Both the position numbers and the translations under genes were made by a program. The notes under the pieces were generated by a model. That model saw nothing but the letters and a program-made list of their open reading frames with translations, did no database searches and was not told where the DNA came from. Shown here piece by piece: positions 1 to 64,000 of a DNA stretch of 64,000 nucleotides; position 1 is the first letter of the stretch; each line of letters begins with the position of its first letter. Source of the DNA: Patescibacteria group bacterium. Its GTDB lineage: Bacteria > Patescibacteriota > Minisyncoccia > Phycocordibacterales > Phycocordibacteraceae. The stretch lies in assembly GCA_040388985.1 (NCBI GenBank), contig JAZKAU010000001.1, forward strand, positions 59,359 to 123,358. The letters are read 5' to 3'.

Positions 1-1
1 C

Positions 2-259
2 ATCGATGAGATCCAGGAGGATGTCGAGGAACTGGGCGAGGATCTGGACGAGATTCAGGAAGATATCGAAGAGATTAACGAAGACGTGGGCGAGATTCAG
101 GAAGACCTGGAGGAACTCGGTGAGGATATCGACGAGCTTTCGGAGGAGGATAAGGAGGAAGAGAAGCGAGACAAACAGCAGGCTGTGACGCTCGAAGAAC
201 TGACGAGTCATGTGCGGCAGATTCTGAGTGACCTTGAAGCGCTAAAAAGAACCAAGTAA
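2..259 (+). CDS. C-terminal fragment of an acidic heptad-repeat (coiled-coil-like) protein; the 5' end lies outside the window
   Basis: Frame 2 reads IDEIQEDVEELGEDLDEIQEDIEEINEDVGEIQEDLEELGEDIDELSEEDKEEEKRDKQQAVTLEELTSHVRQILSDLEALKRTK with a taa stop at 257-259. The track ORF 6..188 is in a different, Arg-rich frame and is probably an artefact. Confidence 0.5.
   Translation: MDEIQEDVEELGEDLDEIQEDIEEINEDVGEIQEDLEELGEDIDELSEEDKEEEKRDKQQAVTLEELTSHVRQILSDLEALKRTK
8..133 (+). repeat. Six consecutive 21-bp coding tandem repeats (7-aa units (I/L)xED(V/L/I)xE)
   Basis: Units atccaggaggatgtcgaggaa / ctgggcgaggatctggacgag / attcaggaagatatcgaagag / attaacgaagacgtgggcgag / attcaggaagacctggaggaa / ctcggtgaggatatcgacgag. 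Confidence 0.6.
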
Positions 260-404
260 CGCTCCGCTCCGAGCCGGAAGGTGCTGTTTCGTTTCTAGCC
301 CCTGCGAGGCTTACACTTCTCGGGGCCGAAACCACACTGCCGCACCTTCTTGCTCTTCGCTCCGTCGACGGGTGGGAGGGGAATTGGTACGATAGAAATT
401 ACGA

Positions 405-475
405 GGGCCTATAGTGAAGCGGTATCACGCATCCATGGCATGGATGAAGTCGGGGTTCGACTCCCCGTAGGTCCA
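405..475 (+). tRNA. tRNA-Ala (anticodon GGC), CCA not encoded
   Basis: Manual cloverleaf: acceptor GGGCCTA/TAGGTCC with a G3:U70 wobble (the Ala identity element), D stem GTGA/TCAC, anticodon stem CATCC/GGATG with loop ATGGCAT (U33, G34 G35 C36, A37), T arm CGGGG-TTCGACT-CCCCG, discriminator A. Confidence 0.8.
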
Positions 476-545
476 CAAAAACAAGGAGTCGCAGACGACT
501 ATGTTTTTGTAGGATGTCGTGTAATCACGACGCCACTAACCTGAA

Positions 546-1040
546 TTAGCTTCGTTTCCACTCGCTCCTATCGCCCCGTCGCTTCTTATCGGCCATCAGA
601 AGCTCATCGTAGATACCATCGATAAGGTCATAGTCCTTCGCTTCTTCGAGCGTGACCCACTCGAACTTGTCAGTCTCTTTTGGTTGGAGAGTAACTTCAC
701 CTGACTCGTAGTCAGCCATGCACGAGATGACGAGCGACGGTGCTCCATCAGCGTGGATAGTCGCAAGACTCGTCACATATTCGATGTTCGAGATGGCAAG
801 ACCCACTTCTTCGCGCACTTCGCGTCGCAACACCCGCTCAAGCACGTTATACCAATAATCCTTGGTGTCTTTTGGCAGATTCACATAGTCTGCAGGCTCG
901 AGCTTGCCTCCGGGCACTGTCCACATGTTCGGGAAGCGTGGTTTGGTCGCTGCGCGACGCGTGATGAGATACTTGCCATCCTTCACGATTATCGCCGTAA
1001 TGACTATCTCATGCCGCAGTTTGAGGTCCGGCTGTTCCAT
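546..1040 (-). CDS. NUDIX hydrolase
   Basis: Nudix box GGKLEPADY...LRREVREEVGL (Gx5Ex7REVxEExG). Confidence 0.75.
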   Translation of the reverse strand: MEQPDLKLRHEIVITAIIVKDGKYLITRRAATKPRFPNMWTVPGGKLEPADYVNLPKDTKDYWYNVLERVLRREVREEVGLAISNIEYVTSLATIHADGAPSLVISCMADYESGEVTLQPKETDKFEWVTLEEAKDYDLIDGIYDELLMADKKRRGDRSEWKRS

Positions 1041-1061
1041 ACGAATATGATAGCAGAGGGA

Positions 1062-1904
1062 TTATAGTCCAAATAACAACCGAACTGCTTCGTATAGCCC
1101 CCACACGCCAAGGCCTACGAACGCTATACTTCCGAAGAAGGAAATCAAAGGATTCTTGACGGCGCGGATGGTGCGCTCAGGTGAGAGGTACAGGAAGATA
1201 TTCAGAATCGCGTGCGCGCTGAAGATGCCTATCGTAAAGCCGAAGACATTCACGACGTTGAAGAGCGGCACGTATCCTGCGAAGTCGTCGAGACCCAGAA
1301 CGAACGGGATGACGATCGCAAAGCCGAAGAGCGGCCAGAATCCTCCGCGATTACCCGCATTCATATTGAGGTCAGGGAGGATGCGACGCAGTAGAGGAGC
1401 TGTGAACCAGTTGATGCGAGCCAGAAAGTTCTCGAAGAACGTGACGACGTGCTTGAAGGCGCTCGGATATTTGCGATCGGTATCGATAGCGTGCTCAAGA
1501 CCGCTTTCAGCGAGCTTGAAGAGGACAAGGGCTGCCAGGATTATCATCAGCGCAAGGAGCCAGTCTATCTGCTTGAAGAGCGTCCAGATAAGGAGAACGG
1601 CCATAGTGCCGAGCGCATTCCCGAGTGCCGTACCTATTTCGATACTTATGCGGTTTTTCCATCCACCATTCGTGCGCATCAGGTTTCCGAGGAATAAAGC
1701 GAAATCTATGGACGTCTTGAGATAGACCGTCACGCCGATGATAATGTCAGAAAAGTGTACGACCAGAGAGATGTCCTTGGTAGTGAAATGATTGAGTATC
1801 CGGATCTGGACATAAACGAGAGCTACCAGGAATACGCAGACGACTAGCGCAAGCAGCAACGGCAGTATCTGCCGTTGCCAAAGTGTTCCGCGAGGTTCAT
1901 TCAT
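1062..1904 (-). CDS. Polytopic membrane protein, function unknown
   Basis: 280-aa ORF with multiple hydrophobic helices; no recognisable catalytic motif. Confidence 0.45.
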   Translation of the reverse strand: MNEPRGTLWQRQILPLLLALVVCVFLVALVYVQIRILNHFTTKDISLVVHFSDIIIGVTVYLKTSIDFALFLGNLMRTNGGWKNRISIEIGTALGNALGTMAVLLIWTLFKQIDWLLALMIILAALVLFKLAESGLEHAIDTDRKYPSAFKHVVTFFENFLARINWFTAPLLRRILPDLNMNAGNRGGFWPLFGFAIVIPFVLGLDDFAGYVPLFNVVNVFGFTIGIFSAHAILNIFLYLSPERTIRAVKNPLISFFGSIAFVGLGVWGLYEAVRLLFGL

Positions 1905-1998
1905 ATGCCAGTTATAGCATGGGGACTAGGATGCTTTCATATAAGGCTCGTTTCGGCTATACTATTCTTACTACGGCGCGACGCCGTTTCATTTTTGT

Positions 1999-2757
1999 AT
2001 GGAAAGCGGGGGAATACATGTAGTCCTGAAAGCTGAGCAGATCGGCACGCTTTTTGGCCTTACCCTCACCAATAGTCTCCTTATGACCTGGGTGGTCATG
2101 CTCATTCTCATTGTTTTCGCCTTCCTCTTCCGCCGCAAATTGGCGCTCATTCCAGGCAAATTCCAGGCCGGCGTTGAATGGCTTTTCGAGGGAGTCTTGG
2201 GTTATATGACCGAAACGCTTGAGGACGAGAAGATAGCGAAGCGGTTCTTTCCGCTGGTCATGACCATCTTTCTCTTCGTGCTTCTGGGCAATGAGCTAGC
2301 CTTCATTCCGGGAGTAGGTTCCGTGGGCTTCCATGCGGCAGAAGGATTCGTTCCGCTCCTGCGCGCACCGGGTGCAGACCTTAACTTCACGCTCGCGCTC
2401 GCCTTCATATCATTCTTCACGATTGAAATAACTGGCATCGCCGTGCTTGGCTGGTGGAAATATGCCGGAAAATATATTAATCTTAGATCACCGATCGACT
2501 TCATCGTGGGTATCATCGAGCTGCTCTCGAACATCGGACGTCTCATCTCGTTCTCGTTCCGTCTGTTCGGCAACATCTTCGCGGGCGAAGTGATGATAGC
2601 CGTGGCAGTATTTTTCGCCGCATACCTTCTGCCTGTGCCACTGATGGCCTTCGAGGTCTTCGTTGGATTCATTCAGGCAGTGGTCTTCGCGATGTTGACC
2701 CTGTTCTTCATCAAGATAGCGATCGCGGAACCGCATGGGGGCGAAGAGGCGCACTAG
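1999..2757 (+). CDS. atpB: F0F1 ATP synthase subunit a
   Basis: Hydrophobic 252 aa ending ...RLFGNIFAGE (a-subunit Arg motif), followed by atpE/F/H/A/G/D/C. Confidence 0.8.
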   Translation: MESGGIHVVLKAEQIGTLFGLTLTNSLLMTWVVMLILIVFAFLFRRKLALIPGKFQAGVEWLFEGVLGYMTETLEDEKIAKRFFPLVMTIFLFVLLGNELAFIPGVGSVGFHAAEGFVPLLRAPGADLNFTLALAFISFFTIEITGIAVLGWWKYAGKYINLRSPIDFIVGIIELLSNIGRLISFSFRLFGNIFAGEVMIAVAVFFAAYLLPVPLMAFEVFVGFIQAVVFAMLTLFFIKIAIAEPHGGEEAH

Positions 2758-2785
2758 CGCTTTTCCTCCATGCGGCTCCGGGATG

Positions 2786-2894
2786 CCCAGTATGACAGCT
2801 TGGACCGACGTGAATTAACCACTACACTGGGAGTTCACGAGCCAAAGCAGTTTCAATGATGAATCGATCATTCCGTTGAGGCTGTCATACTGGG
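2786..2894. repeat. IR-bounded hairpin element in the 300-nt atpB-atpE intergenic region
   Basis: 14-bp perfect terminal inverted repeat cccagtatgacagc (2786-2799) / gctgtcatactggg (2881-2894) enclosing the nested hairpins gtgaa..ttcac and aatgat..atcatt. Confidence 0.5.
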
Positions 2895-3027
2895 GATGGA
2901 GCATAATTACAAAGTGTTATTAACTAAGCGCTTCATAAAATTCGGCAGATACAAGGCGCAATTGAGGAGCGAAGCGAGTCGTACAGAGACGTACGGTGAG
3001 CAAGCCCCGGAGATTGCAACGCAGTAG

Positions 3028-3288
<261 letters not shown>

Positions 3289-3306
3289 CCGCCGTATAGG
3301 CCCTGT

Positions 3307-3390
3307 CTGCTTTGTTATGGGTCCCGATGATTTTCTCCACCGTACGCCCTAGTACGCCTACGAAAATCATCTTCCCATGCCTCGCATCCA
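3307..3390 (+). repeat. Structured intergenic element, copy 1 of 3 (atpE-atpF spacer)
   Basis: ctgctttgttatgggtccc + stem gatgattttc/gaaaatcatc around a loop containing caccgtacgcc + tcccatgcctcgcat; same architecture at 36743 and 53965. Confidence 0.55.
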
Positions 3391-3429
3391 GGACCTCTCC
3401 GACGCTTAGGTACAGACCTACTTCACCTT

Positions 3430-3879
3430 ATGGCACAACTTCTCGACGCATTCGGCATTCAGCTGCCGCTTCTCATCGCCCAGGCAGTGAACTTCGGCGT
3501 TCTCTTCGTCGTGCTCTCATACCTGCTGTATAAGCCGGTGCTGAAGACTCTTGAGAACCGTCGCCAGATCGTCGCCAAGGGCGTCGAGGACGCGCAAGCC
3601 GCCGAAACGGCGCTCGCAGAAGCTGGAGAGAAGGCATCTGCGGTCGTAGAGACGGCTGAGACGGAGGCGGAGGGCATCGTCGGGCGCGCACGCGCTGAGG
3701 CAGGCACGGAGAAGGCGAAGCTCGTAAAGGACGCGGAAGCGCGTGCGGCAGCTATAGCTGCTGACGCGGAAGCTCGTGCGGCTGAGACGAGCGCAAAAGC
3801 GCTTCGTGAGAGCGAGAAGGAGATAGCACGCCTTGCCATACTCGCCGCAGAGAAGGCAATGCGCGCTAAGGCGTCATAG
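3430..3879 (+). CDS. atpF: F0F1 ATP synthase subunit b
   Basis: N-terminal TM helix then a long Ala/Glu-rich helix; operon context. Confidence 0.75.
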   Translation: MAQLLDAFGIQLPLLIAQAVNFGVLFVVLSYLLYKPVLKTLENRRQIVAKGVEDAQAAETALAEAGEKASAVVETAETEAEGIVGRARAEAGTEKAKLVKDAEARAAAIAADAEARAAETSAKALRESEKEIARLAILAAEKAMRAKAS

Positions 3880-3883
3880 CACT

Positions 3884-4252
3884 ATGGAGAGAACCTACGC
3901 CAAAGTCCTGTGGAAGCTCTCGCACCAGCCTGGCGCTGACACGGGTGCATTGCTCAAGCGTCTTACCGAGCATCTTGAGAGCACGGGACGCATGAAGCTT
4001 CTTCCGCGCATCCTTCGCGAGCTGAAGGCAATCGAGGCGAGGGACGAGGGTGTGAACACGACTATAGAGGTTGCGAACGAAAGTGATGCTAAAGAAGCAC
4101 TCGCCTTCGCAGCCTCGCTCGGAGCAAGTGCTGAGGTAGAGCTGAATCCGAGCCTTATAAGCGGCTGGCGAGTGAAGGCGAACGGCACGCTCACTGACAG
4201 ATCAGGCAAGCGTGCGCTCATCGAGCTTTATCGCAAGGTGACCACAGCATAG
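3884..4252 (+). CDS. atpH: F0F1 ATP synthase subunit delta (short, C-terminal domain only)
   Basis: MERTYAKVLWKL...EVELNPSLISGWRVKANGTLTDRSGKRALIELYRKV matches the OSCP/delta C-terminal region; start moved to the ATG at 3884, just after the atpF stop at 3877-3879. Confidence 0.6.
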   Translation: MERTYAKVLWKLSHQPGADTGALLKRLTEHLESTGRMKLLPRILRELKAIEARDEGVNTTIEVANESDAKEALAFAASLGASAEVELNPSLISGWRVKANGTLTDRSGKRALIELYRKVTTA

Positions 4253-4291
4253 AGAACAATCAGTCATAGAAATTTATTTAACTTATTTATT

Positions 4292-5839
4292 ATGGAAAGC
4301 ATCATCAAGCGCATCGAAGACCAGATCGCCGCATTCACGCCGAGTACGGAGACCCAGAGCGTCGGCACCGTACGCGAGACCGGAGACGGCATCGCGCAGA
4401 TCGACGGCCTCGACGGGGCAGTCATGTCCGAGATGGTGCTCTTCGACCCGACCCACGACCGCAGCCTCGAGGAAGCGCTCGCCGATAGCGACTCTCTCTA
4501 CGGGCTCGTCCTTAACCTTGAGGAAGACGGCGTACGCGCCGTGATCCTGGGCGACGCCAGCAAGGTCTTCGAGGGCATGTTAGTTCGCCGTCTTAATCGC
4601 CTGCTCTCCATCCCGGTAGGCGAGGGACTCGTCGGACGCGTACTGAACGCGCTCGGCGAACCGGTAGACGGCAAAGGCCCTATAAAGGGAACTGAGCTTA
4701 AACCTATTGAACGCCAGGCATACGGCGTCATCGATCGCGCTCCGGTGAACGTACCGCTTCATACCGGCATCAAGGCTATCGACGCCATGGTACCGATAGG
4801 TCGCGGCCAGCGCGAGCTCATTATTGGTGACCGTGGCGTCGGAAAGACGGCTATCGCCATCGATACTATCCTCAACCAGAAGTCCGAGGACCCGGCTACC
4901 CGTCCTATCTGCATCTATGTCGCCATCGGCCAGAAGGAGTCGAAGACGGCTCGAATCGTCGCGGACCTCACCGAGGCTGGCGCTATGGACTACACCATCG
5001 TCATCACGGCTCCGGCATCGAGCCCGGCTGCCTTCCAGTTTCTCGCTCCCTTTGCAGGCGCTACCATCGGCGAGTTCTTCATGGAGGCCGGTAAGGATGC
5101 GCTCGTTGTCTATGACGACCTGTCTAAGCAGGCAGTCGCCTACCGTCAGATGTCGCTTCTTCTTCGTCGCCCGCCGGGACGCGAGGCGTATCCGGGAGAC
5201 ATCTTCTACTTGCACTCGCGCCTCCTCGAGCGCGCAGCAAAGCTCTCGAAAGAGAAAGGCGGAGGCTCGCTCACTGCGCTTCCTATAATCGAGACGCAGG
5301 AAGGCGACGTTTCCGCGTACATCCCGACGAACGTGATCTCGATCACAGACGGACAGATCTACCTCCTTACTGATCTCTTCAACAAGGGCATGCGCCCTGC
5401 TATAGACGTAGGTATCTCGGTCTCGCGCGTGGGTTCCGCAGCACAGACCAAGGCCATGAAGAAGGTGTCTGGAAAGATTAAGCTCTCGCTCGCTCAGTTC
5501 CGCGAGCTCGAAGCCTTCACGCAGTTCGCCTCTGACCTGGACGCTGACACGAAGGCGCAGATCGACGCAGGTCGGCGCATGACGGAGGTGCTCAAGCAGA
5601 ACGTAGGCGAGCCTATTCCGTTCGAGATGGAGTCCGCAATCATCTTCGCTGCGACCAACGGCTACTTCGATGCCTTCGCGCCTGAGGAGACGGCACGTGC
5701 GCAGGCGAAGCTCCAGGATTATCTCCTGCGCGAAGCCGCAGATACGCTGAAGGCCATCCGCGACAGCCGCGAGATAGGTGAGGAGACCGAGAAGGCGCTG
5801 CGCGCCGTCCTCGACACGTTCGCGAAGCATTCTGCGTAA
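4292..5839 (+). CDS. atpA: F0F1 ATP synthase subunit alpha
   Basis: Walker [16 protein letters not shown], 515 aa. Confidence 0.95.
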
Positions 5840-5871
5840 TCCCGACCTGTAAGCAGCATTACTACTTCCGT

Positions 5872-6780
5872 ATGGCACTCAAGGACATCAAGGCGAAGAT
5901 ACAGGCGACCAAGCGCATGAACACGGTAACGCGCGCCATGGAGGCCGTATCCGCCGTGAAGATGCGCAAGACCCAGGCGCAGGCCTTCGACGGTCGAGCG
6001 TATGCGCGCGCCGCACTCTCCGTCCTTACGCGCCTCGCCGGCACCCGCATCGTCAAGGAGCACACGCTCGGAAAGGACAGGGAAGTGAAGCGGGTGGCTT
6101 TAGTCATCATCACGAGCGATCGTGGGCTCGCCGGTTCTCTCAATAGCAGCGTGCTGAAGAAGGCGATGGAAGAGATCGCTCCCTATAAGAAAGAGGACGT
6201 GACTGTCTTTGCCTACGGCGACAAGGGCGAACAGCACTTCTCGCGCCGCGGCTTCGAGGTGCGCGAGAGCATGCAGAACAAGGCGGATACCATCGAAGTC
6301 GAGACGATGCAGGATCTGTCGGAATCGGTGGTACGCGGCTTTATCGCAGGAGACTACGACAAGGTCGTCACGGTCTATAGCCACTTCGTCTCGACCTTCG
6401 AGCAGAATCCGGTCGTGCGTCGCCTGCTTCCGCTTTCCCTACCGGCAATCACCGAGATAGTGGAAGGTATCGTGCCTGCGCGCGGCAAGTGGGCGAGCGA
6501 CATCTCAGTCGAGGCGCCGGCCCACTATACGGTAGAGCCGGAGGCGGAGACGGTACTTGACCTGCTGCTTCCGCGCCTGGTCGCCGTCTCGCTCTACCAC
6601 ATGCTACTTGAGAGCAAGGCGTCCGAGCACTCGGCGCGCATGGTAGCGATGAAGAATGCGTCGGACAAGTCGAAGGAAGTCGCCCGTGACCTCACGCGCA
6701 TCTACAACAAGGTCCGTCAGGCCGCCATTACCCGCGAGGTGTCAGAGATCGTGAGCGGTCGAGAGGCCCTCTCGACATAA
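5872..6780 (+). CDS. atpG: F0F1 ATP synthase subunit gamma
   Basis: MALKDIKAKIQATKRMNTVTRAMEAVSAVKMRK...ITREVSEIVSG, typical gamma N- and C-termini. Confidence 0.9.
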   Translation: MALKDIKAKIQATKRMNTVTRAMEAVSAVKMRKTQAQAFDGRAYARAALSVLTRLAGTRIVKEHTLGKDREVKRVALVIITSDRGLAGSLNSSVLKKAMEEIAPYKKEDVTVFAYGDKGEQHFSRRGFEVRESMQNKADTIEVETMQDLSESVVRGFIAGDYDKVVTVYSHFVSTFEQNPVVRRLLPLSLPAITEIVEGIVPARGKWASDISVEAPAHYTVEPEAETVLDLLLPRLVAVSLYHMLLESKASEHSARMVAMKNASDKSKEVARDLTRIYNKVRQAAITREVSEIVSGREALST

Positions 6781-6809
6781 AGCCGCGAGGCGCTTGCCAC
6801 CTAATACGT

Positions 6810-7028
6810 ATGCCTATGGACTCAACCGAACCGACAGTAGTGAATAAGATCACGTATGAACCGATGAGGTTCTTGCTCATGATCGCGATAGTTGCTTTAC
6901 TTATATTCATCGCGACCTTGATCCCAGCTCTGAATTCCCTGCACGGGATCGTCAGTTACCTTCTCATCGTGCTCCTGCTCATCGTAGGGCATATCATCGC
7001 GGATAAGGTTTATTATTTAATCAAATAA
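6810..7028 (+). CDS. Small two-helix membrane protein encoded between atpG and atpD
   Basis: 72-aa hydrophobic ORF in a locally AT-rich 220-bp segment that exactly fills the atpG-atpD gap. Confidence 0.35.
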   Translation: MPMDSTEPTVVNKITYEPMRFLLMIAIVALLIFIATLIPALNSLHGIVSYLLIVLLLIVGHIIADKVYYLIK

Positions 7029-8411
<1,383 letters not shown>

Positions 8412-8415
8412 GCCT

Positions 8416-8664
8416 ATGGCCAAGACGTTCCACCTGACCGTCGCTAAAGTTGGAGAGAATCTCTTTGACGGAGAGGCGCTTTCAGCGACCCTTCCTGCCG
8501 AAGACGGCGTGGTGACCATCCTCGCTAATCACGAGGCCTTCGTGACTCCGCTCAAGTCGGGAACTATTCGCATCGAAGCGGCTGATGGCGCGAAGCAGGA
8601 TATTGAACTAGCCGGTACTGGCCTCCTTGAAGTATCGAATAATCAAGCGACGGTCATTCTTTAG
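8416..8664 (+). CDS. atpC: F0F1 ATP synthase subunit epsilon (82 aa; N-terminal beta-sandwich only)
   Basis: Position after atpD; MAKTFHLTVAKVGENLFDGEA... resembles the epsilon N-domain; no C-terminal helical hairpin. Confidence 0.65.
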   Translation: MAKTFHLTVAKVGENLFDGEALSATLPAEDGVVTILANHEAFVTPLKSGTIRIEAADGAKQDIELAGTGLLEVSNNQATVIL

Positions 8665-8687
8665 TAGCGTGATAGAGTACTAGGTAT

Positions 8688-8918
8688 ATGGGTATACAAG
8701 ATTTTCTTTTGGGCGTCGCGATGAAGTGGAAGATGAAGGATGTGCCGGAAGCACAGCGCGAGCAGATCATGGCGCTCGTAAAGAAGAATCCAGAGCTTTT
8801 CAAGAAAATAGGCGAGGAAGTCGAGCGACGTACCAAGGGCGGTGAGCCGCAGATGAAGGCTACGATGGAGGTTATGAAGAAGTACAGAAATGAGCTCGCG
8901 AGCATAATGCAGAGCTAA
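8688..8918 (+). CDS. Hypothetical small protein
   Basis: 76-aa Lys/Glu-rich ORF with plausible spacing after atpC. Confidence 0.3.
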   Translation: MGIQDFLLGVAMKWKMKDVPEAQREQIMALVKKNPELFKKIGEEVERRTKGGEPQMKATMEVMKKYRNELASIMQS

Positions 8919-8920
8919 CT

Positions 8921-9499
8921 ATGGCAAAGAAAATATTCATCCTGATGGGAAATCCGGACAAGGAGGGGACTCTGTGCTGCGACTTCGCCGATATCTACGA
9001 ACGGGAAGCGAAGGCTGCCGGGCACGAAGTGCGGCGCACGAATTTAGGGGATATGGCCTTCGACCCTATTCTTCATAAAGGATACAAAGAGATACAGCAG
9101 CTAGAACCTGACCTCCTCAAAACACAGGAGGACATGAGATGGGCCGATCACTTCGTGCTTATCTATCCGCTCTGGTGGGCGGGAATGCCGGCACTCCTCA
9201 AGGGTCTCTGGGACCGCATGTATATCCCCGGCTTTGCCTTCCATTTCCATAAGGACGGTATGGTATGGGACAAGCTGCTCGCGGGCAAGACCGCGCGCGT
9301 CATCATCTTGTCCAAAAACTGGCCGCTCGTCGAGCGTATGCTCTTCGGCGACTTCAAGAACGAGATAGGGAGGGCACTCCTCGGCTTTGCGGGCTATAAA
9401 GTACGCATGACTGAAATAGGCCGTACTGAGGGCATGGATGAAGCAGCCAAGGCATCCTGGACCAAGACTATCTCCTCTCTTGCACGAAGCGCTCGTTAG
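8921..9499 (+). CDS. Flavodoxin-like NAD(P)H-dependent oxidoreductase (NAD(P)H dehydrogenase (quinone) family)
   Basis: N-terminal KIFILMGNPDKEG..., W/GMPALLKG..., 192 aa, typical of the Flavodoxin_2 fold. Confidence 0.55.
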   Translation: MAKKIFILMGNPDKEGTLCCDFADIYEREAKAAGHEVRRTNLGDMAFDPILHKGYKEIQQLEPDLLKTQEDMRWADHFVLIYPLWWAGMPALLKGLWDRMYIPGFAFHFHKDGMVWDKLLAGKTARVIILSKNWPLVERMLFGDFKNEIGRALLGFAGYKVRMTEIGRTEGMDEAAKASWTKTISSLARSAR

Positions 9500-9514
9500 G
9501 AAGATTCTATAGAT

Positions 9515-10597
9515 ATGAAGATCGGAATAGTTGGACTGCCGAACGTGGGTAAATCCACCTTATTCAATGCGCTTACGAAACAGAGTGTGCCTGCGGAGAA
9601 TTATCCATTCTGCACTATCGACCCGTCGGTGGGCGTAGTTGCCGTGCCGGATGAGCGCCTTTCGAAGCTAGCGGAGCTATCGGGATCAGAGAAGACGATT
9701 CCTGCAGTAATCGAGTTCGTTGATATCGCGGGGCTCGTGCAGGGAGCGTCCGAGGGCGAAGGCCTCGGGAACCAATTCCTATCACATATCCGCGAGGTAG
9801 ATGCCATTCTGCATATGGTGCGTTTCTTCGATGATCCGGACGTTACCCATGTGCATGGCGATGTCGATCCTGTCCGAGATATCGAGATTATCAACCTCGA
9901 GCTCATCCTCGCTGATACGCAGTCGGTAAAAGGGCGTCGCGAGCGTCTCGTACGCGAAGTGAAGTCTGGCCTTAAGGATGCCGTCGCTGAGGATGCAGTC
10001 CTGGCCAAGATCGAATCTGCACTTAGCGCAGGGAAGCTGGCACGCACGGTAGAGCTCACGCCTGAAGAACTCCTGCGGATAAAGTCTCTTAATCTCCTGA
10101 CCTTGAAGCCGATCCTCTACTCGCTGAACGGAAAGTCCGGCGGAACGATAGATGACGACAGGCGCGAGAAAGCACACACGCTCATACGATCCATGGACTC
10201 GGAGTTCGTGCATGTGGACGCTGCGACTGAGCGCGATCTGAACGACGTGGCCGAAGAGGAACAGGGCATGTTCCGCGAAGAGCTCGGTGTGGAGATAAAC
10301 GGCCTCGAAGCGCTTATCCGCGGAGCGTACAGCACGCTCGGTCTCATCACCTTCTTCACGACCGGTCCCAAGGAGACCCGTGCGTGGACGATACCTCAAG
10401 GCGCAACCGCTCCTGAAGCTGGAGCCGCTATTCACAATGACTTCAAGGACAAGTTCATCCGCGCCGAGGTCGTCTCGACCGACGCGCTACTTGCTGACGG
10501 CTCTTGGAGTGCTGCGCGCGATAAGGGTGATCTGCGTACGGAAGGAAAAACATACATCTTCAAGGACGGAGACGTCGCGGTATTTTTGCATAGCTAA
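9515..10597 (+). CDS. ychF: Ribosome-binding ATPase YchF
   Basis: GIVGLPNVGKSTLFNALT G1 motif, C-terminal TGS domain ...WTIPQGATAPEAGAAIHNDF. Confidence 0.9.
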   Translation: MKIGIVGLPNVGKSTLFNALTKQSVPAENYPFCTIDPSVGVVAVPDERLSKLAELSGSEKTIPAVIEFVDIAGLVQGASEGEGLGNQFLSHIREVDAILHMVRFFDDPDVTHVHGDVDPVRDIEIINLELILADTQSVKGRRERLVREVKSGLKDAVAEDAVLAKIESALSAGKLARTVELTPEELLRIKSLNLLTLKPILYSLNGKSGGTIDDDRREKAHTLIRSMDSEFVHVDAATERDLNDVAEEEQGMFREELGVEINGLEALIRGAYSTLGLITFFTTGPKETRAWTIPQGATAPEAGAAIHNDFKDKFIRAEVVSTDALLADGSWSAARDKGDLRTEGKTYIFKDGDVAVFLHS

Positions 10598-11007
10598 GAA
10601 GCTGCCTCTAGCATATTGGGCGCCGTATGCTATTACTGTGAGGGGTAGAAGGGAGCTGACCTATGTCTGCAATAACCGTCTGGCGGATTGTGGCATATAC
10701 GCTGCTCGTAGCGCCTGCCGCCGCCTATATAGTCTGTTTAGTACCGGCAATCTCGGAAGCTGACGGTGCAGCGGGATTTCTCAATCCCTGCATCGAGCAC
10801 ACCTCCGTCGGTGTCCATACGCTTTCAGGGCTCGGCACTATCCTCATGATATTGGCTATGGTGTCACTATCGTGCGCCGCAGCCGACATCCAGTCGATCA
10901 TCGAGTCCAGAAGGAAGAGGCCGTAGATGCTCATTCACCCCCGGTGCCAGCGGCACCGGGTTGGCTTTTATTTGCGTTTACTGGGGAGAATGAGAGTATA
11001 GACGGAT

Positions 11008-11658
11008 ATGAATCTTACAAAAAGAACCAAGCTGATTATCGGAGTGATTGTCGCCATATTGCTCATAATCGTCATCGCGTATCTTACGCGCAATAGATGG
11101 AAGCCACTTCCGGTCATGACGACGTATATCGGCAGCGCATTCACCTTCTCCTATCCGCGCGCAAACCATTTAGAGGAATATTCGAGCGACGTCGTATCGG
11201 TACAGCGTCCATTCGGCGATACGTACTACCCGCTCGTCGAGGTCGTCCGCTACAAGAGCGATCCTGACGTCAAGCTTCCTAGCAGCTTCGAAGCCTACAT
11301 CAAGCAGCAAGCTGTGGCGCTTTGTGGCACTGACGGTTCTGTTGAGAGCATTACGTGCACCGGCGCTACGACTACGCCTTACGTGAATGCGCAGGGAATC
11401 GCAGGAGAGAAACTATCGCTTACTCTTGTCCGAAAGAATCTTACAACCGGGACGAGCACGACGACAGCCTTTGAGCCGATATACGTCTTCAACACGACTC
11501 CGGTGCATATGCCTTCAGGTGAGTCTTTGCGCTACCAAGCCATATTTATCTATCCGTCGCTTGCCGCATTCGTTGCCGGCAGTTCCACGCCCGCGCTTGA
11601 GAGCCAAATTATCGACTCGCTCAGCATCTCTGGCGGAGTTACTCACGAAGGCCAGTAG
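11008..11658 (+). CDS. Hypothetical membrane-anchored or secreted protein
   Basis: N-terminal TM helix (LIIGVIVAILLIIVIAYL), 216 aa. Confidence 0.4.
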   Translation: MNLTKRTKLIIGVIVAILLIIVIAYLTRNRWKPLPVMTTYIGSAFTFSYPRANHLEEYSSDVVSVQRPFGDTYYPLVEVVRYKSDPDVKLPSSFEAYIKQQAVALCGTDGSVESITCTGATTTPYVNAQGIAGEKLSLTLVRKNLTTGTSTTTAFEPIYVFNTTPVHMPSGESLRYQAIFIYPSLAAFVAGSSTPALESQIIDSLSISGGVTHEGQ

Positions 11659-11766
11659 AAGCTTGATCGGGTAGATCTTACCCTCAGGGAAACCAGACCC
11701 GATTCTTCGCGACTATACCCAGGGAAGGCTTGGGAATCAGGGTCCTGTGCCTGATACTCCGTATAT

Positions 11767-12207
11767 ATGATCCTGTCTCAATTCTTCGGCCCGCTTGAAC
11801 TGCATTTCGCGGTCGCGCTCGGTATCAGCCTTGTCCTCGGCTATCTTCTGGGAGCGGAGCGTGAGATGCGCGGCAAGGACGCAGGTATCAGCACGCACAT
11901 CCTGGTCATTTCAGGAGCGATGCTGTTTTCCATCGTCTCAGCGACTGACGTGCTTGCGCCGACCCGCATTGCCGCTCAAGTAGTTACCGGCATCGGCTTC
12001 CTCGGTGCAGGTCTCATATTCCATGTTGACGGAGGTGTGAAGAATCTGACGACGGCTGCCAGTCTATGGATCTCGGCCGCTATCGGCGTGGCGCTCGGTC
12101 TCGGCTTCTACGTTGTAGCGATTACCGCAGGCCTCATATCAGTGCTGGTGCCGCGCATTCCACGCGTCGGGATGAAGGAACGGGTGCATCCTGTCGAGCG
12201 TCCCTAG
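11767..12207 (+). CDS. MgtC/SapB family membrane protein
   Basis: LGYLLGAEREMRGKDAGISTHILVISGAMLFSIVS...GIGFLGAGLIF. Confidence 0.65.
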   Translation: MILSQFFGPLELHFAVALGISLVLGYLLGAEREMRGKDAGISTHILVISGAMLFSIVSATDVLAPTRIAAQVVTGIGFLGAGLIFHVDGGVKNLTTAASLWISAAIGVALGLGFYVVAITAGLISVLVPRIPRVGMKERVHPVERP

Positions 12208-12224
12208 TCGCTCTACGCAGCGCC

Positions 12225-12253
12225 ACAAAGGGCGGCCTACGGCCGCCCTTTGT
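12225..12253. terminator. Intrinsic terminator hairpin
   Basis: acaaagggcggcc-tacg-gccgccctttgt immediately after the MgtC-family gene. Confidence 0.6.
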
Positions 12254-13260
12254 GCTATCCTGGAGCATATATGCCCCACACCTCATCTGCTCCTGCTCCT
12301 CATGTCCCCGGCGTTGCCCGCACCACTCCCAAGGATTTCTTCCTCTGGCTTGGCGCTATCATCGCGCTCTATGGAAGCATTACGGCTTTTATCACCCTTC
12401 TGTACCAGTACGTTGACTACGCCTTCCCGGACGCTCTTGCAAGCTATGCCGACCCGTACGGTGCAGTGGTTCGCACGAGCATGGCGAGCCTCATCGTCCT
12501 TGCGCCCACCTGCGTCATCCTCTTTCGCCTCATCCGCAGGAACATCGTGGAAGATGCGAGCCGCGCGGATATCTGGGTGCGCAAATGGGCGCTCGTACTC
12601 ACTATCTTCATCGCAACCGCGACCATCCTCATTGATCTCATCACGCTCTTGAACACGTTCCTCGGAGGCGAGATAACCACCCGCTTCGGCCTCAAGGTGC
12701 TTATCATTCTGCTCGTCGCGGTCGGCATCTTCCTACATTTCTTGGCGGATCTCAAAGGCTACTGGGCACTCTGGCCTCGGCGCGCGAACGCGGCCGGCAT
12801 CGCCTTTGCTCTTGTCGCGCTTGTCGCCGTAGTTGCCGGCTTCTTCATCATCGGAACGCCGCAGCAGGCACGCCTGCTGCGGTATGACGAGCAGAAGATA
12901 AGCGATCTGCAGAATATCCAGTATCAAGTCCTCAACTACTGGCAGCTCAAGCGTTCATTGCCCGCGTCCCTCGACACCCTTACTGACCCTCTCTCCGGCT
13001 ACAATGTGCCCGCTGATCCTCAGGCAGGAGATGTCTACGAATACACCGCGACGGGACCCCTCGCCTTCAAGCTCTGTGCGACCTTCAATCGGACAAGCGC
13101 CGATACGAAAGGGCGCGGCAGCTATCCGGGGGACTCGTCGGTGGTGTATCCTTCTTATGGCGATCCGCAGCAGGGCAACTTCACCCACGCAGCAGGCCAT
13201 GTATGCTTTGACCGAACCATAGACCCTGAGCGCTATCCTGTCGTGGGCAAACCTATATAG
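12250..13260 (+). CDS. Polytopic membrane protein, unknown function
   Basis: 336 aa with several TM helices. Confidence 0.4.
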   Translation: MCYPGAYMPHTSSAPAPHVPGVARTTPKDFFLWLGAIIALYGSITAFITLLYQYVDYAFPDALASYADPYGAVVRTSMASLIVLAPTCVILFRLIRRNIVEDASRADIWVRKWALVLTIFIATATILIDLITLLNTFLGGEITTRFGLKVLIILLVAVGIFLHFLADLKGYWALWPRRANAAGIAFALVALVAVVAGFFIIGTPQQARLLRYDEQKISDLQNIQYQVLNYWQLKRSLPASLDTLTDPLSGYNVPADPQAGDVYEYTATGPLAFKLCATFNRTSADTKGRGSYPGDSSVVYPSYGDPQQGNFTHAAGHVCFDRTIDPERYPVVGKPI

Positions 13261-13296
13261 GTCTGACCTTGTGCGGCGATATCGTACTTCCTAGAT

Positions 13297-16194
<2,898 letters not shown>

Positions 16195-16238
16195 TGAACG
16201 ACTTGACAGGCTCGTATTTTGTATCGGAGTAAACATCA

Positions 16239-16266
16239 ATAATATGGCTTATCTAAGCCATATTAT
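16239..16266. promoter_or_regulatory. 28-bp perfect palindrome (candidate operator) upstream of the 3D-domain gene
   Basis: ataatatggctta-tc-taagccatattat, located between two cTTGACAg motifs at 16203 and 16303. Confidence 0.4.
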
Positions 16267-16366
16267 TATCCACAAGGACACAAAAATAGGGTGAAAATGC
16301 TTGACAGCGAGACCCTTGCCATGATAGGGTATCTAGGCAGAAGCGGCGTAAGCCGTTTTTGCGTTT

Positions 16367-16987
16367 ATGCCTTTCCTCATACCCGTTCTGGTGGGCCTTC
16401 TGGTCTTGCCGGCTAGCGTTATGGCTCCCGCCGAAACTGCGCATGCAGCGGCGCCAGCAGTCATGGCGAGCACGACACCGGTCGTGCAACTACCGGCTCC
16501 GAAGCTTGTAATCGCTCCCGTAGCAATTCCTGCCTTCACGACCAAACTCACCGCATATAATGCCGTTCCGTCGCAAACTGATAACAACCCGTTTACGACT
16601 GCGTCCGGCGCGTTCTCGAACCCCGAAGTTGTCGCGGCTCGCTCAGGCGATCTCGCATACAAGCTTCCGTACGGTACGGTCATCGCGATCGAGCGCACGA
16701 GTTCAGACAATCCTTCCTGCCTATACAGCAAGGTTGAGTCCCAGATCGGCTACCGCGTCATAGCGGATGCCATGAACCCGCGCATCACGAACACGATAGA
16801 CGTGCTTCTCGACCAGAACAAGACTGTTCCGGTAGGTGGAAGTCTGATTAACCCGGGACGTGCGCTCGGTCTCTGCGGAGCAGTTTCCATCCGCGTAGTG
16901 GGCAAGGTAGCCGTGAAGGATATTCCGGCGACTCAGGCTGAACTCGCCGCTATGGTAACTGGTTCGACAGAGCTCGCAGTGCGATAA
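16367..16987 (+). CDS. Secreted 3D-domain protein (MltA/YocH-like cell-wall-binding fold)
   Basis: Signal peptide; LTAYNAVPSQTDNNPFTTASG...LPYGTVIAI...YRVIADAMNPRITNTIDVLLD resembles the 3D domain. Confidence 0.5.
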   Translation: MPFLIPVLVGLLVLPASVMAPAETAHAAAPAVMASTTPVVQLPAPKLVIAPVAIPAFTTKLTAYNAVPSQTDNNPFTTASGAFSNPEVVAARSGDLAYKLPYGTVIAIERTSSDNPSCLYSKVESQIGYRVIADAMNPRITNTIDVLLDQNKTVPVGGSLINPGRALGLCGAVSIRVVGKVAVKDIPATQAELAAMVTGSTELAVR

Positions 16988-17004
16988 GTTTCGTTACTTT
17001 AGCC

Positions 17005-17046
17005 AAAAGAACCCATGCCGCCCTTCCGGGCGACTGGGTTCTTTTG
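17005..17046. terminator. Intrinsic terminator hairpin
   Basis: aaaagaaccca...tgggttcttttg nested GC stem after the 3D-domain gene. Confidence 0.5.
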
Positions 17047-17103
17047 CGTTGCAACACATGTGAAAATTCTATCCCTAAGTCAAGTAAGGTATTATAAGTT
17101 TAT

Positions 17104-17817
17104 ATGAATGCCACCCTTCCAAACATCTCGTGGAAGTCAGTTCTCGTCGGGATGCTAGTAGGTGGGGTATTAGTATTTGCGGCCTTTCAGTTAATCAATT
17201 CGACACAGAAGTCAGCCATGATTCAACAGGGGACCTTGCCTGCGAACACAGCATCCAGTACAAAAAAGATTCACTGGAGAGTTCCGGGGAATCAAGCATT
17301 TTTTAATATAGATGCGCAGGTACCGATGAACTGGAGTGTAAGCGGCTATGACTCATCAGGAACAAGCCGATTGGAACATGAATCAGACGGCTCATGGTCC
17401 ACTGAAGTAGGAACGCCAGTCCTATCAGTCTCGCCAAATATTACCTTGGCGTTATCACCGACCGCACCAAGCAACCCTGGAGGCCAGATTGATATATATG
17501 TCTTTGGGAAAGATACTCCTCATCTCTCGGAACTTTATGATCCCAAGCGTAGAGCTGGTGATGTCACTACCACATCGCTTGAAAAGGTCGGCCCCTATAC
17601 CGCAGAAGTAATAACCTGCTGTCATGATGATAGGAATCCTTCAGCTTCTTACGTTAAGAATCTTGATAAGACGTATATAATTCGATTTACCGATGATCCA
17701 GCACTTGGAGCTGTAACTTTTGACGTCCGTACAGAAGGTCTTACACCGCAGGAAGTGCAGGAATATGAAGAGGTAATCAACTCGCTTCGATTCTCAACGC
17801 AGACAAGTAATGACTAA
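17104..17817 (+). CDS. Hypothetical secreted protein (AT-richer segment)
   Basis: N-terminal TM/signal helix, 237 aa; lower GC than neighbours. Confidence 0.4.
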   Translation: MNATLPNISWKSVLVGMLVGGVLVFAAFQLINSTQKSAMIQQGTLPANTASSTKKIHWRVPGNQAFFNIDAQVPMNWSVSGYDSSGTSRLEHESDGSWSTEVGTPVLSVSPNITLALSPTAPSNPGGQIDIYVFGKDTPHLSELYDPKRRAGDVTTTSLEKVGPYTAEVITCCHDDRNPSASYVKNLDKTYIIRFTDDPALGAVTFDVRTEGLTPQEVQEYEEVINSLRFSTQTSND

Positions 17818-17879
17818 AGGGAAAGTATGAAATTCTCAACGTTATTCGGTACAGCCGACAACTTTCATGTAATTTACTT

Positions 17880-18278
17880 ATGAAGCCAGATCCGCGCTTA
17901 CATCACGCCGCAAAGCGAATACGACCAGGAAGTCTTGAAAACGTACTTGAAATGTTTGAAATTCTAGGATGCAAGCCATCATATCAGCCAAAAGGTACGA
18001 GATGGGTAATGCTCGCTCAAGACGGGCTTGATTTTGATATTCAACTAATTGAAGTAGAAGGAACACCATTAGAAGGTGAGGCGCGGCGAGATTCTCAAAT
18101 CTCCTTCGTGTCTCAGAGTCCGCTCGAGCATATTGAGAAAGTACGTCTTTGGGCTGAAGAGAAAAAGCTTACTTTTCTTCATAAATCTTGGAATGAACAC
18201 GAACACTACTTTGACTTACCAGGGCTCTTTGTGGATTGGGTAGTAGAGATCATGCATGTATCCGTAGTGGGTGAGTAG
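17880..18278 (+). CDS. Hypothetical protein
   Basis: 132-aa ORF in the AT-richer segment. Confidence 0.3.
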   Translation: MKPDPRLHHAAKRIRPGSLENVLEMFEILGCKPSYQPKGTRWVMLAQDGLDFDIQLIEVEGTPLEGEARRDSQISFVSQSPLEHIEKVRLWAEEKKLTFLHKSWNEHEHYFDLPGLFVDWVVEIMHVSVVGE

Positions 18279-18311
18279 GATTCCAGCACGTCCAAGGTTC
18301 AGGGTATAATC

Positions 18312-18611
18312 ATGCATATGACACCGGGAGAACATCTACTTGCTATTGCAGACGCCGGACTCGCGTTCTCTGACCTACCGGCAGAAGACTCGAGACTTGG
18401 CATACTCCTTGATATAGAGAACATACTGGATAAAGGCAGGGGATATGCCAATTTGGAAGAGCGTTCACTGGTAAATAAGAAAATGGACGAACTGCGCGGC
18501 AGGATAAGAACCATTCTCGACTCCATACCAACTGAAGAGGCGATGGCATTTATGACGCAACGAGGGCGCGGAGCACAGAATCAGTTCGCCATTACCGGCA
18601 GACCGGAGTAG
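18312..18611 (+). CDS. Hypothetical protein
   Basis: 99-aa ORF. Confidence 0.3.
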   Translation: MHMTPGEHLLAIADAGLAFSDLPAEDSRLGILLDIENILDKGRGYANLEERSLVNKKMDELRGRIRTILDSIPTEEAMAFMTQRGRGAQNQFAITGRPE

Positions 18612-18990
18612 GGTACGAGGTTTCTATCTTAATTTGCATCAACGGAATTTCTGCTTTACTGCAAGCTGACGAGCGCAAGCACGATTATCGTCATGGCGCC
18701 GAATATAGCGAGAGTCTTCAGGAAGTAGGATACGGCTTCGGCTCTTTTGTGCTCCAGGAGCCTGAGTACGGGCTGATAGAAGAAGAGAAAGGCCATGACC
18801 GCTACTGGAGCGATACAGGAACCGAGAGATACAGTTTGGAGTTCGAGACCTGTCTGAGCGGATTCGGACTAACGGGGAAATAATCACTTAAGGGTAGCTT
18901 TGCATATAGTTCCCCCTTATGAATATTGACAGATATCATTTAACAGGTTACTATCCGCGCAGACATTCCGCTTAGACAGGGTACGGAAGG

Positions 18991-19032
18991 TTCTAGCAAT
19001 AAGCAGCTTCAGCAGGCTCTTTATTGCTAGAA
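18991..19032. promoter_or_regulatory. 12-bp inverted repeat ttctagcaataa/ttattgctagaa plus a third half-site, upstream of the high-GC lipoprotein gene
   Basis: ttctagcaataag-N18-ttattgctagaacgttctagca, read directly. Confidence 0.35.
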
Positions 19033-19082
19033 CGTTCTAGCACCGCTGCCTCGGGCACGGTTCATTTTCAAGGGGAATCCCA

Positions 19083-19754
19083 ATGCGCAGCAAATTCATC
19101 GGTACCGCCATCATCTTCGCCGCCGCGTTCGCCCTCTCCGGCTGCACCAAGACCGAAACCTATGCGCCCTCGACCGACGGCGAGAACAAGACGCCGATCG
19201 TGCTGACCGGCGCCGACGTTCGCGTCTTCAACGGCCCGCTCGAAGCCGCCGTCCAGCCGGGCGGCGCCTCGTTCGAGTCGATGCTCCGGCAGGCGAACAT
19301 CAGCTATGACGCGGCCATTCCGGACGCGATCGCCGATGGCAACCTCAAGGATCACGAGTATGCGCCGGCGAAGACGCCGACGTTGCGCGCGGTCACGCTC
19401 GAAGATCTGGTCCCGGACCGTGACGACAATCACGGCAATCGCGACGTGATCGTCCCGACGTCCGTGGTGTTGGAACTGCTCAAGGTCAGCCATCTGCGTC
19501 CCGCGACCTACGTCCAGGCGGGCCAGTATGGCCTCGTTTCGGACGTGGATGGCCGTCGCAGCGGCTGCAACGGCCGCCTGGTCGCCCTCGGTTCGGAAAC
19601 GGGCGACGGTCGGTTCGTCGTCTTCGACGACGGCTGCCGCGCGGCACGGCTGATGGACCCCGACGGCAAGGGCCAGGGCTGGAAGATCGGCACCCGGTTC
19701 CTCGTGGTCGCCGACGAGCCGATGCCGGTCAAGCCCGAAACGTCCAAGCCGTAG
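19083..19754 (+). CDS. Lipoprotein of unknown function, strikingly high GC (~67%)
   Basis: Lipobox FALSGC; strong GC3 bias unlike flanking genes; own upstream palindrome and downstream terminator. Confidence 0.55.
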   Translation: MRSKFIGTAIIFAAAFALSGCTKTETYAPSTDGENKTPIVLTGADVRVFNGPLEAAVQPGGASFESMLRQANISYDAAIPDAIADGNLKDHEYAPAKTPTLRAVTLEDLVPDRDDNHGNRDVIVPTSVVLELLKVSHLRPATYVQAGQYGLVSDVDGRRSGCNGRLVALGSETGDGRFVVFDDGCRAARLMDPDGKGQGWKIGTRFLVVADEPMPVKPETSKP

Positions 19755-19802
19755 GGCTGCGGCGCACTGCTCTTCCATTCCTCTAACCAACTACCAAGTT
19801 GG

Positions 19803-19835
19803 AAAGCCACCTCCCGTACGCGGAAGGTGGCTTTT
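19803..19835. terminator. Intrinsic terminator hairpin
   Basis: aaagccacctcccgtacgcggaaggtggctttt. Confidence 0.55.
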
Positions 19836-19874
19836 CGCATATGGACTTGAAGTCGCGGTGAAAGAAAAGCTGAC

Positions 19875-21575
19875 GTGATACGTCTGAATTGGTATACTCA
19901 ACCTATGAAAACTGCACCTTACTTTATGACCATCTCGCGCGTATTCGCGCTTCTCATGATTATCGGCTTAGTAGGCGGTACATTCGCACCCTCCGCGCTT
20001 GCTGCCTCTTCTTCTTCGAAAACGACGAAACCCTCCTCGAGTTCCTCTACGCTCGAATTCTCAGGCTGGGTACCGTACTGGGCTACGGTAAAAGGTGCAG
20101 CTGATGCTGACGCGAATCTTTCCCAGCTTACGGAAGTGAATCCCTTCGGCTACACGGTAAAGTCGGACGGAAGCCTGAATGATGCGATGAGTCTCGGCAC
20201 CTCTGACTGGCAGAATCTGTTCAGGGACGCCCGGAAGAAAGGCGTGAAGATCGTACCTACCGTCATGTGGTCGGACACGAACGGTATCTACAACATACTG
20301 AGTAGTCCCGTGACGCGCACCGCGCATATCCAGTCGATCGTGAACGCAGTCAAACAAAACGGCTTCGACGGCGTCGACATCGACTATGAGGGCAAGAGCG
20401 CAGAGACCCGCGACGCGTATTCCGCCTTTCTCGGGGAACTTTCTGCAGCGCTCTACAAGGCAGATAAGAACGTGACGCTCGACTGTACCATCGAAGCGCG
20501 CATGCCGCTTTCCGCGCGCTATGCAGGAACGCCTCCCGCCAATATCGAGTACGCCAACGACCTGCCCAAGGTGAACCAGTACTGCGACCGCGTACGCGTC
20601 ATGACCTACGACCAGCAGACGGCCGACCTTCAGTTGAATGCTCAGCATTCAAGCGAGCTGTACGCGCCTGTCGCTGATACGGCCTGGGTAAAGAAGGTCG
20701 TAGACTATATGGGCTCGGATATAGATAAGAAGAAGATGGTCATCGGCGTGGCGACCTATGGCGCCGAATACCAGGCCATGAGCAATCAGGACGGCAGCGG
20801 CTTCACCTATACGAAGACGGCCTCGCTTAATCCTCAGTATGCCCTCGATACGGCGAAGCAGTACAGTATCACCCCCGTCCGGAACGCTTCAGGCGAGCTT
20901 TCATTCAGCTACGTTCCCCGCGAGCAGAGTTCCATGCTGCCGAGCAATCAGCAGCTTTCAGCGCTTGCTCCCAAGGGTACGCCTTCCGGACTTCTCGCAG
21001 CGCTCGGTGCTATCGCCTACGCGAAGACTCAGAATCGCCAGGCACCGGTCACCTTCCTGACCTGGAGCGACGCCACGGCTATACAGGACAAGGCAACTCT
21101 GGCAAAGAAGCTTGGCGTTGCCGGTATCGCTATTTTCAAGCTTGATGGCGGGGAAGACCCGGCCATGTGGGCTTCGCTTGCAAGCGTTGCTGCGCCTGCT
21201 CCTGCGGCAAGCGTATCGCGCGCGACGAATGCGCCTGTGCCGGTAATCGTTCCCGTAATCACGGGCACCACGACCCCTACGACGACGCCTGTCTCGACTA
21301 CGACAGTTCCTGTGCCTCCCACCACCCCGCCCGTCGTAAACACTCCTCCCGTATCAGCCGCGACTGCCTTTAAGACCGACCTTATGTTCGGCGCAGACGG
21401 TGCAGATGTGACCCGGCTTCAGAAGATACTTATTACCAAGGGCTACCTGAAGGCAAGCGCGAACGGCCACTTCGGTCCAGCCACTCTGGCCGCTCTCAAG
21501 GCCTGGCAGCAGGCTGCAGGCCTTCCAGCAACCGGGAACCTGGGTCCTCTGAGCCGCGCGAAGATAGCGAAGTAG
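19875..21575 (+). CDS. Secreted GH18 (chitinase-like) glycoside hydrolase with Pro/Thr linker and C-terminal peptidoglycan-binding domain
   Basis: GH18 catalytic motif FDGVDIDYEG; PT-rich linker; C-terminal GADGADVTRLQKILITKGYL...GPATLAALKAWQQAAGLPATG (PG_binding_1-like). Confidence 0.7.
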   Translation: MIRLNWYTQPMKTAPYFMTISRVFALLMIIGLVGGTFAPSALAASSSSKTTKPSSSSSTLEFSGWVPYWATVKGAADADANLSQLTEVNPFGYTVKSDGSLNDAMSLGTSDWQNLFRDARKKGVKIVPTVMWSDTNGIYNILSSPVTRTAHIQSIVNAVKQNGFDGVDIDYEGKSAETRDAYSAFLGELSAALYKADKNVTLDCTIEARMPLSARYAGTPPANIEYANDLPKVNQYCDRVRVMTYDQQTADLQLNAQHSSELYAPVADTAWVKKVVDYMGSDIDKKKMVIGVATYGAEYQAMSNQDGSGFTYTKTASLNPQYALDTAKQYSITPVRNASGELSFSYVPREQSSMLPSNQQLSALAPKGTPSGLLAALGAIAYAKTQNRQAPVTFLTWSDATAIQDKATLAKKLGVAGIAIFKLDGGEDPAMWASLASVAAPAPAASVSRATNAPVPVIVPVITGTTTPTTTPVSTTTVPVPPTTPPVVNTPPVSAATAFKTDLMFGADGADVTRLQKILITKGYLKASANGHFGPATLAALKAWQQAAGLPATGNLGPLSRAKIAK

Positions 21576-21621
21576 GCTCTAGTTCGACTACTACCTGATC
21601 TGGAGTAGAATACTCACACGT

Positions 21622-22062
21622 ATGGCATCAGCACGGCGTTCGTATACTCCCATAAGCACGCCTCTCATGGTGAAGCGCTCCTATGCGGGTCTGGGCTTAT
21701 TCGCAGGAGCCGCTATCCCCAAGGGGGCCTGTATCATCGAATACGTAGGCCGGGAAGTATCTGATAAAGAGAAATACACGAGCAAGAGCCGGTATCTCTT
21801 CGAGATAAGCAAGACGAAGACTATAGATGGCAAGCCTGCCATAAACAAGGCGGGATATATCAATCACGCATGCAAGGCGAATGCTGAGCCGGTCATTCAT
21901 GATAAGCGCATATTCATCTTTGCGACGCGCGCCATAAGGCCCGGAGAAGAGATAACATATGACTATGGGAAGGAGTATGTAGACACCTATTGCAGCCCGT
22001 GTAAGTGCACGAGCTGTATGGAACAGGCTTCTAAAGGATCAGTCGCAAAAAGCAAGAAATAA
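21622..22062 (+). CDS. SET-domain protein (putative lysine methyltransferase)
   Basis: GLGLFAGAAIPKGACIIEYVG, NHACKANAEP, EEITYDYG, post-SET Cys cluster CSPCKCTSC. Confidence 0.65.
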   Translation: MASARRSYTPISTPLMVKRSYAGLGLFAGAAIPKGACIIEYVGREVSDKEKYTSKSRYLFEISKTKTIDGKPAINKAGYINHACKANAEPVIHDKRIFIFATRAIRPGEEITYDYGKEYVDTYCSPCKCTSCMEQASKGSVAKSKK

Positions 22063-22075
22063 GGCTACCCCCCCT

Positions 22076-22363
22076 ATGAAAAAGCGACCGAAGCAGTATC
22101 GACAAGAAATCTACAACTTTATAGAGGATCGTCTCGGGCGCCTTCTTACTATCGACGAGCATGACGAGTTGCGCGATCTTATCTTCGACTACGTCTTCAG
22201 TACTCGTAATCTGCGCGCGGTACTCTCACGCACATTCTGCCGCCACGAGTGGGAGGTGGATAAGAAGGTTGAGGGGGGCGAGAGATTCCTTCTGTACGTG
22301 AAATGTGCGAAATGCGATACGCGCACATCTAAGAAGATGCCAACTCGCTCGGTGCGGCTCTGA
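22076..22363 (+). CDS. Hypothetical small protein with CxxH...CxxC motif
   Basis: 95-aa ORF; FCRHEW...CAKCDTR. Confidence 0.3.
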   Translation: MKKRPKQYRQEIYNFIEDRLGRLLTIDEHDELRDLIFDYVFSTRNLRAVLSRTFCRHEWEVDKKVEGGERFLLYVKCAKCDTRTSKKMPTRSVRL

Positions 22364-22497
22364 GAGCTGAAATCTTGAAGCCGTCAAAAAACCCGATATG
22401 CAAGGCGGAGCAGAACGAGAGCTCGAGTCGTACTAGGGCGTACGGTGAGAGCTCAAGTGATAGCGACAACGCAGCAGATCGGGGAATTTTGGCAGCT

Positions 22498-23409
22498 TCA
22501 ATCGAAGAGAGTGCCTAAATAGCCGTCGATCTCTCGCTGGTCCAGTTCATAGAAATACTCGTCATCGTCGTGGAGCTTCTGGGCGAGCGCCGTTCCTACG
22601 AAGCGCCAATGCCAGGGCTCATATTGGTAATACGCGTTCTTCGGTGGGTAGGAAAGTATGAAGCCGTATTTCCAGGCATTATCCGTAAGCCAGGCGTATT
22701 CGCCGGTCTTGTCGAATCCGGCGAATGTCGTGCCGACCTTCGTGGTCGTGAAATCCAGTGCCGTGCCGAGCTGATGCTCCGAATATCCTTGATCGGCCGA
22801 GAAAGAGTTCGCGGTACCGGCACCATACGTCACGCGATAGCTTGATTTGAGACCAGCCTGAGTGTCGAAGGAGCGGTATGCGGATATAACTAAGATGTCC
22901 TGGCCGTCATCATGAGCATCTTTAAGTAATTGCTCAAGCCGTGGCTCAACCTGACCTTGCACTTTCAGTACGCGAGTCTTTTCATAATTATATTCGGAAG
23001 GTATGGGGGCAAGTACTAGCGGGACGTAGTTCTCGTTCAGGAAATATACCTTCGAATATTTCTTGAGGAGTTCAGCATCGGTATCTATGCGCTTCTGGAG
23101 GGCTGCCGCGGTCGAGGAAGAGGTCCTCGCTTCTATCGCTATCGCGTCAGCCCGCTCCTGTTCGTGGGTAAGCTGCCCCTCAAGCGATATCCTGGAGGCC
23201 GTCTCATCCGCGAGCTTCGCCTGCAAGTCGGTCGTCTCGGCAAGGTATGCCCGGGTGCTCGAAGCGAGCTCTGTTGAAAGAGCAGCGCGCTCGCGGGCAA
23301 GCGTATAGGTGCGCCAGCCAAGATAGCCGGCAGCGACGACTACGCAGAAAGAAAGTCCCGCAAGAGCATACAGAAGCGGACGAGGGAAGGTAGTAAGGAC
23401 GGAAGGCAT
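22498..23409 (-). CDS. M15B (VanY-like) D-alanyl-D-alanine carboxypeptidase with N-terminal TM helix and coiled coil
   Basis: ISAYRSFDTQ...YSEHQLGTALDF (SxHxxGxAxD zinc-binding motif). Confidence 0.65.
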   Translation of the reverse strand: MPSVLTTFPRPLLYALAGLSFCVVVAAGYLGWRTYTLARERAALSTELASSTRAYLAETTDLQAKLADETASRISLEGQLTHEQERADAIAIEARTSSSTAAALQKRIDTDAELLKKYSKVYFLNENYVPLVLAPIPSEYNYEKTRVLKVQGQVEPRLEQLLKDAHDDGQDILVISAYRSFDTQAGLKSSYRVTYGAGTANSFSADQGYSEHQLGTALDFTTTKVGTTFAGFDKTGEYAWLTDNAWKYGFILSYPPKNAYYQYEPWHWRFVGTALAQKLHDDDEYFYELDQREIDGYLGTLFD

Positions 23410-23510
23410 ACCCTCATACTGCCTGTACGGGCGGCTACGTCAAGCGAGGTCATGCGTGAACCTACCCCTTCATTTCTCATTCAGAGGCACTGTGCGTAAA
23501 ATAGAAGGAC

Positions 23511-24059
23511 GTGAAGAAACTACTTAGAAAGTATCTGTCCGCGGCGCTTATCCTGCTGTTCATTATCGCGTGGGCACTCGTACTTATCCTTATTCCGCCA
23601 AGCACCATCGTAGCTGCCGTTGGACCCGGCAATACCTATCTGGTCGGCTTCATCGTCGCCCTCGTCGCAGGATTCTCTGCCATTACCGGCACTACTGCCT
23701 ACGCCACCATCATCGAGTTTGCGCGCGGCGGAGCCGACCCACTCCTGCTCGGAGCCATAAGCGGCATCGGACTATTCATAAGCGATGCCGCTTTCTACGC
23801 GCTTGCACTGCGGGGGCGCCGGGTCGTGAGCCGCAAATGGAAGAAGCCCTTTGCGGTAGTTCGACGGATCATGGACCGGATTCCGGACGCGGCGGTGTAT
23901 GTGGGCGTCTTTGCCTTTGCGGCCTTCGGTCCTATTCCGAACGATGTCCTGCTGGTGGCGCTTATCGTGGGCGACTATGAGTTCAAAAGGTTCTGGCCGT
24001 TTCTCCTGGCGGGTGATCTTACGTTCATGCTCTTTCTGAGCTATATATTTCAGCCTTAA
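23511..24059 (+). CDS. Membrane protein, unknown function
   Basis: 182 aa, 4-5 TM helices. Confidence 0.4.
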   Translation: MKKLLRKYLSAALILLFIIAWALVLILIPPSTIVAAVGPGNTYLVGFIVALVAGFSAITGTTAYATIIEFARGGADPLLLGAISGIGLFISDAAFYALALRGRRVVSRKWKKPFAVVRRIMDRIPDAAVYVGVFAFAAFGPIPNDVLLVALIVGDYEFKRFWPFLLAGDLTFMLFLSYIFQP

Positions 24060-24109
24060 TGAACAGCAGATATTAGCCTATAGCTAAAGGTGGCAGGGTA
24101 AACGTATAG

Positions 24110-24143
24110 CAAAAAGGCGTCCGCTATGCGGACGCCTTTTTGC
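24110..24143. terminator. Bidirectional intrinsic terminator between convergent genes
   Basis: caaaaaggcgtccgc-tatg-cggacgcctttttg. Confidence 0.65.
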
Positions 24144-24163
24144 TAAGACCTATATCCTGTTAC

Positions 24164-24724
24164 CTACTCGCTGCCCTTGATGGCCTTCAGCAGGGTGTCC
24201 GCATCCGAGACCGTAAACGGGTCCTCCGCGCAGTTGTCTGAGAAGCCCGGCTCTGCAAAGAGCTTCTCGATGATCCCGTCTTTTACGAGCATGGAATAGC
24301 GCCATGAGCGTTCACCGAAGCCCAGGTTAGACTTTGCCACCAGCATTCCCATGCCGCGCGTGAAGTCAGCATTTCCGTCCGGAAGCATCTGCACCTTAGT
24401 AACGCCGAGCGCGTCCGCCCACTTCTTCATTACAAAGGCGTCATTCACCGAGAGGCAGTAGACTTCATCCACGCCCGCTGCGCGGAAATCATCATACGCG
24501 GCTTCAAAGCCCGGCGCGTGCGTACTCGAGCAAGTCGGCGTAAAGGCACCGGGAAGACCGAAGACGACGACCGTCTTACCTTTGAAAATATCGTCGGTCG
24601 AGACATCCAGCCAGCGATACGGGTTCTCGCCGCCCACCGATTCGTCGCGCACGCGGGTCTTAAAGACCACCTTCGGCACGGTATCGCCCTCCTTCAGCTG
24701 AACCGGGGTATCCTTTTCGTTCAT
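24164..24724 (-). CDS. Prx5-type peroxiredoxin
   Basis: VVVFGLPGAFTPTCSSTHAPGF peroxidatic Cys motif. Confidence 0.75.
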   Translation of the reverse strand: MNEKDTPVQLKEGDTVPKVVFKTRVRDESVGGENPYRWLDVSTDDIFKGKTVVVFGLPGAFTPTCSSTHAPGFEAAYDDFRAAGVDEVYCLSVNDAFVMKKWADALGVTKVQMLPDGNADFTRGMGMLVAKSNLGFGERSWRYSMLVKDGIIEKLFAEPGFSDNCAEDPFTVSDADTLLKAIKGSE

Positions 24725-24860
24725 AGTAGTAAATAGGTGATGAATAAGTCCTTCTACTATAACAAAAGGCGCGGCAGAGAGTCCATGGAATCGTTCATCA
24801 TATGCTCATGAAGCTCATGCTCTACTATAACGAGTTATAAACATTCACTAACCCTACTCT

Positions 24861-25214
24861 ATGCATCCTTATACCGCACCAAGCACTAAGCCTCTGTATC
24901 GCGGTACCCAAGTCGTCTGGTATATCCTCGGCATTATCGAAGCTCTGCTCATCTTCCGCTTCATACTGAAGCTCCTAGGCGCTAATCCTGCCGCGGGCTT
25001 CACCCACTTCATATACTCCGTCGGCTATCCCTTCGTAGCTCCCTTCCAGAGCGTCTTCCGTACCAGCCAGGTATCCGGAAGCGTATTCGAGTGGTCTACG
25101 GTTCTTGCAATGGTCGTTTACTGGCTTATCGCGCTTGCGATTATCAGGCTATTCGTCATGAGCAAGGCGGTGACGACGCCGGAGGCGGCAGTGAAGCTCG
25201 AAGAACAAGAATAG
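24861..25214 (+). CDS. Small membrane protein (possibly YggT-like)
   Basis: 117 aa, two TM helices. Confidence 0.35.
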   Translation: MHPYTAPSTKPLYRGTQVVWYILGIIEALLIFRFILKLLGANPAAGFTHFIYSVGYPFVAPFQSVFRTSQVSGSVFEWSTVLAMVVYWLIALAIIRLFVMSKAVTTPEAAVKLEEQE

Positions 25215-25421
25215 AAGAAAACTCTAAAATACAGCAATCTGAATCGTTGTACCCCTTCGGGTACTTCGATGCGTCGTGCTCCCAGCTAATTTCTTCCACG
25301 TACGCCCCTAGTGACTTACGAGTCATCGAGTTAGACATTAGGTAGTGCCCCTGGGGCGCCCCGCGTACGTTTACAGAAATTACCTGCCCACGCCTTGCAT
25401 CTCACTGCATTTTCTAGCTTT

Positions 25422-26480
25422 CTAGAGCACTGGCTCACGCCCACGTCTTTTGAAGAAACGTCCTTCGAGCGAGTACTTGTCATACCCGTAGAAGATAAAC
25501 GCTACCGGTATACCGATAAGGACGATGTGCGGCCACACCGCTTCGCCGAAATAGCTGAGCGAGAGCGAGAGCCAGAAGAGCACGAACAGAGCAGTGAAGC
25601 GGATCTCGATACCGAGGATAAAGAACGTACCGATAAGTAATTCGATGATTGCAGCGCCGAGCACCAGGAAATGAGGCTCAAAACCGAAGAAGGCGACGAG
25701 GCTCGGATAAGCGACAGTGACATCGAGCGCAAGGTTATTGTGGATAACTTTCGCGTACAGCGAAGCATAGATGAGCGAGATACCGAAGGCGACGCGCAGG
25801 AAAGCGAAGGTGCAGGGCATGAGCTGCTCCTTCAGACGAAGAAGCGCTCTCGGCAGCCGCCGCGCGTCATAACCTCTATGATGGACCGCTACCGTATGCG
25901 CGCCGAGCACGAGGAGGATAAGCAGCTCGCCCAGGTAATTCGTATAGGTAAGAAGATAGGATCCGTGCTGTGCGGCTTCGATGACAAACAATATGAGCCC
26001 TGCAAGGGCTGCGACACGCGTATACATGCCGATGACGAGCAGGCAGCCGCAGATGGCGAGTATCAGGGCTACCAAGGTAGCATACGGGCCGAAGGTGCCT
26101 GATAGCGGCAACTCCGGGCCGAACAGCGCGGCATTATAGGACGCTGCAAGGAGTGACAATCCTATAGTGACCCGGCTTATGGCGGGTGCATACGGTGGAA
26201 GCTTTGCCAGCCAGGGATCAAGCCAGCTCTCAAGGGTACGCGATATGGAAACGAAGAATACGATGAAAATGACAAGTACCGCTATGAATGCCCAGAAGAC
26301 GAAGAGGTTGATATTGGAAAGCGCGACCTGGATTTCAGAGAAGCTCGGGGTGGCGACAGCGGTCCGCACGACGTCGGGCGGCAGAACATAGACTTCATGA
26401 GCTGAAGCGACCGTTGGAAGAAGACCTCCTGTCGTGGCAAGTGCGAAGGAGAATATGCGCATTACCCGTAAGCGTATCAT
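25422..26480 (-). CDS. Polytopic membrane protein with N-terminal signal sequence
   Basis: Start moved to MIRLRVMRIFSFALATTGGLLPTVASA to avoid overlap with tdk; about 10 TM helices. Confidence 0.4.
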   Translation of the reverse strand: MIRLRVMRIFSFALATTGGLLPTVASAHEVYVLPPDVVRTAVATPSFSEIQVALSNINLFVFWAFIAVLVIFIVFFVSISRTLESWLDPWLAKLPPYAPAISRVTIGLSLLAASYNAALFGPELPLSGTFGPYATLVALILAICGCLLVIGMYTRVAALAGLILFVIEAAQHGSYLLTYTNYLGELLILLVLGAHTVAVHHRGYDARRLPRALLRLKEQLMPCTFAFLRVAFGISLIYASLYAKVIHNNLALDVTVAYPSLVAFFGFEPHFLVLGAAIIELLIGTFFILGIEIRFTALFVLFWLSLSLSYFGEAVWPHIVLIGIPVAFIFYGYDKYSLEGRFFKRRGREPVL

Positions 26481-26502
26481 GCGGATCTGGCTACTTAGAA
26501 AG

Positions 26503-27114
26503 CTATGCGGGCGAAGAGAAGCACGCGCGGCATCTTGCCTGATACATATCCGCATCTCCCACAGCGACTTCTGACTTCTCCTCGGTCAGGCGCTGGGACT
26601 TATGCGCCTCATAGGAGCCGCAGGTCATACAGACCGCTGAGAGCTTCTCGACCGAGTCAGCGAGCGCCAGGATTCCCGGCATGATGCCGAACGGATTCTC
26701 CGCAAAATCGGTATCGAGCCCTGCGATCAGGACACGGAGCGAATCTGCGCGTCTTGCCTGAAGCAAGGCACGTATCTCGCGTCCGAACCACCCGAGCGAA
26801 TCCTGGACCGGCTCATCGAGCGGGAAGAACTGCGCTTCGTCTATGGCAAGCACGTCAAAATCGTTTGCCGCCGTCGCCTCACGGAACTCATCGACCGAGC
26901 CAATGATGCGGGCGGGGAATTTCTCGGTGATGCTCGTCGATCCGTCCGGATGTACCTGTCTTGAAGCTATGAAGGCCTCGGTCCGGGTATCGCGCGCGGG
27001 TTTCAGCACCAGGATGCGCTTGCCGGCATAGGTGGCGCGCTTAAGCTCTGAGATGAGTCGTTCGGTCTTCGCAGAGAACATGGGACCGACATAAGCTTCA
27101 AGGTGCGTGGGCAT
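26503..27114 (-). CDS. tdk: Thymidine kinase
   Basis: GPMFSAKTERLI P-loop, VLAIDEAQFF, C-terminal Zn Cys pairs CMTCGS...RCRAC. Confidence 0.85.
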   Translation of the reverse strand: MPTHLEAYVGPMFSAKTERLISELKRATYAGKRILVLKPARDTRTEAFIASRQVHPDGSTSITEKFPARIIGSVDEFREATAANDFDVLAIDEAQFFPLDEPVQDSLGWFGREIRALLQARRADSLRVLIAGLDTDFAENPFGIMPGILALADSVEKLSAVCMTCGSYEAHKSQRLTEEKSEVAVGDADMYQARCRACFSSPA

Positions 27115-27115
27115 A

Positions 27116-27255
27116 CCCGGTTATGACAACATGGCATTACTGGTATCCGTGCTTACTATGTACTTATCCAGGAGGAAGGAAGGTTCGAATTTCTCTATCT
27201 TTATTGCCATGCGTGAGTACCAGTATAGAGCACGATGCCATGTTGTCATACCGGG
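27116..27255. repeat. Long imperfect hairpin / IR-bounded element abutting the tdk start codon
   Basis: Arms cccggttatgacaacatggcat+tactggta (27116-27145) and taccagta..atgccatgttgtcataccggg (27218-27255); purine-rich ~70-nt loop. Confidence 0.5.
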
Positions 27256-27295
27256 CATGATGGTACGCACAGTATAAGCGACGGACAGGGAATAA

Positions 27296-27325
27296 GAAAA
27301 GCGCCCGCTTGCGCGGGCGCTTTTC
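27296..27325. terminator. Intrinsic terminator downstream of csp
   Basis: gaaaagcgcccgc-ttgc-gcgggcgcttttc. Confidence 0.7.
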
Positions 27326-27341
27326 TCAAGCTCAGTCTAGA

Positions 27342-27542
27342 TTAGACCTTGCTAACGTTGATGGCGTTTGGGCCCTTCGGGCTGTCGCCGACCTCGAACG
27401 AGACGGTGTCTCCCTCCTGGAGCTCGTCGAACGAAATGTTCTTGAGTTCGTTGGAATGGAAGAATAGGTCCTTGTCCTGGCCTTCGATCTTGATGAATCC
27501 GAATCCGTTAGGATTCTTCTTCAGTACGATTCCTTGCTGCAT
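27342..27542 (-). CDS. cspA: Cold-shock protein (CspA family)
   Basis: [33 protein letters not shown]... RNP-1-like GFGFI; start set at the MQQG ATG (27542), not the upstream track start. Confidence 0.85.
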
Positions 27543-27698
27543 ATAGTAGAAAGTGTTTCTGCGATTAAGTATCAAGTCAGCGTTTGGGAGAGAAGTTCGA
27601 TCCTTGCTTCTTTGGATCCAAGTTCTGGTTGATAGAGTAAAAATACCATGTCGTACGACTTGAGTCAATGCCAGGTTAGATCTGGGGATAGAATTCGG

Positions 27699-27938
27699 TT
27701 AGGCGGTAGGAACGCGCAGGCGGGCAGGGAGCCAGTCCATGACGCGCTTGCGGTGCTGGTCGAGCGACCATGCGCCGCTACGAACGAAGAGGGAAGCGTG
27801 ATCGCGACGGAATTCTTCGAGCAGAGGAGCAGAGGCACGCGGGAACTGTGAGGGCAGCTCGTCGTTATAACACTCGAGGAATTGAGCTAGAGTGAGGGTC
27901 TTCTCACTACGTATTCGATCAAGGTCAGGAAGCTTCAT
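27699..27938 (-). CDS. Hypothetical 79-aa protein
   Basis: ORF between the small basic protein gene and csp; no motif. Confidence 0.25.
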   Translation of the reverse strand: MKLPDLDRIRSEKTLTLAQFLECYNDELPSQFPRASAPLLEEFRRDHASLFVRSGAWSLDQHRKRVMDWLPARLRVPTA

Positions 27939-27972
27939 TGATATTCATAATACCATAAAGTTGGATGTAATG

Positions 27973-28001
27973 CAAAAGCGCCCGCTCTGCGGGCGCTTTT
28001 G
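27973..28001. terminator. Intrinsic terminator (near-copy of the 27296 hairpin)
   Basis: caaaagcgcccgc-tct-gcgggcgcttttg. Confidence 0.65.
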
Positions 28002-28016
28002 CATCTTGAGCATCGT

Positions 28017-28130
28017 TTACTTCGTGCGCGCAGCTTTAGCTGCGTGCTTGATAGCGAGACGCTTCGCCGTCTTCTTAGGATGACTGCGAACCTTCTTCGA
28101 ACTTACTCCATGCTTGCCTACGTTTGCCAT
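28017..28130 (-). CDS. Very small basic protein (37 aa, ribosomal-protein-like composition)
   Basis: MANVGKHGVSSKKVRSHPKKTAKRLAIKHAAKAARTK; immediately followed by the terminator hairpin; not in the ORF track (<60 aa). Confidence 0.3.
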   Translation of the reverse strand: MANVGKHGVSSKKVRSHPKKTAKRLAIKHAAKAARTK

Positions 28131-28189
28131 ATATCAGTTATATTCGGTTGATAGGCGTACTATACTACGAATACGCAATATGTGCTTCT

Positions 28190-28537
28190 TTATGCTCCAA
28201 CAGGCAATGCATTTGCCGGCATGACCTCTATCCACGCCTGCGGAATACCGAGATGCGGATGTCCTTCGAAGAGCGTAGCTGCCGCGTCCTGCGACTCTGC
28301 TTCTACGAGCGAATACATCATGACGTCATTGGTAGCATCGGTGATGCCTTCTGAAGTGATGCGCTTGTCCTTACCGGCTCCGGCGGTCTCGATGACCTGT
28401 CCTTCGTATTTCTTCATCCACTCCTGCCACTTGCCCTTCATCTTCTCCTCCGCAGCCTTGCGCGTGTCAGGATCAGTCTTCATCCACTCCGCGATTACCG
28501 AAGCAGGGGCCATATAGAGAACCAGAAATTTTTCCAT
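28190..28537 (-). CDS. Hypothetical protein
   Basis: 115-aa ORF, no clear motif. Confidence 0.3.
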   Translation of the reverse strand: MEKFLVLYMAPASVIAEWMKTDPDTRKAAEEKMKGKWQEWMKKYEGQVIETAGAGKDKRITSEGITDATNDVMMYSLVEAESQDAAATLFEGHPHLGIPQAWIEVMPANALPVGA

Positions 28538-28693
28538 AAGTGAAATCTATATTATCAAACCTTGTATATGAGCAGTATACCTCCGACCGCACCCGGAAGA
28601 TACGCGTAGGCCTTGCACGAATTAGCATAATGTGGCATATTAGGAGCCATAACGGACGGATATAGCGCCCTTTATCTAATTATATTCAGTTCT

Positions 28694-30313
28694 ATGGATA
28701 CTCGCTTCCAAACTCCTTCGACACTCATCTCTCTAGCTGGACTCGCGGTGAGCGCGACCGCCCTGCTCGCACCTATCAGTACGCTAGCCGCAGCTCCCTC
28801 CTGCACGCTTACAGCGACTCCTACGAGCACGGCTGTAGGCAGCCAGGTCAGTCTCAGCTGGACATCGACGGGCGCGAGCTACGCTTCGTGGATCCAGAAC
28901 AAGGCTGCAGCTATTCTCGGTCTTTCAGGTGACGGAGAAGGTTCGAAAGGATCAGAGACGTACATCCTCGGGAACACGACCGGTACGATCGCGCCGTCCC
29001 TCCAGGTCTCCCAGACAGGTCTAGACCTCGCTAGGATCTCTACAGTGAACCTGCCCTCATTCACTAACGCCATCGGCCTCGTCGTCCTAGGGAAGTACGC
29101 ATACGTTGTCGATGCTGGAGCCGGACACCAGTTGGACATACTCGATATATCGAAGCCTGCCGCGCCGGTGATCGTCGGCACGCTGAGCGATCTCACGAAT
29201 CTGAACGGCGCATTCTACCTCAAGATCGTAGGCAATTATGCCTACATCACGGCCACCGGAAGTAATCGGCTTACGATTGTCGACATTAGCAAGCCGACGG
29301 CGCCTAAGGTAGTGGGTTCCGTGAATGATGCCCGGTTGAACAGTCCGCGCGGACTGTTCATTTCCGGCAAGTATGCCTATGTAGTAGGGAATACGAACGC
29401 ATCTTTCAGCGTTATTGATATCTCGAATCCAGCATTGCCAAAAATTGTGAGCTTTATAACAGACGCAGTGAAACTTTCGGGAGGAGACGCGGTGGACGTA
29501 GACGGGCGCTACGCGTATGTCGCAGCAGGCGGAAGCAACTCGCTTACCGTGATCGATATACTCAATCCTGCGGCACCAGTGATCGTCGGAAGCATCACGG
29601 ATACTGCGCGCATGAGTAATCCTAAGGAATTGGTGGTGGAGGATGGCTATGCCTACGTCACCGCTCTCGGCAGCAATGATCTGATCATCGTTAACATCGC
29701 GAATCCGAAAGCGCCGGTCATAGTCAGCACCGTATCGGATGCGGTACAGCTCGGTGGCCCGAAGAATCTGGCGATTCGCGACGGCGTGGCCTACGTTACT
29801 GCCAACAGCGGCCGGAGTCTCACTATCGTGAATATAAGCGACCCGAAAGCGCCTGCTATCGTAACCACGCTCAGGGATACGACGAATCTGTCTGACCCGC
29901 GCGGCGTAGCGATCTCGGGAGGGAATATCTATGTAGCATCCGGAAGCAAGTTCAACGCATTCGCTACATCCGAGACGCTCGCTACGGCTCAGTGCTCGAC
30001 CACCATCACGGTATCGGGAGGCAGCCCTGCGCCTTCGGCTTCTGTCGACTCGGCGAAGACGGCTGCTGCAGGGAACGCGACTTCGGCTTCCATAGGCGGC
30101 TCGGCGAGCGGCGTGAGCGCGCTTACCGTGATCGTATATCCTTCTGATGACTATGATACGATCGTCTATCGCAATAACGCGGTTCCGGTGACTAGCGGAC
30201 ATTGGTCCCTCACGCTCCCCTTGAAGAAGGGAAGCTACATGATAGAAGTGCATGTCGCATCCACTACTCCTTCAGGAGGCACCTATCTCACGAGCAGCAC
30301 CACCTCTCTTTAG
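28694..30313 (+). CDS. Secreted LVIVD-repeat beta-propeller protein (paralog 1)
   Basis: Signal peptide; repeated YAYV..(A/G)..L.I.DIS.P..P..V units; 539 aa. Confidence 0.65.
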   Translation: MDTRFQTPSTLISLAGLAVSATALLAPISTLAAAPSCTLTATPTSTAVGSQVSLSWTSTGASYASWIQNKAAAILGLSGDGEGSKGSETYILGNTTGTIAPSLQVSQTGLDLARISTVNLPSFTNAIGLVVLGKYAYVVDAGAGHQLDILDISKPAAPVIVGTLSDLTNLNGAFYLKIVGNYAYITATGSNRLTIVDISKPTAPKVVGSVNDARLNSPRGLFISGKYAYVVGNTNASFSVIDISNPALPKIVSFITDAVKLSGGDAVDVDGRYAYVAAGGSNSLTVIDILNPAAPVIVGSITDTARMSNPKELVVEDGYAYVTALGSNDLIIVNIANPKAPVIVSTVSDAVQLGGPKNLAIRDGVAYVTANSGRSLTIVNISDPKAPAIVTTLRDTTNLSDPRGVAISGGNIYVASGSKFNAFATSETLATAQCSTTITVSGGSPAPSASVDSAKTAAAGNATSASIGGSASGVSALTVIVYPSDDYDTIVYRNNAVPVTSGHWSLTLPLKKGSYMIEVHVASTTPSGGTYLTSSTTSL

Positions 30314-30335
30314 CCCCTTCTGTGGGGCAGGACTC

Positions 30336-32120
30336 TTACTCCGCACTCGTCGCCACGAACTGAGCCCACGCTTCCTGGAACGTCGCGTTCCTTTCGAGCA
30401 AGTCATTAAATGTGCCCATATCCACTATCCGACCTTTCTCGAACATATAGATACGGTCGAAGAACTTGAGAAGATTCATTTTATGTATGGAGGCGATGAC
30501 TGTTTTGCCCGCGAACGCCTCCCAGATATTGCCGTATATCTCCGTCTCGTTCTCGGAATCCACTGAACTCGTAGACTCGTCGAGCAGGATCATTTCTTTA
30601 TCCTTGGAGAAGAGAAGCGCACGCGAAAGCGCGAGGCGCTGCTTCTGACCGCCTGAAAGATTCACGCCTTTCTCGTTTATGACCGACTCGAGGCCTTTCG
30701 GAAGACCCTGTACTACTTCTTCGAAGTTCGCGACACGCATGGCATGCAGCACATCTTCTTCGGAGTAGTCGGTACCGAGCGTGATGTTCTCCCGGATGGT
30801 GGACGAGAATATCTCCGGTTCCTGCGGAACCAGCATGGTCTTGAGATCGATGTCAGCGAAAGAAGTCGAGAAACTTGCACCATCGTCGAACGACAGCGAT
30901 GACTCTGCGGTCGGGTAGAGGCCGTGCAAGACTTTCAAGAAGGTCGTCTTTCCCGAACCCGACTCCCCGATGACAGCGACGCGCTCTCCCTGCGCTATGG
31001 AAAGGCTGATAGCGTCAAGATTCGGTATATTACCCACGCCTTCATACGCGAAAGTCAGGTCGCTAATAGTGAATGTCTTCCACGTTGTAACGGGCACATG
31101 CCGCAGTGTGCCTCGCACTGAGAATGCGTCTTCAATCGATTTCGCATTCAAAACGCGATTCTTGTAGATGGCAAGATCCTCGTAGAAGCCGGTGAAGCCG
31201 AAGTAGACGTAGATCAGACTCGATAGATACAAGTACAGGGTAGATAGGGTACCTGCATCCACGTATCTGCCCGAAGCGAGCGCGAAATATACATAGAAGG
31301 CGAGTGGGACGACGGCGATTCCTTGGAAGAAGACCGAGCCAACGAACCATTTAGCTTCACCGAGCTTCGAATTCGCGTGATAGAGGTCGTGCGGAGCCGT
31401 AAAGCGTGAGATGATGCCGTTCAGGATAGGCGTCTCGATATGGAGTATCTTTACGCTCGTCACGTTCGAGAGCGCATCGAAGACACTCGCCATCGCCTTA
31501 TTGCTGTACTCGTTGAGCCTGCGGTATTGCGGGACCAGATACCGGTCGAACTGGAATATGGCGATGAAGGAGATGAGCACGACGATGAAGACGCATACGG
31601 CTATGGCGGGAGAGAACCAGAACAACACTATCGAGGTACCGACCAGCTTCACGATGAGCTGATTTACTTGGAAGATATTCTGACCGAAGCGCGAGATGCT
31701 GTCTCCGGCCTTATTCACCTTGTCTATCGTGTCGCCCGAGTCATGCTCGCCGTGCCAGGTAAGGCCAAGCTCGAGCACGCCGTCGAGCAAATACCTGCGA
31801 TAGTTGATCTCGGTCCAGAACGCTACCCACCGCTCCAGCACGCGCGCAGGGCCGTGGAATGCCCAGTAGGCGATATCGGTGCCAAACAGTAAGGCAAGCA
31901 GGAGCATCAAGTAGCGGAAGTTATCAGCTATGATCCCATCTACCTGTATCTCACGGATGAACGCGCCGAATATGACCGGCGGGAGCAGGTTGATGAGGTT
32001 GGCGGCCAGGAACATGGCCGTATACAGGAGAATGCGTCCGCGCATTCCCTTAGAGAATTTCCAGTATTTCCGAATCAAGAATATGGTCGGCTCTTGCGAC
32101 AAAGATGGAACGAGTTTCAT
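30336..32120 (-). CDS. ABC transporter, fused permease/ATP-binding (exporter type)
   Basis: N-terminal 6-TM domain; Walker A GESGSGKTT, signature LSGGQKQRLALSRAL, Walker B ILLDESTSSVD. Confidence 0.85.
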   Translation of the reverse strand: MKLVPSLSQEPTIFLIRKYWKFSKGMRGRILLYTAMFLAANLINLLPPVIFGAFIREIQVDGIIADNFRYLMLLLALLFGTDIAYWAFHGPARVLERWVAFWTEINYRRYLLDGVLELGLTWHGEHDSGDTIDKVNKAGDSISRFGQNIFQVNQLIVKLVGTSIVLFWFSPAIAVCVFIVVLISFIAIFQFDRYLVPQYRRLNEYSNKAMASVFDALSNVTSVKILHIETPILNGIISRFTAPHDLYHANSKLGEAKWFVGSVFFQGIAVVPLAFYVYFALASGRYVDAGTLSTLYLYLSSLIYVYFGFTGFYEDLAIYKNRVLNAKSIEDAFSVRGTLRHVPVTTWKTFTISDLTFAYEGVGNIPNLDAISLSIAQGERVAVIGESGSGKTTFLKVLHGLYPTAESSLSFDDGASFSTSFADIDLKTMLVPQEPEIFSSTIRENITLGTDYSEEDVLHAMRVANFEEVVQGLPKGLESVINEKGVNLSGGQKQRLALSRALLFSKDKEMILLDESTSSVDSENETEIYGNIWEAFAGKTVIASIHKMNLLKFFDRIYMFEKGRIVDMGTFNDLLERNATFQEAWAQFVATSAE

Positions 32121-32171
32121 ACCTAATTCTGAAGATTATAGCAGGGTCTGCTGACGAGTTATACTTCACCT

Positions 32172-32819
32172 ATGACCGTGGAGAAGACCATATATTTCGT
32201 CCGGCACGGACAAAGCGAAGCCAACATAGCTGTTGGAGTTTCCCAACCTCTCGACTCGCCGCTTACACCTAAAGGCAAGGAACAGGCCGGACAAGTCGCT
32301 GAACGTGTAGGGCTTATAGCCTTCGACCTTCTTGTCTGCAGCACGCTTATTCGTGCGAAGCAGACATGCGAAGCCATTACCACACGTACCGGAAAGGAGC
32401 CTGTCTACTCTGAACTTTTTGTCGAGCGAAGAGAACCCGCAGAGCTTGCGGGAAAGTCGCGTGATGATACTGAAACATCAGAGTTGTGGGAAGCATGGAA
32501 CGAGAACCTTTATACTCCAGGATCTCGAGTAAGTAATGGAGAGAATTTTGATGACTTTATGGAGCGTGCAGACGCAGCCCTGGAGTACCTACAAGGGAGG
32601 GAGGAAGAAACGATACTCGTTGTCACGCACGGCCGGTTCTTGCGAGCCCTACTTGCTCGCGTCCTGCTCGGTCCTACCATTACAGGAGAATCTTTTCGCA
32701 GCTTTCAATCCAATATCGAAACGCAAAATACCGGCTTGTCAGTATTGAAATATGGTCAGCATCGAGGAGCCGTGGGCTGGTACGTATGGATATATAACGA
32801 TCACGCCCATCTGGGTTAG
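32172..32819 (+). CDS. Histidine phosphatase (phosphoglycerate mutase-like) family protein
   Basis: IYFVRHGQSEAN RHG motif; VVTHG. Confidence 0.65.
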   Translation: MTVEKTIYFVRHGQSEANIAVGVSQPLDSPLTPKGKEQAGQVAERVGLIAFDLLVCSTLIRAKQTCEAITTRTGKEPVYSELFVERREPAELAGKSRDDTETSELWEAWNENLYTPGSRVSNGENFDDFMERADAALEYLQGREEETILVVTHGRFLRALLARVLLGPTITGESFRSFQSNIETQNTGLSVLKYGQHRGAVGWYVWIYNDHAHLG

Positions 32820-32834
32820 GACCTCGACTCACCT

Positions 32835-33452
32835 ATGCTGAAAATCTACATCGCACGGCACGGACAGAACGAGGATAATGCGAACGGCATCCTCAACGGA
32901 CATCGCGACCTGCCACTCACCGAGCTCGGGCGAGAGCAGGCACGGCAACTTGCAGATGGCATCCAGGAAGCGGGATATGCCTTCGATGCTGTCTATGCTT
33001 CGCCGCTATCGCGCGCATACGACACCGCGCAGATCGTATGCGATACGCTCGGTATGGCTGATCCGATTATTCTTGATTCGGCCATAGAACGCGATTTCGG
33101 TGTCATGACCGGTGAGTTGGTCAGCGATATCGAGCGTCTATGTACGCCCGATATCCTGAAAACCGATCCCATCATCTATTTCCTGACGCCCGCAGGAGGC
33201 GAAACGTTCCCGATGGTCTTGGAAAGGGCTGGCGAGGCACTTGAACAGCTTAAAGCTGACCATCCGGAGGGTTCCGTGCTGCTGGTGACCCATGGCGACT
33301 TCGGAAAGATGATGTACGCAGCCTTCTATGATATTCCCTGGATGGACATGCTTACCAAATTTCACTTCGGCAACTGCGAACTGCTGCTTCTCTCAGAGGA
33401 TGTACATCCTGACGAATCTCACGTCTTAAAGATTGAACAGCATAATCATTAA
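32835..33452 (+). CDS. Histidine phosphatase (phosphoglycerate mutase-like) family protein, tandem paralog
   Basis: IYIARHGQNEDN; LVTHGDF. Confidence 0.65.
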   Translation: MLKIYIARHGQNEDNANGILNGHRDLPLTELGREQARQLADGIQEAGYAFDAVYASPLSRAYDTAQIVCDTLGMADPIILDSAIERDFGVMTGELVSDIERLCTPDILKTDPIIYFLTPAGGETFPMVLERAGEALEQLKADHPEGSVLLVTHGDFGKMMYAAFYDIPWMDMLTKFHFGNCELLLLSEDVHPDESHVLKIEQHNH

Positions 33453-33584
33453 AGCTTTTTGTGAGTACAGAGCTCCTGGAAAGGTTTTCTGCTGCCTTAT
33501 TTTCTGCTGCCTTAATTGTATTGAAAAAACGAAAAGCTGGGTCATAACCTTTTATCCCCAGAATTTTTAGAGAGAGAAGAGGTA

Positions 33585-33740
33585 TGATAGAACTCTGTTC
33601 GTTCAAAAGACTCGGGAGCAGCTTGCAAGTGAAGTCCGGTGAAAAGCCGGCACTGTCGCGCAACGGTGATCCGCATCGAGCGATGCGGAAAGTCCGATCC
33701 TCGCAAGACTGAGACACGCCGTCTCCTGCTCCAGGCCCGC
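33585..33740 (+). ncRNA. Candidate cobalamin (AdoCbl) riboswitch in the nrdA leader
   Basis: ccggtgaaaagccgg + cactgtcgcgcaacggtga (compare the GGUGnnAAnUCC...ACnGnCCCGCAACGGUAA core) and a B12-box-like aagactgagacacgccg; followed by a terminator. Confidence 0.55.
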
Positions 33741-33780
33741 GCCAAGTATTTTTTCATGCTCCAAACAATCGGAAGCGATG

Positions 33781-33810
33781 AAAAGACCGGCGCCAGGCGC
33801 CGGTCTTTTC
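33781..33810 (+). terminator. Perfect terminator hairpin between the riboswitch candidate and the nrdA start (possible expression platform)
   Basis: aaaagaccggcgcc-a-ggcgccggtcttttc followed by att. Confidence 0.7.
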
Positions 33811-33834
33811 ATTATCACTTCATCACCCTGCCTC

Positions 33835-36723
33835 ATGCCCATGCTCGAAATAAAGAAGCGGAACGGAACCGTCGTTCCCTTCGACGCAGAAAAGATATCT
33901 GCAGCCATCGCGAAGGCCTTCATCGCCTCCAGTGAGACCGTTTCGGAAGAGGGGCTTGGCGAGATGACCGCGGACATCGTCGGCACGCTTGAGGCCAGAT
34001 TCCCTGAATATCCGCCATCCGTCGAGCATGTACAGGACGCGGTGGAGTTGGCGCTCATGCGCGGCGGCTACCTCGACGTAGCCAAGCAGTACATCGTCTA
34101 CCGCTACGAGCGTTCGAAGGTCCGCGAGGAGAAGAAGCAGGAGACGCTCGAGAAGATCGAGGAGGAAGGCCTGATGCTCACCAACGCATCGGGAGGACAG
34201 GAACGTTTCAATGAGGCGAAGGTTCGCGAGTCGCTTGCGCGCGTGTCCGAGGGCATGCCGGACGTAAGCGAACTCGACATGGACGCCATACTCGCGCAGC
34301 TCCGGTTCGAGCTGTATGAGGGCATGACGACTGCCGAGGTGCGCAAGGCGCTCGTTGCCGTCGTACGCTCGATGATCGAGCGCGACCCCGCATACTCGCG
34401 CCTCGCGGCGCGCCTCCTGCTCGACGGCCTCTACGCCGAGGTCTTCGGTCCCGAATATGACGCGAAGAATCCTCTCGACTCGCATGAGCGGGTCTTCGTG
34501 CGCAATATGAAGCAGCTCGTTGAAGCCGGCGACCTCGACGAGAGGATGGGCGAGTTCGACCTCGCGAAGCTCGCGCGTGCGATGAAGGTAGAGAACGATA
34601 CGCTTTTCGAATACATGGGCCTTGAGATCATGAGCAGCCGTTACTGCATGGAGGATCCGAAGACGAAGGCTCAGCTCGAGACTCCGCAGATGCTCTGGAT
34701 GCGCATCGCTATGGGCCTTGCCATCGCTGAGAAGCCGGAAGACCGCGAGAAAGCTGCTCTTGAGTTCTATGACGTGCTCTCGAATTTCTACTACACGCCC
34801 GGCGGCCGCACCCTCTTCCAGGCCGGCGTGAAGAAGGCCCAGCTTTCTAACTGCTTCCTCAACGTCGTTCCTGACTCGCTCGACGGCATCTTCAAGTCCT
34901 TCAGCGATAATGCTCAGTATCTGAAGTGGTCGGGCGGCACGGGAACCAGCTGGAGCCGCGTGCGCGCTACCGGATCCTTCATCAAGGGCACGGGCGTCGG
35001 TTCCCAGGGCCCTATACCGTTCCTCAAGATTGCCAACGACGTGAACATCGCCATCAACCGCTCCGGCAAGCGACGTGGCGCAGGCTGCGTATACCTTGAG
35101 AGCTGGCACCTCGATATCGAGGACTTCCTCGAGCTGCGTAAGAATACGGGCGACGAACGGCGACGTACGCATGACATAAATACCGCTAACTGGATCCCAG
35201 ACCTGTTCATGAAGCGCGTGCGCGATGGTGGCGAGTGGACTCTCTTCTCTCCGAACGACGTGCCAGAGCTTACCGAGATATATGGCGCGGCCTTCGAGAA
35301 GAAATATCAGGAGTACGAGGCTGCAGCCGATCGGGGCGAGATAGAGATCTATAAGCGCATTCCGGCCGCTGATCTCTGGAAGAAGATGATCGGCATGCTG
35401 TTCGAGACCGGGCACCCGTGGATTACCTGGAAGGACCCGTCCAACATCCGCTCACCGCAGGATCATGCCGGCGTCGTGCATAACAGCAACCTCTGCACCG
35501 AGATAACGCTCAATACGAGCGACGACGAGACGGCTGTCTGTACGCTCGGCTCTCTAAACTTCGCGAAGTTCGTCACCCGTGACGAGAACGGGAAGCCTAC
35601 CTTCGACTGTGATTTGGTCGCTAAGGTCACGCGCGTGGCAGTGCGCATGCTCGATAACGTCATCGATCTCAATTACTACCCGACCGTCGACTCGTACAAC
35701 GGCAATTCCCGCCATCGCCCTATCGGGCTCGGCGTACGCGGCTACCACGACGCGCTCTATATGCTCGGACTCCAGTTCGACAGTCCTGAGGCGGTCGCCT
35801 TCGCCGACGAGAGCATGGAAGTCATGGCCTACTACACCATCCTCGCCTCAAGCGAGCTCGCGAAGGAGCGAGGTACCTATTCGACCTATAAGGGCTCGAA
35901 GTGGGACCGCGATATCTTCCCGCAGGACACCATCGACCTGCTTGAGGCTGAGCGCGGCGAGGAGATCAAGGTGAAGCGTGGCGGGAAGCTCGACTGGACG
36001 CCGGTCCGCGCTCATGTGAAGCAATACGGCATGCGCAACTCGAACACCATGGCTATCGCGCCTACCGCGTCTACGGCGAACCTGGTGGGTTGCATCCCGT
36101 GCGTCGAGCCTATCTACAAGAACATCTACGTGAAGAGCAACAAGGAAGGGGAGTTCGTCGTCGTGAACAAGTATCTTGTCGAAGACCTCAAGAAGGAAGG
36201 CCTCTGGAGCGCCGCGATGCTCAACCGCATCAAGTATGCTGACGGCAGCATCCAGGACATCATGGAGATTCCCGCGCATCTGCGCGAGAAGTACAAGGAG
36301 GTCTTCGAGATCGACGGCAAGTGGCTGGTGGAAGCTGCGGCACGGCGCGGGAAGTGGATAGACCAATCCCAGTCCCTTAACATCTTCTACAATGGCACCA
36401 GCGGCCGCGACCTCTCTGAAATATACTTCAAGGCGTGGGAAATGGGCCTCAAGACTACGTACTATCTGCGTACTCTTGGCGCTTCCCAAGTAGAGAAAGC
36501 TACCGTCTCAAGCAGCGAATACGGCTCGACTCACACCCGCACCAGCGGCGCTCCGCTCGCGCAGGCAGTGGCAGTGGCAGAAGCAGTCGTAGCGCGCGCA
36601 GAGATGCCGCAGCGGCCCGTTTTGAGCGTTCCAAGCGGCTTCTCGCCGGAGGAGTGGAAGGCAAAGCTGGCACGAGTCGCCGCGGGTGAAGAGTCGGGCA
36701 TCTGCGAATCCTGTGAGTCTTAG
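33835..36723 (+). CDS. nrdA: Ribonucleotide reductase class I alpha subunit
   Basis: ATP-cone N-terminus, catalytic NLCTEI...CTLGSLN, C-terminal Cys pair; start moved downstream of the terminator hairpin that the track ORF runs through. Confidence 0.9.
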   Translation: MPMLEIKKRNGTVVPFDAEKISAAIAKAFIASSETVSEEGLGEMTADIVGTLEARFPEYPPSVEHVQDAVELALMRGGYLDVAKQYIVYRYERSKVREEKKQETLEKIEEEGLMLTNASGGQERFNEAKVRESLARVSEGMPDVSELDMDAILAQLRFELYEGMTTAEVRKALVAVVRSMIERDPAYSRLAARLLLDGLYAEVFGPEYDAKNPLDSHERVFVRNMKQLVEAGDLDERMGEFDLAKLARAMKVENDTLFEYMGLEIMSSRYCMEDPKTKAQLETPQMLWMRIAMGLAIAEKPEDREKAALEFYDVLSNFYYTPGGRTLFQAGVKKAQLSNCFLNVVPDSLDGIFKSFSDNAQYLKWSGGTGTSWSRVRATGSFIKGTGVGSQGPIPFLKIANDVNIAINRSGKRRGAGCVYLESWHLDIEDFLELRKNTGDERRRTHDINTANWIPDLFMKRVRDGGEWTLFSPNDVPELTEIYGAAFEKKYQEYEAAADRGEIEIYKRIPAADLWKKMIGMLFETGHPWITWKDPSNIRSPQDHAGVVHNSNLCTEITLNTSDDETAVCTLGSLNFAKFVTRDENGKPTFDCDLVAKVTRVAVRMLDNVIDLNYYPTVDSYNGNSRHRPIGLGVRGYHDALYMLGLQFDSPEAVAFADESMEVMAYYTILASSELAKERGTYSTYKGSKWDRDIFPQDTIDLLEAERGEEIKVKRGGKLDWTPVRAHVKQYGMRNSNTMAIAPTASTANLVGCIPCVEPIYKNIYVKSNKEGEFVVVNKYLVEDLKKEGLWSAAMLNRIKYADGSIQDIMEIPAHLREKYKEVFEIDGKWLVEAAARRGKWIDQSQSLNIFYNGTSGRDLSEIYFKAWEMGLKTTYYLRTLGASQVEKATVSSSEYGSTHTRTSGAPLAQAVAVAEAVVARAEMPQRPVLSVPSGFSPEEWKAKLARVAAGEESGICESCES

Positions 36724-36742
36724 AACGGGTTAAAATCCCTTT

Positions 36743-36822
36743 CTGCGTCGTTATGGGTCCCACCGGATTCTCTCACCGTAGGTCCACTACGACTCGAGAA
36801 TCCTCCTCCCATGCCTCGCATA
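36743..36822 (+). repeat. Structured intergenic element, copy 2 of 3 (nrdA-nrdB spacer)
   Basis: ctgcgtcgttatgggtccc + stem ggattctc/gagaatcc around loop tcaccgtaggtcc... + tcccatgcctcgcat. Confidence 0.55.
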
Positions 36823-36911
36823 AAGGAATTTTCCCTCCGTTCTAGCTGAAACAATCAGAGTGCTTCTGACTTACGAAGAAAAGTCGAATTATAGAAATAA
36901 CCAATCCATAT

Positions 36912-37946
36912 ATGCCCATCAACAAAGGAGCTGCGCCCGTGAATATCAATAATCGCAAGGTCATCAATGGCGGCGACGCAGACGTCATGCAGCTCTATCC
37001 CATGAAGCATCACTTCGCGTGGGAGGCATATATGGCAGGGAACGCCAACCACTGGCTTCCGACCGAGATAAGCATGCAGCGCGACATCGAGCAGTGGAAG
37101 AGCACCACGGTGCTAACCAGTGATGAGCGCAAGGCCTTTGAGACCGTTCTAGGCTTCTTTACGACTGCGGACTCCATAGCGGCCAATAACGTCGTACTCG
37201 CCCTCTACAAGCACATCACGAGCCCTGAGTGCCGCATGTATCTGCTCCGCCAGGGATACGAGGAAGCCATCCACACGCACGCCTATCAATACATCGTAGA
37301 GTCCCTCGGCATGGACGAGAGCAAGATATTCAACATGTATAGGGAAGTCGAAAGCATCTACAACAAGGACAACATGATCCTGTCGCTCAACGAGGGCATC
37401 TTCGCCGACGACTTCAAGACCGGAACCTTCGAGAACGACCAGAAATTCCTCGAGAACCTCTGCGTCTTCTCCCTCATTCTCGAAGGCATCTTCTTCTACT
37501 CGTCCTTTGCCGTCATGTTCGGCTTCCAGCGTCAGAATAAGCTCACCGGAAGCGCTGAGCAGATCCAGTACATCATGCGCGACGAGTCCCAGCACCTCAA
37601 TTTCGGCGTGAACATGATAAACGCCATCAAGGAAGAGCAGCCGGAGCTCTGGACGCCTGAATTCGAGCAACGCATCATCGATCTCGTGAAGCGTGCTGTC
37701 GTGCTCGAATACACTTTTGCAGCTGAAGTCTTCCCGCGCGGCATCTTCGGTATGAATGCAGCCGGCTTCAAGCAGTACATCGAGCATATCGCCGATCGCC
37801 GGCTTGCAGCCGTGGGTCTGCCCGCTCAGTACAACGTCGCCAATCCGTTCACCTGGATGAGCGAAGCCGTAGACCTCAACAAGGAGAAGAACTTCTTCGA
37901 GACCCGCGTCACCGAGTACAAGACGGGCGGAACTCTGGATTGGTAG
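36912..37946 (+). CDS. nrdB: Ribonucleotide reductase class I beta subunit
   Basis: Ferritin-like diiron ligands (EEAIHTHAY..., ILEGIFFYSSFA..., RDESQHL). Confidence 0.9.
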   Translation: MPINKGAAPVNINNRKVINGGDADVMQLYPMKHHFAWEAYMAGNANHWLPTEISMQRDIEQWKSTTVLTSDERKAFETVLGFFTTADSIAANNVVLALYKHITSPECRMYLLRQGYEEAIHTHAYQYIVESLGMDESKIFNMYREVESIYNKDNMILSLNEGIFADDFKTGTFENDQKFLENLCVFSLILEGIFFYSSFAVMFGFQRQNKLTGSAEQIQYIMRDESQHLNFGVNMINAIKEEQPELWTPEFEQRIIDLVKRAVVLEYTFAAEVFPRGIFGMNAAGFKQYIEHIADRRLAAVGLPAQYNVANPFTWMSEAVDLNKEKNFFETRVTEYKTGGTLDW

Positions 37947-37976
37947 AGGATATTAAAAGAAGTTACATACACGAAG

Positions 37977-38011
37977 AAAAGGGCGCTGGCTCGGAAGCCA
38001 GCGCCCTTTTG
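37977..38011. terminator. Bidirectional terminator hairpin
   Basis: aaaagggcgctggc-tcggaa-gccagcgcccttttg. Confidence 0.7.
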
Positions 38012-38033
38012 CCTTCTTACATGACCTCGAAGC

Positions 38034-39152
38034 TTATGCTGCTTCGGCCCGCTCCCTCGAATCCAGGATCTTCTGGATCCATGCCTTGAGGCCCTCGAGG
38101 TCTTGGCTCGCTAGCACGAAGCGCTCGAGCAGCTCTTCGAGTTCCGCGTCGGTCGCCGTGTCATACGCCTGATGGAAGTCTGCGGGTCGCCAGTCGTGGA
38201 GCGGCGATGCGCTTATTTCCGACAAGAACGTGTCGACAAGCTTCCGTCGTCTCGCCGGCTGGAACCGCTCGGTCTTGTCATTGGCACTCCCCACTCGTGC
38301 GCTTAGCTGCTGGGCTCGGTCCTTGATCAGATTGATGGCCCGAAGAGCCCCCCAGTGGTTATGCTGGATTACGCGCAAAAGCATCCGCTGGAGTTCGAAC
38401 CGCCGACCGTCATCGTCAAGCGCTTCGAACAGAACATCGACACCGTCTGCAGGATGTGCGAACGGGCCGAGCTGATCGAGAAGCTCGTCAAGTTCCCCAA
38501 CTGTCGGGATCTTCACTGCTCCCAGCTCCGCAGCAATCGTTATCGCAAGGCGTTTCTTTTCGTTGATTTCCGGCTTAAGCAGCTCTTGGATATCCGGTGC
38601 GAGCCGAGTGAGACTCATGCGCGAGTATAGGTGCGGGACTGACTTTCCGCGATGTTTGGCGATTACCTCCATCGTGAGCCCTTGCTCTCGCAGACCCACC
38701 ACTTCGTACCCTTGCTCGAGCGGCGAGAGGTCCTTGTGGCCGGAATTAAGCAAGGAAGCATCAAGACGGTGATCCGCTTCCGTTGCATATATCCGGACAT
38801 GGATGGGAATCGCTTCGATTTCTGCTCTACTTGCACTTGTCCAGCGCCGATGGCCCGAGACAATGGCGAAGAACGCGCCATCGAATTCAGGCGCCAGCTT
38901 GACCCACGGGGCAAGATGTCGAGGAGTGACCGTGATTGACTCACGTACTCCTGACGCGCCGACGCTTTCCTGCAGTTCGGCGAGGTCAGCCTCGTCGATA
39001 TGCCGCCGAGGCTGGTCGGGGTCGGGGGCGCACACGCTGGGATGTGCGAATCCGGCTCCGTCCTGCTGGCTCCACCACTCGCATGGTACGTTCGAGATGT
39101 GTACCACTCTCCCGTCAGGGAGCGTGGCCTCACGGAGTGAGGTCTCAGTCAT
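38034..39152 (-). CDS. ParB/Srx-domain (ParB-like nuclease fold) protein, stand-alone
   Basis: FFAIVSGHRRW (ParB N-domain GxRR motif); start placed at MTETSL with AAGGAGG 9 nt upstream. Confidence 0.5.
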   Translation of the reverse strand: MTETSLREATLPDGRVVHISNVPCEWWSQQDGAGFAHPSVCAPDPDQPRRHIDEADLAELQESVGASGVRESITVTPRHLAPWVKLAPEFDGAFFAIVSGHRRWTSASRAEIEAIPIHVRIYATEADHRLDASLLNSGHKDLSPLEQGYEVVGLREQGLTMEVIAKHRGKSVPHLYSRMSLTRLAPDIQELLKPEINEKKRLAITIAAELGAVKIPTVGELDELLDQLGPFAHPADGVDVLFEALDDDGRRFELQRMLLRVIQHNHWGALRAINLIKDRAQQLSARVGSANDKTERFQPARRRKLVDTFLSEISASPLHDWRPADFHQAYDTATDAELEELLERFVLASQDLEGLKAWIQKILDSRERAEAA

Positions 39153-39379
39153 TGCGGCACCCTCCTTTCGGGTCGCTTGAGTTAAGGTCCATGAACATTT
39201 CAAAGACCTGGACTAAGTGCAGCGTAGCCCCTGAAGCAATATAGTCAATCCCTTTTGAATTAACATGGTTTGCCGAGAAGTCAAACGTTACGCCCGACTC
39301 CAGATTCCAAGCAATTCTACATCAGGGGCTATGAGTTCAAGCATGTCTAAATCTTCATACATCGTGCTAGCATGACCGG

Positions 39380-40096
39380 ATGAAAACAGTCGGGATAGTA
39401 GGATACGGGCAATTCGGCCGCTTCATGGCGGCCCACCTTTCTAAGTATGCTCAGGTGCGGGCATTCGACGTGGCGGGAAAGGAAGGCGTTCTCCTCGTTT
39501 CACTGACTGACGTAGCTAGCAGCGACCTCCTTATCTTTGCCGTACCTGTCCAGAATCTTGAAGAAGCCTGCGAGCAGGTAGTGCCGCATGTAAGCCCCGG
39601 AGCTCTGATCGTCGATGTCTCGTCGGTGAAGATGCGTCCGCTCGCCATCCTAAAGGCTTATTTCCCAGATCATGAGATACTCGGCACGCATCCGATCTTC
39701 GGCCCGCAATCAGGCAAGGACGGGATAGAAGGACTTCCGCTTGTCGTTGCGAACGTGTCATGGACTTCCGAGCATTATAATCAGATACTGCGCTTCCTTT
39801 CAGGTACGCTCGGCTTGCATGTGATCGAGCGAACTCCGGAAGAACACGACAGGGAGATGGCGCGAGTTCAGGGCCTTACGCACTTCATTGGCAAGGCGCT
39901 GGTGCGCCTGGATATACAGGAATACGAGACGGGTACGATGAGTTACAACCAGCTCATAAAGCTTCGAGAACTCCTGAAGGATGACTCCTGGGAACTCTTC
40001 AAGACGATAGAGAACGAGAATCCGTACGCTCAGGAAGTCAGAGAGGGATTCCTGACCACGCTTGCCATCCTTGAGAAAGAGCTGAAAGATATGTAG
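39380..40096 (+). CDS. Prephenate/arogenate dehydrogenase family protein
   Basis: N-terminal Rossmann VGIVGYGQFGRFMAAHL; 238 aa. Confidence 0.5.
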   Translation: MKTVGIVGYGQFGRFMAAHLSKYAQVRAFDVAGKEGVLLVSLTDVASSDLLIFAVPVQNLEEACEQVVPHVSPGALIVDVSSVKMRPLAILKAYFPDHEILGTHPIFGPQSGKDGIEGLPLVVANVSWTSEHYNQILRFLSGTLGLHVIERTPEEHDREMARVQGLTHFIGKALVRLDIQEYETGTMSYNQLIKLRELLKDDSWELFKTIENENPYAQEVREGFLTTLAILEKELKDM

Positions 40097-40138
40097 CAAG
40101 GGGGTTTACGCGGAAACGATCCGGCATATTATATATTT

Positions 40139-40849
40139 ATGTTCCATATAAGACCGAATTCCGAAGATGCCTTCCATGTCATTCTGGGCGAGTTGCTCGG
40201 GCTTTGGCTTATCGCCAACGCCGGATACTATCTCATTTTCTATACGTTCAACTTCGGTCTGAGCTACAATACGGCACCGATAACCATCGCGCTTTACTTC
40301 TTGCTGTGGGCCGGAGTGAGTATCTTCTCCTTCTGGGACATCCTTCGGGAGTGGCTTAACGTCGAGCGGCGTATCTGGGTCTATGGCCTATGGAGCCTCG
40401 GATTCGCCGCGCTTATGTGGGTGCTTCTCTATCTCTTCGCGCATTTGCCCGCCGTATCAGGTCTGCAAGTCGCACCCTTCACTGATATCCTGTTCGCGAC
40501 TCCCTGGTATTTCCTGCCCAAATCTACCGAGGTCTTGGTCCAGCAGATACTCATGACTATCCTCGTGCTTGAGCTCAACTATCGATACCGTTCGCTCTAC
40601 AAGGTGATTCTGGGCTACATCGTATGCTTCGGCGGATCGCATCTGCTCCTTTTTCTCTTCTTCAATCCTGCTGCCACCGTATACGCGGCCGCGATGACCA
40701 TCGGCTCGCTATTCTCTGCGCTAGTCTTCCCGTATCTCATCCTTCGCGTGCGGGGAGGATTCATCTATACCTACGCCATCCATCTTCTCTTCTACATCTT
40801 CCTTGCGATGGCGCTCCACGCCTGGCCGCCGCCGGGGTATATCGCTTAG
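40139..40849 (+). CDS. Polytopic membrane protein (possibly CPBP-like)
   Basis: 236 aa, 6-7 TM helices; weak E..Q / FGGSH / H...L motifs. Confidence 0.35.
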   Translation: MFHIRPNSEDAFHVILGELLGLWLIANAGYYLIFYTFNFGLSYNTAPITIALYFLLWAGVSIFSFWDILREWLNVERRIWVYGLWSLGFAALMWVLLYLFAHLPAVSGLQVAPFTDILFATPWYFLPKSTEVLVQQILMTILVLELNYRYRSLYKVILGYIVCFGGSHLLLFLFFNPAATVYAAAMTIGSLFSALVFPYLILRVRGGFIYTYAIHLLFYIFLAMALHAWPPPGYIA

Positions 40850-41484
40850 GGTTCTACATTTCTCACAGACAGATTCTAGGAATCTGCAAAACAAGCTGTT
40901 ATTGCGTCACCCTCTGTAGCAGATTTCCTCGGCCTTCCAAAGTTTGATATGGCGGATGTTGATGTAAAAGTATAGTAATCTCCGTGCCCATTAATACTAG
41001 GATAATAATTGATGCGTTTTAGGTAGTCTGACCTTTTCGAAAAGTACCATCATCATACGAGCGCGGCAGCAGCACCAGGCCGAATACCACCCGCTCGCAC
41101 GGCTTGGGCCAGGCAGACTTTCCACTGAACAGCGCGTAGAGGAAGGTGAGGATGCAGGCGACGGCGCCCGTAGCTAACTGGAGCGTCGACACCCACTCGC
41201 CGGTCATCTCCCGATACTACAGAGCGTTGAGCGTTGAACATACGCCCAGATGCTTTAGTTCATCGTACTGGGCGTTACTGCCCGAGCTTGCTCTGAACGT
41301 TATAGATCACATAGGGACGACGCTCCACTCTAGAGGCCTTTTTCCAGAAAAATCTGAAAAGAATTTGAGATTTATCTTACCTTCGTTTTGAAAAGATACT
41401 CGTGCGCAGAGATAGTTCTTTCGGACTATACGCTGACGCGTCCGGCACGGTATCCCTTATACGCTTATCTCAGATCCATATTCT

Positions 41485-43104
41485 ATGAACCTGATCTCTG
41501 CTTCCGTGCGGCGTGGCCTCGTTCACGCGCTCTCGATCGGCACAATTACGACCGCTCTTATATTTCTTGTATCACCAGCCCTTGCGCTCGCGAGCCCACC
41601 TACCTGCACCCTAACCGCAACGCCTTCGACGGTAGACGTAGGGGACCACGTTACCCTGAACTGGGCTTCGACGGGCGCTACGTACGGCACGTGGCTGCAG
41701 GATGCTGCCGCAGCCGTACTCGGACTCTCCGGAGATGCTCTTCTTGCAAGCGGTTCGGAGGATTTTCTTGTCGGAAGCACTACTGGCACGATCACCCCGA
41801 CGCTACAGGTCGCACAGACCGCTAAGACCTTGACCCAGGTGGCCTCGACATCGCTTCCTGCGTTCACGAACGCGATCGGTCTAGAGATCGTCGGAAATTA
41901 TGCCTATGTGGTGGACGCGGGTGCGAGCCATCAATTAGATGTCATCAGCATCGCTAATCCGACTGCGCCTGCGGTAGTCGGAACGACCAGCAGCCTGACG
42001 AACCTGAACGGTGCCTTCTACATCAAGATTTCCGGAAACTACGCCTTTGTCACCGCGACTGGAAGCGATCGCCTCACCGTAGTGGATATATCGAACCCGA
42101 CTGCGCCTGCGGTCGTCGCGTCGCTAAGCGATTCAAGGTTCTCCGCACCGCGCGGCCTGTTCTTGGTCGGAAACTATGCCTATGTAGTCGGGAATAGCCA
42201 AGGGAGTCTCAGCATCGTGGATATCTCGAACCCGCTGGCTCCGGTGATCAAGGGTTCGCTCACTGACTCGACCATACTCAGCGGGGGAGATTCTCTCTTT
42301 GTCGACGGCCGGTATGCCTACGTCACGGCAGGGCAGAGCAGTACGCTTGCCGTTATCGACATAGCTAGCTCGACGGCTCCCGCCATCGTAGGAACGCTGG
42401 TTGACCCGATACGGATGAATAATCCGAAAGAGCTCCTGGTCTCGGGTAACTACGCGTATGTAACGGCCTTAGCAAGCAATGCGCTCGTAATAGTCGATAT
42501 CTCGAGCTCGACCGCGCCTACGATAGTCAGTGCGCTATCAGATACCACCCGGCTCGCAGGGCCGAAGAATCTGACGATATTCGATGGCATTGCATACATC
42601 GCTGCCAATAGCGGTAGGAGTCTGGTAATGGCGGATATTACCGATCCGCATGCCCCATTCATCATTGACTCGAAGAGAGACACGACAAACCTGAGCGATC
42701 CTCGCGGAGTAGCTATAAGTGGCGGCTATATATTCATAGCGTCTGGGAATATATTCGACGTGTTCACGACGGTCGAAACGTCGCTTGCCAGCGATTGCTC
42801 CGCCACTATTACGGTAAGCGGCGGGACGCAGCAGCCTACCGCTACGGTCGACAGCGTCCTGAACAGCGCTGGAAACGCTACGATAAGCGGCACGGCTACC
42901 GGCCCGACCTCGCTCACCGTCATCATCTATCCATCCTTCGATAGTGATACGGTCGTCTATCGCGATGATCAGGTACCGGTGAGCGGCGGCCACTGGTCAG
43001 TGACCGCGCCTCTTCAATCCGGGAGCTATACCGTTGAAGTCCACAGCTCAAGCCAAAGCCCTTCAGCAGGAACGTATCTGACCAGCAGTACGTTCTCGGT
43101 GTAG
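41485..43104 (+). CDS. Secreted LVIVD-repeat beta-propeller protein (paralog 2)
   Basis: Same 539-aa length and repeat architecture as 28694..30313, collinear identity throughout. Confidence 0.65.
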   Translation: MNLISASVRRGLVHALSIGTITTALIFLVSPALALASPPTCTLTATPSTVDVGDHVTLNWASTGATYGTWLQDAAAAVLGLSGDALLASGSEDFLVGSTTGTITPTLQVAQTAKTLTQVASTSLPAFTNAIGLEIVGNYAYVVDAGASHQLDVISIANPTAPAVVGTTSSLTNLNGAFYIKISGNYAFVTATGSDRLTVVDISNPTAPAVVASLSDSRFSAPRGLFLVGNYAYVVGNSQGSLSIVDISNPLAPVIKGSLTDSTILSGGDSLFVDGRYAYVTAGQSSTLAVIDIASSTAPAIVGTLVDPIRMNNPKELLVSGNYAYVTALASNALVIVDISSSTAPTIVSALSDTTRLAGPKNLTIFDGIAYIAANSGRSLVMADITDPHAPFIIDSKRDTTNLSDPRGVAISGGYIFIASGNIFDVFTTVETSLASDCSATITVSGGTQQPTATVDSVLNSAGNATISGTATGPTSLTVIIYPSFDSDTVVYRDDQVPVSGGHWSVTAPLQSGSYTVEVHSSSQSPSAGTYLTSSTFSV

Positions 43105-43148
43105 TCTGGTCAGACAATCAAAGGGTCAATCGGACTGGCAGCGGAGGA

Positions 43149-43186
43149 TTCAGCCTAAGACAAAGAGGCTCGCAAAAGCCTCTTTG
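43149..43186 (+). terminator. Intrinsic terminator after LVIVD paralog 2
   Basis: gacaaagaggct-cgcaaa-agcctctttgtc-tttgcttgtt. Confidence 0.65.
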
Positions 43187-43504
43187 TCTTTGCTTGTTCG
43201 CACTGGCTAATGACTTTAGAACGATAGACTGGGTAAAGGAATACCCGATTCCGGAGATAACCCTGAAGCAGATCTCTACCTGCGGGCAGGATCCTTCCAC
43301 ACCGGGCAGGCAGCTTGCTGTGCAACTACACTTGGATCTTAATAGTAGCTTCGCTCCTTTAAAATCTCGGCGTACACCTTGCGGCTTCTCCTCGAAGACT
43401 CAGAAAATGCTCACAAGGTCTTCGAATCCTGCACGTAAGCGCCCCACGCTTACTCTGGGAAACCAATAAGAAAGCGCCCAAGAGGCGCTTTCTTATTGGT
43501 TTCC

Positions 43505-43530
43505 CTGGCTGTGTGGGACAACGTTGGAAC
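43505..43530 (+). repeat. 26-bp perfect direct repeat, copy 1 (ctggctgtgtgggacaacgttggaac)
   Basis: Identical to 44105-44130, exactly 600 bp apart; both copies lie just after terminator hairpins. Confidence 0.8.
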
Positions 43531-43593
43531 TTTCTTAAGGAAATATGCACTAGCAATGGACTAAGTTAAGTGTTTGTATTATAATGCGCTCAG

Positions 43594-43986
43594 TTGTTCC
43601 CACCGTTGGAGGAATGGAAAATGAGACCTACCCCTTGGGCCCTTGCAGCCTTCCGAGTATCCCACCAGCACCCTGAGTCTGATCATCGAGATAGGCTATT
43701 GAAAGATGGGGTGCCCGTGCATCTCATCGATCAGCTCTGCGCAACTCATGCGACCTGCCGGCTCCGACTCCTTCAGATGGAGCTGAAGATCAACTATTCG
43801 GCTATCCCCCATTTCAATAAGTGGATTAGCTGCAAGAAAACCTTTGGCCGTGGCGATGATGAAACCGCTGAATGGTTTGGATTCGTCCGTCGCATTGAAC
43901 AGCTCGAAACGGAGCTTGGCGCAAAGAAACCTCGTGCAGCTCGTCTGCGAGCAAAGCTCAACAAGGTGAGCATGCGACGCGGATAA
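43594..43986 (+). CDS. Hypothetical protein flanked by the 26-bp direct repeats
   Basis: 130-aa ORF with its own terminator (44003-44046). Confidence 0.35.
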   Translation: MFPPLEEWKMRPTPWALAAFRVSHQHPESDHRDRLLKDGVPVHLIDQLCATHATCRLRLLQMELKINYSAIPHFNKWISCKKTFGRGDDETAEWFGFVRRIEQLETELGAKKPRAARLRAKLNKVSMRRG

Positions 43987-44104
43987 TAACCGTCTGAAGA
44001 ATCCGCCTGGAGAAATCCACCGCTTCTCCAGGCGGCTTCTTTTTATGCAAATAGTTCCAAAGTACTATTCTGCTTCTCCGTATGGGCTAGATTCTAAAAC
44101 ATTG

Positions 44105-44130
44105 CTGGCTGTGTGGGACAACGTTGGAAC
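44105..44130 (+). repeat. 26-bp perfect direct repeat, copy 2
   Basis: Identical to 43505-43530. Confidence 0.8.
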
Positions 44131-44134
44131 CAAT

Positions 44135-44530
44135 TTAACTCTCCACCACTACCTTTAGTTTCTGCAATATAGTTTCTATGTTGGTTTCGGAAAATCGCTC
44201 GCTCACGGCACCTTCCTTGACCCATACCCGATAGTCTAACTCACACTTATCCGGTTCAAATGGTTTGAAAATATATACAACGTGATGGTTGTCATCCTTC
44301 TTAGTCATTTCAAACATAAATCCATCTTCAAATGCAGTTATTTCAAATTCGCACCAACCACCACTTTGGTCCTGGCTTCTATATATAGTTCCAAGTTTTA
44401 CTGGATTTTCACTCGCCTCTTCTTTCACCACACCATCTACCCATCTTGGAGTGTTATCGGGATTGGTAGTGAAGTTAAAAACTTCGAAGGCAGGCTTATT
44501 TATAATAATGGTCTTCTTCACACTATTCAT
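44135..44530 (-). CDS. SRPBCC (START/Bet v1-like) family protein
   Basis: 131 aa, ...KPAFEVFNFTTNPDNTPRWVDGV... typical polyketide-cyclase/AHSA1-like pattern. Confidence 0.45.
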   Translation of the reverse strand: MNSVKKTIIINKPAFEVFNFTTNPDNTPRWVDGVVKEEASENPVKLGTIYRSQDQSGGWCEFEITAFEDGFMFEMTKKDDNHHVVYIFKPFEPDKCELDYRVWVKEGAVSERFSETNIETILQKLKVVVES

Positions 44531-44600
44531 GTTCCAAAGTATACCAACTAATGGCTGGGTGAGTTTAGAACTCTTAATTGGAATGAGATTGAGCTAGAAT

Positions 44601-44909
44601 TTATTTCTTTGACTGTCCCCACTGCCATCGAGGTTTTTCTCCTCTCTTGTAGCAGATAAAAACAAGTAGGGCGGTCAGTGCAATGATGGGTAATGCGAAT
44701 GTCAGGAAATTGCCTCCCGAATCAGGATTTCCTGGAATATCTTTTTCTCTCGAGATTACGGAGGTCATGATGAGTGCAACATACGCGAGAAGAACGCACC
44801 ATCCTTGCCATTTTACTGGAATCCAACCCCAGCCATAAAGTTTGGCCTTAAACCAATAGCCTTGTGGATTGTCTCTGAGATATGCAATGTACATTGTCAG
44901 AAAACTCAT
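44601..44909 (-). CDS. Small membrane protein
   Basis: 102 aa, two TM helices, Trp-rich. Confidence 0.35.
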   Translation of the reverse strand: MSFLTMYIAYLRDNPQGYWFKAKLYGWGWIPVKWQGWCVLLAYVALIMTSVISREKDIPGNPDSGGNFLTFALPIIALTALLVFICYKRGEKPRWQWGQSKK

Positions 44910-45149
44910 ACAAATCAGTATAGCTTAAATTGGTTAACTCCGAGGGTACGCGAAGCTTGCTCTCGTTCGTCTCCACAGAAAAGAAAATGCCCCTCAGAAG
45001 GGGCGCTTTCTTATCGTTCCAGTTCCCCGAACATCACGTTAATAACATACCGCTCACATTTAATAGGGAATACATGAGTGGGGTGGCTCAACAGCTGTGT
45101 TAGATTAGGCTTATGGAAAGGTTTTCTGAAGTATAATGAGCAAACCCAC

Positions 45150-45755
45150 ATGAACTCTGTCTCAACATTCATCTTTGATTGTTTCGGTGTGATCTGTCAC
45201 CCTGCCGTACACGGCTGGTATGAAGAAAATAGATTAAGGCAAGGATATTCTGATGAACATTTACCGGCAATTTTAGAACAGTTTGACCTCGGAAAGCTAT
45301 CTGAAGATGAACTTGTTGATTACTTCCTGACATACGAGGGAATTAATTCCACAAAAGAAAAGATTCGTGAGGAGATAGATAGCCACTTGGGTTTAGATAC
45401 TGAATTAGCTTCGACTATTAAGAAGCTAAAAGAAAGTGGTTTCAAGACAGCTCTACTATCAAATGGTAACGAGTCTTTCTTTGAGAGAAAGGTCTATCAA
45501 GAATATCCTCAATTCAAGGATCTATTTGATGAAATTGTCATTTCTTCTTCAGTCGGAATGGTAAAGCCTAACGCTGATATCTATCTGCACACTCTCCAAA
45601 TAGTAGGGTCAAGACCTGAAGAATCATTATTTATTGATGACCGTAAGGTAAATGTAGACGCCGCAACTATGCTCGGTATGAATGGCTATGTATATACGAC
45701 AAGTTCTGCTTTCTCTGACTATTTGAAAGATGTGGGTGTTAGTCTTGGGCGGTAG
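45150..45755 (+). CDS. HAD-superfamily hydrolase
   Basis: Motif I FIFDCFGVI (DxxG), motif IV FIDDRKVNVDAA; start set at MNSVSTF. Confidence 0.6.
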   Translation: MNSVSTFIFDCFGVICHPAVHGWYEENRLRQGYSDEHLPAILEQFDLGKLSEDELVDYFLTYEGINSTKEKIREEIDSHLGLDTELASTIKKLKESGFKTALLSNGNESFFERKVYQEYPQFKDLFDEIVISSSVGMVKPNADIYLHTLQIVGSRPEESLFIDDRKVNVDAATMLGMNGYVYTTSSAFSDYLKDVGVSLGR

Positions 45756-45909
45756 GCCCAGAAGTTATATTCGCCTCAGTCTCTGATGCAAAGCAGCCCT
45801 ATGTTATAAGGCTGTTTTGGTTTGCTCCCCCTCGTGGACAAGTTCAGAACTGCGAATTGGGTTGGTATTAAGAGCGAACTTCAGTTCAGTGGCATTCTCA
45901 GCTTCTTTC

Positions 45910-46473
45910 CTACTGCCATAAGCTCTCAGTAAATTCGGGTAGCTTTTCAGCCAAAACATCCATTTCCCGTATGCCTTGGCGCATAATGGTTGGGGTAATT
46001 TTGAGCTTACGGAACTTAATCATCCCGTCCTCCTTCTTTGTCTTTGTATCTACTCTTACATAGCCCTCTGTATCTAGAGTTTGCCATTTAGCGTGGGCTA
46101 TCTTGTTTCTCAGAGTACTAAGCGTTTCAAGCTGTTTTCTGATTGATGCTAGTTGGCTGCTCTTTAAGACCTTCTTCTTTTGAGCCCAATTAACCATCGG
46201 GAAGGCAAGGTTATAGAAAAGCTCTATTTTTGCCGATACTTCCAAATCCTTAATGATGGTATAGCCCTCGTAATGGGAACGGTCATTGATAAGGTTAGCT
46301 ATTTCTACGTCCAAGCTATGCTCCAAATTGCTAAAGCTAATCAGGAAAGAACCTATGTGGATTGCGTACTTTTCCTCTTGCGCTTCCGTTAGTTCATCGC
46401 CAGCACCGTCATATTGGTCTAGCTCCTCATACTTAACTTCAAGAGCTTTTGGTTGCTTGGCTTTAGCTTTCAT
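45910..46473 (-). CDS. HEPN-like protein (RNxxxH motif), last gene of the five-gene operon
   Basis: ...ETLSTLRNKIAHAKW... Rx4-6H HEPN signature; overlaps the upstream Zn-ribbon ORF by 11 nt. Confidence 0.45.
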   Translation of the reverse strand: MKAKAKQPKALEVKYEELDQYDGAGDELTEAQEEKYAIHIGSFLISFSNLEHSLDVEIANLINDRSHYEGYTIIKDLEVSAKIELFYNLAFPMVNWAQKKKVLKSSQLASIRKQLETLSTLRNKIAHAKWQTLDTEGYVRVDTKTKKEDGMIKFRKLKITPTIMRQGIREMDVLAEKLPEFTESLWQ

Positions 46474-46765
46474 TGCTTTTTACAACCTTTTTGGATACCG
46501 CATCAACAAACAACCTAAAAGCAGGTCTTTTCTCCTTCTCGTAAACAACCTTAACCCCAAGGGTATGACCCTTTGGACAGGAAAGCTCCTTCTTGGAAAT
46601 TGCTACGCTTGGCTCATTTATTCGGTCTACGTACATTCGGCGCAGGTTGCCAGCCCCGTCCTTCTGGTAAGAGCAAATAACGGAACTGCACTTCCTGCAC
46701 GAAATTCTCAAAAGCCGTGAATAACCTCCGCGTGCCTTCTTGTATTTGTCGTTCTTAAGCTTCAT
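46463..46765 (-). CDS. Small zinc-ribbon protein
   Basis: CRKCSSVIC ... SCPKGH (CxxC...CxxxH), 100 aa, basic. Confidence 0.4.
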   Translation of the reverse strand: MKLKNDKYKKARGGYSRLLRISCRKCSSVICSYQKDGAGNLRRMYVDRINEPSVAISKKELSCPKGHTLGVKVVYEKEKRPAFRLFVDAVSKKVVKSNES

Positions 46766-46773
46766 ATCAAAGA

Positions 46774-47154
46774 TTATCTTACGATTTGAGTATCAAACCA
46801 TTGCTCCTGAAAGTGAATAGCTGACATAATTTCATCATCAGTCATTTTAATTCCCTCAGGCACAACTACAAGCTTATCGTCGTCATTATCTTTACGATGT
46901 GCAATAGCTATACAGACACCTTTGGCACGGTTAAGAGGTTCGGCTACTCCTAAGTAATAGGCATCTAGGTCTTCACCATCAGGAGCTTTTATTCCTTCTA
47001 TAAATCCATAGTTGGCTTTATACACAAAGCCGTGTTTAGGGTGCTTAGAACCAAGAGTGCGGTCCATAACAACCTCAACCTCCTTTCCTAAGTATTCTTT
47101 TGCAAGTTCAAAGGATTTAGAGGTTTCCATATAAAAAGTTTCGTACCTGCTCAA
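46774..47154 (-). CDS. Truncated family-I inorganic pyrophosphatase-like protein
   Basis: DRTLGSKHPKHGFVYKANYGFIEGI (compare DRF..YPxNYGFIPxT), DGEDLDAYYL (compare DGDPLDVLV), DDKLVVVPEG (compare DxKLxAVP); lacks the N-terminal ~50 aa of canonical PPase. Confidence 0.5.
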   Translation of the reverse strand: MSRYETFYMETSKSFELAKEYLGKEVEVVMDRTLGSKHPKHGFVYKANYGFIEGIKAPDGEDLDAYYLGVAEPLNRAKGVCIAIAHRKDNDDDKLVVVPEGIKMTDDEIMSAIHFQEQWFDTQIVR

Positions 47155-47662
47155 TAGGTTTTATCTGCATATAGGTCTTGTGATCATCTTCAGCAGATAG
47201 TTCAGCCCTTGTAAGGGAATATCCTTCAGGGATAAAAACAGCGTCCCAGCCATAGCCACCTTCACCAGCAGGTTTCTCAGGAACCGTTCCATCCATACCT
47301 CCTTCAAAATAGCTCTCGGTCTGTCCATCAAAGTAGCCAAAGACACAACGTGCCTTTGCACCCCGTTCCTTACCGTCTAGAAGCCGACACAGGCCTTCAA
47401 GCGAAAGCTCTTCAAGAAACCACTTAATAAACGTGCCAGGCAGTCGTCCCAAAGCCGTAAATTCAAGTGCAACATCCTCAACGAGAACTGGACGCTCCAC
47501 TTGAGCATATGCTTGGCGAAGCTTGTGTTTTACAACCTCTTTCAAATCAAGGGACTGAACCTCGTCCAAATCTACCTTTACGTGTTCTATGGGATGCCCA
47601 AGTAGCTGACCGAGATAGTCAGCTTTCTTCTGGTTGCCAGTGATGAATACAACCTCTTTCAT
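47117..47662 (-). CDS. Ham1/RdgB-like non-canonical NTP pyrophosphatase (ITPase family)
   Basis: VFITGNQKKADYL (compare ATGNxGKxxE), PAGEGGYGWDAVFIPEG (compare GxGGFGYDPIFxP). Confidence 0.65.
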   Translation of the reverse strand: MKEVVFITGNQKKADYLGQLLGHPIEHVKVDLDEVQSLDLKEVVKHKLRQAYAQVERPVLVEDVALEFTALGRLPGTFIKWFLEELSLEGLCRLLDGKERGAKARCVFGYFDGQTESYFEGGMDGTVPEKPAGEGGYGWDAVFIPEGYSLTRAELSAEDDHKTYMQIKPIEQVRNFLYGNL

Positions 47663-47664
47663 AA

Positions 47665-48642
47665 TTACTTGTTGCCTACTTCCTCAAATAGGTCTGTGTC
47701 TATCTTTTCTCCCTTTAAGTACTGCTGAATGCACCAATCGCGCATCTTCACGCGCCAAGCCCAAAAGTCGGGATTGCTAGTAGGGTCTTCTTCAGAACCC
47801 TTATCCTTACCACTAGCCCATATGGTCTTAAGTACTAGAAAATCGTCAGAGTACTCACTTAACTTTGGTAAGTCATATGCAATAGCTACACTATCCAGTT
47901 CTGCTATATAACGTGCAATCTGTTCATTACTAAAGCGATAGCGAACCTTGCCTTCAGGCCACATCCTTCCAAAGAAAACATTTGTAAGTCCGTCATATCC
48001 AACGGGACCGAAGCTTGCAAGCTCAAAGTCAATAACGCCATTAGGCAGAATGTTATACGCGTTCAGGTCTGCCTGTATGTAGCCCCACGGTAATGAAAGG
48101 GAACGTTCTGAAGCACGTTCAATTGCCTCCATAAATGGCTCCCTCATCTCTTCAGAAGGTGGGTTATTTCTGATTACATTTGCAAGGGCAATCATTTGAG
48201 CCATTGCTTCCTTGTTCTGAGGAACAAAATTCTTTGGGTTGAACTGCGCCTCGCAGTATTTCTTTACCGCCTCAGTAAATGCATCAAATGTGGCATCACT
48301 TACTACGCCATTTTCTTTGGTTTCCTCAGTGAATTGGTCTGCGAAATTTCTATCACCAATGCTGCTTTCAATGAAGTAGCTTTCTCCTGTCGGAAGTACG
48401 CCTTCTGCTAGAACTTCAGGGACTGGAAAGCCGCGTTCGTGAAGGTCTCGCGTGATATTAAGCTCACCAGCAATCTCTGCTGCACTGTGTGTACGAAGGT
48501 AAGCTGTCCTATCTGTGTTTACGTAAATATCACCACCCATAAGGCGGTCTTTCAGATAGTTGTACGCTATGCCATTCACAGTTATAGCTTCTTTGCCTTT
48601 TTCCATAGTGGGTTCTGTTTGGAGCTTTTCCATTACATTCAT
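47665..48642 (-). CDS. APH/choline-kinase-like phosphotransferase (protein-kinase-like fold)
   Basis: GYIQADLNAYNILPNGVIDFELASFG (Brenner/catalytic-loop + DFE-like motifs). Confidence 0.55.
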   Translation of the reverse strand: MNVMEKLQTEPTMEKGKEAITVNGIAYNYLKDRLMGGDIYVNTDRTAYLRTHSAAEIAGELNITRDLHERGFPVPEVLAEGVLPTGESYFIESSIGDRNFADQFTEETKENGVVSDATFDAFTEAVKKYCEAQFNPKNFVPQNKEAMAQMIALANVIRNNPPSEEMREPFMEAIERASERSLSLPWGYIQADLNAYNILPNGVIDFELASFGPVGYDGLTNVFFGRMWPEGKVRYRFSNEQIARYIAELDSVAIAYDLPKLSEYSDDFLVLKTIWASGKDKGSEEDPTSNPDFWAWRVKMRDWCIQQYLKGEKIDTDLFEEVGNK

Positions 48643-48653
48643 ATTAGCTTAAA

Positions 48654-49928
48654 TTGCTAGGCATTGTAAACTATTGTAAAGCGATGGAAGACGACACATT
48701 CAACTACTTTAACGTAGATATAAATCTCCTTGCCCTGCACGTATTGCTTGAAGGGGCTTTTAGAGGACAAAGCATTTTTACCCTTGAGCGGTTCCTGAAG
48801 GGCAACTACTGGAAGATTGAAGAAATTGAGGAAGATATAAGAGACACCAACGACTACAGTTCTGTTGAAGACCTTGTAATGCATCAGGTCATAGGAATGG
48901 TTGAAGCTCTTGAACTAGGCACAGTAAAGCGAGTAAGCGTGGCTAATCTCTATGGGCTTACAGAGCAAGTTGCAAGGGAAGCTGTAGAAACTAAGGACGG
49001 TACTGAAGACGACGTTGCTTATTACAGTTCTCTCATCAGTGAGCTATACGACCTGAGGAAAAAAGAAGAGGAACAATTTAGAGAGCGACTTGATGCTGGA
49101 TTGCCTTACTCAGAGGCACGTACCAATAGGGCTGACTTTACCAAAGACGACTTTGGAAGGCATATACAAATTATTTCTGCTATATCAACTCCATTCATAG
49201 AGCTAGAGATAGATTTTGACGAACTTAAGACCCAAGAAGCCGACAAATTAATTCATGACTATATACATTCATTTTCGCAGGATGATTATATTGAAAAGAA
49301 GCCATTCTATAGGCAGAAGCGCTTCTACTTTTCAAAGCAGCTTGAGAACTTCTTTGAGTACATCCAGCGTTTTCCTGAAATAGATGGGTATGTAAACATC
49401 CCTTTCTCTGCGCTTAGTGAGCAAGGATTTGAAGTGGTAAAAGTAATGACCTACTTGGAAAGAGAAGCGCGCTTAAAGGTTAGGAACTGGGACGATATTG
49501 AGCTATGGAATGTTAAGTTTCATAAAACTCCAATTACCCTTGCTTCTTTATTGGGACAGGAAACCAAGACCGAGATTAAAGCGATAGATAAGAGCGAGAT
49601 TAAGCTGAACTTAAGTTTTTCTCCAGAGACAGCAATGATGAGCCTGACAGACCAGACGGGCACAGAATATAAAGTTAGGGTTCAAGGGCAAGTTCAAAAG
49701 GAAGTATTACGTGTGATATTCAAAAACCCCAAAGATACGTATACCGAGTGGAGTTTATACGACATTAGCGAGTTGCTTGGTGGACAGGACGTAAACGAGA
49801 CAGCCGTTAAGAACGCCATCTATCAATTCAATAAGAAGACCAAACTTCACCTCCCACAAGTAGAAAATCTCTTTGAGCTGACCAAACATTCAGCACGACT
49901 CAATCCAAAATACGTAAGTCCAGACTAA
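48654..49928 (+). CDS. Hypothetical protein, possible C-terminal winged-helix
   Basis: 424-aa ORF divergent from the kinase operon; no catalytic motif recognised. Confidence 0.35.
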   Translation: MLGIVNYCKAMEDDTFNYFNVDINLLALHVLLEGAFRGQSIFTLERFLKGNYWKIEEIEEDIRDTNDYSSVEDLVMHQVIGMVEALELGTVKRVSVANLYGLTEQVAREAVETKDGTEDDVAYYSSLISELYDLRKKEEEQFRERLDAGLPYSEARTNRADFTKDDFGRHIQIISAISTPFIELEIDFDELKTQEADKLIHDYIHSFSQDDYIEKKPFYRQKRFYFSKQLENFFEYIQRFPEIDGYVNIPFSALSEQGFEVVKVMTYLEREARLKVRNWDDIELWNVKFHKTPITLASLLGQETKTEIKAIDKSEIKLNLSFSPETAMMSLTDQTGTEYKVRVQGQVQKEVLRVIFKNPKDTYTEWSLYDISELLGGQDVNETAVKNAIYQFNKKTKLHLPQVENLFELTKHSARLNPKYVSPD

Positions 49929-49984
49929 GCAAACTTAAGTAAGGCAACAAATAACCTGTAGGGACAACCTACGGGTTGTTTCTT

Positions 49985-50149
49985 ATGCAGGAAACTATCA
50001 GCCCAGAAAAGCCAAAAGAAAGCTTCCAAATACAGAAGCTCTCACTGGAAGAGCGAGACCGCTTAGTTAGCTTCTTTGCGCTGCTTCTCAAGGTTGATAA
50101 GCGAGTAAATCCTGCACTTTACCAGATTAAGAAAACACAAAATGATTGA
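49985..50149 (+). CDS. Small protein (54 aa) translationally coupled to the Rep gene
   Basis: MQETISPEKPKESFQIQKLSLEERDRLVSFFALLLKVDKRVNPALYQIKKTQND; its stop overlaps the rep start (ATGATTGA). Confidence 0.3.
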   Translation: MQETISPEKPKESFQIQKLSLEERDRLVSFFALLLKVDKRVNPALYQIKKTQND

Positions 50150-51302
50150 TACCGTCTGTCTTCTCATACCGAAAGACAGAATTACCGTAGTTGATATGTC
50201 TCAGCGCGGAGTACCTTCTTGGAACCTGCACTCAAGGACAGACCAATACGATAAATACGTAAAGAACCCTTCAAAACGGGACTTGGATAGTGGGCAGTAC
50301 TTCCCGCGTCTAACTGGCTACAAGCGCAAAAGCTTTGCCCAAGAAGCAAATGTACGGATAGAGTTTTCAGCTCCAAAGCTGCTCTTCCTGAACAATCTTG
50401 ACGAGCTTACGGATAAGGACTTTCCACGGCTCATTGAGACACTTCAAGACCGACTTATGACTATGGGAATTGTTGTATCAAAACCAGTGTTGGCAAATGC
50501 TTCTGTAAGCTCAGTGCACTTCTCAAAGAATATCTTGCTTCAAGACGGTTATACGTCTAACCACCTCATTTCTGAGATGAACAAGATAGACCTTAGGAAG
50601 AGCTTTGATTTTGCACGGACTAGGTACATCAATGACGGTCAAAGCTTGTACGCTCATACCACCGCACATCAGCTAGTTATCTACGACAAAGTAGCTGACT
50701 TGGGCAAGGACAAGAAACGAGCGATAGACAAAGAGCAGACACCTTACCAGCGGAACCTGTTTGGCGAGTTGCTGAAGGATAAAGACGTTAAAGAGATTAT
50801 CCGCTTTGAGGTACGTCTGAACCATAAGCAGAAGCTCAATAAGCTCTTGGAGCAGTTAGGGTACGACAAGAACCCGACCTTCAAGCAGGTATTCCGAAGT
50901 GATGTGAGCAAAGCAGTAGTTATGGACTACTGGAAGAAGTTGATTAAGGAGCGGAACCTAGGACTGTTTTCTATCGCCATTAGCATTAAAGACATATTGA
51001 GGACGTTGTTTATGGCAGACAAAACCCTGAAGCCGAAACAGGCAATCTATCTGCTGGGTCTCTTTATGCTTGCACGTGATGAGAACGGAATGCGACAGCT
51101 AAGAAGTATCGTCTCAAAAAGGTCTCACGATAGAACGTGGTATCGGATAGCAAAGGATATGCAGAACGCCAGTGCACTTATTACTAAGAACAAGCTTAGG
51201 GACTGGGTCTCACAGCTTGATAAAGGTTTGGACGATTATCAGCCGTATAGGGTATCAAGAGATGAAGAAAACAAATCAGACAAAGGCAAGAAAGCTTCTT
51301 AA
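50142..51302 (+). CDS. Replication initiation protein, Rep_trans-like
   Basis: 386 aa; HQLVIYDK... and IIRFEVRL... segments resemble Rep_trans RIE/YDK motifs; element context. Confidence 0.45.
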   Translation: MIDTVCLLIPKDRITVVDMSQRGVPSWNLHSRTDQYDKYVKNPSKRDLDSGQYFPRLTGYKRKSFAQEANVRIEFSAPKLLFLNNLDELTDKDFPRLIETLQDRLMTMGIVVSKPVLANASVSSVHFSKNILLQDGYTSNHLISEMNKIDLRKSFDFARTRYINDGQSLYAHTTAHQLVIYDKVADLGKDKKRAIDKEQTPYQRNLFGELLKDKDVKEIIRFEVRLNHKQKLNKLLEQLGYDKNPTFKQVFRSDVSKAVVMDYWKKLIKERNLGLFSIAISIKDILRTLFMADKTLKPKQAIYLLGLFMLARDENGMRQLRSIVSKRSHDRTWYRIAKDMQNASALITKNKLRDWVSQLDKGLDDYQPYRVSRDEENKSDKGKKAS

Positions 51303-51439
51303 ACGGAACTTCTTTATGGAAGCTCTCGTAGTGGAGTTGGATGCTGAAAAGAAGTGGAAGAGGGCAAAGAAAGCACAGAAGAAAGGACGGACGCTGTCCA
51401 CTTAGTAGGTTTGTTATGTAAAGAATTGTAAAGTAATAT

Positions 51440-51619
51440 ATGACTATGCAAAAAGAGTTTTACACGGCGCAGGAGCTAGCCGATAAGCTTCAAGTTAATG
51501 TTATGACTATCTACCGCTATATTGGCGCAGGTAAGCTTAAGGCGCATAAAATTGGAAAGTCGTTCCGTATCCCAAGGGCTACTTTTGAGAAGTTCCTTGA
51601 AGCCACTAAAACTAAGTAG
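51440..51619 (+). CDS. xis: Excisionase-family HTH DNA-binding protein (59 aa)
   Basis: YTAQELADKLQVNVMTIYRYIGAGKLKAHKIGKSFRIPRATFEKFLE matches the excisionase-family DNA-binding domain pattern; not in the track (<60 aa). Confidence 0.6.
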   Translation: MTMQKEFYTAQELADKLQVNVMTIYRYIGAGKLKAHKIGKSFRIPRATFEKFLEATKTK

Positions 51620-51622
51620 CTT

Positions 51623-52096
51623 ATGAAAACACTTACAGAATTGAACAGCAAATGGTGGTACCGACTACTGAAGGTACTCTATATAATCCTAGCTCTGATT
51701 ATTCTAGGAGTATCTATAGCACTTATAGTCGTATCAAATGCGCCAGAGTTTGATAACAAAGCATCGTATGTGCAATGTGATGATGGACGTACTTTTCCTG
51801 TAGATAAAATAGGGATGTATAGCGATTTTGTTGATAGCTATAACGATAGAAACTTCCGCACGTGGTGTGCAACCACTCTAGTAGAAGAAAACGGTGTACA
51901 AAAACTGAAGCCAATAAATGGGTTCGTGCCAGACGAAAAGAACTTTACTTTTGTGGCTAAAGAAACTGCACGCAACTGGATGGGCACTATAGGGTATTCG
52001 GTTATTGCTCTTGTTGTAGTGCTACTACTATCCGAGCTTCTTAGGAGGATGTTCTACTACATAACTCTGGGTTCCATACGTCCTAAACGGCAATGA
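51623..52096 (+). CDS. Membrane protein, unknown function
   Basis: 157 aa, N- and C-terminal TM helices. Confidence 0.35.
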   Translation: MKTLTELNSKWWYRLLKVLYIILALIILGVSIALIVVSNAPEFDNKASYVQCDDGRTFPVDKIGMYSDFVDSYNDRNFRTWCATTLVEENGVQKLKPINGFVPDEKNFTFVAKETARNWMGTIGYSVIALVVVLLLSELLRRMFYYITLGSIRPKRQ

Positions 52097-52907
52097 AAGC
52101 AGTAAATGTCTCAAGAGTATCAACGGAAGAACAAAAAGAAGCTGGTAATTCGCTACCCGCTCAGTTTGAGCGCATAGACAGCTACTGCAAGAATAAGTCC
52201 TTTGATGTAATTGAGACATTTAGCTTTGACGAAAGTGCTTATAAAGAGAAGCGAGACGAATTTGATAAGCTCCTTGAATTTGTTCAAGAAGCCGCAAAGA
52301 AGGAAAAGATAGCGGTTTGCTTTGATAAGGTAGACCGTTTGTCTAGGAGTGTCTTTGACACTCGCGTCGCCACTCTCTATGAAATGGCTGTTGCTGACAG
52401 GATAGAACTGCACTTCGTTTCAGAAGGACAGGTCATCAATAACAAAATGTCAGCCGTTGAGAAGTTTCAGTTCGGAATGAGCTTAGGTCTAGCAAAGTAT
52501 TACTCGGACGCGATTGGCGATAACGTCAGACGTGCCTTTGAGCAAAAGCGCAGGAATGGAGAATTACTAAGGACATATATGACAAAAAGCATCAGGACTA
52601 CCACGACCAGCTTCAGGTCTTGGAAATTGAAATGTCAGAACACAGGAAAGCAGATTATGACTACCAAACCACGGTAGCTACAGTGCTTTCTGTCGCTCGC
52701 AGGGCAAAGCAAATCTTTGAAAGTTCTGAAGCTGCAGAAAAACGAGCGTTCCTGAACTACCTACTTCAGAACCCGAGTGTAAACGGAAAAAAGCTATATT
52801 TTTCAATAGCTTCTCCGTTCAATCTAGTCCTAGAACTAGCTGATAACCCTAACTGGCTCCGCGGGCAGGATTCGAACCTGCGACCAAGTCGTTACACATT
52901 ATCCTAA
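52093..52907 (+). pseudogene. Serine recombinase (resolvase catalytic domain) with a frameshift near 52545-52560; the downstream frame reads into tRNA-Asn
   Basis: VSRVSTEEQ catalytic Ser motif, DRLSRS; ORF 52093..52677 and ORF 52620..52907 are in different frames and rejoin as ...FEQKRRNGEW/RITKD...; C-terminal ...LRGQDSNLRPS is a translation of the tRNA T-arm. Confidence 0.55.
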
Positions 52908-53164
52908 AGTTTCCTAAAGGGGTGGACTATATCATCATCGGGTCTCGATGCGAGGCGCTTCCGATCCGCCAACTGGCGGACAGTACTCCCTTACGGGATA
53001 GTCTCTACACCTTCCAAGTCTTATCGCTAGATAAATCTTGGCTTGGCTCGGGATTGCCCTTGCTTTCGCAATAGGGTTTCCCCGAATTCACCTCGTTTGC
53101 AACCAGGATTCCTCCTGGAGGCTGCCATTGACAGCGACCTGCTCTACCACTGAGCTACCGCGGA
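52854..53164 (-). tRNA. tRNA-Asn (GUU) interrupted by a 236-nt group I intron between anticodon-loop positions 35 and 36; CCA encoded
   Basis: 5' exon TCCGCGGTAGCTCAGTGGTAGAGCAGGTCGCTGT (53164-53131), 3' exon TAACGACTTGGTCGCAGGTTCGAATCCTGCCCGCGGAGCCA (52894-52854); U1:A72 and G73 as in bacterial tRNA-Asn; loop CUGUUAA. Confidence 0.7.
52895..53130 (-). ncRNA. Group I intron (IC3-like, tRNA-intron type)
   Basis: P1: exon GCUGU pairs with intron GCAGC (U.G at the splice site); core GGUGAAUUCGGGGAAACCCUA...CCCGAGCCAAGCC...AAGGUGUAGAGACUA closely resembles Azoarcus tRNA-Ile and cyanobacterial tRNA-Leu introns; ends in omega-G. Confidence 0.7.
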
Positions 53165-53302
53165 ATATTCTGTATGTCTTTGAACGACTCCCGGGGAAAC
53201 CGGGAGTTCGCTTATTCTAGGCCGAAACCTGCATTTGGGCAACCATTGGGGATAGCTCTGGTGCGGTACTATAGGGATATTAGCCGGTAACCTCTTCTGC
53301 CC

Positions 53303-53587
53303 ATGCTTACGTTATATGTAATGACCGGCTGCCCGTACTGCGCGAAGGTACTGAAGGCAGCTGAAGAGCTCGGGGTTACCCTTGAGACGAAAAATATCGA
53401 TGACGACGGGGTGAGCGATGAGCTGCTGGAGCGCGGCGGCAAAGCGCAAACGCCGTTCCTGTGGAGCGCTGACGAGGACGTGAACATGTACGAGTCGGGC
53501 GCTATCGTCGACTATCTTCACGAACGCTTCGGGGACGGAAAGGTAGACTCGAACGGAGTTAGCAACCCTATGACATGCCCAATATGA
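53303..53587 (+). CDS. grx: Glutaredoxin
   Basis: LTLYVMTGCPYCAKV CPYC active site, 94 aa. Confidence 0.75.
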   Translation: MLTLYVMTGCPYCAKVLKAAEELGVTLETKNIDDDGVSDELLERGGKAQTPFLWSADEDVNMYESGAIVDYLHERFGDGKVDSNGVSNPMTCPI

Positions 53588-53946
53588 ACATCCATTTCAA
53601 GAATTCCGGAGAAGCACTACCGTCCGCGCTCGTCGACCGCATCCAGAAGAAGCTTACTAAGCTGGGCAAGTTCATTACGGAGCGCAACTACGAAGCCCAG
53701 ATATTCGTAGACGTGCGCCGCGAGAGCGGCGCCAACACCTCAGACAAGATGTGGCGAGCCGCCCTTAACCTCGACCTGGCAGGAGATCGCTTCAACGCAT
53801 CTGAAGCTGCTGATACGCCCGAGAAGGCGAGCGAGCTTGCGATACGGGAGCTGACAAGCGAGCTGCGTAAGGCGCATGCGAAAAGCCGGAGCGAATCTAA
53901 ACGCGGAGGAAGCGTGCTTAAGCGCTTGATGCGCGGTTTCCGCTAA
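53584..53946 (+). CDS. hpf: Ribosome hibernation promoting factor / RaiA family
   Basis: MNIHFKNSGEALPSALVDRIQKKLTKLGKF aligns with the HPF N-terminus (MQLNITGNNVEITEALREFV..KL). Confidence 0.55.
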   Translation: MNIHFKNSGEALPSALVDRIQKKLTKLGKFITERNYEAQIFVDVRRESGANTSDKMWRAALNLDLAGDRFNASEAADTPEKASELAIRELTSELRKAHAKSRSESKRGGSVLKRLMRGFR

Positions 53947-53964
53947 AACTCCCTAAAAGTTCAT

Positions 53965-54050
53965 CTGCTTTGTTTCGGGTCCCGCTTCGCTCCTTCGCCG
54001 TACGGCCGTGTACGTCTACGTCGCTCAGCTTCCTCGGCGCCCTGGCATCT
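53965..54050 (+). repeat. Structured intergenic element, copy 3 of 3 (divergent; hpf 3' region)
   Basis: ctgctttgtttcgggtccc... cgccgtacggcc ... ttcctcggcgccctggcatc; shares the 19-nt 5' box and the ccgtacg loop motif. Confidence 0.4.
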
Positions 54051-54057
54051 GAAGCTT

Positions 54058-54933
54058 TTAAAGAGTCTTAGATACTACAGAAGTAGTCTCCCACCCGTTC
54101 TGTGCAAGGTATGAAAAGTCCTGTTCTTTCTTGCCTTCCGGTACGATGCGCAGGACATTGAATGCGCCATCCTTATAATCGGCCTCAGCTATCTTCACCC
54201 GTATCTGGGTATCGCCCTTATGCGCGAAGAAAAACGTTCCAGGAGATTCTTTGAAGGCGCGGTAGGTGTTCCAGTTCGAAGTTGCGTCGCCTGATAGGTC
54301 GAGAAGTCCTTCTTCCTTCTTTATCTTCCGCGCTCTTGTCGCGAGCGCGGGGTCCTGAGGTACAGGCGCGATAGATCCGTCGATGAATCCCGGCAGAGTC
54401 TTTATGAGAAGCTCGGCGCCGAGCCGAATGAGGCGGGGCCGGAGCGTAGTAGTCGTATCTTCCGGAAGGATGGGTTCTTCGGCTTGTGCGAGGACATCTC
54501 CTGCATCAAGCTCGAAGGCCATCTGCTGGACGGTTACGCCCGTCACGCTCTCGCCGCTACGCAGCGCGCTCTCGACGGGAGAAGCACCTCGATACTTAGG
54601 GAGAAGAGAGTAATGGATATTGAGTATGCCTTTCGGGAAGGCGTCGATAAGAGCCTGGGGGATTATCTTCCCGTAAGCCACGACGATAGCGTAGTCGGGG
54701 TCATAGGCCGCGAGCTCTACCAGGAATGCGTCGTCGAGCGTGCCCGGTGTGAGCACGGGAATGCCATGCTCGCGCGCCCAGGTCTCGGTCACGGTTGGTG
54801 TGAGGGTAAGGCCGCGGCCCTGGGGCGCGGCAGGGCTCGTGACGACGACCGCAGGCGTGAATCCTGCCTCATGCAAAAGCTCGAGCGTGTCGCGCGCGAC
54901 ATAAGGAGTACCGAAATAAGCAAAAGTAGCCAT
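54058..54933 (-). CDS. fmt: Methionyl-tRNA formyltransferase
   Basis: MATFAYFGTPYVARDTLELL..., ILNIHYSLLPKYRGASPV formyltransferase motif. Confidence 0.85.
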   Translation of the reverse strand: MATFAYFGTPYVARDTLELLHEAGFTPAVVVTSPAAPQGRGLTLTPTVTETWAREHGIPVLTPGTLDDAFLVELAAYDPDYAIVVAYGKIIPQALIDAFPKGILNIHYSLLPKYRGASPVESALRSGESVTGVTVQQMAFELDAGDVLAQAEEPILPEDTTTTLRPRLIRLGAELLIKTLPGFIDGSIAPVPQDPALATRARKIKKEEGLLDLSGDATSNWNTYRAFKESPGTFFFAHKGDTQIRVKIAEADYKDGAFNVLRIVPEGKKEQDFSYLAQNGWETTSVVSKTL

Positions 54934-54950
54934 GGGATTAAGAGAGCAAG

Positions 54951-55502
54951 CTAGTCGACAGTATCTGCTGAATGATGTTCGATCGTATGACGCTCCTCTC
55001 CTCGCTTGAGCTCATAAAGGTCGATGGCGTGATCGGTGAAGAGGACACCGTCCAGATGATCTATCTCGTGCTGGAAGACCTGCGCGAGTACGCCGCCTCC
55101 GCCGCGTTCGAAGGCGCGGCCATCGATGTCACGGGCACGCACGGTGGCGCGCACATAGCGATAGGTCTTTCCGTAGATACCGCGTACCGAAAGGCATCCT
55201 TCGTCCATCTCTTCGCGCCTGCGGGAAGCCCGGACGAAGACCGGATTGATGTAGACACCGATGTCGGGAGGAAGCGGTCCTTCGGGCGGCGGAGGATACA
55301 GGCGGTCGTAGCGCACGACAAAGATGCGTAGCGATACGCCTATCTGCGGAGCTGCGATAGCCACGCCGTCCTGCTCGGCGTGAAGGGCATCCACCATGTC
55401 GGAGACGATACTTGTAAGCTCCTTGCTCCCGAACATCTCCTCCGACACGTCAGGAGATGCGTTACGCAGGACCGGGTCGCCATCCTGGACGATAGTCTTC
55501 AT
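54951..55502 (-). CDS. def: Peptide deformylase
   Basis: GVAIAAPQIG, EGCLSVRG, HEIDHLDG metal-binding motifs. Confidence 0.9.
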   Translation of the reverse strand: MKTIVQDGDPVLRNASPDVSEEMFGSKELTSIVSDMVDALHAEQDGVAIAAPQIGVSLRIFVVRYDRLYPPPPEGPLPPDIGVYINPVFVRASRRREEMDEGCLSVRGIYGKTYRYVRATVRARDIDGRAFERGGGGVLAQVFQHEIDHLDGVLFTDHAIDLYELKRGEERHTIEHHSADTVD

Positions 55503-55814
55503 ATCGGCACGATATCATAAAAAAAGTTAGCGACCCATAAGTAGGGTCGCTGGGCTTCCGAAGAAGCAGGTGACTGGTATTCAGTGTGGGAGGGCTCGAG
55601 CATTCGATCCTAGCTGGTAAGAGCGGGGAGGCCGAGGCAATAACTCTTTTCCAACTCCATGAATGAGGTCGCGCACAGGGGCGTTCAATTCCTAGCACGG
55701 GGTCTATCCACGTCGAGGGGCTTCCAGCCCTCCCTACACTTACTGCCGCGCCGCCAAATGTCTTCGGGTCGCGACCATGCGGAGCAAGGCTCTCGCTATG
55801 GCCTCAGTTTTATA

Positions 55815-57686
55815 TCACCATAATGACTCCGGGTCAATATGCACACGGATACTGGGCGGGAGACTCTGAAGCCTGCCAGAAAGCCGCTGATCAGGCCAGG
55901 TGCCCTCGGGAAGCGTAAGGACGAGAGTGCGCCGCAGCTGTCGCCCGGCAGTGGCGCGATCAGGCAGCGTCGCGTAGCTATAGGTATCAAAGGCCTGCGC
56001 GACCTGATCTTCCAGGTGTGGCAGTACCTCAACTGACGCCTCCATATGAAGCACGATTAGCGTACCGAAGGGCGGGTAGCCGAGCGCCTTTCGCAAGCCT
56101 GCTTCTTCATTAAAAAAGTCCGTGCCGGAAGAATCGCTCACGGCGCTCACTGCCGTGTCTGCGGCGCGGCGCGTCACGACGACAAGCTTCTTCGCAAGTC
56201 CCGCAGCGAAGAAGGCGAGTCGCACGAACCGTTCCCGGCTTCTCCAGAATGGAAGGGCAAGCAAGCTATCAGCAGAGGCGATGACAGCAAGCGAGAACGG
56301 CTCTTTCTCCCGAGAATCGAGTAGCAGCCAGGGCAAGAGGGATTCCGTGCCCACTATGATGGTGCCAGCGCGCGCAGTACCGCTGAGCGCCTTCAGAGCG
56401 GCTGCACGGGTCTTGAGCGTTTCGGTCGCAAGCGAGACGATGAGAGCATTCGGAAAGGATTCGTGAAGTTCCTCTGCGGCGCGCTCCATGCCCACTCCTA
56501 GAGGAAGCAGATTCCAGCTGCCGCAGCGCGCGCATACGGTCTTCTCGTCTTTAGCGTCAATGACGGTCTTGCCGTCGCTTGAGCGAAGAAGCCGCGCGCC
56601 GCGGGAAGTCGCAAACGACAGCGGCATGCCGCGGTCGTCTACTACTGCCTGCCCGCAGTCGCGGCATACGACTGCGGGAGCGTATCCGGTACGACTGGTA
56701 AGAACGAGAACACGTCCGCCGCCTTCGACTTCTTTACGGATAGCATGCTCGACTTCCAGAGGTATGGCTCGCCACGGTGCATCGTCGACTGCTTGTCTCT
56801 TTTCCTCTCCGTCATCTGGGCGGCGCGCATCGCATAGCGCAACGGCTGTCTTGAGGGGTGACGTAAGGGGGCCTCCAGGTTCCGGGCGATATTCAAGCGG
56901 CAGTGGATAGTCGCCAAGCGTAAGCCGGATGCCGCGCGCACGGGCGAGCGCTATCAGTGCGCGTACGACGTCGATGTACGGGCGTTTCTGGAGCGTATAA
57001 GTGCCTCCGCTGACTCGGTCGACGATAATGGCGCCGAGCAGAGCGATAGGCGTCCAGGAGAATGACGGGGTGGCGAGTATGAGGCCGGTATGGGTAAGGG
57101 CTGTCTCAAGGGCGCGCCTGCGGCGCGCCTGCGCGAGCGCGCCTGAAAGTACGAGCGGCTTATACGTCGCGAATGTTTCCTTCCAGAACTCAAGCTCTGC
57201 GAGCGTAGGCGCAACCAGCATCGCTGCGTGGCCTGACGCGACGACAGCGTCGATCTGCGCGCGGTATCGCTCTATACGATCTTCAATCGGTTGCTCGAGC
57301 ACTGTCTGCGCGAATCCCGCGCCTGGAGTCTGCGCGTGGTCAAAGACAAGCAGTATCTCGCTTTTCACATACTCACCAAATAGAGTCGCGAGCACGGAGC
57401 CGAGCGACGCTGCCTGATATGCCGATACTTCACGGGCCGCCTGCATGATGCTCTCCGGAACGCTCCCTGCGGGAGCGGGCGTGCTGCCTGACAGCATGAA
57501 ACTCGCGCCTTTGAGCATCGCCTTGGCTTCGGCTACCCCCACGCATGAGACCACGATGCCGCGAGTGGCCTTCTTGCGCAGCGTGATATCGACGATCGTG
57601 CCAGATGGAAGCTCCTTGCGGCTGCGATATGAAAGCACGCCTGCTGGCGCACTCCTGGACAGGGGAATCACATCGATGACGAACAT
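55815..57686 (-). CDS. priA: Primosomal protein N' (PriA)-like with degenerate helicase motifs
   Basis: Typical PriA N-terminus and Cys4 zinc finger (CRDCGQ...CARCGS), but the Walker A position reads DHAQTPGAGFAQT and the DEAH position reads IVDRVSG. Confidence 0.6.
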   Translation of the reverse strand: MFVIDVIPLSRSAPAGVLSYRSRKELPSGTIVDITLRKKATRGIVVSCVGVAEAKAMLKGASFMLSGSTPAPAGSVPESIMQAAREVSAYQAASLGSVLATLFGEYVKSEILLVFDHAQTPGAGFAQTVLEQPIEDRIERYRAQIDAVVASGHAAMLVAPTLAELEFWKETFATYKPLVLSGALAQARRRRALETALTHTGLILATPSFSWTPIALLGAIIVDRVSGGTYTLQKRPYIDVVRALIALARARGIRLTLGDYPLPLEYRPEPGGPLTSPLKTAVALCDARRPDDGEEKRQAVDDAPWRAIPLEVEHAIRKEVEGGGRVLVLTSRTGYAPAVVCRDCGQAVVDDRGMPLSFATSRGARLLRSSDGKTVIDAKDEKTVCARCGSWNLLPLGVGMERAAEELHESFPNALIVSLATETLKTRAAALKALSGTARAGTIIVGTESLLPWLLLDSREKEPFSLAVIASADSLLALPFWRSRERFVRLAFFAAGLAKKLVVVTRRAADTAVSAVSDSSGTDFFNEEAGLRKALGYPPFGTLIVLHMEASVEVLPHLEDQVAQAFDTYSYATLPDRATAGRQLRRTLVLTLPEGTWPDQRLSGRLQSLPPSIRVHIDPESLW

Positions 57687-57797
57687 GACCCTATTCTATA
57701 TCCAAATCTTCCTAAAGTTTCGATCCCTAGTCTCCCAGCAAGTTGCTATGATGAATAGATGGAAGATTTTCTCCTAAAAGGAAAACAAGGTGAACGT

Positions 57798-58148
57798 ATG
57801 GCTATTAAAGTCAATTCTCGTTTTCCAAAGCAGGGAGTTCTAGTTTTGCTTGATCGGGAAGAGAAGAGCGGCCCTTTCGTAATTGTTTCTGGTAAAAAAT
57901 ATCCCATTGTCTCCCTTCGCCAACCACCTGAGCTTTGTGGGATTGATGAGTCCACATTCGACCCTTCAAAGAAAGATGAGTGGATACAGCCCTACCGTGA
58001 ACAGTTTTGTGATTCGCTTAATCTAGCTGTTCTTAAAAGCGGAATCGACACGTTATTTATTGCCGCCGGAGGAGTGCCGTGGGTGCGAAGCTCCTATTCC
58101 TCGTGTATGCCACAGGTATCCATAGTCGAGATAAGTGAGGATAGGTAG
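57798..58148 (+). CDS. Hypothetical protein (AT-richer segment)
   Basis: Start at MAIKV with AAGGTG upstream. Confidence 0.3.
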   Translation: MAIKVNSRFPKQGVLVLLDREEKSGPFVIVSGKKYPIVSLRQPPELCGIDESTFDPSKKDEWIQPYREQFCDSLNLAVLKSGIDTLFIAAGGVPWVRSSYSSCMPQVSIVEISEDR

Positions 58149-58228
58149 GTTCCAACATCGTCCCAGACTGCCAGCAAAGTAGCGCAATCAGCGTTTTGGG
58201 TGTAAACGCGAGTATCAGGACTTTAGTA

Positions 58229-58807
58229 TTAGCCAAACGAGATCTGGTTTTCAAATGGCCTTGTTCCGTCAATGACAATATCAGCGCGCGCTTTAGGGTT
58301 ATCGCGCTGCATATATACTTCCTCTTCCTCAAACCACTCCTGCCACATCGCAGCAATCTCTTCCTGTGTCTTGCCTGTTCCACTATCCCTTTCTATGCCG
58401 CGCTGTAAGCATATCTCCTTTGGGGTATCAACGAATATAGTCAAGCTAATATAGTCCTTAAACTCCTTGCGTGATGAACTAACACCCTCAAGTACCATTA
58501 TCCGAGAAATAGGCTGGTCTGCCACGGGTTCGGGATAATGATTCTCCCACCATTTTGAGCGAGGATAGTTAAGCGTCTTCGCGCCGTTTTCGATTGGCGT
58601 GAACACACGCTCTATAACCAATGACCACCAGTTCAAAGGATTGTCCCAACTTGCGAAATCGTCCGTTTGGATTAGCTCGGCATCGAGCTTCTGGGCAAGC
58701 CATTTCGCTAGAGTAGATTTACCAGAACCGCCGTGTCCATCTACAGCGATAAAGAGCGTTTGTCCTACTTTGGGCTTTTTGGTAGCTATCAGTTCTCGCA
58801 GATTCAT
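58229..58807 (-). CDS. P-loop nucleoside/uridine-kinase-like protein
   Basis: IAVDGHGGSGKSTLAKWLAQKL Walker A, 192 aa. Confidence 0.5.
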   Translation of the reverse strand: MNLRELIATKKPKVGQTLFIAVDGHGGSGKSTLAKWLAQKLDAELIQTDDFASWDNPLNWWSLVIERVFTPIENGAKTLNYPRSKWWENHYPEPVADQPISRIMVLEGVSSSRKEFKDYISLTIFVDTPKEICLQRGIERDSGTGKTQEEIAAMWQEWFEEEEVYMQRDNPKARADIVIDGTRPFENQISFG

Positions 58808-58895
58808 AAAAGTAGTTTACACCGTTACCGACAGTTCGTAGGAGAGGATTCTGTAGCTGAATTCCGATTTGCCAGCAGTACGATATAGTTAAAAG

Positions 58896-59282
58896 ATGTT
58901 TATAACCCAGAAGACTATCGTGCTCAATTCGGAGGGAAAGATACTGGCACTGCGGCGCTCAGATACTGACCCGAGCCGCCCGCTTACCTGGGACTTGCCC
59001 GGCGGATATCTTGAGGAAGGCGAGGTTCTGGAGGAAAGCGCGCGGCGCGAGATACGGGAAGAAGCGGGGATTCAGGTCGATGATCTCAGAATTTTCGATG
59101 CAGCAGCGGGTCAGAGTCAAAAGGGCGAATACTGGGTACAGATATGCTATGTGGCGCACGTCGACATGCCAGAGATAATCATTAGCTGGGAGCATGACCT
59201 GTATGAATGGCTGACCAAGGAAGAATTCCTTGCACGTGAGTCTTCAGAGAAGATCGTGCGCTTCTTACAGAAGTTGCCGTAA
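58896..59282 (+). CDS. NUDIX hydrolase
   Basis: GGYLEEGEVLEESARREIREEAGI Nudix box. Confidence 0.75.
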   Translation: MFITQKTIVLNSEGKILALRRSDTDPSRPLTWDLPGGYLEEGEVLEESARREIREEAGIQVDDLRIFDAAAGQSQKGEYWVQICYVAHVDMPEIIISWEHDLYEWLTKEEFLARESSEKIVRFLQKLP

Positions 59283-59583
59283 CTGTCGAGCATTGACAGG
59301 CATACTGTTCAGACCTACTCTCTTTGAGACAGTCCCGAGTAGTTCGGACTGGTTGTACAAAGAGGGGGCGAAATTGGCCAAGAAGCAGCGCAAGAAGAAT
59401 TCCGAGAAGATCTCTGCGAGGGCGAGGACTCACGTCGCTCATCGCAGGAAAACCCGTGCAGAGCGTTCCGGCCCCCCGCCGGGGAAAGGCAAGTCCCGCG
59501 GGAAATAACGGCACGCGCTACGTGCCTGCGAACTGGATATGCGCCCACGGATGATTCCGGCGGGCGTGTATTTTTTAATGGTC

Positions 59584-59856
59584 CTACCAGCAGATACCCG
59601 AAGTGCAGGGAAGATCGCCGTCCAGGAACCATCGTCCTTGATAGAGGACTATCTTGATGGTCTGTCCTGTTCGAGTCTTGCAGATACCGTAGGTATCGGT
59701 ACGCTCAATGATATCCGTGCAGCCGCGGAAGGCGTAATAGTTCTCAAAACTGCTGTGGGCTTTCTTAAGGCTCTGTACCTGCCAGAAGGCGAGTGCAGCG
59801 AGCACGATTGCAGCCAAGAGCGCGAGAGGAATGGCGATCTTCATCCAAGGTTTCAT
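59584..59856 (-). CDS. Small secreted Cys-containing protein
   Basis: Signal peptide MKPWMKIAIPLALLAAIVLAALA; 90 aa. Confidence 0.35.
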   Translation of the reverse strand: MKPWMKIAIPLALLAAIVLAALAFWQVQSLKKAHSSFENYYAFRGCTDIIERTDTYGICKTRTGQTIKIVLYQGRWFLDGDLPCTSGICW

Positions 59857-59931
59857 ACTTTAGATAACATATAGAAAGGGCTGTAAGTTGCAGTCCTCAG
59901 CAAGTTACCCCTTACTTGGGAATGCGTAAGA

Positions 59932-61245
59932 CTAAGACTCGGAAACGGAAATATGCGCGCCAATGGCCTTGAGACGCTCCACGAGGTCCTCGTAGCCGCG
60001 ATTGATGCTGTAGACGTTGCGCAGTATGGAACGGCCTTCTGCGGCAAGCATACCGATGAGAAGAATGGTCGCAGGACGCAGCGCCGGTGGACAGACTATC
60101 TGCGCGCCGCGCAGATGGGAAGGGCCGATGATCTGGATGCGGTGCGGGTCCATGAGATGCGTCTCGGCTCCGAGACGGTCGAGTTCGGTGTAATAGATGG
60201 CACGCTTCTCGTAGACCCAGTCATGTATGAGGGTGGAGCCTTCAGCACGCGTGGCGATGACAGCGAAGAACGGGAGGTTGTCGATATTGAGACCCGGATA
60301 GGGACGAGCGTGTATCTTCTCGGGAAATGCGACGAGAGACGACTCTTCTATTTTGATGTCAGCAAGACGAGTAATACCGTTCTCTGAAAGGCCCTGCGGG
60401 TGGAGCGTGAACTTGAGACCCATCTTCTCGAGCACAGCGAGCTCGACTTCGAGGAAGTCGATAGGCGCGCGCTCGATGGTGAGCGCGGAGCCGGTGGTCG
60501 CGGCAGCCGCGATGAAGAACATCGCGTCAGTCGGATCTTCTGCGACTGTGTAGGTGACGTCAGCAGTGATGTCGGCGAGGCCGGTCACGGTAATCGTGGT
60601 GGTTCCGATACCTTCGACACCTACTCCTAGAAGACGGAGATAACCGCAGACTTCTTGCACCTGATAGTTTGCGGAGGCATATTTGATGACGCTCGTGCCG
60701 GGGATGCGCGACGCTGCCAGAAGCGCATTGATAGTCGCCGTGTCGCTCGACTCATAGAGGATGACGCTCGCAGGCGCGAGCTTCGTGTGGCTTATAGCGA
60801 AACTGTCAGTCTCAGCGGTAATAGTTACCCCGAAACTCTCAAGCGCCCAGAGATGCGGACGCACGCTGCGCAGTCCCAGAGTGCAGCCGCCTGACTGCGG
60901 AAGTGAGAATGATTTGAAATGATGGAGCAGGGGACCTATGAACATGAGGATGCTGCGGGTGCGTACGGCAGCAGCGCAATCGATAGCATCAAGGTCGATG
61001 TGCTCAGGAGGAGTGAGCGCGAGATCGCGGTCGTTCCAGACGGCAGCGACGCCGATAGACTCGAGCACCTCGATAAGACGCTTAACTTCTTCTATCTTAG
61101 GAACATTCTTGAGTGTTGTCGTTCCTTTGGTTAGAAGGCAAGCGGCTAGAAGCGCGACCGCGCCGTTCTTCGAGCGGTTGGTCTGCACGCTTCCTGAAAG
61201 CGGGTGGCCGCCTTCGACGATGAAATTCAGTTCTGTGCTGGGCAT
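59932..61245 (-). CDS. murA: UDP-N-acetylglucosamine 1-carboxyvinyltransferase
   Basis: MPSTELNFIVEGGHPLSGSV..SKNGAVALLAACLL; active-site GGCTLGLRSVRPH (compare GGCAIGARPVDLH); start trimmed to MPST. Confidence 0.8.
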   Translation of the reverse strand: MPSTELNFIVEGGHPLSGSVQTNRSKNGAVALLAACLLTKGTTTLKNVPKIEEVKRLIEVLESIGVAAVWNDRDLALTPPEHIDLDAIDCAAAVRTRSILMFIGPLLHHFKSFSLPQSGGCTLGLRSVRPHLWALESFGVTITAETDSFAISHTKLAPASVILYESSDTATINALLAASRIPGTSVIKYASANYQVQEVCGYLRLLGVGVEGIGTTTITVTGLADITADVTYTVAEDPTDAMFFIAAAATTGSALTIERAPIDFLEVELAVLEKMGLKFTLHPQGLSENGITRLADIKIEESSLVAFPEKIHARPYPGLNIDNLPFFAVIATRAEGSTLIHDWVYEKRAIYYTELDRLGAETHLMDPHRIQIIGPSHLRGAQIVCPPALRPATILLIGMLAAEGRSILRNVYSINRGYEDLVERLKAIGAHISVSES

Positions 61246-61391
61246 GTTCTTGCCAGTATATACCATTCGTAGAACCTGGGTCTGTATATAAAGGGTAAGA
61301 CCGCCACAGTATGAAATGGGCGATGAAGTGGTCGATCTTCCCATTTGAACCTGACGGTCGAAATTAACGTATGGTGACGAATTGTGCCTCG

Positions 61392-61874
61392 CTATTCGGG
61401 CGGAGTCAGGCGAATGTACATCGTCGCATTGCCGTCGCCCGAATCGAGCTCCTGGTGGAGGTCAATTTCGTCGATGTCGTCGAAGACCTTCTCGCCCTCG
61501 GCAAGCACGATGCCAGCTTCGTCGAGGATGGCACGAAGTGTCATGAAGCCGGCCATTTCGTACGTAACCGGCTCCGCACCTTCGCGCACGAAGGTAAACG
61601 TTGCAGGGCTCTTGAGCGCATAGTCGTCGAGATGAAGCTCGAACGGATCGGACGAACCGATCATCTTGCCGTCGGCGCTCAAAATCTGGATGACAAGCTT
61701 GGACCCATGATAGTCTTCGCCGAAAAGATCGCCGCCGAGCATGCCGTGAACTTCCAGCGCCTGGGTCACGGCAATCTCAAGATTGCTGTTCTCACCTTCG
61801 AGCAGCGCGGGCACGTCCACGGGAAATTTGAATGCGTCCTCCGCTTCCGGGGCAGATACGTCAGTCTCAACCAT
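61392..61874 (-). CDS. Hypothetical acidic protein
   Basis: 160-aa ORF, GC-rich, no motif. Confidence 0.35.
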   Translation of the reverse strand: MVETDVSAPEAEDAFKFPVDVPALLEGENSNLEIAVTQALEVHGMLGGDLFGEDYHGSKLVIQILSADGKMIGSSDPFELHLDDYALKSPATFTFVREGAEPVTYEMAGFMTLRAILDEAGIVLAEGEKVFDDIDEIDLHQELDSGDGNATMYIRLTPPE

Positions 61875-62045
61875 CGACTCTCTCCAAGATGCCTGACCAC
61901 CTACATGATGGGCAGGCTATTGGAGAGAGGCAGGCTGAAGCCCGTCCTTTCAAAAAATAACACGCTATTGCATTAAGGCAAGTTTTATTTGCAAACACTT
62001 TCTATTTTGGCGACCGAATAGGAAAGAAGGTATAATCGTTCAGTA

Positions 62046-63059
62046 ATGGCATCCTTTTCTCCGAAACTGGGTATCGACCTGGGTACCACCAATGTTCTGG
62101 TCTTTGTGCCGGGCCGCGGCGTGGTGCTCAATGAGCCGTCAGTGGTAGCCGTCTCGACCGAAACGAACAAGGTCGTGGCTATCGGCGTAGAAGCGAAGAA
62201 GATGGTGGGTCGCACTCCCGATTCCATCGTCGCGTACCGCCCCATGAAGGACGGTGTCATCGCCGACTACCGCGTCACCGAGGCGATGCTCAGATATTTC
62301 ATGCGCAAGGCGCTCGGGCGCTACAACCTCTTCAAGCCAACGGTACTCGTTTCGGTTCCGGCAGGCGTAACCAGTACCGAGAAGCGCGCAGTTATCGAGG
62401 CTGCAGCTAAAGCCGGCGCACGCGACGCATATGTCGTGAAGGAGCCTATCCTTGCGGCCATAGGCGCGGGCATTCCGATACATGAGGCGATGGGACGTAT
62501 GGTCGTCGACATCGGCGGCGGCACTATCGACGTGGCGGTGATTTCCCTGGGAGGCATCGTCGCTTCGACTTCGGTCAAGGTCGCGGGCAATGCGCTCGAT
62601 CGCGCCATCATCGACCACGTGAAGAAGCACTACAATCTCGCCATCGGGGACAAGACGGCGGAAGACATAAAGATACAGGTCGGCTCTGCCGTGCCGGTCA
62701 CCGAAGAGCTTACGATGGCTATAAAAGGCCGTGATCTGGTGTCAGGGCTGCCGCGCACGGTAGACCTCAAGACTAATCAGGTCGTGCAGGCGCTCTCACG
62801 CGAGCTGCGCGAGATGATGGGCGCCATCCGTAAAGTGCTTCAGGAGACGCCGCCGGAGCTGGCTTCCGACATCATCGATAACGGCATCATCCTTACGGGC
62901 GGCACCTCTCAGCTGCGCAATCTTCCGGAACTCGTGCTCAGGCGTACCGGCGTACAATCGCGTCTGGCTGACGACGCCTATTTCTGTGTGGCGCGCGGCA
63001 CAGGCGTCGCGCTCAAGCATCTGGATATGTATAAGAAAAGCATCATCTCAAAACGCTAA
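62046..63059 (+). CDS. mreB: Rod shape-determining actin-like protein MreB
   Basis: GIDLGTTNVLVFVPGRGVVLNEPSVVA, VVDIGGGTIDVAVISLGG actin-fold phosphate motifs. Confidence 0.9.
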   Translation: MASFSPKLGIDLGTTNVLVFVPGRGVVLNEPSVVAVSTETNKVVAIGVEAKKMVGRTPDSIVAYRPMKDGVIADYRVTEAMLRYFMRKALGRYNLFKPTVLVSVPAGVTSTEKRAVIEAAAKAGARDAYVVKEPILAAIGAGIPIHEAMGRMVVDIGGGTIDVAVISLGGIVASTSVKVAGNALDRAIIDHVKKHYNLAIGDKTAEDIKIQVGSAVPVTEELTMAIKGRDLVSGLPRTVDLKTNQVVQALSRELREMMGAIRKVLQETPPELASDIIDNGIILTGGTSQLRNLPELVLRRTGVQSRLADDAYFCVARGTGVALKHLDMYKKSIISKR

Positions 63060-63087
63060 ACGTAGAGTAAGAAATATATGACGAAGA

Positions 63088-63116
63088 ACGGGCCCTGCGT
63101 GAAGCGCAGGGCCCGT
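63088..63116 (+). terminator. Intrinsic terminator after mreB
   Basis: acgggccctgcg-tgaa-cgcagggcccgtttct. Confidence 0.65.
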
Positions 63117-63142
63117 TTCTCATGTCTTCCGCGAGAGTCCGG

Positions 63143-63598
63143 TCAGAACCGCAGGTCGACACCGGCTTCAAAGCGCGTCCTGCCATGGGGACCAGGCTGA
63201 ACGAACAGACCGCCCTTCCAACCTTCTCCCATATGGGGGACAGGGAGGTCATGCAGGATCATGAGGCGCATGCGCCTCACTCGGCCGCCGCCCGGAAGTC
63301 CGAAGACACGGGCGCTGCGGACGATGCCGGTTCGTGCTGACCATCCGCCAAGGAGCGGAAGGCCCGGAGGCAAATTGTTCTGGATGGCCGCGCGGTCCCG
63401 CACGATGTCCGACTCCTGCCATGACGGCGCCAGGATCTCCAGCCGGTAACTCTTGGAAGCCGGGATATGGAGATCAAGCGTCATGAGGGTCGGAGCGGGA
63501 GTGACGGTCTGAAGTGGTGTGTCGGCTTTCACCGCCACCTGCGCGCTCGCGGGAATAGTCCAGAGCGCGCACATGAGAAGAGCTGCAATGCCACGCAT
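63143..63598 (-). CDS. Secreted hypothetical protein
   Basis: Signal peptide MRGIAALLMCALWTIPASAQVA; 151 aa. Confidence 0.4.
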   Translation of the reverse strand: MRGIAALLMCALWTIPASAQVAVKADTPLQTVTPAPTLMTLDLHIPASKSYRLEILAPSWQESDIVRDRAAIQNNLPPGLPLLGGWSARTGIVRSARVFGLPGGGRVRRMRLMILHDLPVPHMGEGWKGGLFVQPGPHGRTRFEAGVDLRF

Positions 63599-63751
63599 CG
63601 GGGATTCCTTTCGGTATGCAATCCGATAGCGATTCGCTACCCATATCTATCATCGCCACAAATCGGAAGAGTGTCAATTGACCTGGATGCGTGAGCATAT
63701 CCGACATGAGCGGGAGCAGGGAGGCGCAGGGCGGAGTATGATAGATGCATC

Positions 63752-64000
63752 ATGGCTCAAGCGTATTACGTTGCGGGTGAAGCGGAAGAAGGCATAGCAG
63801 AGGCGCTCGCCTTCGGCGAGCGCCTGCTCGGAATCCCCGCTGCGGGAAATCCGGATGTTGTCGTACTGCGTTTCGGCCTCTTCTCGGTTGACGATGCGCG
63901 GCGTCTCATGGATACGGCATATCGAAGCGCGAGCGGCGACCGCGGGCGCGTAGTAGTCGCGAGTGCGACGCGCATCTTCCACGAAGCACAGAACGCGCTT
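63752..64000 (+). CDS. DNA polymerase III delta'-like (HolB-like) protein, N-terminal fragment; the 3' end lies outside the window
   Basis: MAQAYYVAGEAEEG...PDVVVLRFGLFSVDDARRLMDTAYRSASGDRGRVVVASATRIFHEAQNAL resembles the clamp-loader delta' region (...IDDiR.l...GkrvviI..Adrm..eAaNALLK). Confidence 0.4.
   Translation, partial: MAQAYYVAGEAEEGIAEALAFGERLLGIPAAGNPDVVVLRFGLFSVDDARRLMDTAYRSASGDRGRVVVASATRIFHEAQNAL

Follow-up and report, generated by a model that had tools for sequence, protein, structure and literature searches.

A palindromic repeat on TAA and TAG stop codons across the Patescibacteria, with pairing preserved on the strand complementary to the mRNA

The sequence between atpE and atpF is one copy of a previously undescribed palindromic repeat of 125-140 bases that occurs across the Patescibacteria and sits on TAA and TAG stop codons, mostly those of housekeeping genes. 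We came upon it in a 64-kb stretch of Patescibacteria DNA (the window), where it is present in several copies. The repeat is not decaying. Rather, its copies are strongly conserved in place, and their base pairing is preserved on the strand that is absent from the mRNA of the abutted gene, where G-U outnumbers A-C by about 5 to 1. As to what the repeat is, we lean toward an old, Patescibacteria-wide family of TA-flanked palindromic insertions, of the REPIN/ERIC/Correia/RUP kind, that has been kept as a hairpin. We hold this view with about as much doubt as confidence.

The original prediction had placed a structured element at 3307-3390 of the + strand, between atpE (3058-3288) and atpF (3430-3879), and the motif is indeed there. 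These 84 nt are the core of an imperfect hairpin of about 127 nt (3284-3410) that includes the atpE stop codon. The 10-bp stem that had been described is exact, but the “loop” that it was said to close encloses a further conserved 5-bp stem. The box CTGCNTNGTTNNGGGTCCC has three exact matches in the window, on the + strand at 3307, 36743, and 53965, against a chance expectation that we estimate at about 1e-4. The same architecture had been claimed between nrdA and nrdB and after hpf; the box matches at both places, and the three copies align over about 100 nt. The family in the window does not stop at three members, however, as had been thought: a covariance model adds two divergent copies in the opposite orientation, for a total of five. 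The copies, the parts of copy 1, and the abutted genes are as follows.

2927-3041, - strand: copy 5, divergent and new, between atpB and atpE (covariance model 52.1 bits, E 1.5e-11)
3058-3288, + strand: atpE, ATP synthase c subunit (Pfam PF00137); its TAA stop is the 5' foot of copy 1
3284-3410, + strand: copy 1, full imperfect hairpin, between atpE and atpF (covariance model match 3293-3409, 104.5 bits)
3307-3325, + strand: copy 1, conserved box CTGCTTTGTTATGGGTCCC
3326-3335 and 3362-3371, + strand: copy 1, variable 10-bp stem GATGATTTTC / GAAAATCATC
3341-3345 and 3352-3356, + strand: copy 1, apical stem CGTAC / GTACG
3' of the 10-bp stem, + strand: copy 1, TCCCATGCCTCGCAT
3374-3387, + strand: copy 1, 3' conserved block CCCATGCCTCGCAT
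3430-3879, + strand: atpF, b subunit (Pfam PF00430); its start is 20 nt past the hairpin foot
22376-22491, - strand (strand of the box): copy 4, divergent and new (covariance model 54.7 bits, E 3e-12)
33778-36723, + strand: nrdA (Pfam PF02867, PF03477, PF00317), abutted by copy 2
36721-36844, + strand: copy 2, upstream of nrdB (covariance model match 36729-36843, 89.7 bits)
53575-53946, + strand: hpf, S30AE family (Pfam PF02482), abutted by copy 3
53944-54070, + strand: copy 3, from the hpf stop TAA (53944-53946) (covariance model match 53951-54070, 81.1 bits)

Copies 1 and 2 fold at -37.8 kcal/mol (z -6.4) and -38.7 kcal/mol (z -7.1). At the foot of copy 1, the TA of the atpE stop (3286-3287) pairs with the TA at 3407-3408. 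The apical stem reads CGTAG/CTACG in copy 2 instead of the CGTAC/GTACG of copy 1, which is a compensatory change. Copy 2 runs from the nrdA stop TAG (36721-36723) to GTTCTA (36839-36844), and the 3' arm of copy 3 overlaps the last codons and the stop (54058-54060) of a convergent formyltransferase-like gene. Copy 4 abuts the stop of a gene for a 303-aa VanY-like protein (22498-23409, - strand) and is convergent to an ORF at 22076-22363 (+ strand). The H3 stem of copy 5 has covaried to GCAAT/ATTGC, and this copy is among the few that fold better on the sense strand. It runs in the opposite direction to copy 1, and atpE thus lies between two copies in inverted orientation. The atpB-atpE spacer that holds copy 5 is unusually long (300 nt), and a second, unrelated long hairpin (CCCAGTATGACAGC ... 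GCTGTCATACTGGG) lies just upstream of copy 5, at 2787-2894. Another locus, L068 (assembly GCA_040384165.1), has the same sequence as the window over the atpB-atpF region.

Read on the + strand from the outside inward, the element begins with TA(R), an outer arm that is often GARCATGYCY, an A-run, and a 5-bp variable stem. There follow a 2x2 loop (TC/TC), TGC/GCA, the loop TTCGTT/CCTC, a covarying stem (RYGGG/CCCRY), a bulge (TCCC/TT), and the 10-bp stem, which is hypervariable. At the apex are a 5x5 loop, the covarying CGTAC/GTACG, and a variable apical loop. The entire element is an imperfect palindrome with terminal inverted repeats, and its conserved ends are imperfectly inverted (AAAA-CCTCA-TCTGC-TTCGTT-RYGGG-TCCC ... 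TT-CCCRYG-CCTC-GCA-TCTGARG-TTTT). The outer arms (TA-GARCATGYCY-AAAA), which resemble terminal inverted repeats, are common to many copies and were never found without the core. The element is 115-140 nt long and has no conserved ORF.

The structure is strongly supported by covariation. In an alignment of 98 copies, 93.2% of cells are paired, as compared to 73.0% in column shuffles (0 of 500 shuffles reached the observed value), and both sides have changed in 25 of the 28 pairs. If the partner column is slid by 1-3 positions, pairing falls to 25-40%. RNAalifold recovers the same helices from plain MAFFT alignments, which were made without reference to any structure, so the fold is no product of the covariance model itself. 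The original prediction was to be given up if covariation lost significance as homologs were added; with more homologs, it is highly significant. A few copies contain extra hairpins of 30-60 nt in the apical loop or the 3' arm (L026:2386-2557, L016:3897-4041, and L111:1737-1940). One such hairpin, GGAAGTRCCCTCGGGG, is common to L026 and L111, and a different one, CCCTCTCCCCGAGAGG, is in L016. These may represent a second, nested mini-element.

A scan of representative genomes with the pattern CTGCNTNGTTNNGGGTCCC-N10-14-CCGTA returned 67 loci, so the genome-wide search for the box that had been proposed does reveal further copies beyond the window. Almost all of these loci are from metagenome-assembled genomes (MAGs) of Patescibacteria (CPR), labelled Paceibacterota/Parcubacteria, Kaiserbacteria, Wolfebacteria, or Saccharibacteria, and several genomes gave multiple loci. 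We built a covariance model (R1) from the copies in the pattern scan and applied it to the window and to the fetched loci. It found 15 extra copies in the fetched loci, which brings the total to 98 copies, from dozens of Patescibacteria MAGs, in about 575 kb of related loci. An extra copy turns up about every 30 kb in the flanking DNA and five lie in the 64-kb window, for an overall density of roughly one per 15-30 kb. Neither the copies in the window nor the best-scoring foreign copies match any family in Rfam 15 at the gathering thresholds, and at E<=10 there were only chance-level matches (MIR2933 at 12.7 bits, mir-35 at 15.5 bits, and ROSE_3 at 13.3 bits). We also scanned viral contigs twice: the exact pattern had no matches, and a looser pattern had 58, none of which was confirmed by the covariance model. 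We therefore reject a phage origin. In the literature on repeats, MITEs, REPINs, and structured RNAs of CPR/Patescibacteria, we found no description of the element.

The element is tied to the ends of genes. If ORFs of 100 codons or more are counted, 47 copies have an ORF end only at the foot 5' of the box, 12 at both feet, and 5 only at the 3' foot, and in most copies the stop is 20-28 nt before the box. The 80 abutting stops are TAG in 39 cases, TAA in 36, and TGA in just 5, whereas the stops of long ORFs in the same DNA are 34% TAG, 35% TAA, and 31% TGA. By a crude gene caller, 39 copies lie in tandem-sense contexts, 17 are between convergent genes, and about 6 are genuinely tandem-antisense. 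Between convergent genes, the element hugs the ORF that has the box on its sense strand in about 14 of 18 cases. Where a copy lies within an operon, only 6-25 nt separate it from the next start codon. Upstream lie core housekeeping genes, with the same ones turning up again in different MAGs. They encode ATP synthase subunits c, a, and beta, GreA, L31, L11, S8, SecY, SSB, DnaB, LepA, KhpA, pilus ATPase and platform proteins, NrdA, and RNase J. ATP synthase c accounts for 5 in the Pfam scan, and for more once the atpE loci are counted. In one locus (L050:1127-1323), a tRNA gene (1253-1323) begins 10 nt past a copy, so the hairpin can also precede RNA genes.

Is the element a built-in part of the atp operon? 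A metagenome scan with AtpE gave us 80 related atpE loci, and we searched 81 loci for the element. It follows atpE in only 11 of the 81, always in the standard orientation. In about 55 loci, the atpE-atpF spacer is just 3-22 nt, and at that position about 12 loci have hairpins of 50-160 nt that are unrelated to the element. As the element is optional after atpE, insertion fits better than a built-in regulator of the atp operon. Filled and empty sites can be compared in two pairs: the window and L069, whose AtpE protein is identical to the window's and yet is followed by a 19-nt spacer, and L095 and L096, whose flanks are 85% identical. In both pairs, the sequence past the 3' TA of the element matches the sequence past the stop-codon TA of the empty site (for L095 and L096, CACC-TA[...]TA-AGCCC vs. 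CACC-TA-AGGGG). From these two diverged pairs, it seems likely that the element inserts into the TA of a TAA or TAG stop codon and duplicates the TA, which would explain the scarcity of TGA stops. Of the copies that we inspected, only about 60% have a clear 3' TA, and about 40% do not. A search for closer empty sites via exact matches to proteins (Hpf, NrdB, and the ORF at 22076) returned only the same species. In other Patescibacteria lineages, the atpE-atpF spacers of L090 (504-626), L092 (1726-1850), L099, L088, and L140 contain unrelated hairpin elements of 110-130 nt, and those in L090 and L092 are related to each other. The site after atpE seems to be a hotspot for hairpin elements.

The copies appear to have been in place for a long time. 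Identity averages 0.61 for copies from one genome and 0.56 for copies from different genomes, and for only 8 of 63 copies, mostly from one MAG (CAYVUT), is the nearest neighbour in the same genome. Most often, the closest relative of a copy follows the same gene in a different MAG. Between such orthologs, identity is 79-95%, as compared to 43-64% at third codon positions of the adjacent gene (conserved residues of the four-fold type in the gene adjoining the element). Because the elements are more conserved than the third codon positions, the copies must be old, vertically inherited, and under strong purifying selection in place. This conservation suggests a host function. It counts against an insertion family to some extent, as does the divergence within a genome, which is about as great as that between genomes, unlike in active MITE or REPIN populations.

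The most puzzling aspect of the element is its strand polarity. On the + (mRNA) strand, the MAFFT alignment has 69 C-A/A-C oppositions vs. 24 G-U. On the complementary strand, the model alignment has 2,390 Watson-Crick pairs, 150 G-U, and 32 A-C, and between nearest neighbours, changes on that strand from Watson-Crick to G-U are more common than changes to A-C (173 vs. 31). G-U exceeds A-C on the complement in every helix (65 vs. 9 in H1, 16 vs. 6 in H3, 33 vs. 12 in P4, and 34 vs. 2 in H5). In 69 of 69 copies, the complementary strand is the more stable one (mean -61.0 vs. -49.3 kcal/mol), a mean deficit of 11.7 kcal/mol for the sense fold. Also, on the complement, the TC/TC loop becomes tandem GA/AG, and all of the internal loops are purine-rich. 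Five copies that are reversed relative to their genes keep their intrinsic polarity (7 vs. 1). The long hairpins in L090 and L092 have the same polarity (-62 vs. -44.7 kcal/mol, so the antisense fold is better by 17), while the short terminator-like hairpins after atpE have the opposite polarity.

We considered several causes of the polarity and do not believe any of them. Replication does not account for it: GC skew is flat in the window, and in L013 and L065 the orientation flips with the local gene. We reject a mutation bias by argument, because the known deamination biases of transcription and replication predict the opposite sign. Nor is there merely selection to weaken the sense hairpin, given that transversion mismatches are rare in H1, H3, and H5 (25 vs. 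115) and that compensatory double changes are abundant. Since pairing is kept on the complement, the primary constraint is probably on the element's own single-stranded form, which is probably an antisense RNA or a bottom-strand DNA hairpin.

If the element is an old insertion family, then we can sketch its history. The two conserved inverted ends, which enclose the variable 10-bp stem and the CGTAC/GTACG apical stem, form one long hairpin. Copies would have entered at the TA of TAA or TAG stop codons, so that the ORF was still left with a stop, and would since have been retained at the same loci through purifying selection on the hairpin. Host selection would then fix which orientation is permitted beside an ORF. 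Copies 1 to 3 in the window are unavoidably co-transcribed with atpE-atpF, nrdA-nrdB, and hpf. By analogy to other repeats, the element most likely affects the host as a bulky RNA hairpin at the 3' end or between cistrons: it might block 3' exonucleases or be a substrate for a double-strand RNase, and so alter the relative stability of the upstream cistron. For the copy between atpE and atpF, this would most likely mean an intercistronic hairpin that influences the processing or stability of the atpE segment. On this reading, the element is no regulator that responds to a ligand or a signal.

This brings us to the role in the RNA that was originally suggested for the element. The suggestion is supported in that the element is structured, present in multiple copies, located in operons, and in the sense orientation, but our data do not support the sense strand as the one selected to fold. 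A processing or stability determinant is possible by analogy to REP, ERIC, and Correia elements. Yet if the hairpin in the mRNA were the useful form, then G-U should be tolerated on the sense strand, and we see the opposite. We think it unlikely that the element is primarily a cis-acting element of the sense-strand mRNA, whether as a processing site, as a stabiliser of the upstream cistron (giving more atpE product than atpF product), or as an attenuator. It is true that the element is always co-transcribed in tandem contexts, with its foot on the stop codon of the abutted ORF; that its upstream genes are highly expressed; that it is strongly conserved in place; that its orientation follows the abutted ORF even between convergent genes; and that unrelated hairpins occupy the same site after atpE in other lineages. 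But on the sense strand, A-C mismatches exceed G-U by about 5 to 1 in every helix, the fold is the weaker one in all 69 copies, and the loops are pyrimidine-rich, while purine-rich loops and tandem G-A, both typical of structured RNA, are found on the complement. Furthermore, most relatives lack the element at the atpE site, and the T-runs, which average 3.4 nt, are paired with the A-tract. A canonical attenuator would need longer tracts than these, and a terminator scan made no call at the site. It is highly improbable that the copies are ordinary intrinsic (bidirectional) terminators that are alike in appearance only. An A-tract and a T-tract flank the core hairpin, which follows highly expressed genes, and some relatives (L100 and L089) have simple A-stem-T hairpins at the same site. 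On the other hand, an intrinsic terminator needs a GC-rich stem and an unpaired U-tract of about 6-8 nt, while the A- and T-runs of the element average about 3.5 nt, mirror each other, and pair with each other; a terminator scan of 2700-3500 gave nothing except one unrelated chance-level site; the element lies inside the obligatory operons atpE-atpF and nrdA-nrdB; and its internal loops, 100 nt long, conserved, and asymmetric, are common across a phylum. This pattern of conservation already largely refutes the idea.

Alternatively, the complementary strand might be the functional form. Rather doubtful is the broad proposal that the element is no passive repeat and is instead a phylum-wide functional structure that is active on the strand complementary to the mRNA, either as an antisense RNA or hairpin that is recognised by a conserved Patescibacteria protein (for example, to halt antisense transcription where highly expressed genes end) or as a bottom-strand DNA hairpin for an undiscovered structure-specific recombinase, in which case an attC-like system would be acting beside core genes. 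The narrower versions strike us as unlikely. In one of these, the complementary-strand RNA would be an antisense insulator, leaky in the sense direction, whose hairpin stops or marks antisense transcripts before they reach the 3' end of a highly expressed ORF, or else it would belong to a family of small, protein-binding antisense RNAs. The series from CG through UG to UA, the 93% pairing on the complementary strand, the purine-rich loops (GAGGC/AACGAA, AA/GGGA, and GGAGA/GYGRA in alignment A3) with tandem GA/AG, the polarity that stays with the element in the five reversed copies, and the exact coincidence of the hairpin end with the ORF boundary all fit such an RNA. Against it, no promoter is apparent, within operons only 6-25 nt remain before the next start, and the U-tracts are short. 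In the other version, which we also doubt, the element would work as single-stranded DNA, its bottom-strand hairpin serving as a substrate for a structure-specific recombinase or transposase, as at attC sites, with REP and RAYT, or at IS200/IS605 ends. This would account for a structure that is more conserved than its sequence, for the conserved unpaired bases, for strand-specific pairing with tolerance of G-T, for the size of 115-140 nt, for presence and absence at orthologous sites, and for a location directly past ORF stops at which, as in attC, the strand that folds is the complement of the coding strand. However, the flanks are core operon genes in conserved order rather than cassettes, the copies are dispersed rather than in arrays, neither the GTTRRRY/RYYYAAC boxes nor the GTAG foot of REP is conserved, we saw no integrase or Y1 transposase in the fetched loci (for Y1, a weak test), and in L013 and L065 the orientation tracks the local gene instead of one replication direction.

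The comparison to known systems is instructive. The attC sites of integrons are imperfect palindromes of 57-141 nt that lie directly past ORF stops; their structure is more conserved than their sequence, they have conserved unpaired bases, and the functional folded strand is complementary to the coding strand. Our element shares these features. It does not share the cassette arrays, as its flanks are core operon genes, or the R'/R'' consensus boxes. Of the boxes RYYYAAC ... GTTRRRY, only copy 1 has GCCTAAC, by chance, and the ends of other copies read TAGARC...GYTCTA. We reject an attC array, with copies dispersed among core genes and the consensus boxes absent. We know of no integron integrase for such an element, and we saw none in the fetched loci. 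REP/BIME stabilisers of mRNA, such as the one at malE-malF, are hairpins after the more highly expressed upstream cistron and are built from units of 35-40 nt. Our element is likewise a hairpin after the upstream cistron of an operon and might, by analogy, act in the same way, but its unit is longer.

ERIC, Correia, and RUP elements resemble it in being small, multi-copy, dispersed, and ORF-free, with terminal inverted repeats. ERIC copies beside stop codons in yersiniae are said to show an orientation bias (work of De Gregorio et al. in 2005). To our knowledge, covariation and conservation in place are far stronger in our element than in these families. Also, there is no sequence similarity, the conservation of our element is concentrated in asymmetric internal loops, and its pairing is selected on the strand that is not in the mRNA. 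Bacterial MITEs of this kind are 100-200 bp, have TA termini or TA target duplications, and are co-transcribed with the flanking genes into long stem-loop transcripts; ERIC, Correia (NEMIS), and RUP elements affect mRNA via RNase III or RNase E (PMC2229807). REPINs have two conserved inverted ends and a spacer, which form a hairpin with compensatory changes (PMC3116915). Our element is like a REPIN in its inverted conserved ends, its less conserved spacer, its hairpin of about 100 nt, its extragenic location, its multiple copies, and its long vertical persistence (PMC3116915). Unlike REPINs, it has no conserved GTAG foot; its copies within a genome are highly diverged, without a near-identical population around a master sequence; it is tied to stop codons, has TA ends, and has a fixed orientation to the abutted ORF; and it is found in Patescibacteria, for which such elements are unreported in the literature that we searched. 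Another difference is that we found no RAYT, although this is a weak test: tblastn of IS200 TnpA and YafM sequences against 1.26 Mb of genome fragments gave nothing at E<0.1. We also did not see an element-flanked ORF in the fetched loci.

Several other identities can be set aside. By eye, the consensus does not fit any known ribozyme or riboswitch, SRP RNA, or 6S RNA, and the placement of its bulge and its G-A pairs does not suit K-turn, sarcin-ricin, or tetraloop-receptor motifs. Neither strand has a conserved start or frame, as would be expected for a small ORF or a type I toxin. And we see no SD-like sequence in the 3' arm or the spacer that would allow translational coupling via the ribosome-binding site of the next gene. 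Two short GC-rich palindromes elsewhere in the window (24099-24153 and 27970-27996; for example, GCAAAAGCGCCCGCTCTGCGGGCGC) look like simple terminators, and their covariance-model scores are at chance level.

Patescibacteria genomes are tiny and tightly packed, and neither Rfam nor the searchable literature yielded any account of interspersed structured repeats from this phylum. The element stands out by its host phylum, by how deeply it is conserved in place, by an orientation that is tied to the ORF, and by the selection for pairing on the antisense strand, and these features leave room for a real function as an antisense RNA or as bottom-strand DNA. The element may be a long-lived genomic symbiont, that is, a REPIN-like replicator in a phylum that was supposedly too streamlined to have one, or it may belong to an unrecognised layer of control over gene expression or genome maintenance. 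Either way, the covariance model can serve as an annotation marker for Patescibacteria genomes and should help to keep spurious small ORFs out of them. Metatranscriptomes could test the strand paradox, which poses a concrete question.

The window has other features of interest. On the - strand at 52830-53165, a tRNA gene is split by a group I intron (52903-53142; Rfam RF00028, 70.1 bits); if the flanks (...GCGGTAGCTCAGTGGTAGAGCAGGTCGCT / ...ACGACTTGGTCGCAGGTTCGAATCCTGCCCGCGGAGCCA) are joined, then ARAGORN calls a tRNA. Beside this tRNA, and about 1.3 kb from copy 3, is a gene for a small serine recombinase (52093-52677, + strand; Resolvase N-terminal domain, 5.5e-21), which may be part of a mobile element. 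The stretch from about 40000 to 52000 has a GC content of 0.42-0.48, vs. about 0.55 elsewhere, and a negative GC skew, and is possibly a horizontally acquired island. The regions 29139-29878 and 42080-42543 (and also 30086-30207 and 42877-42998) are paralogous, with periodic repeats of 135-138 nt at 60-75% identity; apparently, these are repeat-domain coding sequences in two related genes that are about 12.8 kb apart. Finally, an acidic coding repeat with a period of 21 nt (GAnGAGATTCAGGAAGA...) lies at 5-123.

Follow-up and report, generated by a model that had tools for sequence, protein, structure and literature searches.

The nrdAB locus

The window, that is, the whole 64-kb stretch of DNA that was analysed, contains the genes of a class I ribonucleotide reductase (RNR) preceded by a long intergenic space. 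This space covers 382 nt (33453-33834) between nrdA and the upstream histidine-phosphatase gene, which ends at 33452. The transcribed leader, reckoned from the -10 box at 33583-33588, is probably about 238 nt long. The genes and the conserved sites around the promoter are the following:

33553-33561, plus strand: conserved box TTATCCCCA, about 22 nt upstream of the -10 hexamer
33583-33588, plus strand: probable -10 hexamer TATGAT (extended form GGTATGAT), judged by conservation only
33597-33603, plus strand: conserved GUUCGUU at the predicted 5′ end of the transcript
33835-36723, plus strand: nrdA, class I RNR alpha subunit with ATP-cone, 960 aa (Pfam and NCBIfam)
36912-37946, plus strand: nrdB, class I RNR beta subunit (Pfam Ribonuc_red_sm, 294 bits; NCBIfam PRK07209, 520 bits)

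The product of the nrdA gene contains the ATP-cone, Ribonuc_red_lgN and Ribonuc_red_lgC domains and matches NCBIfam PRK07207 with 1165 bits. The start motif ATG-NCN-AT[G/C/A]-CTC-GAA is conserved among the relatives and the second ATG is not, being ATC or ATA in the loci L201, L209 and L210. The start codon was therefore moved to the first ATG at 33835 (MPMLEIKK...). No Shine-Dalgarno sequence was seen before this ATG.

The sequence GGTA(T/C/G)(G/A/T)AT, which includes the proposed -10 hexamer, occupies the same position in every related nrdA leader, whichever of the two leader types it belongs to. A simple sigma-70 scan gave no -35/-10 pair in the nrdA leader. The conserved box further upstream is also present in leaders without the aptamer described below. 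It fits the NrdR-box palindrome poorly, and no NrdR-like gene is encoded within the 64-kb window.

Among the best 80 NrdA relatives from species-representative genomes, nearly all belong to Patescibacteria, Parcubacteria or Paceibacterota MAGs, and their identity to the NrdA of the window does not exceed 81%. An identical NrdA is also encoded on a 187-kb NCBI contig and on a Logan contig of the run SRR26324622. Further genes of the window fit a small CPR genome, namely those for ATP synthase, LeuRS, thymidine kinase, Ham1, DUF5671 and LVIVD-repeat proteins. A plasmid search with the nrd region returned short nrdB matches only.

A cobalamin-type core in the nrdA leader

The initial annotation read the nrdA leader as a cobalamin riboswitch with a terminator and based this on three sequence strings, all of which are present: CCGGUGAAAAGCCGG at 33636-33650, ACUGUCGCGCAACGGUGA at 33652-33669 and AAGACUGAGACACGCCG at 33705-33721. 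It also made the reading dependent on an RF00174 match above threshold. At the gathering thresholds, the Rfam search of the whole 64-kb window returned a tRNA and a group I intron only and no cobalamin family, which formally counts against the reading. The same search of 36 related or metagenomic loci made no cobalamin call for any CPR leader. In a permissive scan of the segment 33440-33860 (421 nt), no RF00174 match was reported in the nrdA leader at 31.5 bits or more, and the best match within the cobalamin clan was RF01482 (AdoCbl aptamer) with 42.6 bits versus a gathering threshold of 50. The E-value of this match is 1.2e-6, or about 2e-4 by our own scaling to the 64-kb window. It is a local match (33622-33707, model positions 21-100 of 149) that covers P3-P6 and half of the B12 box. 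Sub-threshold matches to the clan were also obtained for the sister CPR leaders L160 (46.9 bits), L002 (34.7 bits), L025 (28.2 bits) and L027 (28.1 bits). Since the permissive scans gave such consistent clan matches, the negative result at the gathering level was not taken as decisive.

The RF01482 alignment assigns the first two strings to the core of a cobalamin-type aptamer: CCGGUGAAAAGCCGG corresponds to P4 and the L4 T-loop, and ACUGUCGCGCAACGGUGA to P5, L5 and the 5′ strand of P6. Both consensus segments of this region are present with high posterior probability, the T-loop consensus GGUGNNAANCC as GGUGAAAAGCC at 33638-33648 and the P5-P6 strand consensus C-GUC-CGC-ACNGU as CUGUCGCGCAACGGU at 33653-33667. 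In L5, the usual GUCCCGC is replaced by the variant GUCGCGC. The third string, AAGACUGAGACACGCCG, had been taken for the B12 box; it is in fact the 3′ end of P3 followed by a separate hairpin (33711-33725), and the true equivalent of the B12 box is AAGUCCGAUCCUC at 33690-33702. The B12-box consensus reportedly given by Vitreschak and Rodionov in 2003 is rAGYCMGgAgaCCkGCcd. The 5′ half of the box in the window, AAGUCCG (33690-33696), matches rAGYCMG exactly, and the 3′ half, AUCCUCGCAAG, is shortened and unlike the consensus.

The aptamer extends over 33615-33732 and consists of a P3-P6 four-way junction closed by P1, with a short hairpin on P6 and an extra hairpin, Px, inside P1. Its parts were assigned with the RF01482 alignment and with the alignment A2 of six full-length CPR nrdA leaders (the window, L002, L025, L160, L201, which equals L202, and L212):

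33615-33621, plus strand: P1 5′ strand GGAGCAG, pairs with 33726-33732 (A2, helix 1)
33622-33629, plus strand: P3 5′ strand CUUGCAAG, pairs with 33700-33707 (RF01482 alignment)
33634-33651, plus strand: P4 and L4 T-loop, GUCCGG-UGAAAAG-CCGGC, matching the RF01482 consensus GUCuGGUGaaAAUCCaGC
33654-33662, plus strand: P5/L5, UGU-CGC-GCA (RF01482 alignment)
33664-33696, plus strand: P6, CGG/CCG, extended by a simple hairpin of 8 bp (33670-33677 with 33682-33689, loop GAGC)
33690-33693, plus strand: J6, AAGU
33690-33702, plus strand: B12-box equivalent AAGUCCGAUCCUC, aligned to AAGUCAGGUCUUU of RF01482
33700-33707, plus strand: P3 3′ strand CUCGCAAG (RF01482 alignment and A2)
33711-33725, plus strand: extra hairpin Px, GAGAC-ACGCC-GUCUC, between the 3′ strands of P3 and P1
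33726-33732, plus strand: P1 3′ strand CUGCUCC, pairs with 33615-33621 (A2)

P1 adjoins P3 directly (33621/33622), with no P2 module and a J1/3 of 0 nt. P7-P11 are absent, and P6 bears only the 8-bp hairpin with its 4-nt loop (33670-33689).

Conservation of the fold among CPR nrdA leaders

The NrdA proteins of the A2 loci are 72-82% identical to that of the window. All six leaders share one architecture, comprising P1, the P3-P6 four-way junction, the L4 T-loop, AAGUCCG, the short P6 hairpin and the extra hairpin in P1, and the sequence AAG(U/C)CCG(A/G) is invariant or nearly so across them. A covariance model built from the six leaders finds one copy in the window (33613-33755). With the canonical cobalamin fold, P1 and the extra hairpin imposed on A2, 94.1% of the cells are paired, versus 36-49% when the partners are slid by 1-3 columns. 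Compensatory changes on both sides occur in 12 of the 35 pairs and the observed values were reached by none of 500 shuffles; A2 consists of few sequences that are related, so that relatedness alone can beat this control, and the CPR-specific parts rest on these six. The slid controls and the double changes per helix agree in direction with the shuffle result.

In P1, 94% of the cells are paired, with a change from C-G to U-A in L160 and another from A-U to G-C. Both-sided changes affect three of the eight pairs of P3 (helix 2) and four of the five pairs of the P6 hairpin (helix 6). P4 is paired in 97% of the cells, and P5 shows a change from U-A to C-G in L025. The extra hairpin Px (helix 7) is paired in all cells (100%) and has unconserved loops; in L025 its stem GAGAC/GUCUC is replaced by GAAG(U)/(G)CUUC through G-C to A-U and A-U to G-C changes. 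A hairpin at the same position is also present in the non-CPR elements L093 and L157. RNAalifold, applied to the six leaders, favoured a non-canonical fold in which J3/4 pairs with the P5 strand. The canonical fold was kept because it explains the change of U44-A52 to C-G and agrees with the Rfam alignment; the pairing predicted by RNAalifold could be a ligand-free alternative.

A chance resemblance, in which a GC-rich intergenic region with a terminator contains no functional RNA at all, would fit the lack of a gathering-level Rfam match. It is scarcely credible in view of the E-value of the clan match, a z-score of -3.7 for the fold of the leader, and the conservation and covariation of the fold across six genomes; moreover, the ORFs that overlap the leader gave no Pfam match.

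The leader type is patchily distributed, and many close nrdA relatives have no aptamer. L027 has a short version of the leader. L203 (equal to L204) has a decayed copy, which retains P1, P3 and the extra hairpin but has lost the T-loop and AAGUCCG, and L024 (equal to L094) has a truncated one. The six intact copies keep every core position of RF01482 while their stems change by compensatory substitutions, which indicates selection on the fold. As the decayed copies of L203 and L024 illustrate the outcome of relaxed selection, the copy in the window is itself regarded as being under selection.

The decayed sister copies could also be read differently. The aptamer fold might derive from a cobalamin riboswitch and have no B12 response, with the 5′UTR and its hairpin serving as a constitutive attenuator or an mRNA-stability element and with nrdAB controlled by a promoter-level operator. 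All CPR copies fall below the Rfam thresholds, and the conserved upstream box common to aptamer-less leaders would suit such an operator. There is also a precedent in P. aeruginosa, whose nrdA 5′UTR contains a partial B12 box and influences the stability of the mRNA but not a response to B12 (PMC12528414). Against this stand the intact core positions and compensatory stem changes of the six copies, as well as the finding that the CGCG segment, the antiterminator and the terminator described below co-vary as a unit. We regard a relic or constitutive leader as unlikely.

Relatives of the element in metagenomes

A metagenome scan with a degenerate P4-P5 core pattern containing the unusual L5 sequence GUCGCGC gave matches on more than 120 contigs. 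A class I nrdA gene lies downstream of 50 of the 125 elements with this pattern. Other genes that follow such elements encode NrdD, MetE, a BtuF-family binding protein, a TonB-dependent receptor and small membrane proteins. The classic B12 regulon is composed of uptake genes and B12-independent isozymes. The association with this regulon is thus seen both in the window, where nrdAB lies downstream, and elsewhere, where the same core precedes nrdA and the NrdD, MetE, BtuF-like and TonB-receptor genes.

Twenty loci were tested against Rfam, and 16 of them received a cobalamin-clan call above gathering (RF00174 with 34-51 bits, RF01482 or RF01689); the two CPR-type loci in this batch stayed below it. 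The covariance model of the CPR leaders aligns in full length to non-CPR elements at 64-80 bits, and two of these elements passed Rfam gathering. The first, L197, precedes nrdD, scores 50.2 bits with RF01482 and aligns to the CPR model with 80 bits. The second, L145, precedes the gene for a 182-aa membrane protein, scores 37.1 bits with RF00174 and aligns to the CPR model with 74 bits. Both share with the CPR leaders the GUGAAG-P4, the L5 sequence GUCGCGC, the short P6, AAGUCCGA and a segment with GCC/GCU-CGCG directly after P1. Unlike the CPR leaders, they pass the Rfam thresholds, and the extra hairpin is absent from L145 and very small in L197. Because the CPR model aligns in full length to cobalamin riboswitches accepted by Rfam, the CPR leaders are considered the low-scoring end of a compact subclass, and the RF00174 threshold proved too strict a test for this compact subtype.

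This aptamer, compact and equipped with an additional hairpin, might have shifted to a non-corrinoid ligand. Its scores are sub-threshold with every cobalamin model, J6/3 is shortened (AUC) and departs from the consensus, and the extra hairpin is an unusual peripheral element. In addition, the 64-kb window contains no NrdJ, cob/cbi, btu or ECF-CbrT gene. All conserved nucleotides of the cobalamin core are nevertheless present, and the close structural relatives that pass the Rfam thresholds precede MetE, NrdD, BtuF-like and TonB-receptor genes. A changed specificity is therefore considered very improbable.

A putative kissing loop, terminator and antiterminator

Three features downstream of P1 are candidates for the part of the leader that controls transcription:

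33736-33743, plus strand: CCCGCGCC, candidate L13 partner of L5 (CGCG:CGCG)
33749-33757, plus strand: U-rich UUUUUUCAU, predicted from duplex energies and truncated folds to pair with AUGAAAAGA (33778-33786) as the second antiterminator block
33777-33813, plus strand: intrinsic-terminator-like hairpin of 17 bp with the loop AGG and the tail UCUUUUCAUUAUC, -28.6 to -29.4 kcal/mol

In all six CPR leaders, P1 is followed by an invariant CCCGCG, then by A(A/G)GUA and then by a pyrimidine-rich run. The CGCG of L5 and the invariant CCCGCG, 76 nt downstream, could form 4 bp, and the bases involved never vary in the CPR set and show no covariation. The wider set was used for comparison: 66 of the 81 unique elements with a CGCG-type L5 have a YCGCGY at a distance of 50-250 nt downstream of their core, versus 14 of 81 in upstream and 27 of 81 in far downstream control windows, and the copy studied here, at about +100, falls in the mode. 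In the non-CPR relatives accepted by Rfam, the equivalent segment is a GCC-CGCGUNA-GGC hairpin with the loop (U)CGCGU(N)A. The corresponding P13 stem is marginal in the window, where the innermost pair is C.A. The YCGCGY counts are consistent with an L5:L13 kissing pair CGCG:CGCG, in which the CCCGCG after P1 would be the likely partner of L5; as its bases do not vary in the CPR set, the kissing is treated as putative in the CPR RNA. Two further candidates were rejected. The motif CACGCG(C/U)(U/C)AUG near the start codon of L027 and L201, considered as a second kissing partner, also occurs in L209, which has no aptamer; a P13-like stem UGCU/AGUA that overlaps P1 has only 4 bp and is not needed.

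A perfect terminator hairpin had been annotated at 33781-33810. The hairpin is real, and its extent had to be corrected to 17 bp (33777-33813). In its tail UCUUUUCAUUAUC, no more than 4 U stand in a row, and part of them lies within the stem; a simple terminator scan, which requires 5 T among the 8 bases that follow the stem, accordingly did not list the hairpin. A hairpin with a U-rich tail is present at the same relative place in six of six leaders, with differing stem sequences and energies of -16 to -29 kcal/mol. The U-run after AGGUA was also considered as a first terminator and was rejected: no stable hairpin precedes it, and L212 has no such run.

When the 3′ arm of the terminator is left out of the folding, the same competing helix is predicted in all six leaders. 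It is formed by the blocks CGCG(N), GGU and the U-run, whose partners in the 5′ arm of the terminator are GCGC, ACC and the A-run. In the window, 33739-33743 and 33749-33757 pair with 33778-33786 and 33789-33793, and the first of these segments, GCGCC, lies within CCCGCGCC, so that the 5′ end of the antiterminator is at the same time part of the candidate L13. The duplex has a predicted energy of -15.8 kcal/mol versus a mean of -7.2 for shuffled sequences, of which 0.2% are as good. Across the six leaders, the energies are -11.4 to -15.8 kcal/mol versus shuffled means of -6 to -10, and a fraction of 0.002-0.072 of the shuffles is as good. The terminator state of the window leader is the MFE structure with -90.8 kcal/mol, and with the antiterminator enforced the value is -85.8 kcal/mol. 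A gap of this size, about 5 kcal/mol, is typical of kinetically controlled switches.

The same aptamer might have another output. The 17-bp hairpin would then not be a ligand-controlled terminator; regulation would act on translation or RNA decay, or the hairpin would be a constitutive or bidirectional terminator. Its U-tract is short (UCUUUUCAUU) and the stem runs into it via an A-run, as in bidirectional terminators, and the consensus terminator scan made no call on it. L027 has the aptamer without the hairpin, the closing helix being directly followed by UUUUUAUUU, 45 nt before the ATG. The lack of a Shine-Dalgarno sequence before nrdA has also been counted on this side. In six loci whose upstream genes are unrelated, however, the hairpin follows the promoter and the aptamer at the same relative position, and thus it belongs to the nrdA leader; the competing pairing with its 5′ arm is likewise conserved in all six. 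We consider another output improbable.

The clan match, the covariation in six leaders, the B12-regulon context and the conserved terminator and antiterminator all favour a cobalamin-type aptamer with a terminator controlling nrdAB, and in this respect the initial annotation was borne out. We propose that the nrdAB leader is a compact Cbl-II-like corrinoid riboswitch, which functions as an OFF switch by transcription termination, and we consider this probable. Points against it are the sub-threshold scores of every CPR copy, the divergence of J6/3 and of the 3′ part of the B12 box, the marginal P13 stem, the short U-tract, the patchy distribution of the element and the lack of any NrdJ, cob/cbi, btu or ECF-CbrT gene within the 64 kb. 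In the following account we infer the ligand, the kissing loop in this leader, and the direction in which the switch works and its kinetics. Without a ligand, the segment from GCGCC to UUUUUUCAU (33739-33757) would pair with the 5′ arm of the terminator over its whole length (AUGAAAAGA to GGCGC, 33778-33793). The antiterminator would allow read-through by RNA polymerase, and nrdAB would be made. Upon binding of a corrinoid, the CGCG of L5 (33657-33660) would kiss the CGCG at 33738-33741, so that nucleation could begin at the GC-rich top of the terminator, now free. The 17-bp hairpin (33777-33813) would then form, transcription would stop about 20 nt before the start codon, and nrdAB would be off. 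This simple route from ligand to kissing to terminator is suggested by the fact that a single CGCG strand is common to the putative kissing loop and to the part of the antiterminator that masks the top of the terminator.

Implications for CPR bacteria

The repression of class I RNR by B12 is an already known regulatory logic, and the element is of a known kind. What deserves attention is the host group, the invisibility at standard thresholds and the patchy, decaying distribution. In the searchable literature, no report of a native B12 riboswitch in CPR was found, and searches for literature on NrdJ or B12 use in CPR gave nothing useful. If the proposed reading is true, a whole set of compact cobalamin riboswitches in Patescibacteria goes unnoticed at the gathering thresholds that Rfam uses as standard, and riboswitch censuses of CPR may therefore be underestimates. 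It would also imply that reduced, probably B12-auxotrophic CPR cells import corrinoids and would suggest that they have a B12-dependent alternative RNR. B12 synthesis is not known from CPR genomes, which is a further point against the reading. The orthologous nrdAB operons have an intact, a decayed or an absent aptamer, or a different, unclassified structured leader, and this series could show the gain, loss and replacement of a riboswitch in streamlined genomes.

A bolder reading is that the CPR leaders and their metagenomic relatives form a distinct cobalamin subclass, defined by the lack of P2, a hairpin inside P1, CGCG:CGCG kissing and a kissing partner that also serves the antiterminator as its nucleation block, through which ultra-small, B12-auxotrophic episymbionts read the corrinoids of their host or community. 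This is speculative, and we hold it to be distinctly unlikely. If it were true and the genome encoded no NrdJ, an external vitamin would shut off the only de novo source of dNTPs of the cell, and B12 would be an environmental or host signal and not a signal of cofactor availability.

Comparison with known cobalamin riboswitches

All cobalamin riboswitches contain the P3-P6 junction and the L5-L13 kissing loop (Chan & Mondragon 2020, PMC7367189). Cbl-I adds the P2 arm and P7-P11, Cbl-II has no P2 and a small stem-loop on P6, and the subtype Cbl-IIb is described by a short or paired J1/3 and a short P6 hairpin (PMC7367189). In the element described here, the P3-P4-P5-P6 four-way junction is found in the RF01482 alignment, and its helices are kept in the six CPR leaders. 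The loop-stem-loop P2 between P1 and P3 and the large P6 extension (P7-P11) of Cbl-I are both absent; the missing P2 module and the small stem-loop on P6 are those of Cbl-II. The bulged J1/3 T-loop of Cbl-IIa, which touches the binding site, and its loop-only P6 cap are not found either. As J1/3 is 0 nt long and P6 has a hairpin extension, the element is closer to Cbl-IIb, and by its predicted structure it is Cbl-II-like and nearest to the Cbl-IIb description. The selectivity for corrinoids hinges on subtle peripheral contacts, and for this reason the likeness to Cbl-IIb was not taken to tell AdoCbl from MeCbl/HyCbl. The extra hairpin between the 3′ strands of P3 and P1 has no place in any cobalamin class definition.

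With Cbl-II (clan CL00101: RF00174, RF01482 and RF01689), the element shares the P3-P6 junction, the sequence of the L4 T-loop, the P5/L5-P6 strand, the AAGUCCG half of the B12 box, the lack of a P2 arm, the small P6 hairpin, a downstream segment complementary to L5 and a target gene of the B12 regulon. It differs from known Cbl-II members in scoring below all Rfam gathering thresholds, in the direct junction of P1 and P3 with a 0-nt J1/3, and in the extra 3′-side hairpin between P3 and P1. Furthermore, the putative L5/L13 contact is CGCG:CGCG and not of the usual CCC:GGG type, and P13 has only 2-4 bp, with a strand that doubles as the start of the antiterminator.

The nrdABS element of Streptomyces is a larger aptamer of the Cbl-I type. 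Streptomyces is among the bacteria in which class Ia nrdAB(S) is controlled by a B12 riboswitch, according to work cited in PMC12528414. The nrdABS riboswitch of Streptomyces coelicolor (Borovok et al. 2006, as cited in PMC12528414) follows the same logic with the same target, the class Ia RNR being repressed when B12 is available. Streptomyces has a documented NrdJ and B12 metabolism, whereas neither is known for the organism of the window.

[quoted passage not shown] This null result calls for caution with riboswitch predictions of this kind. Both leaders are long, precede an NrdA gene of one subfamily (PRK07207 type) and have a partial match to the B12 box. The P. aeruginosa element, however, aligned poorly, whereas the element in the window has the full core and comparative support.

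Leaders of nrdA in related loci

Most of the close CPR relatives of nrdA carry a conserved leader of about 130–150 nt that differs from the aptamer type, the aptamer being the compact Cbl-II-like putative cobalamin riboswitch. It sits where the B12 aptamer stands in other nrdA loci:

L001 (related nrdA locus), 2872–3006, upstream of nrdA: different conserved leader, found at the equivalent place in L003–L011, L013, L014, L017, L018, L020 and L036

The motifs of this leader follow the order AGCCGAAUGCAG ... C(U/C)ACGG ... CCCUGC ... GCCAAGGCU ... GUAACCUACGGGAU, after which comes the ATG. The leader folds into nested helices, with compensatory changes in 9 of the 21 predicted pairs. The search against Rfam gave no match for the leader, even at E ≤ 1. 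In Patescibacteria, the alternative leader is a candidate for an unclassified RNA that regulates nrdAB in cis.

The aptamer itself shows a decay series across the orthologous MLEIKK-type nrdA genes:

L203 (= L204), 1338–1512: decayed aptamer; helices P1 and P3 and the extra hairpin between P3-3′ and P1-3′ are kept, the T-loop and the B12-box half AAGUCCG are lost
L024 (= L094), 2925–2999: aptamer remnant; P4–P5 only, followed by a U-run

Several other leaders are without any aptamer, and the series also takes in the leaders of L209, L205–L208, L210 and L213.

On the metagenome contig L186, the compact cobalamin model, built from six CPR nrdA leaders, has two separate matches about 1.3 kb apart:

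L186, 3251–3375, minus strand of the locus: match of 67.6 bits
L186, 1876–1999, minus strand of the locus: match of 61.3 bits

Genes flanking the nrd region and other features of the window

The following features were annotated in the window:

13297–16194, +: leucyl-tRNA synthetase ORF, 965 aa
28694–30313 and 41485–43104, +: two LVIVD-repeat/beta-propeller proteins
32172–32819 and 32835–33452, +: tandem pair of histidine-phosphatase genes (His_Phos_1), immediately preceding the leader
52903–53142 (within 52861–53165), minus: group I intron RF00028, 70.1 bits

The best NCBIfam similarities of the His_Phos_1 genes include CobC alpha-ribazole phosphatase, at 76–82 bits against a cutoff of 163; this is far under the cutoff, and a B12 role cannot be claimed for them. 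The LVIVD-repeat proteins, both of 539 aa, lie 11 kb apart on either side of the nrd region. A NUDIX domain match is located inside the leucyl-tRNA synthetase ORF (aa 430–526). The group I intron interrupts a tRNA gene within its anticodon loop, and the tRNA exons read ...GCGGTAGCTCAGTGGTAGAGCAGGTCGCT and AACGACTTGGTCGCAGGTTCGAATCCTGCCCGCGGAGCCA; ARAGORN made no call for this intron-bearing tRNA at 52861–53165.

Conserved elements around the leader and NrdR

The stretch ahead of the nrdA start codon (window 33810–33834, CACCCUGCCUC AUG) contains no Shine-Dalgarno-like sequence, nor do the sister leaders have one before nrdA. Two further elements are conserved at the same positions in related loci:

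33553–33561: TTATCC(C/A)CA box, about 22 nt upstream of the probable −10 hexamer
33597–33603: GTTCGTT, at the predicted transcript 5′ end

Both are kept in nrdA loci of either leader type and in aptamer-less loci, and they may possibly represent an operator. The box fits the NrdR-box palindrome poorly, and no NrdR-like gene is present within the window. In non-CPR metagenome loci (for example, L181, L134, L131 and L155), many of the cobalamin riboswitches linked to nrdA have NrdR-box-like palindromes upstream, such as CCACAATATATAGTG and CACTATATATAG, which suggests that NrdR and B12 jointly control the same operons there.

Follow-up and report, generated by a model that had tools for sequence, protein, structure and literature searches.

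Several families of palindromic repeats are known from the intergenic regions of bacteria. REP sequences are palindromes tagged with GTAG or CGTC that are thought to be mobilised by RAYT transposases, and a REPIN consists of two inverted REPs. Correia elements have conserved 26-bp terminal inverted repeats, are associated with a TA duplication and occur in both orientations. The imperfect palindromes known as ERIC (IRU) in enterobacteria and as bcr1 in the Bacillus cereus group measure ~127-155 bp and occupy transcribed intergenic regions. They have been conserved between genera, with a patchy copy number; their compensatory substitutions suggest selection for an RNA fold, and ERIC is found in both orientations. 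Phage T7 RNase III sites are intercistronic irregular hairpins whose loop sequence is conserved while the stems vary, and their cleavage leaves a protective 3′ hairpin on the upstream mRNA. In integron attC sites the folded single strand is the recognised form, hence their conserved extrahelical bases. REPs are found <20 bp past the end of the upstream ORF, frequently contribute its stop codon and are believed to function as RNA (PMC3733652). The RNA hairpin of the Correia/NEMIS elements of Neisseria is reported to be bound by RNase III, with cleavage or protection as the outcome (PMC2649163).

The hairpin element described here is a variant of a kind already known, the co-transcribed palindromic intergenic repeats, and is closest in behaviour to REP/REPIN, Correia/NEMIS and ERIC/bcr1. 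It is notable for the conserved interior combined with freely covarying stems, the tight spacing relative to stop codons and the occurrence in minimal genomes. The genomes of Patescibacteria, ~1 Mb or smaller, contain hardly any non-coding DNA, and next to nothing has been learned about post-transcriptional control or small mobile DNA in this group. No prior description of the element was found in the literature on Patescibacteria, Parcubacteria, Saccharibacteria and CPR. An Rfam 15 scan of the whole stretch of DNA analysed here (64 kb, hereafter the window) at gathering thresholds returned only a tRNA and a group I intron, and searches with both strong copies at E values up to 10 returned only mir-4861 and ar14 (E = 3.5), or nothing. 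An element of ~125 nt that takes up to ~1% of a genome region, is placed at a fixed distance from stop codons and has its stems completely turned over while the fold is kept points to a strong force, be it host use or an efficient selfish mechanism.

The window contains nrdA, which encodes the large subunit of ribonucleotide reductase (33778-36723, plus strand; Pfam ATP-cone, Ribonuc_red_lgN and Ribonuc_red_lgC), and nrdB, which encodes the small subunit (36912-37946, plus strand; Pfam Ribonuc_red_sm). The hairpin in the spacer between them will be referred to as copy 2. The range 36743-36822, given for the element by the initial annotation, is the core of the hairpin (the covariance models match 36730-36835, plus strand; 91.5 bits with model R1, 89.7 bits with model R2), but the full hairpin is longer. 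MFE folds give a rod of 126 nt at 36720-36845 (plus strand). The folding energy of copy 2 is −37.6 kcal/mol (z = −6.3), and none of 200 shuffled sequences folds as well. Since the rod reaches out this far, the nrdA stop codon TAG (36721-36723, plus strand) is paired in the base of the outer stem; a second TAG (36843-36845) lies at the 3′ foot, and the nrdB start codon follows 66 nt past it. An independent Logan assembly (L001; comparison loci carry L numbers) contains this sequence as well.

Positions 36743-36822 read CTGCGTCGTTATGGGTCCC-ACC-GGATTCTC-TCAC-CGTAG-GTCCA-CTACG-ACTC-GAGAATCC-TCC-TCCCATGCCTCGCAT. The conserved 5′ box CTGCGTCGTTATGGGTCCC / CUGCGUCGUUAUGGGUCCC (36743-36761, plus strand) holds the 5′ arms of helix 1b (CUGC) and helix 2 (GU-AUGGG) as well as a pyrimidine 3x3 internal loop and an unpaired UCCC, and the conserved 3′ box TCCCATGCCTCGCAT / UCCCAUGCCUCGCAU (36807-36821, plus strand) provides the 3′ arms of both helices. 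As had been noticed from the sequence, these boxes recur near the start of the window: the 5′ box matches 3307-3325 with 2 mismatches, its single other match at ≤3 mismatches in the window (shuffles predict 0.01), and the 3′ box is identical at 3373-3387. It was equally correct that the stem between the boxes is a different sequence that remains complementary. The arms of this variable helix 3 in copy 2, GGAUUCUC (36765-36772, plus strand) and GAGAAUCC (36796-36803, plus strand), pair perfectly, and GAUGAUUUUC/GAAAAUCAUC occupy the same position in copy 1. The supposed loop UCACCGUAGGUCC is present as quoted but is no real loop, for it contains the conserved apical hairpin CGUAG-GUCCA-CUACG (helix 4; 36777-36791, plus strand), in which 36777-36781 are paired with 36787-36791 and which is flanked by a pyrimidine internal loop, CUCAC / ACUC. 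Helix 4 is CGUAG/CUACG in copy 2 and CGUAC/GUACG in copy 1 and is thus itself a compensatory change.

Copy 1 (3280-3417, plus strand; fold, Pfam) lies between atpE (3058-3288) and atpF (3430-3879), and the atpE stop codon TAA sits in its stem base. Its core (3294-3401, plus strand) scores 100.9 bits with R1, and its fold has an energy of −34.4 kcal/mol (z = −7.9), which none of 200 shuffles equals. Whereas the initial annotation implied only these two copies, the R1 covariance model retrieved five in the window. A diverged copy occupies the atpB-atpE spacer antisense to the atp genes (2928-3047, minus strand; fold; core 2935-3040, found on the minus strand only, 54.3 bits with R1 and 80.6 bits with R2). 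Another diverged copy (22375-22501, minus strand; fold, Pfam) is found at a convergent junction 3′ of a VanY-like gene (22498-23409, minus strand), with a core (22384-22490, minus strand; R1 46.4 bits, R2 74.7 bits) that begins 7 nt after the stop codon. The copy 3′ of the HPF/S30AE gene hpf (53575-53946; Pfam), which first surfaced by repeat finding (~53959), is partly decayed (53943-54071, plus strand). Its core (53952-54062, plus strand; R1 65.1 bits, R2 82.2 bits) starts 5 nt past the hpf stop codon and faces the convergent fmt gene (54058-54933, minus strand); the fold has z ~0, and the rod is formed only with wider flanks. As can be seen, three window copies are on the plus strand and two on the minus strand, and all but one have the orientation of the upstream gene. 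Rods of 39-45 enclosing pairs are predicted for four of the five, in an intercistronic position, as would be expected of an RNase III-type processing hairpin (about two or more turns of double-stranded RNA with internal loops in between).

In other Patescibacteria contigs the covariance model found >25 further copies, and R2 gave 32 matches in 1.08 Mb of Patescibacteria loci. We also scanned one genome per species with the exact two-box pattern GTTATGGGTCCC-N35-65-TCCCATGCC, which matched 23 loci and was not found in viral contigs (0 matches). Eleven of the 23 are in Patescibacteria records (labelled Parcu-, Kaiser-, Wolfe- or Saccharibacteria, Paceibacterota or Minisyncoccia) and have the same architecture with different stems. 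The remaining 12, from Bradyrhizobium and Paraburkholderia, are an unrelated repeat, GGTTATGGGTCCCCGCCTTCGCGGGGACGAC, in which only the first box is alike, by chance, and they were rejected. The taxon labels of hairpin-bearing records are the submitters' own, and since L002 (labelled Parcubacteria) and L006 (labelled Saccharibacteria) are alike in their pyrG and metK content and in their copies, we make no claim that the family crosses phyla.

The unit that emerges is a core of 105 nt extended to a rod hairpin of ~120-140 nt with four helices. Most copies fold into this rod when flanks are included (the exceptions are L007 and window copy 53952-54062), and their outermost stems vary in sequence. 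RNAalifold on 13 copies yielded 26 pairs in the four helices, 15 of them with compensatory double changes. The covariation check that the initial annotation proposed, an alignment of further copies, was carried to 26 copies, among which 20 of the 26 base pairs are changed on both sides (150 such cells). Standard pairs fill 89.5% of the helix cells, as opposed to 25-46% when the partners are slid by 1-3 columns, and none of 500 shuffles reached any of the observed measures. Double changes affect all 7 pairs of helix 3, and the top pair of helix 4 covaries as well (CG in 16 copies, UA in six and GC in four). Stem sequences vary from copy to copy with pairing retained.

The alignment also shows where sequence, rather than pairing, is kept. 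The most conserved segments are CUGC-N3-GUU, the unpaired UCCC, CUCAC-CGUAY-loop-RUACG-NCUC and GCCUYGCAU, and all three internal loops are pyrimidine-rich on the sense strand; the interior boxes are the most conserved part and the termini with the outer stems the least conserved. Scored on the reverse strand, strong copies reach only 12-13 bits, compared with 90-100 bits on the forward strand, so the conserved sequence is strand-specific. Uncompensated stem mutations, which had been named as a finding that would count against a selected structure, do occur in some copies: besides the hpf copy, L023 and L004 have lost most of helix 3. Taken over 26 copies, it is nevertheless strongly supported that the fold is under selection and that the likeness between copies goes beyond chance, as had been proposed. 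The further implication, an RNA dedicated to the regulation of nrdA and nrdB, is not supported. Copy 2 belongs to a hitherto undescribed family of palindromic repeats, dispersed and strand-specific, in Patescibacteria (CPR).

Chance likeness, an assembly artefact or a small protein gene (box ATGGGTCCC encodes Met-Gly-Pro) have, taken together, a negligible probability. Short MGP... ORFs do begin in the 5′ box of L002 and L023, but the spacing of the boxes varies by 1-3 nt so that the frame is lost, the ORF of copy 1 would be only 11 codons long before its stop, and the AUG itself is subject to covariation, changing to GCG. The shuffles' expectation of 0.01 box matches argues against chance, and the >30 copies from independent assemblies argue against an artefact. 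We also rejected attC, boxA, the K-turn, SECIS and self-cleaving ribozymes, the defining motifs of which are missing from the alignment of copies.

The orientation and stop-codon distances of 30 copies were determined with hand-corrected ORF calls. About 28 of the 30 are sense, i.e. on the same strand as the upstream gene. For 25 sense copies the start falls in the interval from −7 to +17 nt relative to the stop codon of that gene, and most sense copies start 0-17 nt past it. Genes upstream of copies include atpB, atpE, atpD, nrdA, nrdB, efp, secY, ftsX, rplL, hpf, VanY-like and FtsW-like genes and others. The upstream stop codon is usually paired in the hairpin foot, and in a few copies (L008 6678, L004 and window 22384) the last codons of the upstream gene lie within the stem as well. 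A downstream gene on the same strand usually has its start codon 9-25 nt past the 3′ foot. The two exceptions in orientation are window copy 2935-3040, antisense inside the atp operon, and the L002 copy beside the metK start. In ~17 of 26 hairpins with an upstream stop, TA...TA flanks or a repeated stop triplet (TAG...TAG in copy 2) were read by eye; because TA is its own complement and the stem takes in the stop codon as a paired element, which explains the flanks equally well, they are ambiguous as a target-site duplication.

From its position, the element is probably co-transcribed with the upstream gene as a generic 3′ hairpin. We lean, by a modest degree, towards reading copy 2 as one member of a generic dispersed family of co-transcribed 3′ hairpins and not as a specific regulator of nrdA and nrdB. 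The element would be transcribed within the mRNA of the upstream gene, where so stable a hairpin may hold up 3′-to-5′ exonucleases, be recognised as a substrate by RNase III or another RNase specific for double strands, or act as a partial terminator. It would thereby split the operon mRNA into segments, as proposed for REP, ERIC and Correia elements elsewhere. The conserved loops might present a recognition surface for a putative partner, which could be a protein that processes or binds the element or else the apparatus by which it is copied. Since the rod fold keeps the upstream stop and the downstream start close to each other, insertion could be tolerated in operons (nrdAB and atp, for example). 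The strong sequence conservation of the internal loops and the apical helix is not accounted for by a generic hairpin role, which counts against this reading; the same holds for the fact that copies of one genome are not near-identical and that their termini are the least conserved part, unlike in classical mobile repeats.

A partial terminator effect should be distinguished from the proposal that the element is in essence a terminator or attenuator, a long-stem variant of the bidirectional intrinsic terminators (A-tract, hairpin, U-tract) of the genome, which we regard as very improbable. In 13 of 26 copies a U-run of ≥4 starts 2-3 nt after helix 1 with an A-run mirrored on the 5′ side. These U-runs are longest at convergent gene ends (a six-U run after helix 1 in the vanY copy at 22384, U5 in L026) and eroded at atpE-atpF (U1-3), and no hairpin other than the element occurs at the hpf/fmt and vanY junctions. 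Against this, half of the copies are without a U-tract, and the genome has ordinary short GC-rich terminators with A/U tracts, for example the canonical bidirectional terminator-like hairpin detected 3′ of nrdB by an inverted repeat search (37977-38010). Promoter and terminator consensus scans around copy 2 found nothing at the element, its U4 run included. Moreover, conserved internal loops are not needed for termination, and copies within essential operons require read-through.

The distribution of copies among relatives bears on whether the element is a vertically inherited host signal. One can propose a dedicated regulatory RNA of this kind, modelled on T7 RNase III sites or chloroplast intercistronic elements, which would be bound by a specific Patescibacteria protein or RNase and would set the ratios nrdA:nrdB, atpB:atpE:atpF and rplL versus downstream genes. 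This proposal seems unlikely to us, and it has points in its favour: the internal loops are strongly conserved while the stems covary, the sense bias is 28 of 30, and certain gene ends recur (5 genomes have a copy behind atpE and 3 on both sides of it, 3 have one behind nrdA and 5 behind nrdB; rplL, efp, hpf and secY are further examples). Orthologous copies would then be expected in nearer relatives, and it is empty sites that were found there. In the nearest NrdA relatives, L041 (80% identity), L027 (79%) and L030 (78%), the nrdA-nrdB spacer is ~35-50 nt and the element is absent; it is likewise absent from L025, L033/L034 and L042, where nrdA adjoins nrdB with a short spacer. The flanks align across the gap: AGC TAA TAGCTGG...CTGACTTAT in L025 against TCT TAG [AACGGG...CCGTTC] TAGCTGAAAC...CTGACTTAC in the window. 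At the atp locus, the atpE-atpF spacers of the five nearest AtpB relatives (AtpB 80-84%, AtpA 81-85% identical) are 18-40 nt long and have no element, and no copy was found in 116 kb from the nearest AtpB relatives. The element is thus missing from the nearest relatives at both the nrd and atp loci, in 116 kb plus ~50 kb of flanks. The nrd-specific role implied by the initial annotation does not agree with these empty spacers, and the element is not conserved among relatives that keep the nrdAB gene pair, as a locus-specific cis-regulatory signal would be.

More distant relatives of the nrd locus present a different arrangement. In the NrdB-relative set of eighty loci (79-94% identity, 933 kb), R1 found 6 copies and the broader R2 found 12. 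A copy immediately follows nrdA in L026 and L032 (NrdA 72-73% identity) and nrdB in five loci, so that 7 of the 12 copies near nrdB loci are directly behind one of the two genes; a possible locus-linked function, which this suggests, is a point against the generic reading. Copy density is 5 per 64 kb in the window and 3 in 8 kb in L008, versus 12 per 933 kb among the NrdB relatives. This >5-fold difference between lineages speaks against a regulatory RNA, and so do the decay of several copies, the copy antisense to its operon and the copy beside the metK start.

The window and L008, L009, L014 and L022 have the atpE-atpF copy in common, with the fold kept at AtpA identities of 77-79% and AtpF identities of 53-60%. 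All five copies have the helix 3 core GAUUUUC/GAAAAUC, and the first (closing) pair of the helix is G-C, A-U, U-A, C-G or U.G. Retention of this core in the window and the L008 clade at ~55% AtpF identity favours the regulatory RNA. The atpB-atpE spacer of the same genomes is more variable: L008 and L022 have a sense copy, L009 and L014 have none, and the window has the inverted copy. L009 keeps TAGAAGC, the first 7 nt of the L008/L022 atpB-atpE copy. Among element-free relatives, loop-less perfect palindromes occur right after the atpE stop in L110 (CGCAGCTGCG) and L107 (GAGCGCTC), and the L110 flank ACGCAG|CTGCGCTTAC resembles the window outer stem CCGCCG...CGACGCTTAG. Both the 7 nt kept in L009 and the palindromes look like deletion footprints; the palindromes would then imply ancestral presence, again as the regulatory RNA proposal would have it. 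In L008 and L022, in turn, the element lies inside the loop of a hairpin formed by the atpB 3′ end. The window and L105-L110 have this hairpin with no element inside it, so that the arrangement in L008 and L022 looks like an insertion. Taken together, the element behaves as one gained and lost between related genomes and not like a fixed regulatory site, and the family is patchy and dispensable.

Gain and loss could also be the mark of a selfish element that acts at the DNA level, its single-stranded hairpin being recognised by a structure-specific enzyme and any RNA effect being incidental. Candidate enzymes would be an HUH/Y1 transposase (IS200/IS605 or RAYT type) or, on the model of attC, a tyrosine recombinase, and the element would be inserted 3′ of short targets, stop codons for example, or into existing hairpin loops. 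The patchy distribution with clean gain and loss and the position of the L008/L022 element within the loop of the conserved atpB 3′-end hairpin are as such a mechanism would predict. Conserved unpaired bases with variable stems recall the logic of attC or IS200 ends, and the outer-stem motif ACAUGUC...CACGU is common to three unrelated sites (L008 atpE-atpF, L006 ftsX-pyrG and L002 beside metK). Wobble cells across the copies number 16 G.U and 21 A.C; since these counts have no RNA-strand asymmetry, the selected fold may be that of RNA or of single-stranded DNA. On the other hand, orientation tracks the neighbouring gene with no single direction in the window, which argues somewhat for RNA, and near-identical copies that would signal recent transposition were not found. 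No transposase, of the Y1 type or any other, was found among 18 window proteins scanned against Pfam, and attC core sites are absent. On balance we hold the selfish DNA proposal to be quite unlikely. The sole recombinase found (52093-52677) is part of a tRNA-linked island.

A tentative elaboration, which we consider rather unlikely, is that the pyrimidine-rich loops and the apical CGUAY/RUACG helix dock a factor specific to Patescibacteria; this assessment covers two versions jointly. In one, the element would be an RNA "punctuation mark" used throughout the phylum that meets the leading edge of the terminating ribosome and controls processing, decay or re-initiation between cistrons of these minimal genomes. 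In the other, it would be a new structure-recognised mobile DNA homing to stop codons or hairpin loops by means of an undescribed enzyme.

Set beside the described repeat families, the generic co-transcribed hairpin that we favour shares most with REP/REPIN, which are likewise dispersed intergenic palindromes, mostly between unidirectional or convergent genes, with lineage-dependent copy number and placement just behind an upstream ORF, touching its stop codon (PMC3733652). The REP unit, however, is 20-40 bp with a terminal tag, whereas here one rod of 105-135 nt is built from four helices, with conserved internal loops that are asymmetric and with stems that differ within one genome, and no RAYT is known for it; in 26 copies no conserved GTAG or CGTC was found at either end, and the arms are not palindromic units. 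Correia/NEMIS elements are also hairpin repeats of ~100-150 bp near genes, co-transcribed and strain-variable in presence (PMC2649163). The termini of the hairpin element are, unlike those of Correia, its least conserved part, and its orientation is 28:2 sense. ERIC and bcr1 have no sequence similarity to the element and belong to another host phylum, and they differ from it in that the element has tight stop-codon spacing and pyrimidine loops.

Conserved loops with variable stems are common to the element and T7 RNase III sites, but the latter are ~60 nt long, are confined to one phage and do not form a repeat family with gain and loss of copies. Cleavage of the element would be by analogy with these sites. 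attC sites resemble it in lying directly behind an ORF in fixed orientation and in having conserved ends and extrahelical bases with variable central stems. No RYYYAAC/GTTRRRY cores, cassette array or integrase were found with the element, the ends of which vary among copies and the neighbours of which are housekeeping operons. As for MITEs, conserved terminal inverted repeats are absent from the element, and multiple copies with filled and empty orthologous sites are present (nrdA-nrdB, atpE-atpF and atpB-atpE).

For annotation, the covariance model offers a handle on copies that otherwise yield spurious small ORFs (e.g. those with an MGP start) or unexplained long spacers, and reading the copy 2 hairpin as an nrd-specific regulator is inadvisable. 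The pattern of gain and loss supplies natural comparisons of loci with and without the element. A different repeat in the same window (2783-2897 and 27117-27255) has, in contrast to the hairpin element, conserved terminal inverted repeats.

A conserved hairpin (window positions 2722-2784) is found at the end of atpB and is also present in the related atp loci L105-L110, as well as in L008 and L022, the Patescibacteria loci that carry a sense copy of the rod-hairpin repeat in their atpB-atpE spacers. It is built from the final atpB codons and the adjoining downstream spacer, with the atpB stop codon in the loop. In L008 and L022, the rod-hairpin repeat is located within this loop. Two relatives without the repeat, L110 and L107, each contain a loop-less perfect palindrome in the atpE-atpF spacer, directly after the atpE stop codon: CGCAGCTGCG in L110 (ca. 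11112-11121) and GAGCGCTC in L107 (ca. 11052-11059). These palindromes may be footprints left by deletion of the interior of the rod hairpin.

A second palindromic repeat family is represented in the window by two copies (2783-2897 and 27117-27255). Their terminal inverted repeats, ATGCCCRGTATGACARC ... GYTGTCATACYGGGNAT, are kept and their interiors are unrelated; this combination is the classic pattern of a MITE. The atpB-atpE spacer houses one copy of this family together with the inverted copy of the rod-hairpin repeat.

Four canonical, bidirectional terminator-like hairpins (24107-24145, 27970-28004, 37977-38010 and 43457-43505) consist of an A-tract followed by a GC-rich perfect stem and a U-tract. 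Thus, the genome uses ordinary intrinsic-terminator architecture beside the long repeat hairpins.

Directly 5' of the nrdB start codon, a conserved motif was detected (ca. 36866-36905) that is also present ca. 120 nt upstream of nrdB in loci of NrdB relatives (L026, L028, L029, L032, L035-L039, L043 and L044). Its elements are arranged in the order ...CAGGTTGC..GACAATG.., a small hairpin whose loop resembles ACUACGA, and GAATTATCGGTAAC..CTCGT ATG; the window version, CTTCTGACTTACGAAG...TCGAATTATAGAAATAAC, is shorter. An Rfam search retrieved no match for this motif, which possibly serves nrdB as a leader or as a translation signal.

Two paralogous LVIVD/choice-of-anchor-like genes of 539 aa each (28694-30313 and 41485-43104), located 12.8 kb apart, share stretches that are 60-75% identical, and both contain internal repeats of ca. 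138 nt.

The region between 44000 and 53500 has a GC content of 0.42, compared with ca. 0.55 elsewhere, and is probably an integrated island. Besides a serine recombinase/resolvase gene (52093-52677), it contains HAD, Ham1 and APH-like genes; several of its ORFs have no Pfam match. The end of this block is marked by a tRNA gene on the minus strand (52852-53163) interrupted by a group I intron (52903-53142; Rfam RF00028, score 70 bits). ARAGORN makes no call for the interrupted tRNA. In the sequences flanking the intron, acceptor, D and T arms can be recognised, and the 5' exon terminates in the anticodon-loop-like sequence CUGUCAA.

Follow-up and report, generated by a model that had tools for sequence, protein, structure and literature searches.

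A low-GC island at an intron-bearing tRNA-Asn gene of a Patescibacteria bacterium, probably a decayed copy from a family of small integrative elements

Large serine recombinase elements include those of the phiC31, Bxb1 and A118 integrases, SCCmec with its Ccr enzymes and the elements of TnpX/TndX. Small cargo-carrying elements that insert at tRNA genes of a streamlined genome, as seems to be so at the locus considered here, are known from Prochlorococcus as tycheposons, and a minority of these use large serine recombinases (bioRxiv 10.1101/2020.12.28.424599). The pSAM2-type AICEs, integrative elements of actinomycetes (PMC2440964), offer a further likeness: they measure about 10 kb, lie at a tRNA gene and encode Int and Xis along with a Rep that works by rolling circle once the element has been excised. 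The genomes of Patescibacteria are very small, and their routes of gene gain are poorly understood. Counts of their islands exist, without a mechanism (PMC12455944), and their tRNA-Asn group I introns sit at position 35/36 (PMC13011429), an intron type and insertion position identical to those of the tRNA-Asn described below; the words "recombinase" and "island" do not occur in that work, and islands beside the tRNA, as found here, are not mentioned in it.

The window, that is the whole stretch of 64,000 nucleotides analysed, holds a low-GC block next to an intron-bearing tRNA-Asn gene, and the evidence supports this block being horizontally acquired DNA integrated at the tRNA 3' end. Its GC content is 0.424 over 44131-52857, against 0.551 +/- 0.034 in 1-kb windows elsewhere in the 64 kb, and its tetranucleotide distance is 0.042 where host segments of equal length reach at most 0.011, so that the island lies at about four times the host maximum. 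GC and k-mer profiling, proposed as a check by a first-pass annotation of this DNA, bears out the compositional shift, but the drop begins at 44131 and not at 43190 as had been claimed, the GC of 43191-44130 being intermediate at 0.50. The left junction is backed independently by an assembly contig covering 42051-45960 (L061), and the right junction is covered by another (L002). The names attached to exactly matching proteins place the host among the Patescibacteria. Taken as a whole, the island is probably best explained as a ~7-kb element of a widespread Patescibacteria family together with three short units on its left, the copy having since decayed. Of the integrated element first proposed, foreign DNA at the tRNA 3' end with an adjoining recombinase stands, while its being one 9.7-kb unit is not supported, given a left motif at 45819 and three further repeats.

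53164 to 52854, minus strand: tRNA-Asn(GUU); exon 1 53164-53131, intron 53130-52895, exon 2 52894-52854, CCA encoded (exons read from sequence, the 5' exon by pattern)

This gene, already recognised at the right end by the first-pass annotation, was missed in an ARAGORN scan of the window because it lies on the minus strand and is split by a group I intron of 236 nt (Rfam RF00028, Intron_gpI, 70.1 bits, E 9e-16, match 53142-52903). The tRNA-Asn is the ancestral landmark of the locus, because the fmt-Grx-S30AE-tRNA-Asn synteny is kept in relatives and unoccupied tRNA-Asn genes there are without any recombinase tail. One tRNA-Asn gene has been struck by two mobile agents, the element and the group I intron, and this complicates the annotation of both tRNA and island. 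The empty site that had been looked to as a check, with tRNA-Asn directly before the LVIVD gene, was not found, unoccupied tRNA-Asn genes of relatives having other neighbours; a search for a close relative with the LVIVD flank found none, and neither a circular form nor an excision junction was seen for this genome. In one locus (L074) the tRNA-Grx region matches and the flank past the tRNA end differs, but that flank is only 8 nt long.

52093 to 52677, plus strand: serine recombinase, catalytic domain only, 194-aa ORF (PF00239, E 5.5e-21, residues 7-157; phrog_95 integrase)
52548 to 52853, plus strand: C-terminal tail of the recombinase in another frame (three-frame translation)

The serine recombinase said to read into the tRNA is there in its resolvase domain and its tail, but these are two out-of-frame pieces of one degraded gene. 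The catalytic domain, aligned with relatives, shows no variation at R8, S10 and the other conserved residues, and the final ~37 aa of the ORF are junk, read out of frame beyond an internal deletion. PF07508 (Recombinase) and PF13408 (Zn_ribbon_recom, a zinc ribbon with coiled coil) are present in relatives of 400-470 aa; neither recombinase ORF of the window matches PF07508, the alignment showing that region to be deleted, and PF13408 is absent from the window copy by Pfam and alignment. An internal deletion that shifts the frame has removed both domains. The tail is 76-86% identical to those of three family loci (L063, L070 and L071) and is in frame in P0001 and the full-length relatives, and the listed ORF 52620-52907 continues antisense through tRNA exon 2. 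Since its recombinase is reduced to a catalytic domain and an out-of-frame tail, the window copy is probably unable to move itself and fixed in place; the present-day excision once envisaged for it is not supported, given the loss of the DNA-binding domains as seen by Pfam, three-frame translation and alignment. In L003 this element recurs beside a different tRNA-Asn, with 1 mismatch over 5.1 kb and its recombinase broken in the same way; this points either to recent movement in spite of the defect or to a chimeric assembly.

45910 to 48642, minus strand: five-gene cargo operon (Pfam, NCBIfam)
48684 to 49928, plus strand: winged-helix backbone protein, 414 aa; C-terminal OmpR-type winged-helix-like domain, N-terminal part matching no named fold
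50142 to 51302, plus strand: Rep_trans-like backbone protein, 386 aa, a distant candidate rolling-circle replication initiator
51446 to 51619, plus strand: HTH_17 (MerR/excisionase-type) DNA-binding protein, 57 aa (PF12728; PHROG excisionase families, E 8.5e-10)
51623 to 52096, plus strand: small backbone protein, 157 aa (translation), with hydrophobic stretches near both ends

The 386-aa protein is a probable rolling-circle Rep. It has 901 homologues, the best 120 of which are 70-100% identical to it and, where named, all from Patescibacteria. The replication gene noted earlier is a conserved backbone gene with homologue and viral-model matches, but its Rep_trans label is sub-threshold for the window protein, which does not match PF02486 at E <= 0.01; 3 of 20 homologues match that family at E <= 1 (best E 3.2e-6, 27.3 bits for a cut-off of 29.6). 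A mediocre structure model (pLDDT 67) matches viral models in Foldseek, Inoviridae G2P among them, with E values of 5e-7 to 3e-3 and TM scores of only 0.3-0.45, and the protein has no PDB, plasmid or phage match. Residues Y181-D182-K183 are invariant, and this YDK motif with Y181 may resemble the pT181-family active site. Pfam and PHROG agree with the excisionase-like HTH reported before, and this protein, whose orthologues are 55-62% identical in all family loci, is a candidate directionality factor or regulator judging by its sequence. The 414-aa protein has 93 homologues and no Pfam match; its model (pLDDT 85.5) comes nearest in the PDB to the AdeR/ArlR DNA-binding domains (TM(target) 0.66, E 0.037). 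The 157-aa protein, possibly membrane-spanning as judged by eye, is weakly conserved (24% identity, E 3e-11, to the L063 gene at the same position), and family profile searches gave it no match passing thresholds.

Seven related Patescibacteria lineages have the same genes in the same order (L062, L063-66, L068/69, L070 and L071-73, with L035 and L047 as remnants). Compared with the window, their Rep is 54-72% identical, their HTH_17 protein 55-62% and the N-terminal part of their recombinase 79-88%, or 62% in the remnant L047. The recombinase runs antisense into tRNA-Asn in all five lineages where the contig reaches the tRNA (L062, L063, L068, L070 and L035). Two loci, L063 and L066, show 100% identity across 11,275 nt as far as the anticodon loop; past it their 5' exons differ, an intron being present in one of them, and so do their flanks, which speaks for mobility of the family. 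It was not found described in the literature searched. The tRNA-proximal ~7 kb of the window, about 45.82-52.86 kb, is a member of this family of small integrative elements, whose backbone consists of the winged-helix protein, the Rep_trans-like protein, the small ORF, HTH_17, variable cargo and a large serine recombinase lying antisense across the tRNA-Asn end. The private cargo of the window is its kinase/Ham1/pyrophosphatase-like operon, which is absent from the other family loci compared; those carry restriction-modification genes, helicase-nuclease and toxin-antitoxin-type domains. The five genes encode an APH-like kinase, a Ham1/ITPase, a short pyrophosphatase-like protein, a 100-aa Cys/His protein whose CxxC motif, as judged by eye, may bind zinc, and a 187-aa protein with faint matches of HEPN type; in PADLOC the operon gave only weak matches.

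45819 to 45883, plus strand: family end motif, about 65 nt, beginning TTGCTCCCCCTCGTGGACAAGTTCAGAACTGCGAATTGG (nhmmer E 1.2e-17 in the window)

The same motif is found in L042, L062, L063, L068 and L070 (nhmmer E 3e-15 to 5e-19). It heads the element in all four lineages with left-end sequence (L062, L063, L068 and L070), and the first cargo gene, on the minus strand, always has the motif on its 3' side. In L068 about 35 nt separate the motif from a host STAS gene; in L062 and L070 there are more genes outside the backbone on its left. The GCTCC with which it opens keeps register with the 3' end of the tRNA in every locus, and the sequence common to left motif and tRNA end in the family comes to about 4-7 nt. 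On this pattern the motif is the strongest candidate for the element's own left attachment site, which would place the crossover at its GCTCC. Neither the end motif nor the 26-mer described below is significantly similar to the 3' half of the tRNA when taken alone (shuffle p 0.1-0.66), and a reconstructed attP showed no clear dyad symmetry. In intact members the recombinase would join the terminal nucleotides of tRNA-Asn with an element site made up of recombinase tail, GCTCC-type core and 65-nt motif, the HTH_17 protein would govern direction or expression, and the Rep_trans-like protein would copy the excised circle by rolling circle.

43282 to 43505, plus strand: structured flank, with the 11-mer at 43282-43292, an inverted partial T-arm copy at 43415-43435 and a 22-bp perfect hairpin at 43457-43505

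Another placing of the ends was first proposed, in which the 11-bp repeat GCGGGCAGGAT at 43282-43292 and 52861-52871 is attL and attR and all between is one mobile unit of ~9.6 kb. The repeat is exact at both places and confined to them in the 64 kb (0.04 expected for the word), its right copy lies within the T-stem and acceptor strand of tRNA exon 2 as is typical of displaced tRNA fragments, an LVIVD terminator lies just upstream of the left copy, and in the corresponding position of L063, 8.4 kb away from the tRNA there, is a homologous partial tRNA copy (14/15). By itself the 11-mer is weakly significant, the BLAST E for any tRNA-end word recurring within ~12 kb being only 0.26, and the identity stops at 11 bp with no extension beyond; as a direct tRNA-fragment repeat at the distal end it is exact but short, and the family end motif shares just GCTCC with the tRNA end. 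The flank folds with a z of -5.9, its layout recurs in L063 at 2838-3000, and the inverted T-arm copy, which would not be expected in a simple attL, outscores every sampled 60-nt window across the first 40 kb. The repeat is a genuine partial tRNA copy, but it lies outside the motif units and beyond the strong hairpin, further out in a structured segment shared with a related locus, and therefore is not the boundary of a single 9.7-kb element. Large serine recombinases do not depend on repeats of 11 bp, nor do they generate them. With GC near 0.50 up to 44131, four att-like repeats inside the proposed unit, the family end motif among them, and left ends of L062, L068 and L070 that are without such a tRNA copy, a single element of this length is unlikely.

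43505 to 44104, no strand assigned: unit a, opening with the first copy of a 26-nt repeat (43505-43530); GC 0.495
43621 to 43986, plus strand: unit a ORF of 121 aa with its own terminator-like hairpin, no named function
44105 to 44553, no strand assigned: unit b, opening with the 26-nt repeat CTGGCTGTGTGGGACAACGTTGGAAC (44105-44130); GC 0.397, the GC drop beginning here
44135 to 44530, minus strand: unit b SRPBCC protein (Pfam Polyketide_cyc2)
44554 to 45818, no strand assigned: unit c, with a weak motif copy at 44555-44601 (nhmmer E 2.4e-5); GC 0.413
44601 to 44909, minus strand: unit c protein of 102 aa, hydrophobic and Trp-rich
45078 to 45755, plus strand: unit c HAD phosphatase (Pfam HAD)

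Pfam agrees with the cargo first listed, namely the SRPBCC protein, the HAD protein and the five-gene operon with its APH-like kinase, Ham1 and pyrophosphatase-like members. The 26-nt repeat is perfect between its two copies; its likeness to the family motif comes from visual alignment, nhmmer giving no link, and the 121-aa ORF of unit a has no homologue in any fetched locus. Each of the three units, at 43.5-45.8 kb, carries one or two genes and is headed by what looks like a degenerate relative of the end motif; they may be left over from earlier insertions at this tRNA or else be cassette-like insertions. The stronger form of the latter, in which the GCT-core repeats serve a serine recombinase, in cis or in trans, as sites for the serial insertion of small circular cassettes at the tRNA-Asn end, in an integron-like manner, seems decidedly unlikely. 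The window does have four repeats with one or two genes after each, L042 has two repeats 536 nt apart with conserved sequence right before each GCTCC, and L062 has a possible second motif copy. But clear arrays occur at two loci only, the outer repeats of the window are divergent, conserved right ends were sought in its units and not found, no circular cassette has been observed, and a similar picture can arise from accretion with decay, as for tycheposons (bioRxiv 10.1101/2020.12.28.424599). L042, with multiple repeats by its tRNA and no recombinase there, fits poorly with simple accretion and decay. That the repeats are working serine-recombinase sites, taking up small circles of one or two genes and one site in series, is improbable; were it so, ultra-small Patescibacteria would sample defence and metabolic genes much as integrons do, and the four units of the window and the recombinase-less array of L042 would be snapshots of such a platform. 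An integron proper (IntI tyrosine recombinase, attI, attC cassettes) was considered and rejected, the sole recombinase being of the serine type and the repeats not attC-like hairpins.

That the 65-nt motif is instead a double-strand origin or nick site for the Rep_trans-like protein, or a regulatory operator, with the true recombination sites elsewhere, is very improbable, for although it holds a near-perfect palindrome (AGTTCAGAACT), is conserved beyond the need of a serine-recombinase half-site and has no significant homology to the tRNA, it forms the outermost edge of element-specific sequence in L068 and in L063, where it abuts the flank hairpin, and its GCTCC keeps register with the tRNA terminus throughout.

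An element of the tRNA-Asn family, decayed in this copy, remains the preferred account of the island. The window copy is unremarkable by itself, but the locus points to a concrete vehicle aimed at one tRNA, apparently a common one given the ~900 homologues of its Rep-like protein, and the family is a source of candidate serine integrases whose tRNA target is defined. It shares with tycheposons the possession of its own replication genes, pile-up at one site, degraded integrases and partial tRNA copies left behind; tycheposons belong to another phylum and mostly use tyrosine recombinases and primase/helicase replication modules, whereas here the recombinase is of the serine type, with a gene that overlaps the tRNA, and the candidate for replication is a Rep_trans-like protein. 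The AICEs differ in relying on a tyrosine integrase and, for transfer, on an FtsK-like protein, both of which are absent here, and their Rep need not be kin to the protein of the window. With the large serine recombinase class the family has in common the N-terminal resolvase domain, PF07508 and PF13408 in its relatives and a short core common to the junctions. It departs from that class in its target, the extreme 3' end of a tRNA, which is unusual there, and in a recombinase gene that runs at its 3' end into the attachment site; the window copy has in addition lost both DNA-binding domains.

The locus is a tRNA-targeting integrative island, in itself a known kind, and the window holds a degraded member of a family of small Patescibacteria elements at tRNA-Asn. 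The family appears new to the searched literature and is mentioned neither in the Patescibacteria intron paper (PMC13011429) nor in the Patescibacteria gene-transfer paper (PMC12455944). It is marked by a large serine recombinase whose gene overlaps the 3' end of tRNA-Asn, by a Rep_trans-like replicon, by a left-end motif of about 65 nt that is conserved (the end motif), and by arrays of units led by that motif. What the first-pass annotation observed here mostly stands, but its interpretation as a single element with an 11-bp attachment repeat is only partly right: the island does target the tRNA, but it includes motif-led units, and the 11-mer lies outside them.

Features of the island and its tRNA target (strand where assigned; tRNA parts were read from the sequence)
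43157-43190, terminator of the LVIVD gene, the gene left of the island
43282-43505, structured flank: 11-mer, inverted partial T-arm copy, 22-bp hairpin
43505-44104, unit a: 121-aa ORF, GC 0.50
43505-43530 and 44105-44130, two perfect copies of a 26-mer
44105-44553, unit b: SRPBCC protein
44554-45818, unit c: 102-aa protein and HAD
44555-44601, weak end-motif copy (E 2e-5)
45819-52855, element proper, followed by the tRNA
45819-45883, end motif, window copy
45910-48642, minus, cargo operon: APH-like kinase, Ham1/ITPase, truncated pyrophosphatase-like, 100-aa and 187-aa proteins
52894-52854, minus, tRNA-Asn exon 2, CCA encoded
53130-52895, minus, tRNA-Asn intron, 236 nt, without ORF
53164-53131, minus, tRNA-Asn(GUU) exon 1

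The left (LVIVD) and right (tRNA) junctions are not assembly artefacts, as read-set contigs and, at the left, an independent assembly bear out. Two Logan contigs of SRR26324622 cover the region with zero mismatches, one stopping at 43426 and the other corresponding to 43399-58177, and a contig of GCA_040384165.1 is identical to 42051-45960 except for Ns at 42408-42453 (a scaffolding gap) and a 5-nt deletion at 43044-43048. The Logan contigs share just 28 nt (43399-43426), within the structured flank, a sign that the assembly graph may branch there, through strain variation or a repeat. An LVIVD paralogue at 29248-30300 has 64-68% DNA identity to part of 41485-43104 and may explain why L061, from the independent assembly, diverges within the LVIVD gene at 42051. 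Database records identical to the recombinase, the Rep-like and the 414-aa protein carry the label 'MAG: Patescibacteria group bacterium'. As to composition, the GC drop placed by the annotation at about 43.19 kb is large and real, at 0.424 across 44131-52857 against 0.551 +/- 0.034 in 1-kb windows elsewhere in the window, and the tetranucleotide distance of the low-GC block is four times the maximum for any host segment of equal length; its onset, however, is at 44131, 43191-44130 still having a GC of 0.50. Further lower-GC patches lie at 57500-58750 (0.48) and at 17001-19000 (1-kb windows of 0.44-0.47 vs 0.55).

ARAGORN reported no tRNA near 52.9 kb, and Rfam places a minus-strand group I intron at 53142-52903 (70.1 bits). 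The intron is inserted at anticodon position 35/36, and a group I intron of exactly this type has been reported for Patescibacteria tRNA-Asn (PMC13011429). Among related loci it is present in L044 and L066 and absent from L063, L062 and L070. A serine recombinase reading into this tRNA had been proposed, and a recombinase tail does so, but as an out-of-frame fragment with the catalytic domain in a separate ORF. The only domain of that ORF (52093-52677) is a resolvase catalytic domain (PF00239, E 5.5e-21), while its relatives are Patescibacteria large serine recombinases of 400-470 aa with Recombinase and Zn_ribbon_recom domains. A second frame, open at about 52548-52907, codes for the C-terminal tail of the family, 76-86% identical to the tails of L063, L070 and L071, and its final residues, WLRGQDSNLRP, come from reading the tRNA T-arm in antisense. 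By alignment, the region from helix E to the tail is gone and the remaining two pieces lie in different frames. Given the domain roles known for this enzyme class, the window recombinase should be unable to act on its own sites, because the DNA-binding domains are missing. Three independent internal deletions are seen in the recombinase gene (window 52540-52570; L063 10930-10960; the related protein P0001); their left ends differ, their right ends cluster in a span of a few codons immediately ahead of ITKD(I/T)YDKKHQ, and the tRNA-adjoining tail of about 100 codons is kept in all three. Small ORFs directly after the Rep-like gene in L070 (6088-6198) and L071 (2643-2741) resemble recombinase residues 117-153, with 38-52% identity to the helix E region, and a 29-aa ORF occupies the same place in the window.

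The end motif stands at the left edge of all four family loci with that part available (L062, L063, L068 and L070; nhmmer E 3e-15 to 5e-19), always just 3' of the first minus-strand cargo gene and, in L068, with a host STAS gene about 35 nt away. The 26-mer can be aligned with it by eye, and nhmmer made no such link. Aligned on their first bases, all end-motif and 26-mer sites start GCT(C/G), in register with the tRNA-terminal GCTCC on this strand, and the simplest reading of these sequences is that the end motif would be the half of the left attachment site contributed by the element, with crossover inside the last tRNA nucleotides. The idea of the end motif and the 26-mer as diverged 3' halves of a tRNA is kept as a suggestion only, the similarity not being significant by shuffling. 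An attP reconstructed as recombinase tail, GCTCC and motif has no convincing dyad symmetry, and a second copy of the palindrome AGTNCTAGNACT, considered as a site, was looked for at the left end and none was found. A third, diverged 26-mer copy (GCTGGCAGTCTGGGACGATGTTGGAACC) lies inverted at 58149-58175 on the minus strand, about 5 kb past the tRNA, where it borders the 0.48-GC patch and the Logan contig stops (58177). An array comparable to that of the window is found in the related locus L042, which holds the end motif twice, in two motif-led single-gene units that adjoin the tRNA without a recombinase; the sequence directly before each GCTCC is likewise conserved. Such arrays could arise by serial insertion at a regenerated tRNA end, with the inserted units then decaying. 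Small cassettes inserted in trans would fit equally well, the arrays of motif-led units in the window and L042 agreeing with either route.

Two contigs of GCA_040384165.1 carry variant right ends. L003 equals 47708-52819 with 1 mismatch, has the same broken recombinase, and from there runs into a diverged tail end (4 of 7 differences synonymous) and a different, intron-less tRNA-Asn. It is possibly a chimeric contig, because the 28 nt ahead of this changeover are common to family members; if it is not, the defective element would have moved not long ago, either in trans or through homologous recombination. L074 matches 52854-54080, and its 8-nt flank past the tRNA end is unrelated to that of the window. 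The strain is otherwise near-identical: the differences fall between L074 9-72 and 52854-52917, where exon 2 has three changed bases (two are compensatory, in the T-stem) and the intron departs over its final 23 nt, and the remaining intron and the Grx region match exactly. The pattern resembles a short tract of recombination or conversion at the 3' end of the tRNA, and L074 may be an empty site.

The 11-mer GCGGGCAGGAT, proposed as attL and attR, is exact at 43282-43292 and 52861-52871 and has no other copy in the window. Searching the tRNA end against about 12 kb gave it an E of 0.26; what raises it above chance is the equivalent place in L063, where a 14/15 direct copy of the tRNA end, together with an inverted one, lies directly outside the hairpin adjoining the motif. 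Compared with shuffled sequence, the flank segments of the window and L063 are folded far more strongly (z -5.9 and -7.3), and a flank segment with tRNA copies was not found in L062, L068 or L070. By these comparisons the 11-mer is real, yet no general feature of the family; it may mark an older boundary, an RNA gene or a host trailer. Rfam at a relaxed threshold gave only spurious hairpin matches in 43100-44250, and a 17-mer of the inverted T-loop copy had a single chance match among viral contigs, inside a coding region. A DNA-invertase reading of the inverted tRNA copy with a small recombinase was dropped for two reasons: the enzyme is a large serine recombinase in truncated form, and a direct copy lies about 130 nt from the inverted one, not across the segment.

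Family loci gathered via recombinase relatives make up seven independent lineages (L062, L063-66, L068/69, L070, L071-73, L035 and L047). Five full elements share a gene order of a 260-480-aa protein, a protein of about 370-386 aa, a small ORF, HTH_17, variable cargo and recombinase, with cargo including restriction-modification genes, Mrr, a PLD/SNF2-helicase protein and an MmeI/Eco57I-type methyltransferase, and an opposite-strand tRNA-Asn directly follows the recombinase tail in every contig reaching that far. L063 matches L066 at 100% identity across 11,275 nt, as far as the anticodon loop, past which the two have other 5' exons (that of L066 with an intron of about 570 nt) and unrelated flanks; one and the same element has therefore entered two hosts. 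An arrangement of fmt, Grx, S30AE and tRNA-Asn is kept in more distant relatives, and the relatives L041, L044 and L039 have an unoccupied tRNA-Asn without a recombinase tail. The empty site suggested by the annotation, with tRNA-Asn leading directly into the LVIVD gene, was not recovered: against one genome per species the LVIVD protein reached at most 38% identity with no syntenic relative, and with the fmt protein against metagenome contigs the tRNA-Asn was conserved, downstream genes differed and no exact empty site was seen.

For the 386-aa protein, about 900 homologues were found at E <= 0.001. Leaving aside the identical record, the 120 listed have 70-79% identity, and all of the few with a name belong to Patescibacteria. 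The window protein has no Pfam match, but 3 of 20 homologues match Rep_trans, the best of them (E 3.2e-6, 27.3 bits) slightly below the cut-off, and its moderate structure model (pLDDT 67), with no match among PDB structures, resembles viral models including the Inoviridae replication protein G2P (E 5e-7 to 3e-3, TM 0.3-0.45). It has a YDK motif with an invariant tyrosine, and is likely, though not demonstrated, to be Rep_trans-like. The Rep alignment matched nothing among viral contigs, plasmids and phages, nor did the Rep-like and 414-aa profiles or the 126-aa pyrophosphatase-like cargo protein among PDB sequences. The 414-aa protein gives a good model (pLDDT 85.5) with an OmpR-type winged-helix-like C-terminal domain and an unmatched remainder, and the HTH_17 protein matches excisionase families, as had been proposed. 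The gene combination of the cargo operon is unusual; PADLOC on cargo and backbone matched no known defence system in it and gave faint HEPN-type matches for the 187-aa protein only, and the 100-aa Cys/His-containing protein has a CxxC motif and, by eye, possible zinc binding. The kinase operon, HAD and SRPBCC are missing from other family lineages, recurring only in L003 and L061 (the same element), and are therefore private cargo.

Serial insertion at a regenerated tRNA end has been described for tycheposons (bioRxiv 10.1101/2020.12.28.424599), and the arrays of the window and L042 are compatible with insertion of this style.
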